A program made the translations under genes and the position numbers. Shown here in pieces: positions 1-64,000 of a stretch of DNA of 64,000 nt; positions within the stretch are counted from its first letter, which is position 1; the number at the start of each line of letters is the position of its first letter. Under the pieces are notes generated by a model. The model was not told where the DNA came from. It saw only the letters and a list, made by a program, of their open reading frames with translations, and ran no database searches. The stretch comes from Protoeuglena noctilucae (lineage: Eukaryota), in contig OY253689.1 of NCBI GenBank assembly GCA_958009085.1, positions 248,001-312,000 on the forward strand, given 5' to 3'.

Positions 1-1371
1 GACGGCGCGCTTGCGCTCGTCCTCGATCTCCTGCGCCGAAGAACAAGGTCCAAATGGTCAGCTGCCCACGGTGCCGCCTTCGTCGCACCGTGCGCTGTGC
101 CCGTCACCCACGCAGCCCGTATGTATCACCTTGAGGCGGTCCGTGCACAGCTCCACCTCCTCCTGCTCGTACTGCTTCAGGAGCGACCCCTTCTCGTCCA
201 CCCCCAGCGACTCCCACAGGCCCGTCTTGGCCAGCTCGGCCGACAGGGCCTTCATGCCCTCCTCGCTCGAGAAAAGCACGGGCTTGCCCAGCTTGCTCTC
301 GGCCTGGTCGAGCGCGCGAGAGAAGGCCGTGTACGCCTCCGGGAGCAGGTGCGGCTCCGCCTGGGCCTTGAACTGCACGCGGGGTCGGGGGTACCCACGG
401 TCTCAAAGGGCGCACGTCCGTGAAAAGAGGGCTTGGACTGCAAAGGCGACGCCATCGGTGCCAACGGCGCGGTATCTGACGTCGCCCGAGCGCTGCGGGT
501 GCACCTTGCGGACGGAGTCTTGCGCGTTGCGGACCAGGAGCTCGCGCTGGAAGGCAACCTGGTGCCACCGCTGGAGGATGCCGTGCTTGTCCTTGAGCGA
601 AAGGACGCTCTTGACGAAGCTCGCCACGCCGCCCCCGTTGGACGAGGAGGGCGTCTCGATGGCCTCCACGGCCGCCTGCGAGGGAGGTGCGGGGTCTGCC
701 CGTCCTGCCCGGGCCCGCGGGCGAAAGCGGACGGCGAGTCGCGCGGCGCCGATCAACGACCACGCTCCCGTGCGGGACCGGCGGCGGGCGACGCGCCTTG
801 AAGCCCTCGACCGCCTCCATCTCCTTCACGGCCGTGTAGATGAGCGGATCCACGTTGGCCTTGGCCGCCTCCGCGTCCCAGGACTCGTACTTGGCGCGCT
901 GGGCGGCCCAGAACTGGTCGTGCTCCTTGTCGCGCGCCCCGGACGACAAATCGGCCTGGTACTGCTTCTTCTTCGCTTCGAGCGCCTCCTTCTCCACCTG
1001 CTTCACGAACTGCTCCAGGCTGGACACCTCCTGGGGAGCCGCAGCCAAAAACCGCCCTGCCAGCGGCGTGTTCCCAGCGGCCCGGGCCAGGCCCGCGCCC
1101 AGACCCTGCGGAGGGAGGGCTGGCAGGCATTGCGGGCGCCACGCGGGGCGCGAGCCGGCTCCCCGCACGCTCCTCGCGCGGCATGCTGCATTTGAGAGCG
1201 ATCGTTGCCACGGGGGGCGTCATCCGGCCCAGAACGCAGCGCAGGCCAGCGACACAGTGCCGGACTGGGCCGATGCGGCACCCAGCGCGCGGGGACCCAG
1301 TGCAACGCCCAACGATGAGCCCACGAGCTCCGCGGGGCCCTCACCGAGCCGAGAATCCTCCGCAGCGACAT
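1..1371 (-). CDS. Mitochondrial ATP synthase 24-kDa (FAd/MGP1)-like subunit, spliced, runs off the left edge
   Basis: Exon 1 MSLRRILGS (1371-1345, GTGAGG donor) joins exon 2 from about 1106 (GLGAGLARAAGNTPLAGRFLAA), giving a mitochondrial-type presequence. The downstream exon ALDQAESKLGKPVLFSSEEGMKALSAELAK...LKQYEQEE resembles, from recall, the plant FAd segment ALEKVEKELKKPL..DKKGM.LL.AEF. Confidence 0.6.
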
Positions 1372-1652
1372 CGCCCCGACCGCCGCGCGAGGTCGCCTGT
1401 CCCGGCTAAGAGCGAGTCAGCGGAGAGTGGGGCGTGGTGGGCGGGAACAGGCGAAACACCCGACCGGGGAGTGCCCCGTGTCACTGGCACCGACCGCGGG
1501 GCTCATCGATTCGCGATGCCACTCGGGTTTCACGCGCTGTACATTCCTACGACTAGACGACTGGCGGTGTTGGAAAAGCATTCCAGGGTTTCGTCAGGGG
1601 TGGCATTCCTGGCCCGAGCTCTTCGAAGAAGGGGCGCCGGCCCCCCGAAACC

Positions 1653-3093
1653 ATGGCCGCAGACGTAGCAAACGTCCACGGGGAGGATGCGGGCGCGAGC
1701 GAGCATGAGCTCGCGCGGCTGAAGCAGTCCTTCGCGTTTTGCGGGTTAGAGCGAGAAATGCTGTTTGACGGGGCCAAGTGGCTGGTCAAGGGGGCTACGG
1801 GGAACGACCACTTGTCGCAGGTGGGGTCGCGGCAGAGGCGGGATCGCCGCGCGCTGCGGCCGACCGACTCGAAGGGGTCTAGGGTTGGGGCCCGGTGGAG
1901 TCGCTTGGCGGGGGAAAGGAGAGGCACCGTTGCTCAGCTGAATTTATCGCCAGCAAATCAATTCGATGGCGGGGTCTCGGCGGCTGAGAGGGCCCCAGCG
2001 TGCCAATTGGGGGCCATCCCAGGTCATCGTGCGTAGCGCGCCCTCCCGCGGCGCCCACAGGTGTTGGAAGGTGTCGAGGCGCTGGTGGAGACAGGAGAAT
2101 TCATTCACGACATCGAACAGTCGATGCACGGCGGCAAGAAGCCAGCGGTGAGCCCAGCCACGGCCCGTGCCCAAGTGTTGAGTTCGCCGCCGCTCTGCGA
2201 ACATATCTTCGCCTTTTCCGCCCCAGTCCTCGACCCCGTCCAATGAAGTCGCATCCAAAATCACCGAGACGGAGTTCTGGGAGTGCAGGCTGGACGCGCG
2301 GGAGGGCGAGTGCGCACGGGACCACGAGGTGGCCAGCACGGCTGCCAACGACGAGGCAACCGCGGTGGTAGAAGAGCCCGAGGCGTCCGAGACTTCCGCA
2401 GGTGAGCGCCGCAGCTTTCCCGGTGCTTTCAGGCCCCCGGCCTGCGTGCGCGCATGTCGTTGTGTCGACGGTCAGCGCGTCCGCGGTCGCACGCAGCGTC
2501 CGGCTATGTGGTGGTGGAAAAGGAGGACGTTGTCCTCGCCGTGGGGCACTTCTTGTCCGTGTACCTGGCCTCGGACCCTCGTGCAGCCGGCATGACGCCC
2601 AAGGAGCTCCAGAAAGCCATCAAGTGAGTGGCGCGGTGGTGCGGGGATGCAAAACACAAATGAGACACACACATACATGGCATGTGCGGCACTCGCATGC
2701 GCATGGAGAATTCGCTCAGGGCCTGGGCAGCCATTGCTTGTAGCAGGTTGAGATTCCACCTCATCTCCTCATCTCTCCCGCTGCTCCCAGGGTTGGGCTG
2801 AAGGAAGTGCGGTCCACGGGGGTCCTCTCGTCCATGTGGGGCTGGGGCAAGTTCCTCTACCGCGTCTCTGCTACAGGTGAGCGAGGGGGGCCAGGGTGGT
2901 TCTAGCCGAACCGAGCGGCGGGCTGATAGATCATGAACTCGTGTCAAGGCTGTCACAAGACTTCAACAGCACTCGCTGGGCACGCGATGACCCCGCAGGC
3001 ATGGCGCTGTTCCAAGTCTACACCAACCCGTGGATCGTGAGGGGCGTGCTCCAAGTGGCGTGGGTCGCCGGCAAGTACTTGACCTCACCGTAG
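1653..3093 (+). CDS. Conserved green-lineage protein of unknown function (multi-exon)
   Basis: Exons with GT/AG borders give MAADVANV..., VLEGVEALVETGEFIHDIEQS, GYVVVEKEDVVLAVGHFLSVYL...MTPKELQKAI and VYTNPWIVRGVLQVAW. This resembles a plant uncharacterised family (recalled pattern YVLV..EDIV...F.A.YL...LTP.QLQ.AL...IYQNP). Confidence 0.6.
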
Positions 3094-3305
3094 GCCAGGC
3101 GCAGTGGCTGTCGCCGAATCAGCGAGGTCGGCGCCCAGCCGAGGCGTGGGACTACGGACCACCCACAGAGGAGTTGGACAAGTCCTTTCTCGTGAAGTCC
3201 ATGGGGGCATCTGCTGGTAGAAAACACCGTTGAAAGTCCGACCCTTGCTATCTATCACGGGTGCCTGTGGGGGCGTTGATGTGCTAGGGGTGCGAATGGT
3301 GACGT

Positions 3306-5102
3306 TTAGGCCTCGACGTTGGAAGGCACAGGCGTCGACTTGCGCGTGTTGTCGATGAGCTGCCGGAAGAGCTCGCCGCGGGTGCGCATCTCCTGCGGGA
3401 GGGAGCGGAAAGTCGACGAGATTAAGCTGCAGCCGGTTGACGGGAAGCGATGCAACGTGGGCCCTCTCTGTTGACCGATATCGCCTTGCTGACCGTCACC
3501 TGGATGTGGGCCGGGTCCGCGAGGGCGGTCGCGTGCGAGATGCCGCTGGCGTGGTCGTGCGCGCCGAGGATGCGGATCTGCCGGGGGGACAGGGACGGGA
3601 CGCTCTGGAGGTTGATGACGCGCGTGGCGCCCTTGACCACCGTGCGGACCGTCACGGGCCACACGAACTCGAGGTCCGGCGCCTCGGCGTGCTCGCGGGC
3701 CGCCCAGTGGTGGATCTGCACGCCCGTGACGACCGCGTAGTCGGCCTTGCGGGTGTCGACCGTGAGCGAGATGAGACGCTCCAGCTCGCCCGAGATCATC
3801 TGCTCCGCCAGCCGCGTGATCTCCACCAGGTCGAGGGACGAGGGGTCCACGCCCTTGCTGCGGACCGCAGAGCATGGGGGATGTCAGGGACGAGAATCTC
3901 AGAGAGCACGCGAGGCGTTGCAAGCGTAGGCGTCAGGTGCATGCAGGCATCGGGCAACGCAAGCATGAGCCTCTGCCACATGCCAGCACTTCACTCCCAC
4001 TCTACATGAGCACAATCGCTTTCCAAGCACGCGCAGCACACATACAAGTGCCCCCACCGGCCCCGCACGCACCGCTGCATGAGGCGAGCGAGGTTCTGGC
4101 GCAAGATGGAGAGCTCCGGGTCGAGGGGGTCCAGGACGAGGCCCCCATCCTCGCGCACCTCCTCTTGCTTGCCGCCCTTGAACAGCTCCAGGCAGCGCGC
4201 GAGGGCCCCGCACGCGGTCGAGTCGCCCAGGCGGCCCATGCGCGTGATGGAGCCCACCTTGCCCTGCGGTGATTTGATAGGCCTCGGGGCCTTAGTCGGG
4301 GCGCCGCGGTAGCGCAGACGGCTGCGGTGGGCGCGCGGGCCGGGGCGCGGGACGCGGGGCTTACCGTGGAGTCGATGGCGATGTGGGGGAAGGAGAAGAA
4401 CACGTAGCGCTCGCGCCCGCCGAGGTTGGGGGCGTGGGAGAGGCCCGCCTTGAGGCCCGTGACGCCGCAGAGCATGACGCCGCCGAGTCCGTGCGTCGAG
4501 AAGGACTGGCCGAAGACGGCGTGGACCTTGTGGGCGAGGTTGTGGCACACCTCGTCGCGGCACAGGTTGAGCACGGCGATGGAGTTGTCGCCGGTGAAGC
4601 CGCTCTGAAAGAGGCTCATCTCCACGCGCGCCATGAAGTCGTCGATCCCGAGGGCGCCGGGGAAGAACTCACGGACCGTCGCAGTGCGGAGCTGCAGGTA
4701 CGCGTTCTGCGGGCCAAGGGACGGTGGGAGGGGAGTGGGACGCGCGCGGCTGGATGTATACGCGCCCGATTCCTCCACAGACGCATCCGACGCGTCGAAA
4801 AGGCGCGCCTCGTCGGGGACAGCGCCTGCTTCCGCGCGCCGCTGCGGGGCTACGGCCAGCACCTCCCACAGCCCCTGCGACCCTCACCTCCGCGCCCGCC
4901 TCGTCACCGTCGCGGAGATAGAAGAGCGGGCCGTGCTGCGCTCTGCGATCGGCGTGGAGACACTCGCTTGGATGGAGAAAAGAAGCACAGCGCCGCGGAA
5001 ATGTCACCCAACACCGACGCCCCTTCCACTCACCCCTCGTCCCTCTCCAGCAGCGGCGGCTCGGCGGGCCGCATGGCGTTGTTGTACGACGTGCGCTTCA
5101 TG
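3306..5102 (-). CDS. LCIB: LCIB/LCIC-family (limiting-CO2-inducible, carbonic-anhydrase-like) protein
   Basis: Hallmark segments FPGALGIDDFMARVE, GFTGDNSIAVLNLCRDE, GVTGLKAGLSHAP, RERYVFFSFPHIAID, ACGAL, DPLDPELSILRQ and ADYAVVTGVQIH. Multi-exon; the start codon is uncertain (5102 or about 5075). Confidence 0.92.
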
Positions 5103-5609
5103 ACGCCTCCTGTGTATGCGATGGCAACGCTTGTCTCTGGACGACGGCCTGCGGGAGAGGACCACGCACGCCTCGTTCTCCCATCGCGGGCCCCGGGCCA
5201 TCGCATCGGAGGCGCAAGACCACGAGGCGACGACAAGGTTTCTAGTAAATGCATCGCGGGCAACGCGGCCGCAAGATACAGCCCCAAAACTTTGCCACCC
5301 GCCCCTCCGTCTTCGTCCGGAGGGCAGCGGTCCGGGGAGACATATCTAGCCGCCTCACCTTGAAATCGGGGACGAGTCGGGACGGACCAGTCGACGAGAG
5401 TGCGAGGCGGTTGGAGAGGGCGCGGGAGAAGCGGTGCCCTGCCGCATCTGGCGCACGCCAGAGTTTGCTGGACCTGAAACTTGGAGGGAGGAGTTGTCGC
5501 GAGCACGACGACAGCGACGTTTCACTCAGATCGCGAGGACGAGCTGCTCCCACAGCCTCGACAGCTGCGAGACCTCGCTCGCGGCGGCGCTCGCCCTAGG
5601 TCAACAACA

Positions 5610-6330
5610 ATGGCGATCGGCCTTCAGCTCGCCGTCTTCGGCCCGGCCAGCCCCGGCAGGTACGACCGAAGCCAACGTGCAAACGCTGTGGCGCATTTGC
5701 GGGCTCGGAGGGCCCACAGCGGTGCCGAAAGAGTCCTGGCAGAAGGCCTTCTGTCCGCGCCCACTGGGCACCGATCGTGCTCTTAACCAGCCCCCGTCTG
5801 TTGCATTTACTCTCCTCGCTTCAGATCGTGCCAGGGTTGGCTCATCGGGCGGCCCTGCTGTCAGCGGGCCGTGTGGAAAGGGGGAGCATATCGGCCGCCT
5901 TGCCCCCCGCAGGAGACGCCCCCGCCACGTTTGCAGCGCGGGCCGGAGGGACGCCATGGTCGGGCTTGGATTGGGGACCCTCGGGGCACTAGCGGCCGCC
6001 CAGCCGGCCAACGCGGCGTACTCTTGCGTTGGGTGTTCCGCGAAAGAAAAGGCTCGCCTCGAGTCCGAGCGGAGGGAGGTGAGCTCGCCCTCGTCGTCCG
6101 TCTCGAGCGATCCGCGTGCAATCGGCGTCGTGCCTCCTCCTCTTTTGCGGAGCATGCCGAGCAACATCTGCATCGCGAATCGCACCAGCAAGGGGCGGCT
6201 CCCTGTCGGTCCATGCCGAAGCCTCTAGCGTCCGCCGTCGCAGGAGCTCAAGGAGCGTGTCGCCGCCCTCAAGGCGAAGGCCAAGGGCGCTTCCAAGGCC
6301 CCTGCCGCGGAGTCCACGAGCTCCGAGTGA
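5610..6330 (+). CDS. Small putative thylakoid-lumen protein with twin-arginine signal
   Basis: Three exons (about 5610-5659, 5913-6078, 6244-6330): transit-like N-terminus, GRRDAMVGLGLGTLGALAAAQPANA (RR, hydrophobic core, AxA), then AYSCVGCSAKEKARLESERREELKERVAALKAKAKGASKAPAAESTSSE*. Confidence 0.65.
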
Positions 6331-6785
6331 CGTGGCTTCCCAGTGACGCCTCGGCTGTTCCGCAGAGCAGGGCGACTGCGTCGTTCCGCCAGATGCTCTG
6401 TGACTGAGCTTCCCACCCAAGTTGCTTTTGCGCCGCTCTTCAATTTCTCGCTAGCACTCTCCAGCACTCTCCAGCAGTTTGAGCGCGGCTACCACACCTG
6501 CGCTGCGACCCCCATGCGGGAGTGGGCGCTGCGCACCCAGCTCCCGCGAGCAGGGAGGCCCCTACCCAAGTCAGACGGCTGATGCCGGGTGCCGCGTATC
6601 CGCAGCTGCTCACGCGGTCGCGCCCGCAGTTGGTGAGAAACGAGACTCGATCCGTCCCACAGAGAGCGCCGCCCCAGAGAGAACCCTGAGCACGTGGTGA
6701 CGTGCGCGGTGCCGAAACTCATGTGTGCGCCGACGCGCCTTCTGCGACGGGGATAGCGCGCTCGCGGAAGCGAGCTCCCGTCAAC

Positions 6786-9700
6786 ATGAGCGTGGGACTG
6801 GCGGAATACCTGGCCCTGAACCCCGGGGCGCCCTTTTTGCTCCCTGGGCAGGTTCAGGCGAGTCCGGCGTTGCGCGTCGCGAGATATTTTCCACCCGAAC
6901 CGGCGCGTCTGCCACAGTCGCTTGTTTTCCAGCGGGATGGATGGGCTCGGCCGCGCAGGGCGTCCCCCGCGCGGCGCCGAGCGTGTCGGTCAGCAGGGGG
7001 AAGGGGAGCCACAACCGGCAGCCGCTCTGTAATCCTGGAAGGCCCATGACGAGGATTCCAGGGCAGGTTTGGATGGGGCGATGGACAAGGTCCTCCTCCC
7101 CGCAGAGAGGGGGCGCGGCGGGCCCGTCGGGCCGCGCGGAAGGGGTCCGAGCTGCCCTGGCCAAGCTTCTCGCCTGGGTCGGGGAGCTGGTGTTCAAGCC
7201 GCTCAACCGCCTCATCGCGACGTACCTCATCAGCGGGCGCTCCATCTCCGCGCTCCTGGACGAGGTCCGGCGCGTCGTCGTGCGGACGCTGGGATTCCTG
7301 GTGGGACGGCCCAGGGCCGAGTGGCTGCAGGCGCGTCGCGGGCTCGCGCGCTCCCCTGCATCTTTTGCCTTTTCTCTTGCCTGCGGTGGAGGCCGCGCTG
7401 TCTCCGCCGCGGCGGGAGGGGCTCGCGGCCTGCGTGACCTGGCGCAGTGCGCCGGCTAGCCCCGCTGCGCCTCCGCGGCCCACTCCTCGCCCGCGCGCGC
7501 CCCCGACGCAGTTTCTGGGCCTTGGCGTCGTCGATGTGCGGCGCGGCCACCTCGCTCTGCTCGCCGCCGGAGCCTGCGCGCTCCTGACGGAAGGGGTCAA
7601 GGTGCGCCGCCCTCCGCGCCGCGCTGCCCCGGAGTTTCCGGGAAGACCCTCCTTGACAAATTCCCGAAGTCATATTCTACCGTTTGAGACGACCCGCGGA
7701 CCCGGACCGGCCTCGCTCGCCCCGCACTGGCTGGCTGCACGCAAACAGTTAGCACGCAGGCTTTTCCAACCTGCGCGACTGCCGCCACTGCTGCCGCCCA
7801 CTCGCGCCCTGGCCGCAGAGAGCCTTCCGGTACTTCTCTCCCCACGCGCGCATGCGGCGGGCCCTGCGCGCGTCGATGGCGTCGGCGCCCAGCTACGCGG
7901 CGTGGGAGAAGTGCGCGGAGCTTTTGGACGAATTGGAGGCGAGGAGCGGGGCTGATGCTATCAAAACTGACAACTGGTCTGTGTTGGCTGCTGCTCTGCT
8001 GTTCTGTCGGGTTAGGAGGGTGCAACAGCGGTGCAGAGTGTTGCCCCATTCCCGTGCCGCCTACTCCGTTGTGCGTGCTACCCACACACCCCACACACTC
8101 TCGCCCCTTCCCCTAGGGCGTCTCGGACTCCTCCCCCGCGTGCCAGGCGGGGTTCGGCGTCTTCGACCCCCAGCTCCTCGACACGCGGATGCGGTCCCTG
8201 CGCGTGCTGCACGGGGAGGACAAGGTGGACCAGCTGGTGTTCTACCTCAGGCGAGGCATATGCACAGTGATGGTGGTGGTTGTTTGTCAAGGGGGGCATG
8301 CAGTTGGGGTGGTGGTGTTCAGTCTCAACTTGCCGTAACGGTGGTATTCTACCTCAGGCGAGAGGGGCAGTGGGGGCGGTGGTTTTATGTCAAAGAGAGG
8401 CATGCAGCGGGGATGTAGATACTAAGGAGTACTGTGAGGTAAACGAGCATCCGTGCGTGTCCGCGACTGCATACCTCTGCTCTCCCCGCACGCAGGGGCG
8501 ACTTGATGCGCAACGCCGGCAACCTCAACGACCCGCGCCTCTACCACGTGAGCTGGCATGCGTCTCGATAATCGGATCTGCGTAGTCACATGTAGACTTC
8601 GTTATTGCATGTATCTTGGAGCCTTTTTGAACGTTATTGCCCTTGCAGCACCCCATCCCACCCCCTCACCCCTACCCCCAGTTCCGCCGCTCCACCCCCG
8701 GCATCGTCCGCGACTATTTGGCCGAGGTGCTACGACAGCTCGATTATGTCGTGGAGTATTCGGGGCCTCTGCTGACGCTGGAGGACAAGGTGGAGTTCTT
8801 CACTGAGGCGCGGCACGCGTTTGGGAGGTCGGCGCTTATTTTGAGGTGAGGGGGGGGGGGGGGGGGTGAGGGTGGGGGTGAGGATGGGGGTTGGGAGGTG
8901 AGGGTGGCAGGGATTGGCCGGTAGCCAGTCCTACTGCCTCACGACCCTTGTGATCCTCCTCGCCCATCGCAATGCCTCACAGCCCTCGCAACCCTCACAA
9001 GCCCCTCTCACCGCTCCCATGGCACTGCCTCACAACACCTCCTACTCCCCCCCCCCGTCTTTGCAGTGGCGGTGGCTCTCTGGGCACCTTCCACATGGGC
9101 GTGGTGAAGGCCCTGCATAGCCTCGACGCATTGCCCCGGGTCTTCTCTGGCGCCAGCGCGGGTGCCATTGTCTGCGCCATCATATGCACGCGCACCGACG
9201 AGGAGCTGACTGAGACGCTCAAGGTGAATGCAGTGGGTGGATGGGGCTGTGCAGTGCAGTGGGAGAGCGTGAGAGGGGGGCGCAGTGTGCAGACTGTCAG
9301 CAGTGCAGCACGTTCCCTCACATCGCCCACCCCACCCCCCTCCCCCCCAGCACGTGAAGAAGTTCGATCTCGGCTTCTTCTCCTTCCATACCTCACCCTC
9401 TCCCTCTCCACCCCCCCTCGTTGCAGCACGTCAAGGAGTTCGATTTGGGTTTCTTCTCCTTCAAGACCACCGCCGAGTACTTCCGCCACCTCCTCAAGAA
9501 GGGGTACGCCCAGGACGAGATGCACATCAAGCGACGGCTACGAGCGCTGGTGAGTGGGCGTAGTGAGATGCACATCAAGCGACGGCTACGGGCGCTGGTG
9601 AGCGATGTGGGATGAGCAGGGAGGGCACTGGAGAGCTGGGGTGGGTGGAGCAGGGAAAGCTCTCTCTTACCCCTCACCCCTCTCACCCCACCCCCACCTC

Positions 9701-11423
9701 AACCCCCCACCCCCCCAGTACGGCGACCTGACCTTCAACAACCCCCTCACCCGACCCCCTCTTTCTTCTCTACCCCCAGTACGGCGACCTGACCTTCCAG
9801 GAGGCCTACGACCGCACCGGCCGCATCCTCAACGTCTCGGTGTGCGCGGCCGACACCAACGAGCCCCCCAAGCTCCTCAACTACCTCACCGCGCCCCACG
9901 TGGTCATCTGGTCCGCCGTCGCCGCGTCCTCGGCCTTCCCGCTGCTCTTCCCGGCGACGGACATTCTGGCAAAAGACGTTAAGGGGGCGTTCGTGCGATG
10001 GGGGTCGTCGCACGCATTGGCGCCCTCCACCCGCCGGTGGCGCGACGGGTCGTTGGAGCTGGATTTGCCCATGCGGGACATCGGGGTGCTGTTCAACGTG
10101 AACCACTTCATCGTCTCCCAGACCAACCCCCACCTCTCGCCCCTCCTCAACCTCAAGCGCGTGCTCCACTCGGCCGTCGGGCACACGTGAGTACCTATGG
10201 GTGGGGGTGGATTGGATGAGGGGTCTGTATCTATTGGCTGAGCTGCACTGATTGGCCGGATATGTTTCGCTATCTCTAGTCGTGTTACAACTCTCTCCAC
10301 TCACCCCTTCGTCTTCACCCTCTTCCCCATTCCATCCCTCACCCACCCCACCCCACCCCGCCCCTCCAGCCTTGCGGAGATGGCGGAGGCCGAGGTCAAG
10401 CACCGCATCCAGCAGTTGTCGATGCTCCTGCCCGCCCGGTGGGCCAAGGTGACTCGGGTTATGACGCAGGCGTGGGAGGGTGACGTCACCGTCGTCATAC
10501 CCTACAGCTGGTGGTCGATCACCAAGCTGATCACGGACATGGACCGGGAGGAGATGGCCTTCGCGTGCGACACGGGGGAGAGGCTCACGTGGGAGAAGAT
10601 GCCGGCGGTGCAGGTGAGGGTTGGGGTATGGTAGGGGTGATGAGGGGGGTGGGGGTAAGGGAGAAGATGCTGGCTGTGCAGGTGAGGGTGGTGGTGAGGT
10701 TGTAAGAGAGAGGAGCGATGTGGAAGGGAGAGCTTGGTCAGTTTGCCAAATGTCGATCCCATTGCCCTCCCCTCCCCACCCCTTCACCATCACCCAACAC
10801 CCCCTCTCAACCCCCTTCCTCCCCCGCAGACGGCCGTGGCCATCGAGCGCGCCCTGGACCGATGCCTCACGACGCTGCAGAGTCAGGGGGACCGGGCGCC
10901 CCGGTCGCGCTCCCGTGGGCGTCTGCTGGCGCGCCCTCAGAACGGCCGCGTGGGGGGGCGCATCCCGTCCTGGGTGCACCTGCAGGCCATGGGGCTTGCG
11001 CACAGCAAGAGGCAGATGTCGGCGGAGAAGGGTGAGGGGTGTGGGGTGCACAGCAAGCGGCCCACCCCACCGCCTCACAAAGCCACCCATCTCTACCCCA
11101 CCCCGCCCATCTCTCCTCCACCCCATCCCACCGCCCCACCTCCTCACCGCCCCCACTATGTAGCCTCGCCACCCCACCACGCACCCACCCCCTCCCCCCC
11201 AGTCTCTTCCCAAGAGGGCACCGGCGACGGCTGGCGCGGCATCTCCGCCGACGACTCGGAGCCGGCCTCCCCCGCGCACACGATGGTGGGGCAGGAGCCG
11301 GTGGATGAGGACAAGGTGGTGGAGGCGCTGATGAGGCACCAGGCGCATTTGTGGGACCCACTGCTCCCGGGGGCGGGGGACAAGTACGACGGGCTGTCGT
11401 CGCTGGACGTCATCGCGCCGTGA
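6786..11423 (+). CDS. SDP1: Patatin-domain triacylglycerol lipase (SDP1/TGL4 family)
   Basis: [35 protein letters not shown], nucleophile motif [61 protein letters not shown] and [14 protein letters not shown]. Many exons. Confidence 0.95.
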
Positions 11424-12221
11424 CAGATGTGCGTGAGCATCGACGGTGCTTATCGACAGCCCCTCGTGTCTGCGACGGGGCTGTCGTCGCTGGACGTCAT
11501 TGCCTTATAACAGTGCAGCGACGGCAGTGCATTACGGTCCTGTTCGACTGGCTCTCGCTCCAGCCCCTCATGTCTGCGACGCGCTGTCGTCCCTCGTTGT
11601 CATGCCGCCCTAGCCACGGGGCTGGCGGCGACCTCCATCTTCCATCTAAACAGGCGGACCCATGCCTGCGCCCGACCATCCAAGCCATGGCCAAGCCACC
11701 AAGCTCCACCACTCCTCGCCACTGCCACCAAGCCTCGACTATGCCACCACGCCCAGGGCCTCTCACCCCACCGTCGCTCACCCCTAGCGCGACCCCCCGT
11801 ACCCCGTTGTCGTGCCCTTTCCTATCTCCGTGCCCGTGCTTGCTTAACGAGGCCCCTCAAGCATCCCCTACCTGTGAGAGCCATACCTGAGAGCCATACT
11901 AGCAGCGCATGCCGCCCGTCTATGCGCCCGCTCCATCAGCGCTCTGGCATGGCTCACACGAGGGTCTACGCTGCAGCTGCCCGGCGCCGTTATCGCATGC
12001 CGCCCCGCTTTGTGTCTGGCACCCTCTGGCGGCCGCGGGTTTGCACCGCTGTGCCTTGGGACGCTGGGTGAACAAGTTCAAAGGGCGATGGCTTTCATAG
12101 CGATGACAACTTATGAGAGAGCAAGTGCTTTGAGCTAGTGCATCTCTTCTGCGCTTTGCACCACCACAACGATCACGCCGCGCTGCCACCAGATGCTGCG
12201 AACCGTCTCGGATGCAGCACG

Positions 12222-13686
12222 TCATGCTGGAGACATCGACTCGGATTGGAGCTGCCGCATCGCCCGGACCCTCTGCGATCACGGGAGCTTAGAGTGTTTT
12301 GCTTGTGACACCACGCAACCCCAGCATCCACCTGACCGTGCCCCCCTCCCTGCACCGCCAGGCTGGATGTACACCTCTCTGCATTCTCACACTACACAAC
12401 CGTTGCGTCAATGAAGTCCGTCTGCTTTGTCAAACCCTAACCGCACTGTGCTTTCTCACCTCGGCTATGGCCAGCAGGCCGTCGAGCACCTCAGGTTGCA
12501 CCGGCACGCGCCCCTCACGCAGCCGCCGCTGCACCGCGTCGTCCACCGCCGCGGACGCAAGGAGATTCGGATCACGTTCCGACAGATTCTGGAGCAGCCA
12601 GAGCGCCTCGGCGCACAGCTCTGCGAAGAAAGCACGAGAGGGCAGTGGTCAGCTGCATACAACACCAGATCGCCCCACAAGAAACCACACCTATTCATAG
12701 TCAAAACCATGTCAATCACATGCATGACTCCCGTCATGCGCTCGTTCCGCGCTCTCTGCATCGCCCTCACCAGCATCCTCGCCCGTGGCGATGTCGACCA
12801 GGCTGTTCGCGATGCCGCCCTCGGCCAGGATCTGGAGGTACCGGTCGCCGGGGAACCACGCGAGCATGCGACGGAGTCGGGCGAGGCCCACCTCGTGCCA
12901 CGAAGGGTCCGGGTTGCGGCAAAGGAAGGCCGTCCCGTGTGCGTAGGCATCGGGAAGGAACATGGGCGAGTTGGGGATGAAGAACGTCGCGATGCCGGCG
13001 AGCGCGCCGACCTGCATCACCTGCAAAACGTAGGAAAACAACCTGCGCTCGCGCTGCGCTGCACAGAGCGCGGAGCTGGCGGGGATCGGTCCCAGCGCAG
13101 GTGCGGCAGGCGAGCCTGGCGAGCGCAGCGGACGCGCCTTAAACATGATGTGCAGCGGGGACCTCGACGACCAGATGATGAGGAGTTCCCGGCGTAGGCC
13201 GGCCTGCGAGGAGGGGATCGGGCGGCACTCTCAGCGACGCCCTTTGTATAAGCCGCTTCATCAGACGCCAGCTGGTCGACTCACCAGCACCTCCTGCAGC
13301 GGCGACAGCTTCTCATCCTGGGGCGGCGCGTGCTGTAATGCGCGCTCCATCCGGGCTTGCAGGACGCGCCCCCGGAAGGTGTTCGCATCGGGCACATCCT
13401 TCGCCACCGCCTGCTCGGCGATCTTCACGACGCCGAACTTCTTGCTGGGCTGCAGGAGCACGGAAACTAGGAAACGTCGTGCTGAAGGTATCGCCGCGAG
13501 CAGAGCGCCGATGCAGCGCCTGGACGGAGCTGGTCGACGTGAAAGCCCCACCTTGATCTTAGAGAGCGCCCGATGCTGCTGACGGAGCACTGACGTCGTT
13601 GCTTCGAGGGAGTAAGACGTGTTGCACGGAGCGCCGGCGCGGGCAGCTGCCGCGGCGGCCGCAAGCAGCCTCCATCCCCGCTCCAT
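12222..13686 (-). CDS. Hypothetical protein (about 6 exons), possible organellar presequence and hydrophobic segment
   Basis: MERGWRLLAAAAAAARAG... start; consistent GT/GC-AG splicing linking coding-like exons (VMQVGALAGIATFFIPNSPMF..., GLARLRRMLAWFP...GGIANSLVDIA, ELCAEALWLLQNLSE); probable final exon RVRAMRQLQSESMSPA*. Confidence 0.55.
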
Positions 13687-14044
13687 GACGGCAGCCCCGT
13701 TACACCGCCGAATCGCCCCTTCCCCGCCCAAACAGTCGAAAGTGCAAAAGCCTACGCAAAACGCGTCAAGTATCCGGCGCCTCTGTGGGGATCGGAGAGG
13801 CTCACAGGCGATGCGACGGGCATGCTATGTTTGGTGGGGCCGTGCGGAGTAGAGAGTCGATGTGAGACGCGAACCGCGCAGAGAGAGACACTATGAATGC
13901 CGTGCGTTTATCCCACCGAAGGCTGCGCGGCGCTTCTTGCGCGGACGGGCCCACTGGCAGCGAGACTGACTGCAGACGCTCCACGCCTTTACGGCCCAGC
14001 TATTCAAACAATCAGCTACGCTCAGGCAGCAAGGCTGACCAACG

Positions 14045-14049
14045 TTACA
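14045..14049 (-). promoter_or_regulatory. Putative TGTAA polyadenylation signal of SEC24
   Basis: TTACA on the plus strand about 115 nt downstream of the SEC24 stop; TGTAA is the established chlorophyte poly(A) signal. Confidence 0.45.
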
Positions 14050-14161
14050 ACTGCTGCCAACCACCACCACCACAACCGCCGCCACCACCACACCCTTTCC
14101 CCTCAACTTGCCTACACTTAGCCCACCCCATGCTCCTCCCTACCCAACACCCCCCCTCCGG

Positions 14162-17100
14162 TCACGCCTTGGACATGACGGCCCGGTGCAGGTAGCAGAG
14201 GTGCTCCGTGTACGACTGCAGGCCCGGCCCACGGTCCTCCACAAAGTAGGGCAGGACGTACTGCTCCTGCAATGGGGGAGCATTAGAAACAGGGGATGAG
14301 GGGATGGGACATGGAGACGGAAGTGAGTAGAAGTCGGATACAGGGAATGGGACATGCAAACCATCCATTGACGCGACCTTGCCACCGCCACCACCCCGCA
14401 CCCAGCTGCACTACCTCCCCACCCACCACCCAACCCAACCCAGCCCAGCCCCGCCACCCTGCGCATCGACTCACCTGGGGGTCTCCCTGCTTGACGACGA
14501 AGCAGAGGGGATGGGAGGGGTTGCCCCTGCGCAGGTGTGCCACCACGTTGTTGAGGCGCTTGGACATCGGGGAGTCGCGCGCTGGCTCAATCTTGGCAGC
14601 CTGGAGCTCCTGCTGGGAGGCCTGCTGGGACAGACCGAAGACCTGGGAGGGGGGGAGGCGGGAGAGGGGGGTGTTTGTAAGGATTCTATAGTAGTACTAA
14701 GGAGGGTGAGAGACAGGTATCGATGGTATGCTCGCCGTGCCTTATGCAACAACACAAGCGTTCAGTCGTGCCGTGGCTGATGTTTGACACTAACAAGCAC
14801 CCCTATCCCACCCCATGTGACCCTGTAACTACCCTTTCTCCTTTCCCACACACATCCCCTCGCCCACTCCTCCACTGCAACCCCACCCCACCCCACCCCA
14901 TCCCACCCCACCCAACACACAGCCAGCCATCCGCCACCCCTCACCTGCATGATGAACTCCGGGGCCACGGCCCTGCCCAGCAGCAGCACGAAGATGCGTC
15001 CCGTGTCGAGCAGGTATGCCCCCTTCAGGTCCAGCCGCTCGAGGGTGAGGGGCAAACGGGGCGGCATGACGCATTGGCCGTCGTGGCCAATCGTGCCCCA
15101 GGGCCCAGAGGGGTCCGACACCAGGTACAGCCCCGGGTAGCACAGGTGCGCGATCTGGTCCGTGTTGAGGCACATGACGTCGAATCCCATGGAGATGCGC
15201 TCGTCGGGCGCCACGTCCTTTCGTGACCCACGCAGCGCGCCGAACTTTGTGGCGGCCAGGCACAGCAGGGGCAGGACGGCGAGGTTGCGGGGGTAGATGA
15301 GGCGGTTGGCCACGTAGCGGGCCGCGGAGGCGTGCAAGAGGCGGTACTCCTGAGGGGGGGTGTGGGTGGGGCAGGGGGGGTGAGAGGGTGTGTAACACAA
15401 GGTGGTCAGGGACGGGTCTGGGGTAGCCCAGTGGTCGAGGGATGCACGTCGCATGCAGCTGTCGCGCACGTCAGCACCCCTCACGCACATGGTCACCTGC
15501 AGATGTCCCATCGCGTGTCCAACACCTGCACGGCACCTCTCACGCAACGCTCACCTGCAGCGCCTGCGTGAGTCGGAACATGATCGAGTCCCGCGCCTCC
15601 TGCAGCCTCCCCTGATAGGACTTCTCGACGGCCAGCTTGGTCAGCATGGCCGCGCACGCCGCGCCATCCGCGTGGTTGTACATCTCCCCAATGTCGTTTG
15701 TCACAGGGACCTGCGAGAGTGTTAACAAAGGATCTCTATGAGTTGGGATGCTGCGCCACTTGCTCGCACCTGCAACGTACCCTCAACGCACCCTCAACCC
15801 CACGCTGCCGCCCATGCTCAGCCCTGCTCTGCACAACCGCTTGCTAACAACGACCTCTCCCCCACCCCCATTTCCTCGCCTGCATGGTCATGACCCGGAT
15901 GCGCCTCTCCCCGCATGACGCGGTGTACAGCAGCGCCCCCTGGATATAGGCGACCTGGGAGGTGAGCATCGACTCTTCCAGGGCAATGTCGGCAGAGAAG
16001 CTCTTGTCCTGGTCCACGCAGGGGATGGCCAGGAGGTCGCGGGAGCGGATGTAGAAGTGGCCGTGGAAGGAGGAGATGGTCAGGCCCTTGGAGCACCTGG
16101 GGGGAGGCGTTGTGTGGGGTGAGATGAGTGGGGTAGCGAGAGGGTGGCGCATGGCGTGGCGAGTGGGGTGGCGAGGGTAGCATCTGAGGTGGCAAGCGGG
16201 GCAACAATGACAGCAAAGTAATCACAGCCGCTTTGCACCTCACACACCCTTCTTCCACCCAAAAACACTCACCCCCTTCCGGTGCCTATGCGCTCCACCG
16301 CACCGCCCCGCCACCCCGCGCGCCTCTCCGCCCAGCGCTCACCTGAGCCTCATTACGGCCTCCCACGCCGTCTCCCTCGACAGGTTCCTCGTCAACTCCG
16401 CCTCGAGCTTGGCCGCCTGCTGACTCGCGGAGAACCCGGGGTAGTAGTACAGATTCCCCGACGTGTGGCGGGGCATGGCCGCGAGCGACGCCAGGTCCAT
16501 GTAGGTCTTGCCGAACGCGAACGCGTCGACCGTGATCTGCGCCCCGACGCAGTCCGCGGCGAATTTCTTCCAGAAGGGGTCCTCCGGGTTGCGCATCGTG
16601 TGCTCGCGCTCCGTGCCGTAAAGCGTGGGGTTGTCGCGGTTCTTGATGCGCCCGACGCCCAGGGACGGCGTGGCGGCCTGGAACAGCATCATCTTGCCGC
16701 CCAGGTAGCTCATGCACAGGAAGGCCGCCTGCAGCGCCGGGCCCGTGGCCGAGTCGCCACAGACGGTCGATGCGAACGTCCCCGGGAGGGCGTCGAGCAA
16801 CGCCTCGATCTCAGAGCGGCTCTCGTGGAGCGAGGCGAGGAGGTCCGTGGGGAGCGGTACGAAGGGATCGTCCAGCTCGGGTACCACCAGCATCTGGGGC
16901 TGGCCCGAGGGGGGCTTGAGGTGGTAAAAGTGGAGCGTGCGGTCGAAGGTGAGGATGCCGACCTTGGTCCGCTCGTCGCCGGGGAGCGCGTCCAGTGCGG
17001 CGCGCACGGTGCGGCACACGGTGGCCAGCATGCCGGACTGCACGGCCTGCGCCGAGACGTCGATGACAAAAAAGTACGAGGGCGGCATGGGCGGGCGAGT

Positions 17101-19317
17101 GTAGTACTCGATCGGGGCGACGAACTCGACGCAGCCGCGCGACAGCTCCGGGCGCTCGTGGCGGTCCCTGCGCTGGTTGGTCTCGTCCAGGGTGCTGGGG
17201 GGGGCGATGAGTGGGTTACGGGGTGAGGGTGGGGTGGGGTGCAACGACGGGGAAAGGGTTTAAGATGGGGCGATGAGGTGCATAGGGCATAGAGCAGAGG
17301 CAATCCATGACATACCCATGCACCCCTGCCCATCCCTGCCCACTCAGAAATCGCCAGTGGTTGCGTGACGTACAACACGTTGCGCACTCTCACCAGAAGT
17401 ACTCGACGGGCACTTCGTTGAGGAGGGCGCACACGTTGCACCGCCAGCGCCTCCCCCCGTCCGCCCACTGGACGAAGGGGTTGACGTAGGTGCGGCAGGT
17501 GCGGCACCGGACGATGCCGGCGCTGCCCAGGTCCACGACAGGGACCTCGTTGTCGACGAGCGGCTGCACCACGACGCTCAGCGGGAGCTTCCACCGCTGC
17601 CGCAGCTGCTGGCTGTTGGGCATGGCGCTGCAGGTCAGGCGCATGTACTTGGCCGGGCAGTTGGCGGGGTGCAGGGGCTCCGGGGGCGCTAACAACGCCA
17701 CGGCCTCATCACCGATCGGCCGGGGGAACTCCTCCGGGTTAATACCCCCCGACTGCCCCGGCACGGCGCTGCCCAGCGACAGGGACGCAAACTGACTCAG
17801 GAGCTGCTGCTCGTGAGCGGGGTCGACCCCGAACGCCCCAAAGCCGGGGCCGGGGGGCAGGACGCCTGTGGTGGGTGACGGGCCAGCGGGGCCGTCGTAG
17901 GGAGCCCCGGGAGGCCTGCCGTCCATCTGCAGGTAAAGAGAGGTTGTGTTGGGCGTGAGAGGAGGCTAGGGAGCAAAGAAAGGAGGGCTAGGCGGGCAGG
18001 GGTGGAGGAGGGTGCCTTGGCTGCATGGGTCCACGGTGGCTATGCCATGAGATCAATCAGACAGATCACAACTTGGCTGATCGGGCAAGCGCAAGCAAAT
18101 GCTCACCGCGTGGCTCGAGGGCATGCCCGGGACGGGGCCCATGGGGCGCATGGCACCGGTGGGCGGGGCCGCCATGGGGGGCATGGTGGGGGGCCCTGTG
18201 CCGGGCATTCCGGGCGTGGAGGGCACGAGCATCCCCGGGCGTGCCATGGACTGTGGGGGGCCTGAGAAGGGGGCCGAGCCCGGCATCGAGCCAGGGGGCA
18301 TACCCTGACCGGGACCCATGCCGGGGCCTGGGGGCATACCCGGTGCAGCACCCATGCCAGGGCCGGCACCCATGCCAGGACCGGGGGCCATACCCGGGCC
18401 GGGACCCATGCCTGGGCCCGGCATCGATGGCTGGGCAGAGCCGGGGGGACCCATGGGGCGCGAGCCCGGGGGGGTCATCCCGCTACCCGGGGGCCGCATC
18501 GCCGCCTGCGAGCCGGGCGCCGGGCCGGGAGCCATGCCGGGCCTGGCCATGCCGGGTTGGGGGGCCCCTGGCATGCCGCCCGGGCGCGCCATAGGCATGG
18601 AGCCAGGTTGGGTGGGCACGGGCCCCGGTGCAGAGGTCATCGGGCCGGGCCCGGGCATTCCTGGCCGCATGGCCTGTGGCTGCATGGGCCTGCGAGCAGT
18701 GCGGAGTGCGGAGGGTTAGGAGGATGCTGTCGACACGGCAGCAACCGTGGGCAGTGCCTAGCAGGGGCGCGGGAATCACCTAGCGCCTCCCCCGGGAGCA
18801 CCCATCGGATTGGAAGGGCCCATCCCGGGCTGCATCTGCGCCCCTGGATAGGGCGCGCCCGACTGTCCCATGGGGGCTCCAGGCACGCCATGGCCCCCCG
18901 GCATGGGGAAGCCCGGCTGGCCCGGCCGAGGACCGTTAGGCGCGCCCTGCGGAGCGCCCATCATCATCTGCGGCTGCTGCATGCCAGCTGGCCCCGGCCC
19001 GCCCGGGGCGCCTGCGAGGGAGTGGCGACGGTGCGGACCTGACGAGGTGCCCCCAGCTGGGTGCGGACGGTCCGCGAGGCGCGCGCCCGGGTTCCACAGC
19101 GCAGATTCTTAGCCACTGACATCGTCGCGCAAGCCCAGATCCCGCGAGGCGCGCGGCGCGGGCGAGGAACATCTGCGCGCCTGATGGCGCGACGAGTCCG
19201 GCGCCCAGCCAGATCCCGGCGCAGGCACGCGTGCCGGATGGCCCTGCAGTCCCCACCTGGAGGCTGGCTGTATGCCCCAGGCGGCGCACCGGCGGGCGGG
19301 CGCTGCTGCCACGACAT
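14162..19317 (-). CDS. SEC24: COPII coat subunit Sec24
   Basis: Pro/Gly/Met-rich N-terminus, zinc finger RCRTCRTYVNPF...WRCNVC, trunk YFFVIDVS...SGMLATVC, ETAWEAVMRLRCSKG, QGALLYTASCGERRIRV, gelsolin region GAYLLDTG, C-terminus FVEDRG...SYTEHLCYLHRAV. Confidence 0.96.
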
Positions 19318-19709
19318 TGCGGAGTCCAGGACGTGGGCGCGCCGCGGGTCGCGGCGCAATCACCCCGCAGAACCAGCGTTTCAAGCTCCAATGCGAAAGC
19401 GACCGCACGGATCCCGGGGCTGGGCCTGCGATCGCCCCCACGCTCGCACTGCACGAACACTGGCCCGATCCCGGGAGCAAGGCAGCCGATGGCGCGTGCG
19501 GCAGGACGCCTGGTATTCCCGCGCGAGGGCCCACCGGCAGGCGCCTTCAGGGCCTGCGCCATTGGGGCGACATGGCCGGTCAGACGGGGGTCCGGACATC
19601 AGGGTCTTTCAGCCCGGAAACCGCCCGGCAGGCCCCGGAGACGGCAGAGAGGAGGACTTTGGCAGGAAATCTACCTCGTGTTGCTGGAAGAGACTCGCGG
19701 GGTGGACCA

Positions 19710-20495
19710 TGGCGCGCGTGGTGGCGCCCACTGGCCAGCTGGCCGCCGTGCGGGCGGTGCGGCCCATCCAGGCCTCCCGTCCCGCCATGCTCCGTTCGGA
19801 CTTCGTGGGGACGTCGGTGTCGTCCATGTGCTCGTCCATCGCCGGTGAGACGCGCCTTAACCGGGAGTCAGGGGCCTTTGCCGCCCGGCATGTCCAGCGC
19901 GGCTGAAAGAGCGTTACCAAGCGCGGATGTCGCGTGGCTCGCGGGCCCTTCCCCGCCCCCCTCGAGCGAAACGCCGCCCCTGACATCGCTTGGCGGTCGA
20001 CAGCGCCGTCGCAGGCCCTCCTTTCGCTATGCCGTGGGTCGCAAATCACGTCGCGTGCATGTGCGAAAGTCGTGCCGCCCTTCCGGACGCGCGGGGGAGC
20101 TGCCACTGCCCCGGGCCTCGACATCCACTCCCCCTGTCCCGCAGGAGCGGCGGTCGCGATGGTGCAGGCCGTCGCCGCCCCTCTCGTGCGCGGGTTTTTC
20201 GTGGAGGCCAACGCCAAGAAGTCTATTGGCTGCACCAAGGAGGGGACGAGCCGCAAGCGGGCGCGCGTCTCAGGTGCGTGGCCGGAGCTCGCCGAGCCCA
20301 CGGCGCGCTTGGGCTTGTGCAACCTGCGCTTCGTGCTCTTGGTGAGCTACCTGACGGGCCCCTTGCCGCCGCCCCCGCGCAGGTTTCCTGACGCGGATGA
20401 AGATGTCGCAGGGGCGCAAGGTGCTCGCACGGCGCCGGGCCCGGGGGAGGAAGAACCTGGCGCCCGCCTCGATGGTCGCTGGGAAGGACCGGTAA
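19710..20495 (+). CDS. RPL34: Plastid 50S ribosomal protein L34 precursor (3 exons)
   Basis: Transit peptide followed by SIGCTKEGTSRKRARVSG|FLTRMKMSQGRKVLARRRARGRKNLAPAS, matching the L34 motif KR.R..GF..RM....GRKVL.RRR..GRK.L. Confidence 0.93.
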
Positions 20496-20584
20496 TCGTC
20501 AGCCGTAGCAACATCTGCTGGGGCCCTTGCGCACCAGTGCGCGGGTGCAACATAGCGGGTCCACTTGATCGAGTCTAGCTGATT

Positions 20585-21948
20585 TCAAGGTGCTTGTGGT
20601 GCAGAGCTCGACGCAGACGGCGATGCATCGGACACGGCGGCGTCCTGCATGGTGACAGACAGCGCAGGGAACCAGAACAGCCGCCCCTGTCGCGGGTCGC
20701 CGTCGTCGACCAACGCCAGCCCATCGTGCACAAGCTCCTCCAACACAGCCTGCGCCCGCGTCCTGTCCCAGCCGAGTCCGGCACGCACGAGCTCCTCGCT
20801 TGTGAACCCCCGCTGCCTCGCCTCCGCCATCACTGCGAGGGTCGTGGGAAGCGTGTGCGACCCGCGACGCATGGGCACGGCCCGCCGCGCGCATCGTCAG
20901 CCCCCCGCAGCGCGCACCGGCGTTGCCATCCTGGTTGAGCTCCCCGGGCACGGACCGCACGAACCGCTGGCCCCCGATGCTGACCATGGCAAAGCCCCCG
21001 CCCAAGGCGCTCAGCTTGCGGATCGCCTGACCCACGTCCTCCTCCGACACCTCTTGGCTCCGGGTCGTCCTGCAAGCAAGTCGACCGGCGTGCTGCATCC
21101 AGGCCCGCCAAGCTCTGCCCATGCCATCGGGATGGAGTGCTTTCGCACGCGTCGTCACCGGGCCCGCTTGCGCCGGACGGCCACCAGCATCTTGTCCACG
21201 GGCACCAGCCCACCGCTTATCGGCCTCGCTGCCAGGCACACCTCCAGAATTTGGATCCCCAGCTCTGCGTACAGGACGGCAAGACCTGGCATGATCCCCC
21301 ACTGAATGTCGAGTGACGAACGGGGACTCGTCAAACGGCGAGAGCTGCCTGGCCAGCGTCGGGAGCGTGACGGCCTGCCGAGCCTTGCGTCTCACCGTAG
21401 TAAAAGTCGCCCAGCCCCAACTTGGACCACAGGTTCTTCCGCGAGGCCAGTGGGTCCACGCCAGCCTGGGCGCACATCTTGTGGAATTGCGCCCGAAACT
21501 CCGGATTGCTCCTGCGACGATGTGCACGTTGCGGGTGCTGAGTGCGGCATCCACAAGCGCTCCTTGTCTCTCCGGGGCTCGAGCGAGAGAGGAACGCGGG
21601 CAGTCTGAAGCGGCCAGCCGGATGCAGAGGCTACCTCACCGGATGGACGCGCTATGCTTTTCGACAAACTCTTGCAAGGCCGTCTTGAACAGCTCCATGC
21701 TCTTGCGCACGTGCTGGGAGCAGGGAGAAGGGCGTGCTGGCAATGATTGCGAGCACGCGAGGGCGCTGGGGAGCCGGACGTGCGTAAGAGCAAAGCCATG
21801 GAACGCTCTTTGCAGATGGCCGCGTCAGTGTCGGTGAAAGCCCCACCTCTGCGCGGACGGCGAGCAGTTCCTGGCCGGCCTGCTCGAGGCCTTCTTTCCT
21901 CCGCATCCGGGCCTTTACAGCCGCCATGCCCACGCCCTTCCGCCTCAT
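20585..21948 (-). CDS. VPS22: ESCRT-II subunit VPS22/SNF8 (EAP30)
   Basis: [11 protein letters not shown]..., [70 protein letters not shown] and GLALVDD...FWFP. Confidence 0.95.
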
Positions 21949-22374
21949 GAGCCCTCTTTGCTTCACCGATGCTCAAAGCGAGCGAAGAGTAATGGCCGTG
22001 GGCCCAGTCTGCAGCGTGAACAGGGCGAGAGGCAAGGCCCTTCAACAGCAGCACGTTTGCGATGACAGCAATGTCAACACGCAGAGCCTTTGTGCAGTGA
22101 ACGAGCGGTGCGGCTTCTTGAACGGGGAGGAGGAGGGTACCCTACTAGCGAACAAATCACGTTTTGCTGGGAACCAAATTTACCAGGTCCTAGCCCCCTG
22201 CCACGGAGCTGCCACGAAGCGGAGGTGGGCAGATGGAGAGAGAAGGCAAGAAAGCTGAGACAAGCCATCACACGGTGCGTCCGATTCTTCAACCCTAGCG
22301 TGCTGTGCTACGGCTGTGCCTGGTTGCACTGCTGTCCTGCCTCGCCGGCACAAGAAGGCCTCTCACGCATGCGA

Positions 22375-23243
22375 TTACGAATGCAGCGTTTGCGGCCACG
22401 ACTGCGACATGGTGTTGCTGTTGCCGCCCCCTGTGTCGTAGTCCTGGATGTCCCTCGTCATCTGCAGCCCAGGGATGTCGCAAGGCATCTCGGGACCGTT
22501 GCCGTAGCGACCAACTAAGACCTGCAACAGTTGTTTTACCAACGACCTGGAACGCCCCGCTCTCACCAGGGCGTGCGAGTGCTTCACGATGGCCTTCCCC
22601 ACCGTGTTGATCCAGTCCTCCTTCTGCTTGTCGTCGTCGGCGATGAAGAACATCGAGTCGGACGCCGTGGCGATCTCGAAGGACGCCGGCTTGTTGATGG
22701 TGTCCTCGGCGCCCTTGATGCTGACGCACGTGGCGAGGTCGATGACGCCCCGGGGCACCGACTGGGGCGTAATGACGTCGTCCTGGGAGCGCAGCGATGC
22801 AACCAATTGCAGAGCTTCCGTCAGGGTTGCCACTAGCAGACGCCTCGCGCCAGGCGGGGCGGGGAGCGGGGTCAACAGCTGGAAGTTGCTGCGGCATGCG
22901 TGCGCGCGCTATCGCCCCTACCTTGAACCAAAACATGCGCCCCTCCTTCATGACGAAGAAACGGCGTCGCCACGTCTTGATGTGCTCGCCTGCGAGGCAG
23001 CGGGGGCGCGCGAGAACCAAGTGTCGGCGCGAGGCGACTAGTCCCGGGACCGCGGGCGTCTCGGGGGTCACGGCTAGTGGCGAGAGCCGTCCTGCAAAGC
23101 TACTGGATGCGACAGCGCGAGACGCGACAGGCGCAGGGCGCATACGGACCTTGCTTCCACAGCCATCCCGTTCGCTCGGGCTGAACCCAAAATTGCACCC
23201 CTCCCGTGTCCGGCCTGCCGAAGAGCCCAAAGAAACTCTGCAT
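22375..23243 (-). CDS. Small pleckstrin-homology-domain protein (AtPH1-like)
   Basis: FWVQPERTGWLWKQG|EHIKTWRRRFFVMKEGRMFWFK|...PRGVIDLATCVSIKGAEDTINKPASFEI...MFFIADDDKQKEDWINTVGKAIV. Confidence 0.93.
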
Positions 23244-23461
23244 TACCGACGGGGCAGTACGTATGCTGCACCGACGGGTGCGGAGGTGGCCCCTAGCGGC
23301 CGCGCGGTCGCCTAGACGGTACCAGACCAGCCAAGTAGGTAACCGCGAGTTTCGCGGAGCGCAATTTCAATTGCGAGTTCGCGGCGAAGCTCCCAGGCCT
23401 AGACTTCTCAGCTCAGCGATGTGCGCTGCCGGCCCGAGCCAAGCGGTTGCGAAGAAGGGGC

Positions 23462-24785
23462 TCACCGCCTGGGGAACGCCCCCGCAAGCCGGCCGTGCGG
23501 CACAAACCCGCTGCGTAGCCTCCTAGCTAGGACAATGTACCTGGGGCCGAAAAGACCATGACAGTCCCGAGCGCAGGTGCCCAAGCACGAGGGCACCGGT
23601 CGAGCTGGTGGGTGGTGGGAGCGGTCGCGCTTTGGCCGAGGTGGCCGCGGCATCGGTGCACCTGCACACAGCTGGGTGATGCCACGTGTCGCATACAGTG
23701 TGAGGTGACTGGCAATGAGACGGTAGCTGAGGATACCGAGCATCTCACCTGCTGCAGGACGGCTTGCGCTTGCCATGCAGCTTCGGCTGAAGTGATGGCT
23801 GAAGTGATGGAGAGTTGGCATGGCGAAGGAGTAGCCATGCCATATAGCTGCCCGGAATCTGAGTGGGTCGCAGATGACGCCAAAAGGAGGATCACGAAGC
23901 TGACGACATGTGCCTGCAGGAGCGGAGGTCGACAGCAAGTCATCGCACAGTCGTGGAGTAGCAGCCTAGGTGAGCCGTGGCTCGGCCAATGTGCCCGACA
24001 ACACACCCACCTCATCTCTGCAGGAACCCAGCGGGCTTCTCGATTCCCCGCCCTTGCAATGAAACGCCTCCCAGCATTACGTTTACTTGGTGGCCTTTGA
24101 TGCGAACGTCTGCCGCTGCAGCTGGTAGATTCCATCGTAGACCTGATCACGGTAGCTGATGTTTGCGTCCTCGACCCGAAGCGCCTCCCCGAGTGCGTAC
24201 CGCACCTCTCCGAGCATCGCCGCGAGCTCGTCCATGGATGACTCGTGGAAGCGCATGCGAGCTCCGAGCAGCTGCACGCAGCCCGTCATCCGCCGGTGCT
24301 CCGCCCAAGGATCCAGCTCCAGCAGTATGGGCTGGAACTCGTCCTCGGGAAGGACGCGGACAGCGTCCTCTTGCGTCGCGTCGTCGCGGACGGGAGCTTT
24401 GAAGCGCGCGTCGAAAGATTTCCTCTGCTTGATCATGGCCGACAGCTTCTTTTCGATCGTAGCAAACCGCTCAGCCACCACGTGAGGGGGCAGAGGGCGT
24501 ATCTGCGGGTGGACGCGCGGCAGCTCACAACGGCGCACATCCAGGGCCCGGGCCGGTCTCTGACTCGAAAAGCCCAGTCATGTAATCCCATCCGGATCAT
24601 AACTTCAAGATGCGTATTGTGGCACCCACCTGCTTGTCGTAGGCCGCTGCGCGCTCCCTCGTCGTCATGCCTTCCCGGCGGACCGGCCCTTGCAACACGC
24701 CGCGCCACTCGTCCTTGCGGCGCCGCCCTTCAGGCGATGCGCCCCCTTTCTGCACACGTGCAGGTGCTTTCGACGTGCTACCCAT
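23462..24785 (-). CDS. Hypothetical protein; 3' exons uncertain
   Basis: Exon 1 MGSTSKAPAR...AYDKQ (GTGGG donor) and a helical-looking exon 2 (about 24502-24086, RFATIEKKLSAMIKQRKSFD...). The apparent stop lies within a GTAAAC donor, and further acceptor/donor pairs occur near 23913-23749. Confidence 0.45.
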
Positions 24786-25848
24786 GATCTCGCCCAGAGG
24801 TCTCAATCCCGTGCTGGTGGCGTTGCCATGTCTAGCCCGATACTCTGTGCCTGTGCGCTTCGGAATCAAAAATAAAAGCTGACAATGTAGCACAATACAG
24901 GCGATGTCACTGTCGTAGAAGTATAGCAGCTTCGCAGCGTTGACCCACACAGGTCGCACTGGCGACGAGGGCAACATGGTGTTACCAACACCGCGCATTC
25001 AAAGTGCGCAGGGTCCCGGAGAGACCCCAGATGTGCCGCACAGGCACGTGGGTGAGTGGAAGGGAAGGTACCCTCCGTTGTTGTGGGGCTGATGGGGCAG
25101 CCTATAGAGCAGCAAAGGGGGGCAGCCAGGGCAGCAAAGAGGACAGGTGCTTGGCACTACCGGGCCGCAAGCCCGCCGCGCACGGAAGCGGCGGCCAGCG
25201 ATCCGAACGGAAAGGCGCCTCGATCGCCGCAAGGACCCAGGTATTGGCAGCGTCGAGCGGCCAGCATTGCGGGGCTCCGATTCCAGCCCACAGACTCTCG
25301 CGGTCGCGGCAACAAGCGGGAATACGCGACGCGGGGTCCAGGGCGGCACATCCCCCGGCGACGGAAAAGAGGGGTCCACGTCAGCAACAACGATCAGCGT
25401 ACGAGCATGCAAGGGTCGGGAAGCAATGACCCAGGGTGGCACCGGACCCAGGCAGAGTCACTTCTACAGCACAGCATCCTGTGCAGGGCGAAGCAGGGGT
25501 ATTGGAGGATTGGTGGATGGTGGGTGCGAGCGAGTGCAAGAAAACGGCGCTCCCGGCGCGAGGATCCGGGGAGCGCTGAGCAGCGCAGAGGCCACAAAGG
25601 GACCATTGCTCCCTGCGGCTGTAGCATTGTGCGTGGCGCGGGGACGGAAGGTGAGTGGAAGGGGGAACGGAGCCGACAGGGTGCAAGCCCGGCAGCAAAA
25701 GGAAGGGCTCCTGTCGTGATGTGGGGCGTGAAACGCGGAAAGGGACGGGCAGGGCACAAGGGACGGGGGACTGAAGCGGGCCCAGCTGCCCGAATGGCAC
25801 GGTCGTGAGTGAAGGCAGGAGGGCGTGGTGGGCCGGTCAGTGGGCCGG

Positions 25849-28800
25849 TCAGTTGGGCATCTGGACCCTCCATCCAGTCTCGAAAGTGCGGGGCCCGCGC
25901 CCCTCGCAGTGGATCTTCCACATGCCAAAGAAGACGCACTCGAGCTCCCTCACCCACGACGCTGCGAGCGGGGGCAAAACGGGCGTGTTTGGCGAGCGAC
26001 ACGACCACACTCCACCCCACCACACCACCCGAGCACACCCGTACCCGTCTCCCTCCTCACCGGTATCGAAGAGCGGGCAGTTGAGCCTGTTCCGCCGCAG
26101 CTTGTCCCTCAGGGCGGGGCGGCGGCCGTGGTCGACCCCCAGCTGAATGGCGAGGTCCTTGTACTCCTCATGGGACGACACGACCATCTCAGGGCACCCC
26201 ACCGCGTAGCACAGCGACGCGGCGACGCGGGACGCCATGCGCTCGAGCGGGAGCGTGACCATGGGGCACCCCGCCCACAGCACGTCGCACCCCGTGGTGT
26301 GGGCGTTGCACAGGGGCGTGTCCAGGAACACGTCCGCCAGCGCCGACCGCTTGATGTGCACGTCCTTCTGCGCCACGTCCGTGAAGATGATGCGCGAGGG
26401 GTCGACGCCCCGCCGGGACGCCTCGTGCCGCACGCGAGGCTCGCCGGCCGGCGGGAATCTCAACAGCCACAGCACCGAGTTGGGCACGGCGCGGAGGATG
26501 TCCATCCAGCAGTCGAATGTACGCGGATCGTACTTGTAGAGCTGGTTGGAGCAGGCGTACACGATCACGCCCTCGGGCAGCCCCACGGACGCCCGTGTGG
26601 GCAGCGAGGCGTCGTCCAGCACGTCCATGTGGGACTGGCGGTAGTCGTTGACGAAGTAGCAGTGGCTCATGAGCGCGAGGCGCTCCGAGTAGCACCGGTG
26701 GAGCTCGGGCGGGGCCACGACCTTGTCGACGATGAGGTAGGGAAGGAACTCGGCGCCCGTGGTGGCCGGGAAGCCCATGTAGGAGGCCTGGACGGGCGCG
26801 GGACGCAGCGCGAAGATCTCGTTGCGCGCGCCCTTGGTGTAGCCGTTCAGGTTGACGCAGACCTGGATGCCGTCGTTGGAGATGCGGCGGGCGATGTCCG
26901 GGACCGACCAAGACGAGACATCGATGAAGTGCTCGGCCTCACGCTCAATGCGCTGGCGCCACACCGAGTTGTCGCTCGGGGACTGCGGGGAAAGGGCGAG
27001 CGGGCGAAGCATCTTTCAGGGTGCTGCTGCTAGCTTGCGCGAAGGGTGCGCAACGGCCCAAGGGGCCAGCAATCGGGGCGCAGCCACGCTGCCCGCCTGA
27101 CCTCCTCTTTGGCACAGTCGCTACGCACCCCAGAGACGGCGCGTTGCGGCAGCAGCTGCGGCGCTGCGGCCCCCGCAGCGTGCGGCCAGGCATGGGTGGA
27201 TGCGGTGGCTGGCTCGCAAGCAGGACATGACAATGACTCACCAGTGCGTAGAGGAAGACCTCGACGCGCGACCGGTCGTGCATGCCGAACACGGAACACA
27301 TGAGGTGGCTGAGGGGGTGGTTGCCGAAGTCAGAAGAAACGTAGCCGACCCTCAGGCGCTGGCCGGGCGCGAGCGGCAGGGCCGGCGGGTGCGGCAGCGC
27401 GGGCACGCCGAGCTGGGCGGCGTTGTTCTCGCAGAAGCGCGCATAGGCCTTGGAGATCGCGAGGGCCAGGTCGGCGGCGAAGGGGTAGGCCATCGCATGG
27501 AACGGCTGCACGGCCGGGAGCGCCCCGCGCTGCAGGTCGGCCCACACTACCTGGGACAGCCGCACGAAGGAGCCCTCGTGGTCGGACCAGTCGCAGACGC
27601 ACTGCATCGAATGGACCATGTTCGCGAAAGCCTCCGGGAAATCCCGCCGGAGCGTCAGGGCTTGGCGGTAGGCGGCGACCGCCTCGTCGTGCATTGCCAT
27701 GTCCTTGCACGACGCCCCCAGGTTGCACCAGGCCTCGGGGCTCTGCGGATCCAACTGCACGATGCGCTGGTAGCACGCGACGGCCTCGGCCACGCTCCCC
27801 CGGAGCTTCAGGAGCGCCCCCATGTTGTTGTACGCGACGGCCAGCCGCGAAACGTGCTGCGCCATGGCCTGCTGGTCCCCCAGCGCCGGCTGCATGCGGG
27901 CGTACTGCAGGTGGATGCACCCAGTGTAGCACGCCAGCGCCTCGGAATGCCGGCCCAGCTCCCGCAGCGCGTTGCCCATGTTGTTGTATGCCTGCGCGGG
28001 GCGGCGACGGGGGCGAGCCGTGCGTGGCAAAGACAGGGCCCCTTCTCCCAGGATGGTGTCATGGCAAACGTCCCCGAGAGCACTCGCGCGTTTCGACACC
28101 ATGTAAGGCCAGGCCAGGCCAGCACCCAAGCACCCAACACACCGACAGACGCCAGCCCTGCTCACCTCTGGGAAGTTGGGCTCGATCTTGATGGCCTGCT
28201 GATAGTAGTGGACGGCGAGGTCGTACTTGCCGTTCTCGTAGTAGAGCCCCGCGAGGTTGCCAATGCTGAGGGAGCACGCCGGGCTGACGCGCACGGCCGC
28301 TTCGAGCCACTTCTCGGCCTCGGCAGGCTGCGAGACGTCCTTGAGGGCGCGGCCCATGCCCGCGTACGCCTCGACGAGCGCGGGTGCCACGCGCGTGGCG
28401 TTCTGGTAGCACCGGATGGCGCCCTGAGGGTTGCCGGCCTCGCGCATCAAGTCGCCCAGGCCGCGCCAGGCCGGGCCGAACTTGGGGTCGAGCGTGATGG
28501 CGTCCGTGTAGCATCGCTCGGCGACCTGCCGCCCAAGGGGCCCCTGGAGCCGCCACAGGTCACCCAGGTTGGTCCGCACGTCGACCAGGTTGGGGCTCAC
28601 GCGCAACGCCGTGTTGTAGCACTCGAACGCCTCGCCCACCATGCCGCGCTGCAGCAGGGCCGACGCCAGGTTGTTGTAGGCGTCCGGGAAGGCCGGCCGC
28701 AGGCGGATGGCCGTCCGGTAGTAGAGAATCGCGAGGTCGACGTGGCCCAGCTGGAGCAGGGCGTTGGCGAGGTTGGTGTAGGCCTCGGGCATTTGGGGCG

Positions 28801-29137
28801 AGAGCATGATGGCCCGATCGTTGAGCGTCACGCACTCGTGGTAGTTGCGGAGCTGATACTGGCACGCCGCCATCAGGAGGAGGGCGTCGGTGCGCGACGG
28901 GTTGCGCGCCAGCACCAGGCCCGAGGCCTGCAGCGCCTGTATGTGCTGGCCGGAGAGGTACAGCTGGTGCGCGTGAGAGAGCGTGCCGCCATCCTGGTCC
29001 GATGCAGACGCGTCCGCGGGCCTGCGAGCGGCGCCGAAGTCGACTGCTGTCGCTCCCGGCGCGTCCCCCAGGCGAAGCAAATAGCCCGCGATGCCGTTGA
29101 CAGGTCCCGCAGCTAAAGCACCGCAAGATGCATGCAC
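25849..29137 (-). CDS. SEC: O-GlcNAc transferase (SECRET AGENT type, TPR repeats plus GT41 catalytic domains)
   Basis: Many TPRs (PEAYTNLANAL, PDAYNNLASAL) followed by LRVGYVSSDFGNHPLSHLM, NLNGYTKGARNEIFALRPAPVQASYMGFP, NQLYK and DTPLCNAHTTGCDVLWAG. Confidence 0.96.
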
Positions 29138-30229
29138 ATAACCACCTCAACCTTCGATGGCTGCGCGGGGGCGCGTGCGGGAAGCCGCGAGGCAGGCGCA
29201 CGCTTGCGGCAACCTCGCGCCCAGCGCGCTCACCTCGGAGGAATGACGTGCGTGCTCGAGGTCATCTGGAAGCCTAACGGCCCGGATATCGGAGGCGGGA
29301 CGCTCGGGCCGCTGAGTGTGCTGTGGCTCCCACCATGGCTGGACGCCGCGGCCGATCCTGTGCAAGGGGAGCGGCGTGGGAATCTCGCGGCTCGCGACAG
29401 CCAACCTCCGCTGCGCGAGAGTCGCCAGAAGGCACGGGCGAAGCCGATAGCGGCGGCAGCGGGGGGGGGCACCGGACGACGCGCATCCTTACCTGCGAGG
29501 AGGCCGGGCGAGGGCGAGGGGCCCGATGTATGCCCGCCGCTGTGGTGCGTCGAGAGGGGGTGCGGTAACACGCTGCTAATGTGCGCCGGCGGGAGGTCCG
29601 AAACGCCCTCTGGGGTCGCGGCGGCCCCCTGGGTCAAAGCGTGAACAAGATGCAGGCTCTCGGGGAAGAGGCCGGCCACCCTGGTCGCAGAAGAGGAGCG
29701 AAGGAGGCGTGAGAGGCCGGCGCAAAGACTCCGACTTGCGCAGGGGGTGGCCGCAGCAACCCGCGCGGCCATGTCCAACTCCTTGGGGCGCCCTCGCCTC
29801 GGCAGGTGCACGCCGAGCCCGGGCCCCGGCGCCACGACTTGTGCCATGGCGAGCAACCTCGTCGATGTCCCCCCCTCCCACACCAGACGCGCCAAACGCC
29901 CGTTTCGATCAGAGCGCTGGTTACTCCCTCTCTGCACCCCGCATGATCAGCTTTGGAACGCGTGGTTTGCGATGTCGGCGCTGGCCACGAGGGGCGCTAT
30001 TGGTCGGCCCGTCGCAAAGACCCCCGCATTCGCGCTGAGGGACGGCACAACACGCGATGTGGTCTTCACGGGAATTGAAGTCGTGCTGGCCCTCGCCGGC
30101 AATGAAGGCGCGGGGGCAGGGCAGGGGAACCCGTCTGACGAGGGCAATACTCAAGACGGGGCCGCGGCTTTGATGGACGGTCTCCCCCGTCTTCCAGGTC
30201 TGGTCCGAGGCCAGGGGACGCGGGGGAGG

Positions 30230-32652
30230 ATGCGGCTGTCAGCCCCCGCGGTCGCGGCCGTGCTTGGGCTGGGCGCGGCCCTCCCGTGGCTCTTGGGCCT
30301 GTGGCTGGCTGGATTGAGGCACGATCGCTGGCTGGATCGCCTGGGGAGGGCAGGGACGACCTCACCGCGCGAATGGTAAGCTTTGCTCTCCGTGCTCTCT
30401 GTGGTCGAGGCCGCTGACCCGGACCTGTGCGCCTTGCCCGCCCTGGCTGCGCACACGCGCTGCCTTACACCCCAAGGTGTTTGCATTTCCTGCCTGTCTC
30501 CCGTGTATCCGCAGGTATGCGCTGGCTGGCGGTGCGGACGCGCCCTTTGACCTCTCCAGCGATCCCCCACTTCTTCTGCTTCAGATGCGAGCCACGCACC
30601 TCGCACTGCAAGCAACTGAGCTGCGCCATGGCACCGACTCGGCGGCGCCAGCTCTCGGGCCCCTGTGGGCGGGCCTGGGCTGGGGCACATTGCTCGTCGT
30701 GCCTTCCCTTGCCTTTGCGTTGTGGTGGGGCCGCAGCGCGCGCAGCCCCGCACACGCGGCGTGGGCCTCCTGCGTCCTCGTACTAAACCCCGCTGCGCTG
30801 CTGGCGGATCATCTGGCCGGCCTCGGTATGGGGGCGACATGGTGAGCGCTTCGTGGTGCATCGTCCTGGCTCTGATGGAATGGATGAAGTAAACAGTCAA
30901 TGAGGCACACGCATGGCTTGACTGCGACGTCGCCCGTGACGCCCGCAGCCTGGGCCTGGCAGTGGGTTCCGCCTTGCTGATCGGCAAAGGGTGGTGGCTG
31001 GCCGGCACGGCTACGCTGGTGGCACTCGTTCACCACAGCGCCGCCGCCCTCGCCTTCGCTCCTCTCGTGCTCGCGCACCTCGCCGGGCAGGCCTGGCAAG
31101 CTCGCGACCTCCTAAGCACCGCGACCGTCGTCGTGGCTGCGTCAGTCGGGGCCGTCGGCGCCTGCGCCGCCATATGGGCACCCCTCCTCGACCGCTCCTC
31201 CCTCCCAGCCTTCCTCGCCGACGCAAAGCGCACGATCATCGCCTTAGTCTCCATTGTACAGCCCGTCCTGGTGAGTCGCGCCATGCCACCTGTAGTGATG
31301 TCGACGCATGCCCTGCTTCCGTGCACCCACCTCATGTCAGCCCGCCCTCGCCGCCGCCGCAGGACGCCATCCCATCACCGTCCCTCGCGGGGCGCGCGGC
31401 CCTCAGTCTCCTTCAGCGCACGGCTCTGTCGTGGGCCCCACACATGTCGACCAGTACCTTGGCATTCCTCATCCCAGCAGCCGTCGAGCTGCTCCGCCCG
31501 TCGTCCAAGGGCCTCCTCCTCGCTCTCACCTCCACCGCGTGGATGCTGTGCTTGGCCACTCCGGGGTCAACCCTCATGCCCCTGCTCATGGCCGCCGTCT
31601 TCACGGCCATGGTCGGCGCCGCGGAGGCGCTGTCGGGGGGACGCGGCGGCGCCGGCGCGCCCTCCGCGGCCCTCTGGGCGAGCGCGGTGGCCGCCGCGGG
31701 CGTGTCGCGCGCCGCCGGGACCGCTCGCGTGGCCGGAGCTGCCGCGGTCGCGGCCCTCGCGGTGCTCTCCGCTCTGAGCGACTGGGGCCCGCTGGACGCG
31801 AGGCCCGCCGCGCCTCGCGCGCCTCCCCGCGCTCCGGCGCCCCCGCGCGACGTGACCCTTCCCACTGGCGAGGCTGCCGGGCGCGGGGCGATGGCCGTCG
31901 TCCCAGCGCGGCCGTGGGACGAGGTGACCGCGGCGCGGCGCGGCGGGTCGCTCCCCGCGCCTCCTCCGGACGAGGAGCTGGACCAGTGCTTCCCGGGGTG
32001 CTTGCTGCCCCATGCGCGGCGTCGGCTCAAGCGTGGGGCGTCGGTCGGGGTGCCGCCCGCGCCAGGCCCAGACGCGCCCGTCGCCTCGGCTGAGAACGGG
32101 GTAGCCACCCAGGGGTCCTTGGAGCGGGACGGCAGCCCCGCGGCGTCGGCAGCGGCGAGCACGGCCGCGGGGCTGGGTAAGGGGCACAGCGCGGGGATCG
32201 AAGGGCGTGCAAGGGCGAATGGGGAGGCCGGGCCGGCGCCACGGGGGTGGGCGTGGGGAGGGGTGTTGGCGGGGGCTGTGGTGGGGGCGGACGGCGCAGC
32301 TGGGCTCGCATTGCGGGTCCCATTGCTGGCGAGATGGGTCGGGGGAGTGGCTTCGGGGCTCACTGGGACCGACCTGCGGGCAGCGGGGCGAGGAGCGAAG
32401 GGAGATGGGCGCGGCGGGCGACGCAAAGTGGCGCCTGCAGTGTGGTCGGGGGGGCTTTTCACGGGGCTGTGCATGGTATTGTCGCTATGCGCGTTGGGAG
32501 CTTTTATGACCGTCCGTGCCGCTGGTGTTGCGCTTCCGTCGTGGGCTGACCGTGCCGAGGATCGATTGCTCCGCGTGCACGTTGTCGGGTTCGCCGCGTG
32601 GGCGCTCGTGGCGCATTTGCGGGCCCAGCAGGCTTGGAACGCACTTGGGTAG
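30230..32652 (+). CDS. Multi-pass membrane protein, divergent ALG6/ALG8 (GT-C)-like
   Basis: Spliced, with many hydrophobic helices. REW|Y...SSDPPL and LNPAALLADH recall the ALG6/8 motifs EWY...LDYPP and NP.LL..DH. Confidence 0.45.
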
Positions 32653-33183
32653 GGCCTCCCCGAGACGGGGAGGGCATGTTATTTGCGATCGCCTCGCGCG
32701 TCTTAAACCTCCGTCTTGATCTGCTTCTGACGAAGTGGACATGGGCCGCGCTTAGCGCTACGGCACGCGTAACAAGTCCGCTGAAGTGGAAAGCGTTGAT
32801 CCAAAGGCCGGGGGCTCCTGGCAGGCGCGTGGGACGCTTGGTTTTCTCAGCGCCAATCACTCTGCGGGCGTGAGGCCTCGTGACGCCGCTCGTGGGCTGC
32901 AGCTCGCCTGCGCGCAATGAAGGCTTCTTTGCTCGCGACCTCCGCGCCGGGTCTCACGCTCAGCCCAAGCGCTGTCCGCCATCCGGCAAAAGCGCACGGA
33001 AGGAATGCAGAGTGCTCGCCCGCGGTCGAGCATATCGCGGGGTGGCGTCCCGCAAGCAGAGGTGAGGCCACGGTTGCTTGGGGCGCCCTCTGCGGGCGCG
33101 CACGCGGCGCGATCGACGGCTGCAGGGTTCTCTGGGTGCATGTGCGCGTTGCCATCCGAAATCGCTAAGTTCGACGCTGAAAA

Positions 33184-35706
33184 TGGCCTCCTCCTCGGCC
33201 CCAGGCGCGACTGTTGCCACGCGGGCACTGAGCAACCTCGACGATCCCGCCGACTACGCCCCGGCCACCACTGACGAAAAGACCGCGCTCTTCCTTTCCG
33301 ACCTTCTAAACTTCGAGTCCGAGCGGCGAAGTTCGGACCCGGACCCGATCATCGAGCGGGCCAGCGCAGGTGCGGACCGCATGCCGCATCCGCACTCGCC
33401 CGCGCCCGGCGCCGCCCACCCCGCGCTCGATCAGCCCCGCCGTGACCGCAACCTTGCTTTGTACCGCACGCAGTACTTACGAAGGCTCGCGAGGCCCTCA
33501 ACCGGCAAGCCGCGGTCGGTGCCGCGTCGTCGCCCGCGGCCCCTCCCGCCCCCCGCGCGCCCGTCGCCCCGCCCGCCGATCCCGCGCCTGCGCGCGAGTC
33601 TCCTTCAGAGGATGCGCGCTCTAAGGACGACGCGCGCCCACCGAGGGCCGTCGTCACGGCGCCGACGACCCACAAACCGCGCTCCCGGTCGCCCCACGCG
33701 ACCCGCGTCCCGGAGAAGCTCGCCGCCCTGCGCCGGGGATTAACAAAGCCCCGAGCCCCTCCTCCGCCACCCCCGGCCCCCTCGGCCGCCGCTGCCCCCG
33801 CCGATCTGGCCCCAGCGCCCTCGTCTGCCACGGAGGGCGCTTCCGGGTCCGGGCCAGAGCCCATGCGCGCCCTGCGACTGGACGACGAGCCGCGCTCCGT
33901 CCTTTTACTGGAGCGGGAGGGCCCGCAGTGGCTGGAGCTCCGCGCTGAGAGCGACGACCTGCCCTGGCAAGAGTCCTTGGCGCTCCCGCCATTCCAATCG
34001 GTCATCGAGCTCACCACGGCGTCCCAGCCACCCGCACGCACCCTCGGTGAGCCGCCATGCGCCGCCATGCCCGCAGACCGACGCAGTTATGCTGTCATCA
34101 AGTGCCCATGCGCTGATGCACCCATGCAATGTCTCGCTGGCACCTCTAGCAACGCCCGCCATGCCCCTGCTCGCTTGACCTGCGCGCAGGGGAGACGGAG
34201 AACAAGCCCGAGTCGCCCCCGGAGAGCTCCTCCACGCCTCGGGCCTTATCGTCGGTGGCGGCGGGGGAGGGGCAGACTCGTGCGGCGCTGCATGCCGTGG
34301 CGGACGGGCGGGGGATGCTGGCGGACGGGACTAAGTGGGAGAAGGTCAGCGGGGAGGAGTTTGGGGAGAACGGGTACTGGAAGCGATGGTATCTCATCAC
34401 GGGGACGACCTCAGAGGGCGTGCGGTGGGAGGAGTGCACGTGGGAGGTCACGGGTGAGAGGGCCGGGCGCTGCATTTGAGCACGTCACGTCAACGGCTTG
34501 ATGGAGAGCGACAGTGTGTATCGTGGTGGTTGCATCGTGCCTGCCCGGCGGGGGGTTGGCGTAGCTGACGATCGTCGCATCGGTCACACCGTGCACCGTT
34601 CGCAGACTGGGCCGGGATGAAGCAGTTGGGGGCGAAGAAGAGCGGTCGCGCGGCGGACGGGAGCGAGTGGACGGAGACGTGGGAGGAGACGTTTGGGCTG
34701 GCGGGGGTGCTGGGGGAGCCGTACGTGGAGCGGACGGCGCGCAAGTGGTGCAAGATGGCAGGAGAGGCGCCGAACGAGTGGGAGGAGCAGTGGTGAGGGA
34801 TGAGGCTGGGATTAAGTGGTTGTATTTTGCTCGTAAGGCAGCGGGTCGCAGTCAGGATTGGTCCGGAGCAACGTGCCGTGCTGTGGCCGTGCCTCCGCAG
34901 GGGCGAGCTGAGCCGGGCGCGCGGCGCGACGTCCAAGTGGGCGCACAAGTGGGCGCACCAAGGCGACCGCGTGTGGCACGAGCGGTGGGGCGAGGATTAC
35001 CGAGGGGAGGGGTCCGACCACTGGTGAGCGGCCCGCGGAGGATTGCGGCGACGAGGTCCTCGATAGACGAAGCCGTCGTTAGCAAAAGAGCCTTGCTGGT
35101 CCATCGCTGCGCTCGGAGCGGCGTTGGTCTGCTGCACAGACCGCGCGGGTCGTGACCCTGCTCGCAGCGTCAAGTGGACGGACCGGTGGGCCGAGCACCT
35201 CAACTTAGAAGGCCAAGAGGTGTACAAGTATGGAGACAAGTGGCGGGAGGAGTTTGAGGGCGGGAAGGGGGAGAAGCGGGGGGAGGTGTGGAACACGGGG
35301 AACGGGTGAGGCGGCTTTGGCGCTCGAAACGATTTCCTGCGCGCCCCGAGGGCCGACGCGCTTGCCGTTTTGATGTAACAACGTCCATCGAGGCCTGTAT
35401 TCGCCAATCCGTCGCAGGGGATACCGCAGGGAGTGGGGCGAGGACCACTACGGTGGCGGGAAGGTCCGGAAGTTCGGGCACAGCAACAAGGGCGAGCACT
35501 GGGACCAGGTGGAGCAGATGAACACGTACTACAACCCCGTGCCGCACTTCGGGTACCGGCAGGCCATTCGCCACAGCCATGTGCTGCTGTCGCTGCGAGT
35601 GCGGCCTCGCGACGACCGGCGGGAGGGCGAGCGAGAGGGTGCGGGCGCGGAGCCCGAGCACGCGACAGAGTTCAAGATGTTCGGGACGGGCATCAACGCG
35701 CTCTGA
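33184..35706 (+). CDS. ESV1/LESV-family Trp-rich starch-granule protein
   Basis: Dense W/E/K repeats across exons: YWKRWY, LGAKKSGRAADGSEWTETWEE, KWAHKWA, WHERWGEDY, VKWTDRWAE, GDKWREEF...GEKRGEVW, WGEDHYGGGKVRKFGHSNKGEHWD...YYNPVPHFG. Confidence 0.88.
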
Positions 35707-35878
35707 GGCCAGGTTGTAGGGGCTTGTCTAGGGGCTTGTGCTGCAGCGCCAGCTGATGCCAGTCTGCCAGTCTGCCCTATGTGCGTTGATGACCCAGGAT
35801 TGGCTTATGCCGTCCACACTGTCGCTGTCTCGCTATCTCGGACCACCACCGCTTGAACGGTTTCCAGAGTACTCAGCT

Positions 35879-37535
35879 ATGGCTCGCAGCACTGCTGGCC
35901 GTGCAACCAGGCCAACGATGGGCATGGGTCGCGGCACCCGTGAGCTCCGCAGGGCGATGTCGGCCATTATTGCCGTGTTTGGACACTCGAGGAGGAAGGG
36001 GGAGGACTCGGTGCGGCTGTATGTCGCCAACCACGCTTCGCATGCGTCGATCTGGCGCTTCCTGCGGAGTGTGCGTGATGCGCTCACACGCTTCGATGCG
36101 GACTCGACGCCTGCGGACATCCGCAACGCCGTCCGCCACGCCGTCGCGGCCGCGGAGCTCCTCGTCCAGCAGGGTTCAGCGTCAAGGCTCGGGAGCCTCA
36201 CGGAGGAGCTGCGTGCTTTCGTGGATCCCGAGAGGGTGCAGGTGCTGCCGCGCAGCCGCGGCGCAGCCATCGGAGCTATTGTTATGGTTACCGGAACGTC
36301 ATCATTCCATCTAGAAGCCTGTCCGCAGATGGGCGGCGCTCTCGGGGACCTCGCGCGCATCTCCTCGCTCGCCATCCACGAGGCGCTCACGCGGTGAGCT
36401 TACGCCGCCGCACGCGAGCCATCGCTGGTTGACGACGAGCTTATGAACTAACAAAGACGATTTTTGGATTCTGCAGGGCGATATTCCGCTGGGTGGTCGC
36501 AGAGGTGCACTGGGAGGGCGCTTTGGGGTTCACGTACTCGTCCGAACAAGGCCGTCGTGTGCGCGTTGCGTACACGATCAACGGCCAGCTCCTGCGTGAC
36601 ATCTACGGCGAACTGGCGAGATCTGCAGCGGGTGCCGGGGTCTTTCCCGCGCAGCACGTTTGCAGCCGTCGCCACAATGCCCTGACCCTTTGCATGCAGG
36701 AGCGGGAGCGTGGGCCGCCCCTGGTGCCCCGCCAAGAGGCGCCGCCGCCCCCGCTTAACCGGGGGAGGCGCGGGAGGCGGGGCAGGCGAGAGGGCGGAAC
36801 TTAAGTGGGATTTGTTAACAGTGGCATGTGCAGCGCAGTTATACCACTGATCAACTCATAGCATCATCCCTCGCCCGTCTCTGCCCAGGGAGCCCCGGGT
36901 CCGGTTCCCAGGCCCCTCTGCCCCGCTGCAGGAGGCAGGGGCTGGGCCGTGGGCGGCGTCCCACCCGCCCCCACCTGGCGAGGGTGGGCCAAGTGGAGTC
37001 GGCATCGGGGATCTATTTGCCGACATTGATGAGCGTTTGTTGGATCCCGACCCTGTCGGGCGCCTTAGGTGAGAAGCAGAGGGTCTGGGGCGCATCGCCT
37101 GCACGATAGCAATTGTAGCGTCACTGGCAAGCGTGCGTGGCTGCCGTGTTCAGGGTCAGCGCATCCAATTGCAATAAGCAAGCAGTGCACGTCCTTGCCT
37201 GCAGGAATCATATGCAACCTCGCGTTGGATTGAACGGCTCAGCACGAGCGAGAGGGACGGATGGAGATGCGTTGTACTTCCTGCTGCCAGAAGACGAGCT
37301 AGACCCGGGCTCCCTGCTGGAGGAGGCACTTGGAGAGCTCCCAACGCCCACGGCCCTCGACCCCGTCGCCACGATCCAGCCCATGATGACGGCAGGCGAC
37401 GCGGAGTGGCCTACACTGGGTGAGGAGGAGCCACCACCCATGCAGAGGCCACGGCTGGCCCCGAGGGACGAGGAGGACGAGGAGCTGGGGCTGGCGTGGG
37501 AGCGGGTGGTGGAGGAGGGGCGCGGGGCCGGGTGA
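35879..37535 (+). CDS. Hypothetical protein (multi-exon, acidic C-terminus)
   Basis: In-frame exons joined by canonical splice sites (IWRFLRSVRDALTRF..., HEALTR|AIFRWVVAEVHWEGALGFTYSSEQGRRVRVAYTINGQ..., LYFLLPEDELDPG...EEDEELGLAWERVVEEG). No family recognised; the start is uncertain. Confidence 0.5.
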
Positions 37536-37698
37536 AAGGGTGCGTGTGATTAGCACGTGCGGGTGCTGGAGGGCGCAGATGGGTGCAAGTCATGAAGCTA
37601 GGCCTGTGCATTTCTCCAGTTCCAGTCGCAAGGATTGAATGCGCTATAGTTCAGTGGAAGATTAACAAAATGTCGGTGACATAACTGGCCTCCCTAGC

Positions 37699-39162
37699 TC
37701 ACGTCACGTCGGTCGTGTTACCGCGGCCCCAGTTGCGTATGGCGGCGCGCCCTTTTGCCCTGTGCTCCGCTATGGGCATGCGCTGCCGCACCGCGCTCGC
37801 AACGCTGAGGTCGATGTCGCATGTCTCCAGCCCGACCCTCTCAGGGCCCATGTCCACAACAACCCGGCCCCAGGGGTCTACCACCTGCGCACAAATCGAC
37901 ACAGCGAGGGCGATGGGCATCTAACAAAGTTTCGTGCAACTCCATGCGCAGTCGCGCCAAGAGCGACCATCGAGCTAAACAGGCGACCAACCCTGAACAG
38001 GCGACCTCCCTTAACGCGCATATCCGCTCACCATCGCGTGCCCGTGGCTCTCCCTCTTCTCGTTGTGCACCCCCGCCTGCGCAGCCGCCACCACCCAGCA
38101 CTGCGTCTCGATGGCACGCGCCCTGGAGACGAGGCAAAGCATGGGTGATGATTCGCTACACCTCAAACTCCACCGCCGCCCCTCTCCATTCATTCCGGCG
38201 TCTCCAGGGTGGTTGGGTGGTACCTACGAAAATGGCCTCATCAAATTCCTCTCTCACCGCAACAGCACCTCCCAGTGGGCCTGCCCCGTAGGCCGCGTGA
38301 ACGCGCTCGGCACCAGCAGCACCTGCGCCCCCATGTCGTGCGCAAGCGCCTGGTACACCTCCGGGAAGCGCAGGTCGTAACAAACCGTCAACCCGAGCAC
38401 CCCGGCGGGCGAGTCACACGTCACCAGCGCATCGCCGGGGGCGGTGGCCCTGCGTGGGCCGAGTTGCGGGGGAGCAGTCACGACGACCGTTCTAGAGAGC
38501 CGCTGGTGGCGGGCAGCCTGTGCGCTGTAACAACCCACTCGCCACTGCCACCCACACATCGCCGTTCCTGGTGCCACCCACTCGCCTGGACTCCATGAGC
38601 ACGGGCCCTGACGGCACATCGACGTCGAAGAGATGCACCTTCCTGTACGTAGCACGTATGGCGCCCTGGTCGTCCACGACCACGTGCGTGTTGTGCATGT
38701 GCTGCGGGTCGGGGCCCGTCTCCTGGAAGCCCCCGAGGCTCAGCCAGAGCTTATTACGGGCCGCCAAGTCCCTGTAGCGCGACATCAGGGGGCCGTCCAG
38801 GGGCTCGGCAATCGCTAAGCTCTCCTGCTGCGACCGGCCCAGGAACGAGAAGACCTCTGGCAAAAAGAGGATCCGACAGCCTCGAGAAACGCTCTCCTCC
38901 GCGAGCCTGCGGGCGGCGGAGAGCCTGCGATGCGCGCACACCGAGGCGGAGTGCCGTGCTGGCACGACAAGCACCATTGTGCATCGTCTCACCTTCGGAC
39001 ATTCTCAAAGTTCGCCTCCTTGTCGCCCGTGGACGTCAGCTGAGCCACCGCAATCCTGCACGCCGCCATCGGGCTCGTTGACGCATGGGCGGCGCGGGGC
39101 AAGCGCAGGGCTGCACTCCACAGCCCACGGGATGATGCTCTGCGCAAGAGACGATCGAGCAT
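37699..39162 (-). CDS. NIT1: Nitrilase-superfamily Nit1/NLP2 (deaminated glutathione amidase-like)
   Basis: Targeting peptide, RIAVAQLTS, catalytic-triad motifs [14 protein letters not shown] and VCYDLRFPE, then [26 protein letters not shown] and [12 protein letters not shown]. Confidence 0.94.
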
Positions 39163-39380
39163 GACGATTGGATGCCAACTGCCCGGCCAGGGGCCGGATC
39201 GGGAGCATGACGAGCGAGCAATCGCATGCGGCAGATGCTGACTTGGCTGTCAGGGCCTGAAACTCGGCGGTGATAAAAAAATCTGCCGATCATCAGACAT
39301 CCGCGATGTCTAGGTCCTTGCTGGTAGGCCTCTGCTCTGGTCCTTGCTACCAGGCCGCTGCTGTGAGACCGGACGCGACC

Positions 39381-42300
39381 ATGGCGGGCGAGGAAACGCC
39401 GCTCACGATTGCCGACTTGCACGACGACCTGCTCGCGCGCATATTCGAGCACGTTCCAGCGCTGGACCGCCGCGCGGTGCTTCCCCTCGTCTGTCCGCGG
39501 TGGAACGCAGCGCTTTCCCCGGCGTCGGGCCGCGTCGGCCTCTTCCGCGATGTCCACGTCGACTTTCGACTTCCCTGCGGTACCCGGCATCGCAGCGAGG
39601 AAGCTCAAAGGCAACTCGAGCCCTTCGGCGTCGAGAGCGTGCCCCCGAGCGCGGAACCAGCGATGGATGCGCAGGTGCTGGATACGCTCCTGAAGACCAT
39701 CGCATCCGACGGAATCCTATCGGCCCGTTCCTTCAAAGCCGCCGAGAACGATTGCCTCCTCGATCAGATCGCCTCCGGGAAGTCTTTGGTGCGTGGCGCA
39801 TCCGCGGCGAGGCCTGCTTGCCTGCATCCCTTGCACGCGCCCACGCTTGGCCCCGTTCTCATTCCGTAGGGACCACTTGACGAAGCGTGTGAGGACGACG
39901 CCGATTCATGTGACAGCCGTGAGGTGGCCGCGGAGGAGCCCGCGCCTGGGCAGACCGACGCACAACTGATGACGCGGTGGCTGGCGGTGAGGCGAACGAC
40001 GTGGTCGTGCAGTGGCACTTCAGTGCGTCAGCGCTGTCTCTCAGCACCGCACGTCGCTGCGTCTATGCGTTCAGGAGCGCGGGCAGTGGGTGGAATCCCT
40101 CACAATCGAAAACGGGGAGGTGACATGGAGGAAGAAGCCACGACAGTCGCACGACCTCACGAGCGCCCAGCTGGCGCCTCTGAGCTCCCTGCGCGGGGCG
40201 GGCGTGGTTTCGGAGGACTCGGCATCGTCAGACGATGTCTCAGACAGCGATTACGGAGTATGGGACCCCGACGCAGGTGGGAGTGACTGACTACCCCCTT
40301 TTAGCAGCAACCGTGCTGCTGCCCTGTTGCCCTGCCCCTGACCCTCCGTGCTGTGGCCTTCCCTCATGTTTGCACAGTCCCCTGCGACCCTCTTTGCTGT
40401 CCACCAAGTCTCTGCCTACCACCCACGGCTGCCCTTGCCACCCCTCCCTCCACACCCTGTGCTGCGCTCACCACCCCACCTCCGACGGGCCCTCCCTTTG
40501 CTCCCGCAGAGTCCTTCCCGACCCACACCTTCGACCAGCGCGGCTTCTCGGACCTCTTCCCGCTCCTGCCGCGGCTCATCGACCTCCGCATCTACCGCTG
40601 CGCCCCCACCATGACATCGGGGGCGTTCCCCGGCCTGGCCTGCCTCACGGGCCTTACGAGACTCGAGGTCCACGGCCTCTCCGGTCCCATCTACCCTCCC
40701 CACCTCCACTTCCTCTCCACCCTCCGCACACTTCGCCACCTCGCCCTCACCACCACCCCAGAGGACGCCCCTGACGTCGACGACGACATGGGACTGACTG
40801 ACTTCCCCACGGTACTCCTCGCCGCCACGCAACTCGAGTACCTCAACCTCTCCGGCAACACCCTCCTCGTCTACCTCCCGCCGGACATATCGACGCTCGT
40901 CAACTTGCGCGAGCTGGTCGTGCAGGACACGAGCCTCATGGCGCAGCGGGAGCTGGGGCAGCTGCCGGCGCTCACGCGACTGGACATGCAGATCAACGTG
41001 TTGGCGGGCGAGACAGTCGCGGAGGACTTCTACGGGGACGTCGAGGAGCTGGGGACCGGGCTGGGGCAGTACCGCAGCCGGCGGGTGCTGGCTGCGGTGC
41101 AGGGGGCGGTGGCGGGCGCTGGGTTCGCCGCGGGGGAGGGCTTGAGATTCGGGACGGCGACCGGTGGGGGTGCGCGTGGCAGTGATCGTGCTTCGGCGGA
41201 CGATGCGATGTGGAAGGACCTCGCGAGCGTCGCGGATTCCGCGTGCCACGACGCGCTGTCCTCCCTGGGCCTTTCCTCTCTGGATGACCTCAACCTCACC
41301 TTCCCCGTGCTCCGTGCCGTCCGTGACCTGAACCTGGCATCCTGCAGCTTCTCTGTGCTGCCCGTCCACCTCGCCACCTTCTCGAGCCTCGTGTCTTTGT
41401 CCCTACGCTCCAATAACATTGGTGGCCTGCCCCGCCCCTTCTCGTCTGGGGCATTCCTCGGTGAGCGGGGTGCTGACTGCGGCAGTGTGCGGGGCATGGT
41501 GCTGGACAGGGTGGGATAGGGATGGGATGCCGACTGCAGCTTTGACAGCGGAGCTAGCTGTGGTGCTGACCATGTCGGATTTTTCACCTCACAGCCCACC
41601 CGTCTTGCATTCTCGACGCAGCGCTGACCCGCGCTCGTCCCTTTTGTCGCCGCAGATGCCCCGCCGCAGCACCTGTCCTTGGATTGGATCGGCAAGTCCC
41701 CGTCGCAGTTCCTGGTCTTTGCCAGAGACCTTTACGCATACTGGCATGGCTGGGAGCTTGGTGGTGAGGAGAGTGAATTGCAGGGGACCAGGCAGGCGCA
41801 GGGCTCAGGGGACGGTGCAGACGATGATTGGGGGGGCGAGCCTCGACCGTGGCTGCACCTGGGGGCTGCCGATTCTGGGGACGACCTCGGGTGAGATGCA
41901 TATTTGCTATTACAGCTTGTAATAGCAGCAAGTTGGCATATGTCTTCTCCATAAGACGCCCGCTCGACGAGCTTTCTTTATCCTTTGGCCGGCAAAGCTC
42001 CACACGCGCCCCGCCTCCCCTTCCTTCTCCCCCCGCAGCCTCGCTCTTTCCTGGCGGGCTTACCTCAGCCAGTCCCTACCCCTCGTTCCCGCCCTGCTTC
42101 CGCACTTGGAGTTCCTCGATGTTAGCAACAACTTGCTCTGCGTCATCCCCGACTCCCTCCTGGGGTTCCCCAACCTCAAACACCTCGACCTGTCCTACAA
42201 CATACTCCAGGTAAGGGGCGAAGCAGCCGAATGCCACGTCTGGATGATGAGGATGCGGGATGGGCGTTTAAGCACGACGCACGACGCTGGTCGCCCACGC

Positions 42301-42719
42301 ATTGCCCAGCGCTGCTCTGCAGGCAAACTGGTAGCCCTCAACAGCCCCCCCGTCGCGTGTCGCAATTCCCAAGTGCCTCATCTGCTTCCCCGCAGGTCCT
42401 GCATCCCGGCGTTCTGGCTGCCAACCCATCGATCGAGGCGCTGCACTTGCGGGGCAACCCCTCCCTGGGGCCCTCGCTGGCTGCGGACGGCATCCTTGGC
42501 GTGGCGCTCGCGGCCGCAGCCAAGGCTAGAAGCGCTGGTCCCGCAGGGGCCGAGGGAGAGGGAGAGTCGGGGCCGAGGGGGCTGCGTTACTGCGAAGCTA
42601 GCGGAGCGGTGCTGGCGGGGCCGCCGGGCACGCGGGAGGAGTGGGGAGTGTCGGATCTGGAGGCGCTGGTCCGGCATAAGGCGGCCGGGTTGCGTGAGCT
42701 CGAGTCTCAGGTTAGATGA
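39381..42719 (+). CDS. F-box/leucine-rich-repeat protein
   Basis: N-terminal F-box LHDDLLARIFEHV...LPLVCPRWNA and LRRs (LEYLNLSGNT, LNLASCSFSVLP, LSLRSNNIGGLP, LDVSNNLLCVIP, LDLSYNIL, LHLRGNP). Confidence 0.88.
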
Positions 42720-43048
42720 TCCAGTTGTTTCTGATGTCATGCAAATCCGCCAATGCTGAGCTGTGCGCGTCCAATAGCCTCGCGCACCTCGATGCGACAG
42801 TGTGAATGAACAAGCTGCTTCCAAATCCGCGCAAGCTCAATCTGTAGCTTCACTGCATCGCTCTTCCTGGTGAGGTGCATGCGGGTGGGGCACCCTGGCG
42901 CTTCGGTGGGCGCTTCGGACCAAGAGACCCTTGCGATCATGTATATGTCAACGCATGATCCCGCAGCGGGCGTCCCAACTGGCATCGCTCGCGTGAGAGC
43001 GCTCCAGCACTATCGTGCTCTTTGTGCTCCACAGCCCCGGATCGCGCG

Positions 43049-46000
43049 ATGGACGCAATGAGTGAGGCGCAGACTGGCTGGTCCGACAACCGGCTCATCC
43101 TTGACAAAGACGAGGAGGATCGCGCGCCGCTGGAGCTGCAGGGGCATGATGTCGACCCGGCATCGCCCCCTGGATCGCCTCCCGAGCTCGACCTCGACCC
43201 CGCCCCCGCTGAAATCGTTGGAGATTTCGCAGGTCATGCGGAAGAGCTTCGTGACGTCAAGGATGAACCCGTTACGCCCCCGGACAGCCAGGCGAGCCGG
43301 GGGAGCACAGTTCGCAACAGATGTCAACCCAGCGTGGACGATAAGAAAATCCGCGCTCATTTGCGGTCCATCGCCCCGACTGCGCCACGCAGGTCTGGAC
43401 GGAGAAGCAGGTGCAGGAGGCCATCACGGCGGCGCAGGGCCGCACCGGGGATGACGCAGTGATCATCGACCTCGGGGGCGCGGAGGTCACGATCACGTCG
43501 CCCTGGCTGACGGTGAAGGGCAACACGAAGCTGACCCTGCGCAACGGCGCGCTGGTGGGCGAGAACGGGGGAGACGTGTTACGGGCCATCGGGGCCGGCG
43601 TGGTCTTGACGTTCGAGAGGCTGCGTGTGGAAGGCACCGTATCCGTCACGCGTCAGGCGAAGGCGCGCATGGTGGACGTGACGATCACCAGGAGCAAGGG
43701 GAGGGGCCTTTACATGTTCCACGGTGCGGATGTCGATCTGGAGGGCGTCGTCATCACGGGCTGCAAGCGCGGGCTGTTCGTGGGGGAGAGCAGCGTGGTG
43801 CGGGTGCGGGGCGGCAGGATCGCGGGGTGCGAGGAGGGAGGGGTTCACGCGACGAAGAAGGGCCGGGTGGAGCTGGAGCGGGTGGAGCTGGACGGGGGGC
43901 CCGGTGCCGTGCTGGCAGATGAGCAGGGCGTGGTGGTGAGGGACGGGGTGGTCGTTGCCGACGAAGCCCTTGTCAGGGATCCCGCGCCGCCGGCAGCGCC
44001 TCCTGTGCCGACCGGTGACGAAAGCGGAGGGGTGGCGCCTGGTGAAGGGGCCCCAGTGGCGATGACCTATCCCATCCCACCCCCGCCACCGCCTGTGTAC
44101 AAGCCCATCCCCACGCCCCCGCGCGCACCCAAGCCTGCGCCCGGTCGCGGACCCTCCCGTGCACCCACCAAGGTGAGCTTGAGGCCCTGACAGGCGGCGT
44201 CGACATGCTGTCACGTGGGGCGCATGCATAGAGGACTCACTTGCCCATCCAGGGGCGACGATGTATAAGATGCCATCCGTGCATTACTGATCTGCAGGCC
44301 TCCAGCAGCCGCGGCACGCGGCAGCCGTGGACGGAGCAGCAGCTGCGCGAAGCTGTGGATGCCGCGCAGGGCCGGACTGGGGACCCCGCTGCGACCGTGA
44401 TTGATTTGGGGGGCTCGGAGGTGACGGTGACACCCACTTCCGGGTGGGTGTCTGTGAAGGGCAGCCTGACGCTGCGGAACGGCACGCTGGCGGGCGGGCT
44501 GGGAGAGGTGCTGCGGGCGAGCGGGGCGGGAGTGGTGGTGGCGCTCGAAAGGCTGCAAGTGACGGGGGGCCGCGTGTCGGTGTGGCACGGCGCCAAGGCG
44601 CGCATGGCCGACGTGACCATCACGAAGAGCAGGAGCGTGGGGTTGCACGTGTTTGGGGGCGCGGAAGCCGACATGGACCGCGTCGTCATCACCGAATGCA
44701 CCAAGCGCGGGTTGCGGGTCCAAGACGCGGGCAGCGTGGCACGGGTGCGGGGCGGCAGGATCGCCCAGTGCGGGGAGGGAGGGGTGTGCGCGGAGAAGGG
44801 AGGCCGGGTGGAGCTGAACCAGGTGGGCGGGGTGGGCAGTGGGGCGCCGGACGTGGAGGCCGACGAGCAGAGCGTGATCAAAAGAGACGGGAAGGTCGTC
44901 GCCGGCAAAGGCGCGGGCTCTAAGGCGGCCAAGGGCGCCGCCAGGGACGGAACGACGGCTCCTGGGAAGACTGGAACTCCCAGTCAAGTCCAGGGCCCCG
45001 TGTCCGGCGCCTGGCTCACGAAGGATTTCTACAAGTACGCGGCGGGGGCGGCCCTGGTGGCCGTGCTGCTGCCCCTGGCGATGGTGGTGCTGCGGTAGCT
45101 CACACCCCGTGCCGGCCACGTTTGCCCCAAAGGGTACTGGCATGACGGTGAGCAGTGCGGGTACACGGCCTGCTGTGAGTCGTGGGCAAGGGTGGTGGCA
45201 CAACCTGGACAGTCTCGACGACTGTGGCCCACTCGCACTATACGCTGGGGCTCTGCAGTGGAAAGCAGCCCGCTGCCGCCCTCACAGGGTCATCGTGCGT
45301 GGACGTGAACGAGTGCGTGGTGGACGGGCACGCGTGCGGGAGCGGCGGCACGTGCGTCAACCAGCCGGGGAGCTACACGTGCGCGTGCTTGCCGGGGTAT
45401 CGCCTCACGGTCCTCGACGGCCGGGCCACGTGCGAGGACATCGATGAGTGCCGGGAGATACCCACCGCGTGCGCCAAGGGACACTGCTGCGCCAACTCCC
45501 CAGGGAGCTACCAGTGCTACGGAGGGGAGGTGTGTATTGCATCGGTGCTTTCTGTCGAGAGTCACAGACACCCTTGTGACTGCACCTTGTTAGCTGGTAA
45601 CGGGCCCAGCTTGCGAGTGGCTGCAGGTCTTTTAGTGCACCTTATCCACTGCACTCGCCCCCGCAGACCCCCCTGGCCCTGGGCGAGCAGGGGATGGCCG
45701 TGTTGGCAATCGCCTTCACCTCCGATGGGCGGCGCGTGGCGGCGGGGTCGCACGACGGCTCGGTGCATGTCTGGGACACCTGGACTGGCATGCCAGCGAT
45801 GTCCATGACCAAGCACTCGTCCCCTGTAGCAGCTCTGGCCTTCGCGCCGGCCGGGGACCTGCTGGCGACCGCCGGGCAGGACCGTGTGATGCTGTGGGAC
45901 GTGGGCGCTGCCGGGGGCAAGCCGCGCCGCACGCTGGCAGGGCAGGGCGGCACGGTGTCCTCGGTGGCCTTCTCTGCGGACGGCTCGATGCTCGCGGGGG

Positions 46001-46563
46001 CCGGGGAGGACGGCATTCGCGTGTGGGACGTGGCCAGCGGGGCGCTGCTGCGCACGATGGCGGGCAGCGGACCTGGCGTCCTGTCTGTCGCCTTTGAGCC
46101 CAAGGGGACGTGGCTGGCAGCCGCCTCGCGCGACCACACCGTGCGGCTGTGGGACGCGGCTGAGGGGTCGCACGTCCGCACGCTCTACGGCCTCTCGGGC
46201 AACGCCCTGTCGGTGGCGTTTGACGGCCAGCGGGTGGCGGCGGGCGCCGGCGACGGCTCTGTCGGCGTCTGGGACGCTTCCATCGGCGAGCGCCTGCTGT
46301 ATCTGACCGGCCACGCCAAGCTCGTCAACTCCGTGTCACTCTCGGCCGACGGCAGCCGCCTCATGACGGTGTCCGCGTCTGACAGGGTCGTGATGTGGGA
46401 CGCCAAGACCGGCGACCGCCTGGGGACCGTGGGGCCGAGGCCCAAGAAGACGCTCACGACAGCCGTGCTGTCCCCTAGCGGAACCCACCTGGCCAGCGGG
46501 TCCGTGGAGGCGGCTGTGGAGCTGTGGTGCGTCGCATCGCTGCCGCCAGGTGGCAAACCGTGA
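43049..46563 (+). CDS. Chimeric protein: two right-handed beta-helix domains, TM helix, in-frame TAG, Ca-binding EGF-like repeats, about 7 WD40 repeats
   Basis: Exons about 43049-43291, 43393-44172, 44298-45147, 45288-45529 and 45667-46563 are phase-compatible. Motifs: duplicated beta-helix (ITGCKRGLFV...GGRIAGCEEGGV), TM AAGAALVAVLLPLAMVVL, CVDVNEC...CVNQPGSYTC and CEDIDEC, WD repeats (GSHDGSVHVWD, ASRDHTVRLWD). Single TAG at 45096-45098. Confidence 0.75.
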
Positions 46564-46997
46564 TGGCAGTACCGAGATGGGTGGACGTGGCGGGCGCTGG
46601 AGAGGGGCTGGGTGCTGCGGCGTGGTACTAGGTGGGCATTTCAACAGCCCAGGTCCCTGTTTGCGATTTCTGTTTCCACGGCTAACATTATGCTCGCCGT
46701 GTCAGATACCATTCCATGCCTTCTATTCCATGCATGAGCCACGCTTCATCGTGCCAATCATTCAATAACGACGTCGTCCAGACAGAAGCTGACCGAGTCT
46801 CCAGGTGTCTCAGACAGAAACTGGAACGTGATCTTGTTGGGGATGACGGTGGCATTGCACCGGAAGGACGACATTGGCAGCGCGTACCTGCAGCAAGTGA
46901 GCAACTGGTGGCTGTGTCTGTATTCCCACCAGCTCCACACTCGCGTCGCCCACTCCTCTCACACACTAGCCCCACGCTCGCCTGGTCCAGTCCCCGG

Positions 46998-49900
46998 ATG
47001 TCGCGTTTGCCGGCACACCGCTCAGCACCGGAGCCTCGTCGCAGCCGCGGTCGGCCACGTGCGCACGTCACGAATCGCATTCACCGCCCATCAATCGCCA
47101 ATCGCTGGAATCGAAGTCGAGGCCTCGCTCCCTCTCTCTGACGTTTCGCGCCCCATCTCTCTGACGTTTCGCGCCCCCCCCCCCTCTCTGACGTTTCATC
47201 GTCCCATTGCGTCCGCAGCTGGTGGCGCAGATGCGCGACTGCTGGGTTGGCGTGGGGAAGGAGGCACAGCAACGCTATTACGAGAAGGTGAGCGGGGTGG
47301 CAAGTGGGAATAGGGGTGGGTGGCAAGTGGGAATAGCAACGCTGGTACTTCCCAGAAAGGTGACGCAGTTGTGGTGGCAGTGGTGGTGGCCAGTATGAGC
47401 AAGTGGGAATGGCAAGGCAATCATCTATATTATACATTATCGAGAGCAATTGGGAATCGCAACGCGATAATCTATTATCTATCATGGAAATGTGTGCCTA
47501 CTCGCACCCCACCATCCCATCTCCGTCCCGCACCAGCCCTGCCTGCAACAACATCTTCGATTACATTTTACAGTATCTACATCAATTATTATTATAATAG
47601 TTATAACACTTTCATCTCACCCCTCTCCCCCCAGTCCCGTACCCTCCTGCCCCGCAACGAGATGCTCCATTTCATGTAATAGATGTAACACACAAATTTA
47701 AACACCCCTCCCCCCCCCGCAACGAGATGCTCCATTTCATGTAATAGATGTAACACACACATTTAAACACCCCTCCCCCCTCCCCCAGTCCCGCACCCTC
47801 CCCCCCGCAACGAGATGCTCCATTTCATATAAGATATGTAACACACAACTTAAAACACCCCTCCCCCCTCCCCCCCAGTCCCGCACCCTCCTCCCCCGCA
47901 ACGAGATGCTGGTGGCGGTTTTCTCCTGGCTCATGGCAGTACAGGCGGGCGAAGAGTGGGAGGAGCACTCGCGGCTGTCTGACGAAAACAAGACGCGCAT
48001 TCTGGCAGAGCTGATGCAGATGGATGGGGTGTTTGCGGAGTGGGAACCAAAGAGACCGGCGGAAACGGAGAAAGAGGTGAGGGGGGGTGGGTGGGTATTA
48101 TTGAGGGGTGGTATTATTGTGTGCGGTGTGTGATGTGGGGTGAGGGGGGGTTATAGGGGTGGTGTGTGTGGTGTGGGATGTGGGGGGGGGGTTACAAGGG
48201 TGGTGTGTGTGGTGTGTGATGTGGGGTGAGGGGGGAGTGGGGTGTGAGAGGGAGTTGAGGGGGTGGCGAGGGTGGTTGGGATAGGGTTGATTGGGAGGAG
48301 CGTGGGATGGGCTGTGGGGCAACCATGACCGCCACTGTCATCACCACATCAGCATATGAGCATATCGTGGTTGGCACGATGACGTGGTTGTTTTGATACT
48401 CGTGGTTGGCACGATGACGTGGTTGGTATGATGACGTGCTTGGTACGATTGAGTGCTTGGCACGATAACGTGGTTGGTATGATGACGTGGTTGGTGCGAT
48501 ACCGTGGTTGGTTGGATTACGTGGTTGGCACGATTTCCACCCGACTTCGCCCGACGCAACGCCCTCCTTTACTGCAGGGGAGTGGGGAGATCGCAGAGTG
48601 GGGTCACGAGTTCGACAGGATGGGATTCCGCACCCTATCCCGGGTGGTGAGTCGGTGGATGGCGAATTCGACGCTTTTTACGGTGGAAATATTTACATAT
48701 TCATATTTTATGGTATAAATATGCCCGTATATGCTGGATATACTACCATGTATGTACGACGATATCGTCATGAATCGCCCTTACCTGAATTAACCGTACC
48801 ATGTATTACAATACTCTCCTTGGCCTCCTTTCTTTGCGACAGTCCACGTGATGCGTCCGCGCCAGTCATGACGACACGTGACAGGATGATACGTGACCCT
48901 ACCCCATAACAGCCCTACCCCATAATAATATAATATAACATAAATGATAATAATAAGAATAATATAATATAACATAACATAATAAATAACAATTATAACA
49001 GCAACCCTACCCACCCATTTGAACCAGACAGCTCTCCACCCCCGCAGATCGAGTCCCTTCTGTCAGCCAACGTCCCCATTCCAGGGCTTTCCCCTCACGC
49101 CCAGCGGACGGTGGCGGGGGTGGTGAAGGCGTGGCTGGCGTCGCCGTTTGAAATCGTCGCAGCTCTGGATGAGCTGAGGGAGGGGGGGTGGGGGAAGCCA
49201 GTCAAGCGGGTGAGGGGTTGGGGTTTGGGAGTTTGTGTTGGGATGGGGGTGAATGGGGGGGGTGGGAAGCCAGTCAAGCGGGTGAGGGGTTGGGGTGTGT
49301 GTTTGTTGGGGTGGGGGGGGATGCCAGTCAAGCGGGTGAGGGGTGGGGGTGTGTGTTTGTTGGGGTGGGGGTGAATGGGGGGGGCGATAGGTGTGCATGT
49401 GTGTGAATGTGTGTGGTGCAAGAATGGGAAAGTTGATCAAGAGGGGTTGTGTGTGTATGTATCAGGGGGTTGTGAGGGTGGGTTGGGGTGGTTGGGGTGG
49501 TGGGTGGGTGTGAATGCGTGTCGTTCAACTCTCGGGTTATTTTCTATCACTTCGTATGCTTGCCTCGCATGCTCGCCTCATATGCTTGCCTCGCATGATC
49601 ACCTCATATGCTTGCCTCATGTGCTTGCCTCGTATGATCACCTCGCATGATCACCTCCTATCATCACTTCATATGCTTGCCTCGCATGATCACCTCAGTC
49701 GACCTCCTCTTTTCGCAGAGAGTGGCGGATGCGCTGCGCAATTGGGCGGCGTTTAGCGAGGGAGCCAAGGAGCAGCAGCTAAAGAAGGCGAGAGAGACAA
49801 TAGCAATACTATAGTACTACTGTCTGACTGACTGCCATTCCTAATAAAAAAATCATAACACGAAAAATTCCTAATACGTCGCTGACTGACTGCGGTGATT

Positions 49901-52900
49901 ATTATCACGATGAACGACGACCGGTGACGTTGCTCGCAGATCAGCCGCCTGGAAAGGCGCGATGCGTTGCGAGTGTTGGTGTACCACCTTACGGGGGGCA
50001 AGGCCGGGGGAACGGTCGAAGAGTACGCCGCTGAGCTGGTGAGGGGTCATAATCATGGAATATTGGGATGGAATATGGAATAGTACGAATATCACGATAA
50101 CATGTCATCAAGAGATGAGGTGTCATCGAGGGTAGTACTATGATGTGGCGGGCCGGGCTGGGCAATCTCCCGTCGCGATGCGCCAACGAAAGGATCGCGA
50201 TTCATTTTATCTGATCATGAATGGGGTTCGATGCCACTCACCCCTTCCCATCGCGATTCATCTATCTGAACATGAATGGGTTCGATTCCACTCACCTGTG
50301 CTCATCGCGATTCATCTATCTGAACATGAATGGGTTCGATTCCACTCACCTTTCCCCATCGCAGGCCACGATGCGCAGGAGCAGCGCCGTCGTCGGCAAG
50401 GCCATGGAACTGGTGAGGCCGCGGTGTTCGGTATTACTGTCTTCATAATAATGGCATTACCGGAGCGCGATGTTCGGTATTACTGTCTTTCTTGTAATGG
50501 CATTACCGGAGCGCGATGTTCGGTATATTACTGTCTTTCTTGTAACGGCATTACTGTAGCATTCTTGTCATTGTCGGCGTTGGAGTAGCTGCTCCTTTGG
50601 TGAGCATAGCAGATGGGAGGGACTTTCCATGTCCCCATGCACGCGCAGACAGGCAAACACGCGCGTCGTGCGCATCTCCCACTACTGCCATCTCACGCAT
50701 CCACGTCTTGTCTCGCATGCAAACACGCGCGTCGTGCACCTCTCCCACTACTGCCATCTCACGCATTCACGTCTTGTCTCGCATGCAAACACGCGCGTCG
50801 TGCACCTCTCCCACTACTGCCATTCACGTCTTGTCTCGCTTCCCCCATTGCAGGCTCGGGAGGCCGTGCGTGGCGGGGCGTCGTTGGCTGCGTTTGCTTC
50901 GTCGCTGTTTCACCGCCACGCCCCACAGCTGGTCAAAGCGATCGAGGCGAACGCCCGCGATCCCCAAGACCTCGTCACGAAGATGTTTCTGGCGAACTCG
51001 TGGATGGACTACCCCGACGAGGACGAGGGCGAGGAGGAGAGGGCCGACGCGGATAGCCAAGTGAGAGTGAATGGTGGTGGTGGGGGTGGTGGTGTTGTGA
51101 GAGAGAATGGTGGTGGTGGGGGTGTTGGTGATGTTGTGAGAGAGAATGGTGGTGGTGATGTTGTGAGAGTAAATGGTGGGGGTGATGTTGTGAGAGTGAA
51201 TGTTGGTGGTGGTGGTAGCGGGGGTGGTGGTGGGGGTGTTGATGTTATGAGAGAGAATGGTGGGGGTGATGTTATGAGAGTGAATGGTGGTAGTGGTGGA
51301 TGATGTTATGAGAGTGAAAAATGGTGTTGATGTTATGAGAGGGAATGGTGGTGGGGTTGGTGTTGTTGATGTTGTGATAGTCGTGAAAGTGATGGATGAT
51401 AGCATCGGCAACTGATTGACTGATCGACTCGCCGACGGACTGATTGACCGACGGGTCGACTGGTCGATGGATCGATCGATTTACTGATCAATTAATCGAA
51501 TGCAGGTCCGCGAGATCGTGGAGCAGTATGAAAAGATGTCCAGAGAGGAGAAGAGGGTGTGGGGAAGCGGGGTGAGGGGGGGGGGCTGACGACGATCGCG
51601 ATGCGCAGGCCAGGCATCAAATTTCATATTATATCTCGGGCATGAAACTTCATGTTATATCTCATATTATATGCTCCGTGTTTCGCACATCCTATGACGT
51701 GCGGTCGTCATCAGTTTCGACATTATTTCGTTATTTTTATCTGATTTTACCACATTATTTCGTTATTTTATGGATTTCATGTTGCGATGAAACGTAACGT
51801 CTTTGCAGCTCCGCTCTATCCACGACCGCGGCTCCCATCGCAGATTATGCCGCCACTGGCGCAAGAAGAGCTGGCGCGTCAGGTTGTGGGGGGTGTGCTG
51901 GCGCTGACGATGGCGGGGTTGCGGCTGGGGACGGGGCAGGCGAGTCCGCTGTTATCTTATGCATGTATGTGCATGTTCTGTATTCTTATATACTTATATG
52001 TATGTTCATGTATGGGGTGTGCTGGCGCTGACGATGGCGGGGTTGCTGCTGGGGACGGGGCAGGCGAGTCCGCTGTTATGCTGTGCATGTATGTCTATGT
52101 TATGGATACTTATATACTTATATATATGTTCGTATATGGGGTGTGCTGGCGGTGACCATGGCGGGGTTGCGGCTGGGGACGGGGCAGGCGAGTCCGCTGT
52201 TATGCTGTGCATGTATGTGTATGTCCTGGATACTTATATACTTATATATAGTGTGAGTATATATATACACTATACGATAGAAGCATACGATGCACACGGT
52301 GTCGAGCATCCCTCCTGCCTTTCGCAAACGTGCTGTGTCGCATGCACCGCAGATGCCGGACAAGATGTCCCTGGCGATGGTTCTTCTGGAAATCGAGGCG
52401 TTTGACGAATTCAAAAAAGAGAGGAGGCAGAAGGGCGGGGCGGAGAGCGTGAGTGGGGGGGGGGAGTACTACTTGGTAGGGGTGGTGGGTGCTTTTGGTT
52501 TGTTGTTGTTGTTGGTTGGTTTGGTTGGGAAGGGTAGGGTAGGGTATGGTAACTGTAAGAGGAGTGTGTGGGTTGGGGCGTGACAGCTGCCGTCACAGGC
52601 GGTCAGGGGTGGGTTGTTTCTTACGACATCGTGAATGGTTCGAATTCAAACACCAAACACTTGCCTTTCACGGACAGCAAACACTTGCCTTTCACGCAGG
52701 AAGCCGCGTTGCTGGAGGAATGGGGCCGCAAAGCGTCGACAGACTTGGTGAGTCGTAATCGTCACCAAGTCATAATCGTTACCAAGATACTCAGTATCTT
52801 GGTATCATCATGACGCGCAATATAAGAAACCTGCGGTATGTGGTATACCGTAGCATACCATCGACTGGTACTACGGGTAATGGTGATAATGCCGTATTAA

Positions 52901-55900
52901 AGAAACATGCGACGATTACCCACCAACCTTCCCGCCCCTCCCCCCCAGCTGAGTGGGGTGTCTCCCGCCCTCACCTACCTGTATGGCCCCTTCTATGTGT
53001 CTCACGTGCCCGGCTTTTCAAAGCTGGTGGATTTCGTGGCGACTACCGGGGGCCAATGGCAACCGATGTTGGGGGATGTGGGGGACGAGATATCCAACAC
53101 CTTGGCCCTTTTTCACTTCTATACCTGATTCATGCCGCCTTTCCTGGCGGCGGGCAAGAGGGAGGGGAAGGTGAGGGGGGGAGAGGGACGGGTGGCTGGC
53201 GGTGGGGGTGGTGAGGAGGGGTGAGGGTGGCGGTGTGGCAAGGTGGGAGGGGGAGCGGTGAGTGAGTGGTGGGCGGATTTAGTGGTGAGTGGTGAGTGGT
53301 TACGGTAGTCCCAATCTATCCTTACGGACACTTCCCATCGACTTTCAGTATGTGCGTGCGCCCCGATCGCGATGTGAAGTGCTGCCCCGTCGCAGGGCCA
53401 AGGCGGGGCGTCCGGGTCCGGAGGCGCAGCGCAAAGCACGAAGACGGGAGCCGGGGCAGTCCAGAGCACGAACGCGGGCGCAGCACAAAGCGCGTCGCAC
53501 GCCGCCCGCCCCGGGCAGGCGTGGTGGTCGGGCCAGGTGTTCGAGTCAGTCGGTGTTTCTGGCGAGAAGCACGTTCTGGCGGTGGAGGAGGTGCTGGGGA
53601 GGGAGGAGTTCGCGGGGCTCAGGGACTACGACCTCGACACGCTGCAGAGGCTGGCCCGGGAACACAAGTGGGCCAGTGAGTTGCAAATGGTATCATGTTG
53701 TTGTCATGTAATCGGTGTTACTGTCATGATGGTGGTTGTGATGGCTGACACGCTGCAGAGGCTCGCCCGGGAACACAAGTGCGGTGGTCAAGTGATGACA
53801 TCGACTGTTGATATTGATTATCGATACCGGCCAGTCATTCATCGCTGATGTGTCTTTCCCAACTCCCAACCCTCTCGTTTACCCAGTCCACGGCCTCGAT
53901 GCCGTACGCGACTTTCTGGCGAACAAGTTCGACGCCAGTAAACGGTCAGCGGACGTCAAAAAGGAGAAGAAAGCGGAGCGCAAGAGGAACAAGAAAGCGG
54001 GGGAGGCGGCGACGGGGGCTGGGGTTGTGCAAGAGCCGGCGGTGGTGGTGGGGCCGTCAGTGACGGAGCAGGCGAGTTCATTAATATGTAATCATAATGA
54101 TTATAGAAGTGGTTTCCATGATGTGGTTTGCACTGCGGCAGTGGGGGTGGGGGGGCACAGGAGCGGGCGGTGGTGGTGGGGCGGGCGGTGACGGAGCAGG
54201 CGAGCCGAGCATTGGGGATATGATAATGATGACAACAACAATGATAATTATGGTGATTACAATCAAAGATCGATTGCGGACGTGCTGGTTGGGACCCGGC
54301 GGTGACCGAGCATGCCAGTCGAGGATCGGTGACGATGGTAACTAGTAACTATCATTGCATTCACGACACAGCATAACTAGCATTGCATTATGACATAGCA
54401 TCGACCACGAGTGAGCACCCACACACAGCGCGCACTCCCAGCCCAGTTGGCCCACCATGCAAGCCCGCCGTGCCTGCTATTCACAGCAGTCACCAGCACC
54501 ACAGTCGCTAGTCAAAACGAAGTCAAAAAGAACGATCCAATAGCATTCGTAGACGCTAGTCAAAACGCAGTCAAAAGGAACGATCCAATAGCATTCGTAG
54601 TAACTAGCTAGTTGTCAATCACTGGTCGCTGCCGATGGTGTCTACAGGAGGCGGAGATCCGCGCCAAGCGAGACGAGGAGCGGCAGCGCATGGAGAGGGT
54701 CGAGGCCGCCAAGCAGGCGGTGGTGGAGCGATGCGGGATGAGCCCGAGCGCGACTACGGTGGGGGAGGGGGGGGCGGCGGAGGAGGCGGTGTGCAGGGTG
54801 GAGGGGGAGGGGAGGGCAAGTGAGTGTTGTGGATAAGGTACTGGGGATAGCGACGATAGCAATGGGTGTGGGTGAGGGTGAGGGTGGGGGAGGCGGTGTG
54901 CAGGGTGGAGGGGGACGGGAGGGCAAGTGAGTGTTGTGGATAAGGTACTGGGGATTGCAACGATAGCAACGGGTGAGGGTGAGGGTGGGGGAGGCGGTGT
55001 GCAGGGTGGAGGGGGAGGGGAGGGCAAGTGAGGTGGATTGTGACGATGAAAGGCCGCTATCTAATGACGAATCGTTCAACACAGCTATCGCATGTATGAT
55101 CGGCTGGCTTCTCGTCATCAACTCCCGCCCCCTCCCCACCCCACCCTCACCACCGCCACCCCCGCCACCCCTTAACCCCCAACCCCCTCCCCCCACAGTC
55201 CGCGCCTGCCATCCCCGGATCGTGCTTTCATGCTCTTTCGGGTGCAAGGGTATGACCTACCATTACCCCGACTGCTACCGCCAGCTCAAATCGGCCGTGC
55301 AGGCGCGGGGAGGGCAATGGGTGGGGTGGGACCCGGCCAAGAAAGGGGCGCAGGGGCCATCTGCGGGATTCGTGCTTTGCCCTACTGACGGCTGTCATGG
55401 GGTGCTGACGGAGGTGGTGCAGTACGGGGGGGCGGGGGACGGGGTCAACCCCAGCAAGACGGTGGTGGCGGGTGAGTGGGCGATGATCGTGGTCGTGATT
55501 CGTGATTATATGTTTAGAGTAATGGTTGTGAATGTAGGTATTGGAAGTGCGGGGGACGGGGTCAACCCCAGCAAGACGGTGGTGGCGGGTGAGCGGGCAC
55601 CCCACGGGGTGGGGGGATGGTAGTGAGTGTTACTGTTCCTTATCATCAACATCGCAGTTATAGGCGGTACACGTTCCCTTCAGTAATTTCGATGAAAGTG
55701 ATACTGCTATATAGCACCATTATTTATAGTTATTATTATGATTATTATGACACAGGTCATACTATCGACCAATACCGATACCGCTAAAATATAAGAAATA
55801 TAATTTTCATAATTACTATGATTATCATCATCATCATAATTCCGATGCTATCATCCACTGAAACCATCCGCGCGAACCGCTCTCCGCTCCCAGGCGTCGC

Positions 55901-58900
55901 GCCGGGCGCCCGCCCCCGGGTCGGTGAAGGTGAAGGTGGCAGCGCAGCCGCTGCGGGTGCGGCCCCGCAACGCCAGAAACGAGGATCGGGAGGGCGAGAG
56001 CGAGGGGGAGGAGGAGGAGGGGGTGGGGAATGCGGGGGTGCAGGGGCAGGGGCAGGGGGGGCCGCAGCCACCACAGTCGGGGGTGGGGGGTGGCAAGCGG
56101 AGAGTGCAGGTGAGAAAGGAAGGGGATAAGGGGTGAGGGAGTGGGTTGAGAGGTTGGGGATAAGGGGTGAGGGAGTGGGTTGAGAGGTTGGGGATAAGGG
56201 GTGAGGGAGTGGGTTGACAGGTTGGGGGTGGGTGGTGAGGGAGTGGGTTGAGAGGTTGGGAGTGGGTGGTGAATCCCCCCCCTCATCTCAGTCTCTGATG
56301 GAGTTTGCGGGGGATTCGCGTCGTTCGCAAATATCAATATGAATATAAATATAAATATAAATATACCCCCCTCATCTCAGTCTCTGATGGAATTTGCGAG
56401 GGGTTCGCATCGTTCGCAAATATAAATATTAATACAAATACAAATACAAAGATACCCCCCTCATCTCAGTCTCTGATGGAGTTTGCGGGCGGGTCGCGTT
56501 CGTACGGGGTGGAGAGGGACGAGGCGACGTTGGCGGAGGATTTGGAGTTGGCGAGGAAGGAGGGCCTGGACCTGAATGCGCATTTGGGATCGGAGATTTC
56601 CGCGATTGCGGACGAGAGGGACGGGGAGGGCTTTGCGGAGTTGGAGCGGGCAGTCACGGGGTGGGCGGTGAAGCAGGGGGGGGTGGCGCAGGTGAGGGAT
56701 GGTGGTGTTGTATTGTTCTATTGGTTGGTGAAATAGGGACAGTGATTAGTTGAGATGATGGGTGCGGAGTGGGAGGGGGCGTTGCACAGGTGAGGGTTGA
56801 GATGGGGTGGTTGGTGCAGATGTGTTTCAAATACGTTCATATCGTGGGATATAGATGTACAAATGGTAGGGTAAACGTGACTAGTTGCAGGTGGGGCGAG
56901 AGGTGGGTGGGGGGCGTCGGTGGCTGCGATGCGCACACGTTTCCAGCTGTGTCGTCTAGTAATATGTATCTATCATCTAGTCATGTATACCGATCGTCAC
57001 TTCTCATCTATCCGCCCCCCCCCCCCCCCCACGAACCGCAGAGCCTGTGGGGTGCCCTCTCCGCCTATGCCGCTGCGCAGGAGCGTGCTGTGGGAAGGCG
57101 CATGGCCGTGGGTGGTCAGTCGCGGATGCCGGGGGTGGGGATGGAGGAGGAGTTCCCGTCATTGGGGGGTGCGATGAGCAGAGAGGGGAGGGGGGACGAG
57201 GTGAGGGGGGGGTGGAGTTGTTGTGTGGGGTGGTGTGTGGGGTGTGTCGGGTGGGGTGGGGTGTGTGGGGTGGGGTGGGGTTAGAGGGGTGGTGGTGGTG
57301 GTGTGATGAGCAGAGAGGGGAGGGGGGACGAGGTGGGGGGGGATGGAGTTGTTGTTGTGTGGGGTGGTGGGGTGGGGGGTGGAGTGGGGTGGTGGGGTGG
57401 GGTGGTGGAGTGGGGTGGGGNNNNNNNNNNNNNNNNNNNNNNNNNNNNNNNNNNNNNNNNNNNNNNNNNNNNNNNNNNNNNNNNNNNNNNNNNNNNNNNN
57501 NNNNNNNNNNNNNNNNNNNNNNNNNNNNNNNNNNNNNNNNNNNNNNNNNNNNNNNNNNNNNNNNNNNNNNNNNNNNNNNNNNNNNNNNNNNNNNNNNNNN
57601 NNNNNNNNNNNNNNNNNNNNGGGGTGGGGTGGTGGAGTGGGGTGGTGGGGTGGGGTTAGAGGGGTGGTGGTGGTGGTGTGATGAGCAGAGAGGGGAGGGG
57701 GGACGAGGTGAGGGGGGGGTGGAGTTGTTGTTGTGTGGGGTGGTGTGTGGGGGGTGGGGTGGGGTGGGGTGGTGGAGTGGGGTGGTGGGGTGGGGTTAGA
57801 GGGGTGGTGGTGGTGGTGCGATGAGCAGAGAGGGGAGGGGGGACGAGGTGAGGGGGGGGTGGAGTTGTTGTTGTGTGGGGTGGTGTGTGGGGTGTGTCGG
57901 GTGGGGTGGGGTGGTGGAGTGGGGTGGTGGGGTGGGGTTAGAGGGGTGGTGGTGGTGGTGTGATGAGCAGAGAGGGGAGGGGGGGACGAGGTGAGGGGGG
58001 TGGGGTGGTTGTGTGGGGTGGGTGGAGGGGTGGGGTCGGGCGGCGAGGGACATAACGATGACATAACGATGTGTCCTTTGACTGAGTATAACTATCATGA
58101 TCATTATCTATCGATATCGTCTATCGATCGCTTTCTTACAATCGCAGAGGCGCGAGGCTGCGATGCGCACCCTTGCCCGGGTGTGGGGGGCGGCGGTGGG
58201 GGAGCTGGTGGGGGCGATGAGGGCGGACGAGCCCACGAGCGTGCTGGTGAGGGGCGGTGGAGTGTGAACGTGATATTATATGGTTGTAGTATTATTCATA
58301 GTAAATGTGTGGGTGGTGAGGAGGGAGCTGGTGGGGGCGATGAGGGCGGACGAGCCCACGAGCGTGCTGGTGAGAGTGGATGGCTGCCATGAATACGATG
58401 TTATAGATATGGACGAATATAATGTGATTAAGATGCGGGTGGTGGGTGGCGCTGTCACCGACTTGTGAGTGCCGAGACGGGCTAAACACCCATGAAGAAA
58501 CCACCCCCACTCCCACCCCCATTGCCAACCCCCCTCCCACCCCCACTCCCGCCCTCCCTGCTACCCCCATTGCCACCCCCACTGCCACCCTCCCTGCTAC
58601 CCCACTACCACCCTCCCTGCTACCCCCATTGCCACCCCCACTCCCACCCCCACTCCCACCCCCACTCCCACCCTCCCTGCTACCCCCACTGCCACCCCCA
58701 TTGCCACCCCCACTGCCACCCAGACCACCACCCCCACCCCCACCCCCCCCTGCCCCCTATACCGTCACCATCACTCTCCCCCACCCCCAGGAGCGCCAGC
58801 GTTTGGAGGCCCGGGCCCAAGTGGAGGCGTCCGCCGCCATGGCCCCCGCCGCCCAGCCCCAGCCACCGGACATCCCCGACTCCCTCGTCCCCGATCTGTC

Positions 58901-60659
58901 GTCCCTGATGCCACCCTTCGCTGCGGCGGGTGTTTCTGGCAGCTACCCCACCCACCTCGCGACCGCCACCGCCCTCCCGCCCCTCGCGCCGCGCCCCGCG
59001 GGCCACGCCACGGGCCCCGCATCGGCGCAGTCGGGCCCGTCCTCGCAACTGCACTCGCAGTCGCAGTCGCAGGCGCACTCGCAGTCGCAGGCGCAGTCGC
59101 CGGCCCGGCCGCCCCGGCCGCTGTCGCCGGGGCTGGGGGGTGCGAGGGGGGCGGCGGGTGGCGGTGGCAGTGCGGGTGGCGGTGGCTCGAGTGTCACGGA
59201 TGCGCTCCCGAAGATCGCGCAGATACTCAGCGCGGGGCAGCCGCAGCCGCAGCCGCAGCCGCAGTCGCAATCCCTGCCGGACTTCGCGCGTCTGCTTGCG
59301 ATGTCCTCGGCACAGTTGCAGCCAGGGCAGGCGGGGCGGGGGGGGGGTGGCGGGTGCGGGTGGGCCAAGCACAGGTGCGGAGGAGCTGGCGAGGCTGCTG
59401 CGGGGCGAGGGGCTGGGGCGGGAGGGCGACAGGGGTTCGAGTTCCGAGGCCGACGGGTTGCTGCGGTCCATCAAGGAGCTGGCAGCGCGCGTGGAGGCGA
59501 TACAGGCGCCTGGGTCGGCGGGGGTGGCCGGGCAGCCATCGCAGCCACTGTCGCTGTCCCAGCCGCAGTCGGGGCTGGGGCAGCCGGGCCAATCGCTGTC
59601 CCAGTCGGGGCTGGGGCAGCCGGGCCAATCGCTGCCGCAGCCGCAGTGGCCGGGCCAGCCCTCCCTGAGTCAGTGGCAGTCTCAGGCGCCCCTGAGTCAG
59701 TCGCAGGCCCCCGCGTCCGGCCTGCCCGCGGCCTATCCCACGACTGGCGCCCCCAACTGGCTGTTACCGAGCCCCACCACGCCCGCGTACGGGGCGAGCG
59801 CGAATGCGAGCGCGAGCGCTGGGTTCGGGGCGGGTGCGGGTGCGGGGTATGGTGCGCTGGAGGGGTTGCTTGGGGTCTTGGGAGGTGGCGGTGGTGGTGC
59901 GGGGGGGAGTGGGCCGGCGGGGGGTGTAAACGGGGCGATTCTGCAGCTCCTGCGTCACCAGGCGGCGAGCGCGGGGCTGATGGCGGGCGCTGGGACGGGG
60001 GCGGGGGTGGGTGGGGCAGGGGGCGGGGTGGGGTATCCGACGGCCTCAGCCGCACCCGCACCCACCTACGCACAAGCACCCGCACCTTACGCACAAGCAC
60101 CCGCACCAGTTTACGCACAAGCACCCGCACCCACCTACGCACAAGCACCTGCACCCGCGTTTGCGCAAGCGCCGGTGGCGGCAGCAGCGGTGGCAGGGCG
60201 CGTGCCGCACGGCTCCTCTCGGCTGACTACGGTGAGAGTCGATTCGATTGCTTATTCACATGGATGGACCGCACTTGCATGACAATCGCATCGCACGATG
60301 GCAACGCACTTGCATGACAATCGCATCGCACGATGGCAAGCCCTCTCAGCGGGCGGCTCAGATGTTTCTGACCCTCACCCGTGCCGCATCACCTGACCAC
60401 CTCACCCCACCTCCCACCTCCTCCCTCCCAGGACGAGCTGCTTACCCTGAACAAGAAGCTCTGCCCTTTGTGCGGCGCCGCCAAGAGCGCCTACGTGTTA
60501 AACACCTGCGGCCACAACGGCCCATGCGACGGATGCGTGCCGCAGCCGGTGGCGGCGAGCGGGGAGGGGCGGGGGCTGTACGCGGTGTGTCTGAGGACGA
60601 CCAAGGGGGGGGCGCTGTGCAACAGGGCGGTGGGGGACATGACGCGCATCCACAACTGA
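46998..60659 (+). CDS. Large multi-exon RING-finger protein (putative E3 ligase, TTC3/DZIP3-like Cys-rich segment); start uncertain
   Basis: More than 15 short coding exons separated by long repetitive introns; internal CSFGC...YHYPDCYRQLK...CPTDGCHGVL; final exon RING-HC-like CPLC...CGHNGPCDGC...C...C. Confidence 0.6.
50213..50360 (+). repeat. Intronic tandem repeat, about 55 bp x3
   Basis: Unit CATGAATGGGTTCGATTCCACTCACC...ATCGCGATTCATCTATCTGAA. Confidence 0.8.
50655..50840 (+). repeat. Intronic tandem repeat, about 65 bp x3
   Basis: Unit GCAAACACGCGCGTCGTGCACCTCTCCCACTACTGCCATCTCACGCATTCACGTCTTGTCTCGCAT. Confidence 0.85.
57174..58030 (+). repeat. G/T-rich tandem repeat (about 130-140 bp unit) starting with an exon end plus donor site, spanning the assembly gap
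   Basis: GATGAGCAGAGAGGGGAGGGGGGACGAGGTGAGGGG recurs near 57174, 57305, 57680, 57820 and 57962. Confidence 0.9.
57421..57620. other. Assembly gap (200 N)
   Basis: Run of N inside the tandem repeat. Confidence 1.
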
Positions 60660-60858
60660 GGGAGTGGTTGCAGTGGGGGGGGGGGGGTTGGCGGTGGAGA
60701 GACGGATGGGATGGGGTTTGTGGTGTGCATGGTATGCATGCTCGTGCTGTGGAAGGTTCTGCGTGTGTCTGCTTGCGTGTGCATGCGTTTGCGTGCGGCT
60801 GTTGGCGTGGCTGGCCGCCCCCGTTGAATGGCGCTTGCGCGTCACTGCACTGGCAACA

Positions 60859-61016
60859 CTAGCGGGAGATTCGGCGGGTACCGGGACCCGGGTTCCCGCA
60901 GGTACGCGAGAACTGACCCGGAACTGGGCGCGGAACTCGCCCGGTACTCGGTTTCCGGGGCCGCGGCCGGGTACCGGGGGGACTGTGTCGGTACCGCCCT
61001 GGAACTCCCTGTTAGC
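60859..61016. mobile_element. Candidate MITE / non-autonomous DNA transposon
   Basis: Imperfect terminal inverted repeats (left CTAGCGGGAGATTCGGCGGGTACCG; reverse complement of right end CTAACAGGGAGTTCCAGGGCGGTACCG) and about 10 internal GGWAC/GGTWCC motifs. No clear target-site duplication. Confidence 0.4.
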
Positions 61017-61343
61017 GGCCCCGCGCTCCAGCGGCGCCTTTCACCCAGCACGCGCGCTCGCTGGGGGGCTTGAAGAATGTAGAAGTCAGCGCGTGGAGCG
61101 GGGCGGTCGCAGGGCGGCTCGGGAGACGGGGAGAGTGATTGCGGGGGCGTGCGCGCTCCCGACCGCAACGCCGCCATCCGCAGCGACTGAGAGAGGTTCC
61201 TGAATATGAAGAGGTAGCACCGGTGGTCCCGGCGTCCTCGCGGCAGCGCCTTTCAGGCGACGCCACGGGTTTCCAGCGCTCTCGGAGGCACCGCGCTGGC
61301 GAGGGGCGCGAGGGGACCGATTCGGTACATCGCACTGCGAGTC

Positions 61344-63876
61344 ATGTCGGTCATCGACGGAACGCGGCGTGAACCCCGAGCCCATGGGCCCGGTCGAGGC
61401 CGCATCGACGGCGGTGGCGGTGCATGGCGGGTGGCATCCGACAGGCGCGTCTTGCGCGGGTTGCGCGCCCATCCTGTGACCGCGATGGCAGCTGAAAGAG
61501 TACTGCTTTGCATACAAACACCCATGACTCGGGCCGACCCAGCCGCGCGCTCGGAGGGGGGCGGCTGCACCGAGACGTGGATCGCAGGCGGGCCCGAGGG
61601 GCGCCCCGACGGGCGAATCCAGCAACTGACGATCGAAAGTAGCTTGAAAGACGCATCGCGACGAAGAAACACAGGCATAGTGGGGTATTGAGCGCTGCGG
61701 AACCGCTCGTCTGGGGGCAAGCTCATGCGAGACGCAACGCGGCGCTCGAGGCGCGCCGGCGCAAGCCAGTGATCCCGGGGTGTTACTGAAGGACTCAAGA
61801 GTTGCACAGACACCGTAGCTTTCCCCATCGTGTCCCCGAGAGGCGCGGGGACGCGCCTGCAATTCCAGGCACCGACGGTGCGGCGATGGAGATCCTGAAG
61901 GACGCGGAGTGCAACGTGACGTGCAAGCGACTTGTTGGGCGAAGGGCTGAGCCACTAGTGCATTCCGAAACCTGGGAACAGGCTGGCGTTCCCTGACGCC
62001 CGTGTCGGGCGCCAGCGCGCGCCGTTTCCGGCGCGCAAAGTCCCAGCCGCACCCTCCAGACGACGCACAATCTGCTTCTGCAGGTGTGGCTCGAGCACCA
62101 TGTAGTTTCCAACGCGTTTCCCGCCCTCTGGGGCAGGCGCTGTGTTCAAACGCAGCTCGAGTCTCCCGGCCCCGGGCCTGTGAGACGATGGGATCCGACG
62201 GCTCCCAGTGCAACATGCTTCTTTACGCGTCGCGTAGCGGGCGCCAACCCACCTCAGGGCGGCCGCGTCGCGCTGCTTGGGCAGGGTGCCCTTCTGGACG
62301 CTCACGGAAGCCGTTCACGGCGTTCGCGAGGTATGTCGCCGCCCCCAAGCTACGGATTAGTTCCATTCTTTGCAAAATGCGCCATCCGCGAGGTCCCGGA
62401 GCTGACGGTGCGCCACATCGCCGCGAGGGACGTTAGGCTCTGGACATCGGCCTGCCGGGGCCACGATGGCCGCTCTTGTCCCTCCAAATGAGTTTCAAAT
62501 GCATTGTCCCGATGCTCTGCGCTGTAACCCTGCACAATCAGCCGCTATCTCGCAGCTGCTGGTTGGGCTGGCCTGGCTCGCAGCATACCCTGCTGATTGC
62601 GGCCACGATGCGCTCAGGCCCCGCGCCACACCCGCCGGAGACGAGGTCTTATGTCCACTCAATGCTGTGTCGCCTGTCGTGTTAGAGCCTCAGGTGAGGG
62701 CGCCTGTGTTGGCCTATGGCCGTGGCTGCAGTGGCGTTTTTGTGCCGTCGTGGCGCATGCTGTGTGTGCTCTGGTGGCACGCCATGGGCCTTGCGTCATG
62801 GCCCACCGTCAGCCGGCCGGCTCAGGATCAGCCCAGCACTGTGCCGGTCGAGTGTCGGTCACGCGCTCTTGGCGCAGGACACCTGTCATGCTGTGAGCTC
62901 CATTCTCAGAGACCGTCTCGTTGCTCGTTGCATCCAGGGCTGAGCAGAGGTGGCGGCACATGTGTAGCCGACCTGCTGTGTGCGGGCCTCAGAGACGGCG
63001 CTCCCCGCTGCTGTAAAGCGTGCGAGAGGTGAGTCTGGGGCCTGCAATTGGTCGCATAGGACGCCTTCGTCCCTCTTTCTACAGCGAATGTCGAGACCAG
63101 ACGCTGCCCTTTGCGCTTGACGTGTGGGGCACACCTGCTGTCATGCGCCTGTGCAGCTGCGCCATGGCAGGTGGCGGAAGGGAGACCCTGACATGTTGCT
63201 CGACGGCGCGCCCTTTGCTTCCCGGTACATGGATAGCGGCTGCCTTTCACATGCTCCTGGTCTTTTCACGAGGCAAGCGGCCGTGGTGGTGTGACCGCTC
63301 CTCGTGCTCGGTGCGTCTGCAGGCCGGCAGTTGCCGGAGGCCGAGCCTTGGCTGCGTGTCATCTCGGCTGTCTTCATTCCGCACCCTTCCACACCATGCT
63401 TACTCGGTGAGCGCGGCCCACGCGCCTGCGCTAGCGTATCGCTCACCTGCGCCATCGTATGCGACGTAAGGAGGCTGCCCCAGTGGTGTGTGGCAGCGGC
63501 CAAGCTGCGGCGGTTGGCAAGCGTGGTCCTCCGTGCTCTTTCAGAGTAGCTGCCTTCAGCACGCATCCATCTGTGCCTGGCCATGCCTTGCCATGCATTG
63601 TCGGAGGCTTGGGCACCTGACGCCACTGAGATGTACCGACAGACCCGCTGCCGGCATGGCCCTCAGCCAAGGTGCTCTACCTTGATGCCCGCAGAGCAAT
63701 GGGACAGGCGCGCGCTTGGTAGTGGCTGCGAGGTGAGCGGGGGTCATGAGCGGTGCGTCGGTGGTGTTGTAGCTGCAGGGGAGGGCGCTCGGTTTCCCGC
63801 CATCACTGCGCTGCTTTGCACGACACCTTGTGCCTCGCAGGAGTTAGGGCTGCGTGCTTGGTGCTGGCTGCAGTAG
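61344..63876 (+). CDS. Possible hypothetical multi-exon gene
   Basis: Several CAG|...|GT/GC exon-like blocks (VWLEHHVVSNAFPALWG, RCLGRVPFWTLTEAVHGVRE, PFALDVWGTPAVMRLC, EAEPWLRVISAVF). No family recognised; boundaries are poorly defined. Confidence 0.3.
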
Positions 63877-64000
63877 GTGTACGCGCGGCTGCTGCTGCTG
63901 CCTGACGTGTGCGAGGTGTGCTGATGGGTCGGCGTTTGTGGGCTGAGCTGGACTTGGTATGAGAGATGGGCTGGTGGGGATGTTGAGTGTGTTGTCGCCA

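What the first reader, a model, noticed from the sequence alone, without database searches (positions are those of the whole stretch)
47600..58400. Systematic 'echo' duplication of exon-intron junctions inside the introns of the large RING gene
Most long introns contain 1-4 extra copies of a 15-60 bp segment spanning the neighbouring splice site. Acceptor echoes: CCCCAG|TCCCG...CCCCGCAACGAGATGCT (about 47630, 47712 partial, 47783, real about 47873) and CCCCCTCATCTCAG|TCTCTGATGG (about 56278, 56367, real about 56456). Donor echoes: GCCAGTCAAGCGG|GTGAGGG (49197, 49269, 49323); GCTGACGATGGCGGGGTTGC...GGGCAG|GCGAGTCCGCTG (about 51900, 52025, 52150); GACACGCTGCAGAGGCT...CACAAGTG (53636, 53747); GACGGAGCAG|GCGAG (54062, 54190); GAGGCGGTGTGCAGGGTGGAGGGG...GGCAA|GTGAG (54783, 54890, 54991); GGGGACGGGGTCAACCCCAGCAAGACGGTGGTGGCGG|GTGAG (55435, 55552); the 57174-57990 array; GAGCTGGTGGGGGCGATG...GTGCTG|GTGAG (58202, 58325). 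Inference: a junction-focused duplication process (slippage or repair at the G/C-skewed junctions) expands introns and seeds decoy splice sites, possibly a route to intron or exon gain or to recursive splicing.
Basis: partly seen in the sequence, partly recalled or inferred. Interest (0 to 1): 0.8.

Follow-up and report, generated by a model that had tools for sequence, protein, structure and literature searches.

The report
Splice-junction copies inside repeat-rich introns
In two genes of a GC-rich marine alga, short head-to-tail duplications that overlap exon-intron borders have left intact spare copies of splice sites inside the introns; this looks like a by-product of rampant local duplication, not of a special junction-copying process.

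Summary
All ten listed echoes are in the sequence. A second gene at 6.8-11.4 kb has five more, plus an echo of its stop-codon region. Junction probes find a near-copy in their own intron at 14 of 68 junctions. Shuffled introns reach that level in 3 of 1360 trials and exon-centre probes in 0 of 44. Two echoes lie on error-free contigs of two other data sets. All 22 decoy sites keep their GT/GC or AG.

A junction-focused process is not supported. In the RING-like gene 43% of intron-interior positions lie in local repeats, against 9 of 44 junctions. A position-blind model expects 9-11 junction-spanning arrays of 24, and 14 are seen (P 0.02-0.14). Exon-internal repeats scoring 80 or more have periods divisible by three.

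A spliced transcript-derived protein of the second gene uses only the first donor copy and the last acceptor copy.

Best reading: minisatellite-like tandem duplication plus purifying selection. The closest known case is the human F7 intron-7 repeat.

Unexplained: exon parts are always short, and two donor echoes lack a duplicated spacer.

The parts
47217..60656 (+). Gene 1: large orphan gene with a C-terminal RING-like finger. 23 modelled exons and 22 introns. The model is ab initio.
   Evidence: The exon model rests on open frames, G/C-ending codons and G[TC]..AG borders. The last exon matches PF13920 at 22.2 bits, below the cut-off of 27. The only true relative found is P0001, 89% identical over one exon. 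No RNA splice joints were seen.
47616..47910 (+). Acceptor echo of exon E1 (exon starts at 47879). Decoy copies lie near 47620, 47712 (partial) and 47773. The copied exon head is 32 nt.
   Evidence: TRF periods 65 and 88. Families D13 and D15. Self-BLAST. Decoy CAG intact.
49183..49384 (+). Donor echo of E3 (exon ends at 49209). Three copies spaced 72 and 54 nt apart. The exon tail in the unit is 27 nt.
   Evidence: Family D16. TRF 49254-49371.. Both decoys have the same GTGAG start as the real site.
51885..52262 (+). Donor echo of E9 (GC donor after 51939). Period 124, 2.9 copies, exon tail 50 nt. The whole unit is conserved.
   Evidence: TRF score 617. Family D8.. Decoys keep GCGAG.
53636..53781 (+). 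Exon-tail echo of E13. 35 nt at 53636-53670 are repeated at 53747-53781 (34 of 35 identical). The spacer has no counterpart after the second copy.
   Evidence: Spacer versus following sequence z = 0.5-0.7. Covered without differences by X1 and X5 contigs.
54033..54204 (+). Donor echo of E14 (GC donor after 54071). 44 nt are repeated 128 nt downstream at 91% identity.
   Evidence: Family D12 extends the match to 62 nt at 84%. Spacer homology is weak, z = 2.8. Covered without differences by X1 and X5 contigs.
54782..55032 (+). Donor echo of E15 (exon ends at 54819). Period 107, 2.4 copies. The third copy of the 43-nt junction part is identical to the first.
   Evidence: TRF score 422. Family D11.. 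Decoys intact. X1 and X9 contigs show a variant unit (table 5c).
55432..55598 (+). Donor echo of E16. 50 nt are repeated 117 nt downstream (49 of 50 identical). The 67-nt spacer has no counterpart after the second copy.
   Evidence: Spacer versus following sequence z = 0.0-0.4. The spacer has no other match in the window.
56277..56499 (+). Acceptor echo of E18 (exon starts at 56470). Period 89, 2.4 copies. There are two decoy acceptors, each followed by an A/T-rich simple spacer.
   Evidence: TRF score 356. Families D18 and D19.. Decoy CAG intact. The spacer is cryptically simple, 0 of 1000 shuffles.
57168..58040 (+). Donor echo array of E19 (exon ends at 57200). Period 132-140, at least five copies. 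It contains a 200-N gap at 57421-57620, so the copy number is unknown.
   Evidence: TRF. Family D2.. Three of four decoys keep GTGAG and one reads GTGGG.
58200..58374 (+). Donor echo of E20 (exon ends at 58246). 52 nt are repeated 123 nt downstream, 52 of 52 identical. Identity stops right after GTGAG.
   Evidence: Spacer homology is weak, z = 2.6-3.3. Not covered by the laid stretch.
48118..56272 (+). Intron-internal tandem arrays of gene 1 with no exon part: 48118-48235, 48362-48534, 49546-49697, 50194-50362, 50420-50554, 50653-50828, 51061-51377, 54506-54600 and 56122-56272. Two more lie further on, at 58501-58747 and 60263-60339.
   Evidence: TRF, the repeat finder and self-BLAST. Periods run from 12 to 66.
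6786..11423 (+). Gene 2: SDP1-type patatin lipase. 13 exons and 12 introns (4 GC donors, 8 GT donors). The model is verified.
   Evidence: A spliced alignment reproduces P0007 (736 aa) letter for letter. P0007 sits on a 3753-nt contig, shorter than the 4638-nt genomic span. Pfam DUF3336 and Patatin. Intronless homologue L001/P0006.
8231..8362 (+). Donor echo at intron 5 of gene 2 (GC donor after 8250). Period 106. The spacers of the two units are clearly homologous.
   Evidence: Read. Probe match 21 of 26. Spacer homology z = 10. Decoy GCGAG intact.
9348..9462 (+). Acceptor echo at intron 8 of gene 2 (exon starts at 9427). Period 76.
   Evidence: The transcript uses the last copy.
9517..9602 (+). 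Donor echo at intron 9 of gene 2 (exon ends at 9549). Period 48. Identity stops after GTGAG.
   Evidence: The transcript uses the first copy.
9712..9797 (+). Acceptor echo at intron 9 of gene 2 (exon starts at 9780). Period 61.
   Evidence: The transcript and the intronless homologue join 9549 to 9780 with no insertion.
10591..10689 (+). Donor echo at intron 11 of gene 2 (exon ends at 10613). Period 68.
   Evidence: The transcript uses the first copy.
11388..11640 (+). Echo of the end of the gene 2 coding sequence in its 3' UTR. The last roughly 25 coding nt plus the stop-codon region are repeated 87 nt downstream, and again in decayed form about 100 nt further on.
   Evidence: A 23-nt exact repeat at distance 87. 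Sequence. Whole-unit alignments.

Best explanation
The echoes are the edges of ordinary minisatellite-like tandem duplications, made by replication slippage or unequal exchange. These duplications are very frequent in the non-coding parts of these genes.

Mechanism as I read it. A duplication whose unit lies wholly in an intron is harmless. One that lies wholly in an exon survives only if it is in frame. One that overlaps a border between constrained and free sequence (a donor, an acceptor or a stop codon) survives because the outermost copy still sits in its correct context. The inner copies become part of the intron or the UTR. Without their extra copies the introns were short (median about 230 nt in gene 1 and 175 nt in gene 2). 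Many units are 60-140 nt long, so a large share of harmless placements must include a junction.

The splicing machinery uses the first donor copy and the last acceptor copy. The other copies are silent or give rare, discarded products.

What is shown: the repeats, their positions, the intact decoys, the use of the outermost sites in gene 2, and the lack of enrichment at junctions in gene 1.

What is inferred: the slippage or unequal-exchange mechanism, the selection filter, and the silence of the decoys in gene 1.
For: 1. Tandem head-to-tail structure with 2-3 or more copies and 84-100% identity.
2. Extra copies make up 40% of gene 1 intron length.
3. Junctions are not preferred in gene 1. 43% of intron-interior positions lie in a repeat, against 7 of 22 donors and 2 of 22 acceptors.
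4. A position-blind null expects 9.2-11.2 junction-spanning arrays of 24. Observed: 14, P = 0.14 to 0.02.
5. The echo is not specific to splicing. The stop-codon region of gene 2 is echoed twice in its 3' UTR.
6. There is a footprint of selection. The exon-internal arrays with TRF score of at least 80 have periods of 18, 36 and 45/24.
7. Acceptor echoes decay evenly over the unit, 85% against 79%, P = 0.25. Whole-unit donor arrays show about the twofold difference expected if only the real copy is constrained: 97.1% against 90.4%, substitutions only.
8. The outermost sites are the ones used. P0007 is reproduced exactly by joining the first donor copy and the last acceptor copy at all five echoed junctions of gene 2. 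An intronless homologue shows no insertion there.
9. A solved precedent exists. The human F7 intron-7 37-bp repeat has a first unit that spans the exon border, and its identical pseudo-donors stay silent (PMC1557585, abstract read).
Against: 1. The exon part of the unit is always short: 18-50 nt, and under half of the unit in 13 of 14 arrays. The mean rank within the allowed range is 0.28, P = 0.002 against uniform breakpoints.
2. In gene 2 all 4 BLAST-level local repeats span junctions and none is internal. At k = 3, 4 of 24 junctions are spanned, against 5% of the intron interior.
3. In donor echoes the junction part is much better kept than the rest of the unit: 93% against 64%, with A above S in 11 of 11. 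How the echoes were found contributes to this.
4. For E13 and E16 the spacer after copy 1 has no detectable counterpart after copy 2, although the junction part is 97-98% identical. The E16 and E20 spacers are not cryptically simple, so fast slippage does not obviously explain them.
5. At the strictest detection threshold the excess of junction arrays reaches P = 0.02.
6. The gene 1 exon model has no RNA support.
7. Only two genes of one 64-kb window could be examined, because no genome is held.
Confidence: 0.65

Rival explanations
1. A junction-anchored mutational process. Breaks or polymerase template switches occur preferentially just downstream of 5' splice sites, for example at the G-rich, strongly G-skewed intron starts or at transcription- or splicing-linked DNA-RNA hybrids. 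They re-copy the exon tail plus the donor and place it 50-130 nt downstream.
For: - Exon parts are uniformly short, P = 0.002.
- In E14, E20 and gene 2 intron 9 identity stops right after the five-base donor start, and in E16 about 10 nt into the intron.
- E13 and E16 have a repeated junction part but unrelated sequence after each copy.
- Donor echoes (11) outnumber acceptor echoes (4).
- The 5' halves of the introns have a G skew of up to +0.98.
- Eight donor echoes of gene 1 have periods of 107-140 nt.
Against: - Junctions are not enriched in repeats in gene 1.
- The overall excess over a position-blind null is weak.
- Whole-unit arrays (E3, E9, E15, gene 2 intron 5) and acceptor echoes behave as plain tandem duplications.
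- The stop-codon echo is the same kind of event without a splice site.
- Only two clear cases lack spacer homology.
- A tandem duplication followed by a deletion would give the same picture.
Confidence: 0.17
2. The decoys are functional. They serve as extra U1-binding or recursive-splicing sites, or as regulated alternative sites that tune intron retention.
For: - 22 of 22 decoys keep their splice dinucleotide.
- The junction part is better conserved than the spacer in donor echoes.
- Emiliania huxleyi, which this genome resembles, is reported to show reads across 89% of inspected introns (PMC4028052, passages read).
Against: - Using any decoy adds 48-140 nt that mostly break the frame. The decoy of E18 runs into a stop after 16 codons (read).
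- The one transcript-derived protein shows no decoy use.
- Decoy-versus-decoy comparisons inside arrays show no special conservation of the junction part in E3, E9 and E19.
- Acceptor decoys decay like their spacers.
- Four of eight donor-like unit starts in the 51061 array have mutated from GT to AT (family D4).
- Intact sites are expected anyway if the copies are young.
Confidence: 0.06
3. Assembly artefact. Divergent haplotypes or collapsed and expanded repeats were laid side by side by the assembler.
For: - A 200-N gap sits inside the largest array.
- Short-read contigs of X1 and X5 break at the edges of all the larger arrays.
- The layout of junction copy, spacer, junction copy, unrelated sequence is what a false haplotype duplication could give.
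Against: - X1 and X5 contigs run through the E13 and E14 echoes, including both spacer-to-copy joins, with 0 differences.
- X5 is a metagenome, not the isolate.
- Contig breaks at exact repeats longer than the assembler's word size are expected for true repeats.
- The same pattern is seen in 15 places in two genes.
- Copies differ by scattered substitutions, as real diverging copies do.
Confidence: 0.04
4. Insertions of a small mobile element (introner-like), with the repeated junction segment as a very long target-site duplication.
For: The layout of junction copy, spacer of 67-84 nt, junction copy is seen at E13, E14, E16 and E20.
Against: - The spacers share no similarity with each other or with anything else in the 64-kb window on either strand.
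- Their base composition matches the local 5' intron composition, with only 4-14% C.
- Duplications of 35-52 nt are far longer than known transposon target duplications (recalled, not tested).
- No terminal repeats were seen.
Confidence: 0.03

Closest known systems
Human F7 intron 7 (IVS7) 37-bp VNTR minisatellite (Borensztajn et al. 2006, PMC1557585; abstract read)
   Same: It is a tandem repeat whose first unit spans the exon-intron border. The real donor is therefore followed by identical pseudo-donors that normally stay silent, and the most upstream site is chosen. Gene 2 here shows the same rule at three echoed donors.
   Different: - That is one locus in a mammal. Here there are 15 junction echoes in two genes within 64 kb.
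- Units here are 48-140 nt.
- Acceptors and a stop codon are echoed too.
- Several donors are of the GC type.
- Silence of the decoys is shown only by one transcript-derived protein, not by mutational tests.
Intron gain by tandem duplication of an exon segment holding an AG|GT proto-splice site (Rogers model; PMC2891723 passages read; PMC3265369 and PMC4974935 seen as listing abstracts)
   Same: A local tandem duplication duplicates splice signals, and the extra copy is removed as intron.
   Different: In that model the duplication creates a new intron, whose donor flank equals its acceptor flank. Here the copies lie inside existing introns. The donor-flank/acceptor-flank identity is at background: 10.4 of 40 positions against 10.0 for mismatched pairs.
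Repeat-rich introns, GC-AG donors and intron read-through of Emiliania huxleyi (PMC4028052 passages; bioRxiv 10.1101/283549 passage)
   Same: The window shows GC-rich exons, GC donors (4 of 12 transcript-verified in gene 2), repeat-filled introns and RNA contigs that run through introns. The papers report 56-65% GC donors, reads across 89% of inspected introns, and 25-50% repetitive intron content.
   Different: The passages I read do not mention repeats that span splice junctions. That the window comes from this species or a close relative is my inference. It is not a tool result.
Introners: intron-generating transposons (PMC9860276, listing abstract only)
   Same: They are a source of added intron sequence, flanked by duplicated target sequence, in aquatic protists.
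   Different: No multi-copy family, no shared spacer sequence and no terminal repeats were found in the window. The duplicated segments are 35-52 nt.
Recursive splice sites of long animal introns (recalled, no call)
   Same: A donor-like site lies inside an intron.
   Different: Recursive sites join an acceptor directly to a donor and restore the exon end. Here, use of a decoy would add the spacer and a second exon tail to the mRNA. No such product was seen.

Membership tests
Intronic minisatellite whose end unit spans a splice junction (F7 IVS7 type) | Head-to-tail copies of a unit of tens of bases inside an intron | tested here: met
   TRF rows with periods of 54-140 and 2.2-3.0 copies. The repeat finder families D2, D8, D11, D16 and D18.
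Intronic minisatellite whose end unit spans a splice junction (F7 IVS7 type) | The first unit (for a donor) or the last unit (for an acceptor) includes exon sequence and the splice site | tested here: met
   Exon parts of 18-50 nt in 14 arrays. The junctions of gene 2 are fixed by the transcript-derived protein. Those of gene 1 are modelled only.
Intronic minisatellite whose end unit spans a splice junction (F7 IVS7 type) | The pseudo-sites are identical or nearly identical to the real site | tested here: met
   15 of 16 decoy donors have the same five-base start as the real donor. 6 of 6 decoy acceptors keep CAG.
Intronic minisatellite whose end unit spans a splice junction (F7 IVS7 type) | The pseudo-sites are silent and the outermost site is used | tested here: inconclusive
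   Met for the five echoed junctions of gene 2 in the one transcript-derived protein and by an intronless homologue. Minor use cannot be excluded. Nothing is known for gene 1, where no splice joints were seen.
Intronic minisatellite whose end unit spans a splice junction (F7 IVS7 type) | Copy number varies between individuals (VNTR) | tested here: inconclusive
   Contigs break at the arrays. A variant unit of the 54782 array is seen in X1 and X9 (table 5c). No bridging reads are available.
[quoted passage not shown] | The exon tail equals the intron tail, and the intron head equals the next exon head | tested here: not met
   34 introns gave a mean of 10.4 identical positions of 40 (maximum 17). 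Mismatched pairs gave 10.0 (maximum 19).
Introner or other mobile insertion | The inserted sequence belongs to a multi-copy family | tested here: not met
   The spacers have no significant match to each other or elsewhere in the window on either strand. A genome-wide test was not possible.
Recursive splice site | An acceptor with a pyrimidine tract is joined directly to a donor, and its use restores the reading frame | tested here: not met
   The decoy donors are preceded by G-rich exon-tail copies, not by pyrimidine tracts. The periods are mostly not multiples of three. No product was seen.

The most novel reading that the evidence does not exclude
A DNA-level process anchored at 5' splice sites exists in this alga. 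It might be break repair or template switching linked to transcription through the G-rich intron starts. It repeatedly re-copies the last 20-55 nt of an exon together with the donor signal into the intron. This would make the splice junction itself a hotspot of intron growth and a source of new splice sites.
Probability: 0.12. Interest if true: 0.75.

Novelty: new member of a known kind. Interest (0 to 1): 0.4.

Why it matters
If the pattern holds genome-wide, this alga offers a natural set of hundreds to thousands of introns in which the real splice site is followed or preceded by perfect copies of itself. It would be a ready-made test of how the spliceosome picks one site among identical ones. 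The organism has many GC-type donors and resembles a species reported to have heavy intron read-through.

The pattern also shows concretely how short introns grow. In the RING-like gene about 40% of intron length is recent extra repeat copies.

For annotation it is a practical warning. Gene finders and short-read assemblers will be misled by identical decoy junctions.

It does not, on present evidence, reveal a new mechanism.

Tried and rejected
- **RNA for gene 1.** Laying two metatranscriptome runs (X9, X10) gave no exon-exon joints. The RNA contigs run from exon into intron, so nothing can be said about site use in gene 1.
- **Transcript-derived proteins of gene 1.** A search with E18 among longer proteins found none. 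A search with the long exon E21 among proteins of similar length found none. An exhaustive search with E16 found one true relative, P0001, which reads into its own intron.
- **Sister-taxon comparison.** A metagenome scan with E16 found no relative. A scan with gene 2 exon 10 (9780-10184) found only relatives of 68% identity or less. One intronless locus from that scan (L001) served to check the gene 2 model but not to compare introns.
- **Pfam on gene 1 exons.** No family matched, apart from the weak RING match.
- **Spacers templated from nearby DNA or a shared element.** No match within the window.
- **Intron birth by duplication.** No signature.
- **Fast slippage as the general reason for spacer divergence.** Supported for some spacers but not for E16 and E20.
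- **Earlier notes of this scan.** Nothing on this genome or on look-alike sequence. The hits by words concerned other systems.
- **Literature.** The genome paper of E. huxleyi (doi 10.1038/nature12221) is not held. What it or its supplements say about intron repeats could bear on novelty. Searches found no paper describing junction-spanning repeats in haptophytes. I saw listings only, except where passages are cited.

Full report
**What is there**

The stretch 47.2-60.7 kb holds one + strand gene. I modelled it as 23 exons from open frames, G/C-ending codons and G[TC]..AG borders. It ends in a RING-like finger (PF13920, 22.2 bits, below the cut-off of 27). It has no Pfam match elsewhere and only one true relative in 1.8 billion representatives (P0001, 89% identical over one exon). 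The exons are about 66% G+C. The introns are 40-65% G+C, G-rich in their 5' halves and C-rich near the acceptor.

The window looks like a haptophyte of the Emiliania/Gephyrocapsa kind. It has GC donors and repeat-filled introns, and it occurs in marine metagenomes. That is my inference, not a tool result.

**Checking the observation**

- Eight are donor-side: E3, E9, E13, E14, E15, E16, E19 and E20.
- Two are acceptor-side: E1 and E18.
- Ten of the 22 introns carry one.
- The E13 copy ends 5 nt before the frame-keeping donor.

Local direct repeats are almost confined to this gene and one other in the window. The other gene, at 6786-11423, is an SDP1-type patatin lipase. It carries five more junction echoes (three donor, two acceptor) in 4 of its 12 introns. 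It also has an echo of its last coding bases and stop-codon region in the 3' UTR.

With 26-nt junction probes, 14 of 68 junctions have a match of at least 20/26 in their own intron. Block-shuffled introns reach that in 3 of 1360 searches, and exon-centre probes in 0 of 44.

**Is it an artefact?**

Contigs of run X1 (52189-54811) and of metagenome run X5 (52189-53205 and 53184-54811) match the window with no differences. They include both the E13 and the E14 echoes with their spacers. X1 may be the source sample.

At the larger arrays the short-read contigs stop at the array edges, as expected for exact repeats longer than the assembler's word size. Those copy numbers are therefore not independently confirmed. 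The largest array contains a 200-N gap. The E20 echo was outside the laid stretch.

**Which copies are the real sites?**

For gene 2 there is direct evidence.
- Protein P0007 (736 aa, 100% identical) sits on a 3753-nt contig, shorter than the 4638-nt genomic span. It must therefore come from spliced RNA (this step is inferred).
- A spliced alignment that reproduces it letter for letter uses the first donor copy and the last acceptor copy at all five echoed junctions.
- An intronless homologue from a metagenome contig (L001/P0006) aligns across the same joins with no insertion.

For gene 1 no spliced RNA could be found. The choice of the outermost copies rests on reading frames only.

All 16 decoy donors keep GT or GC, and 15 have the same five-base start as the real site. 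All 6 decoy acceptors keep CAG.

**Is the process focused on junctions?**

Three tests say no, or only weakly.
1. In gene 1, 43% of intron-interior positions lie inside a local direct repeat, against 7 of 22 donors and 2 of 22 acceptors. In gene 2 the numbers go the other way at k = 3 (4 of 24 junctions against 5% of the interior), but they are small.
2. I took each of the 24 arrays with a period of at least 25 nt and placed it at random among positions that leave the mRNA unchanged, given its period and the intron length without extra copies. This predicts 11.2, 10.2 or 9.2 junction-spanning arrays for minimum exon parts of 10, 15 or 20 nt. Observed: 14 (P = 0.14, 0.06, 0.02). The reason is simple. 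Without their extra copies the introns are short (median 233 and 175 nt) and many units are 60-140 nt long.
3. The same kind of event occurs where no splice site is involved. It occurs across the stop codon of gene 2, and inside the long exon of gene 1, where the arrays have periods of 18, 36 and 45/24, all divisible by three. That is the mark of a general duplication process filtered by selection.

No intron shows the flank identity expected if it had been born by duplication. The spacers are not copies of each other or of anything else in the window.

**What does not fit neatly**

- The exon part of the unit is always short: 18-50 nt, and under half of the unit in 13 of 14 arrays. Its mean rank is 0.28 within the allowed range (P = 0.002).
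- In donor echoes the junction part (exon tail plus six intron bases) is 93% identical between the real copy and the next one. The rest of the unit is 64% identical, counting gaps, and the junction part is the better kept in 11 of 11 echoes. Part of this is expected because only the real copy is constrained. Part comes from how the echoes were found.
- In whole-unit arrays the substitution-only figures are 97.1% against 90.4%.
- Acceptor echoes show no such difference (85% against 79%).
- For E13 and E16 the spacer after the first copy has no detectable counterpart after the second (z of 0.7 or less), although the junction parts are 97-98% identical.
- For E14, E20 and gene 2 intron 11 the spacer homology is weak (z about 3). 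For gene 2 intron 5 it is clear (z = 10).
- Spacers as a group are cryptically simple (182 repeated 4-mers against 127 expected; 0 of 1000 shuffles). This would allow fast turnover by slippage, but the E16 and E20 spacers are not.

A tandem duplication followed by a deletion, an out-and-back template switch, or gene conversion between the copies could each produce this layout. I could not tell them apart without outgroups.

**Comparison with what is known**

The closest described case is the 37-bp repeat in intron 7 of human F7. Its first unit spans the exon border, and its identical pseudo-donors stay silent because the most upstream site is chosen (PMC1557585, abstract). The echoes here are the same kind of thing at much higher density. 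They occur on both sides of introns and in an organism with GC donors.

They differ from three other known things:
- intron gain by duplication (PMC2891723 passages; tested);
- introners;
- recursive splice sites (recalled).

Papers on E. huxleyi report a majority of GC donors, reads across 89% of inspected introns (PMC4028052 passages) and 25-50% repetitive intron content (bioRxiv 10.1101/283549 passage). I found none that mentions junction-spanning repeats. The genome paper itself is not held.

**Verdict**

A junction-targeted mechanism, recursive splicing and intron gain are not supported. The best reading (0.65) is minisatellite-like local duplication plus a selection filter. A junction-anchored process remains possible (0.17 as a rival, 0.12 in its boldest form) because of the short exon parts and the two echoes without a duplicated spacer.

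Noticed in passing
window 53126-53128: There is an in-frame TGA inside modelled exon E12 of gene 1, with coding-like G/C-ending codons on both sides. The DNA is confirmed by X1 and X5 contigs with no differences. It could be a selenocysteine codon, a small intron I did not model, or a real premature stop.
   Followed up: partly
window 51061-51377: An intronic array has units that start exactly at the donor of E7 with GTGAGAG. The first four units keep GT. The last four read ATGAGAG, so the donor-like start is lost in the distal copies (family D4).
   Followed up: partly
window 47879-58246: 17 of the 21 internal modelled exons of gene 1 have lengths divisible by three, including E1 to E12 in an unbroken run. 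In gene 2 the figure is 4 of 11. This is a strong bias towards phase-0 introns and remains unexplained.
   Followed up: no
window 58501-58747: A C-rich 12-nt repeat of about 20 copies fills the 3' part of intron 20 of gene 1.
   Followed up: no
window 59056-60156: In-frame tandem repeats with periods of 18, 36 and 24/45 lie inside the long low-complexity exon E21. One is 100% identical over 1.9 copies.
   Followed up: partly
window 54782-55032: Contigs of X1 and X9 join 54991 back to 54866 with 22 other letters between, and X5 joins 54887 to 54864 with 12 other letters (table 5c). These point to further unit variants or a different copy number of this array in those data sets.
   Followed up: no
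window 47400-57420 (runs X9, X10): Metatranscriptome contigs that match gene 1 run from exons into introns (for example 51890-52043, 52673-52854 and 56372-56489). None is spliced. This may be unspliced RNA or DNA carried over into the library.
   Followed up: no
window 45601-46563 and 43345-45098: Just upstream of gene 1 there is an uninterrupted 320-codon WD40 beta-propeller frame and two beta-helix-like frames. These and most of the rest of the window hold no local direct repeats.
   Followed up: no
window 12000-42900: About 20 further short low-GC segments, possibly introns of other genes, hold no 14-mer repeated within 30-300 nt. The echo-bearing genes are therefore a minority in this window.
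   Followed up: partly
P0008 (relative of gene 2, 79% identical): This predicted protein reads through at least two introns of a related species' copy of the lipase gene. The DNA behind it would allow the sister-taxon comparison but could not be fetched.
   Followed up: no
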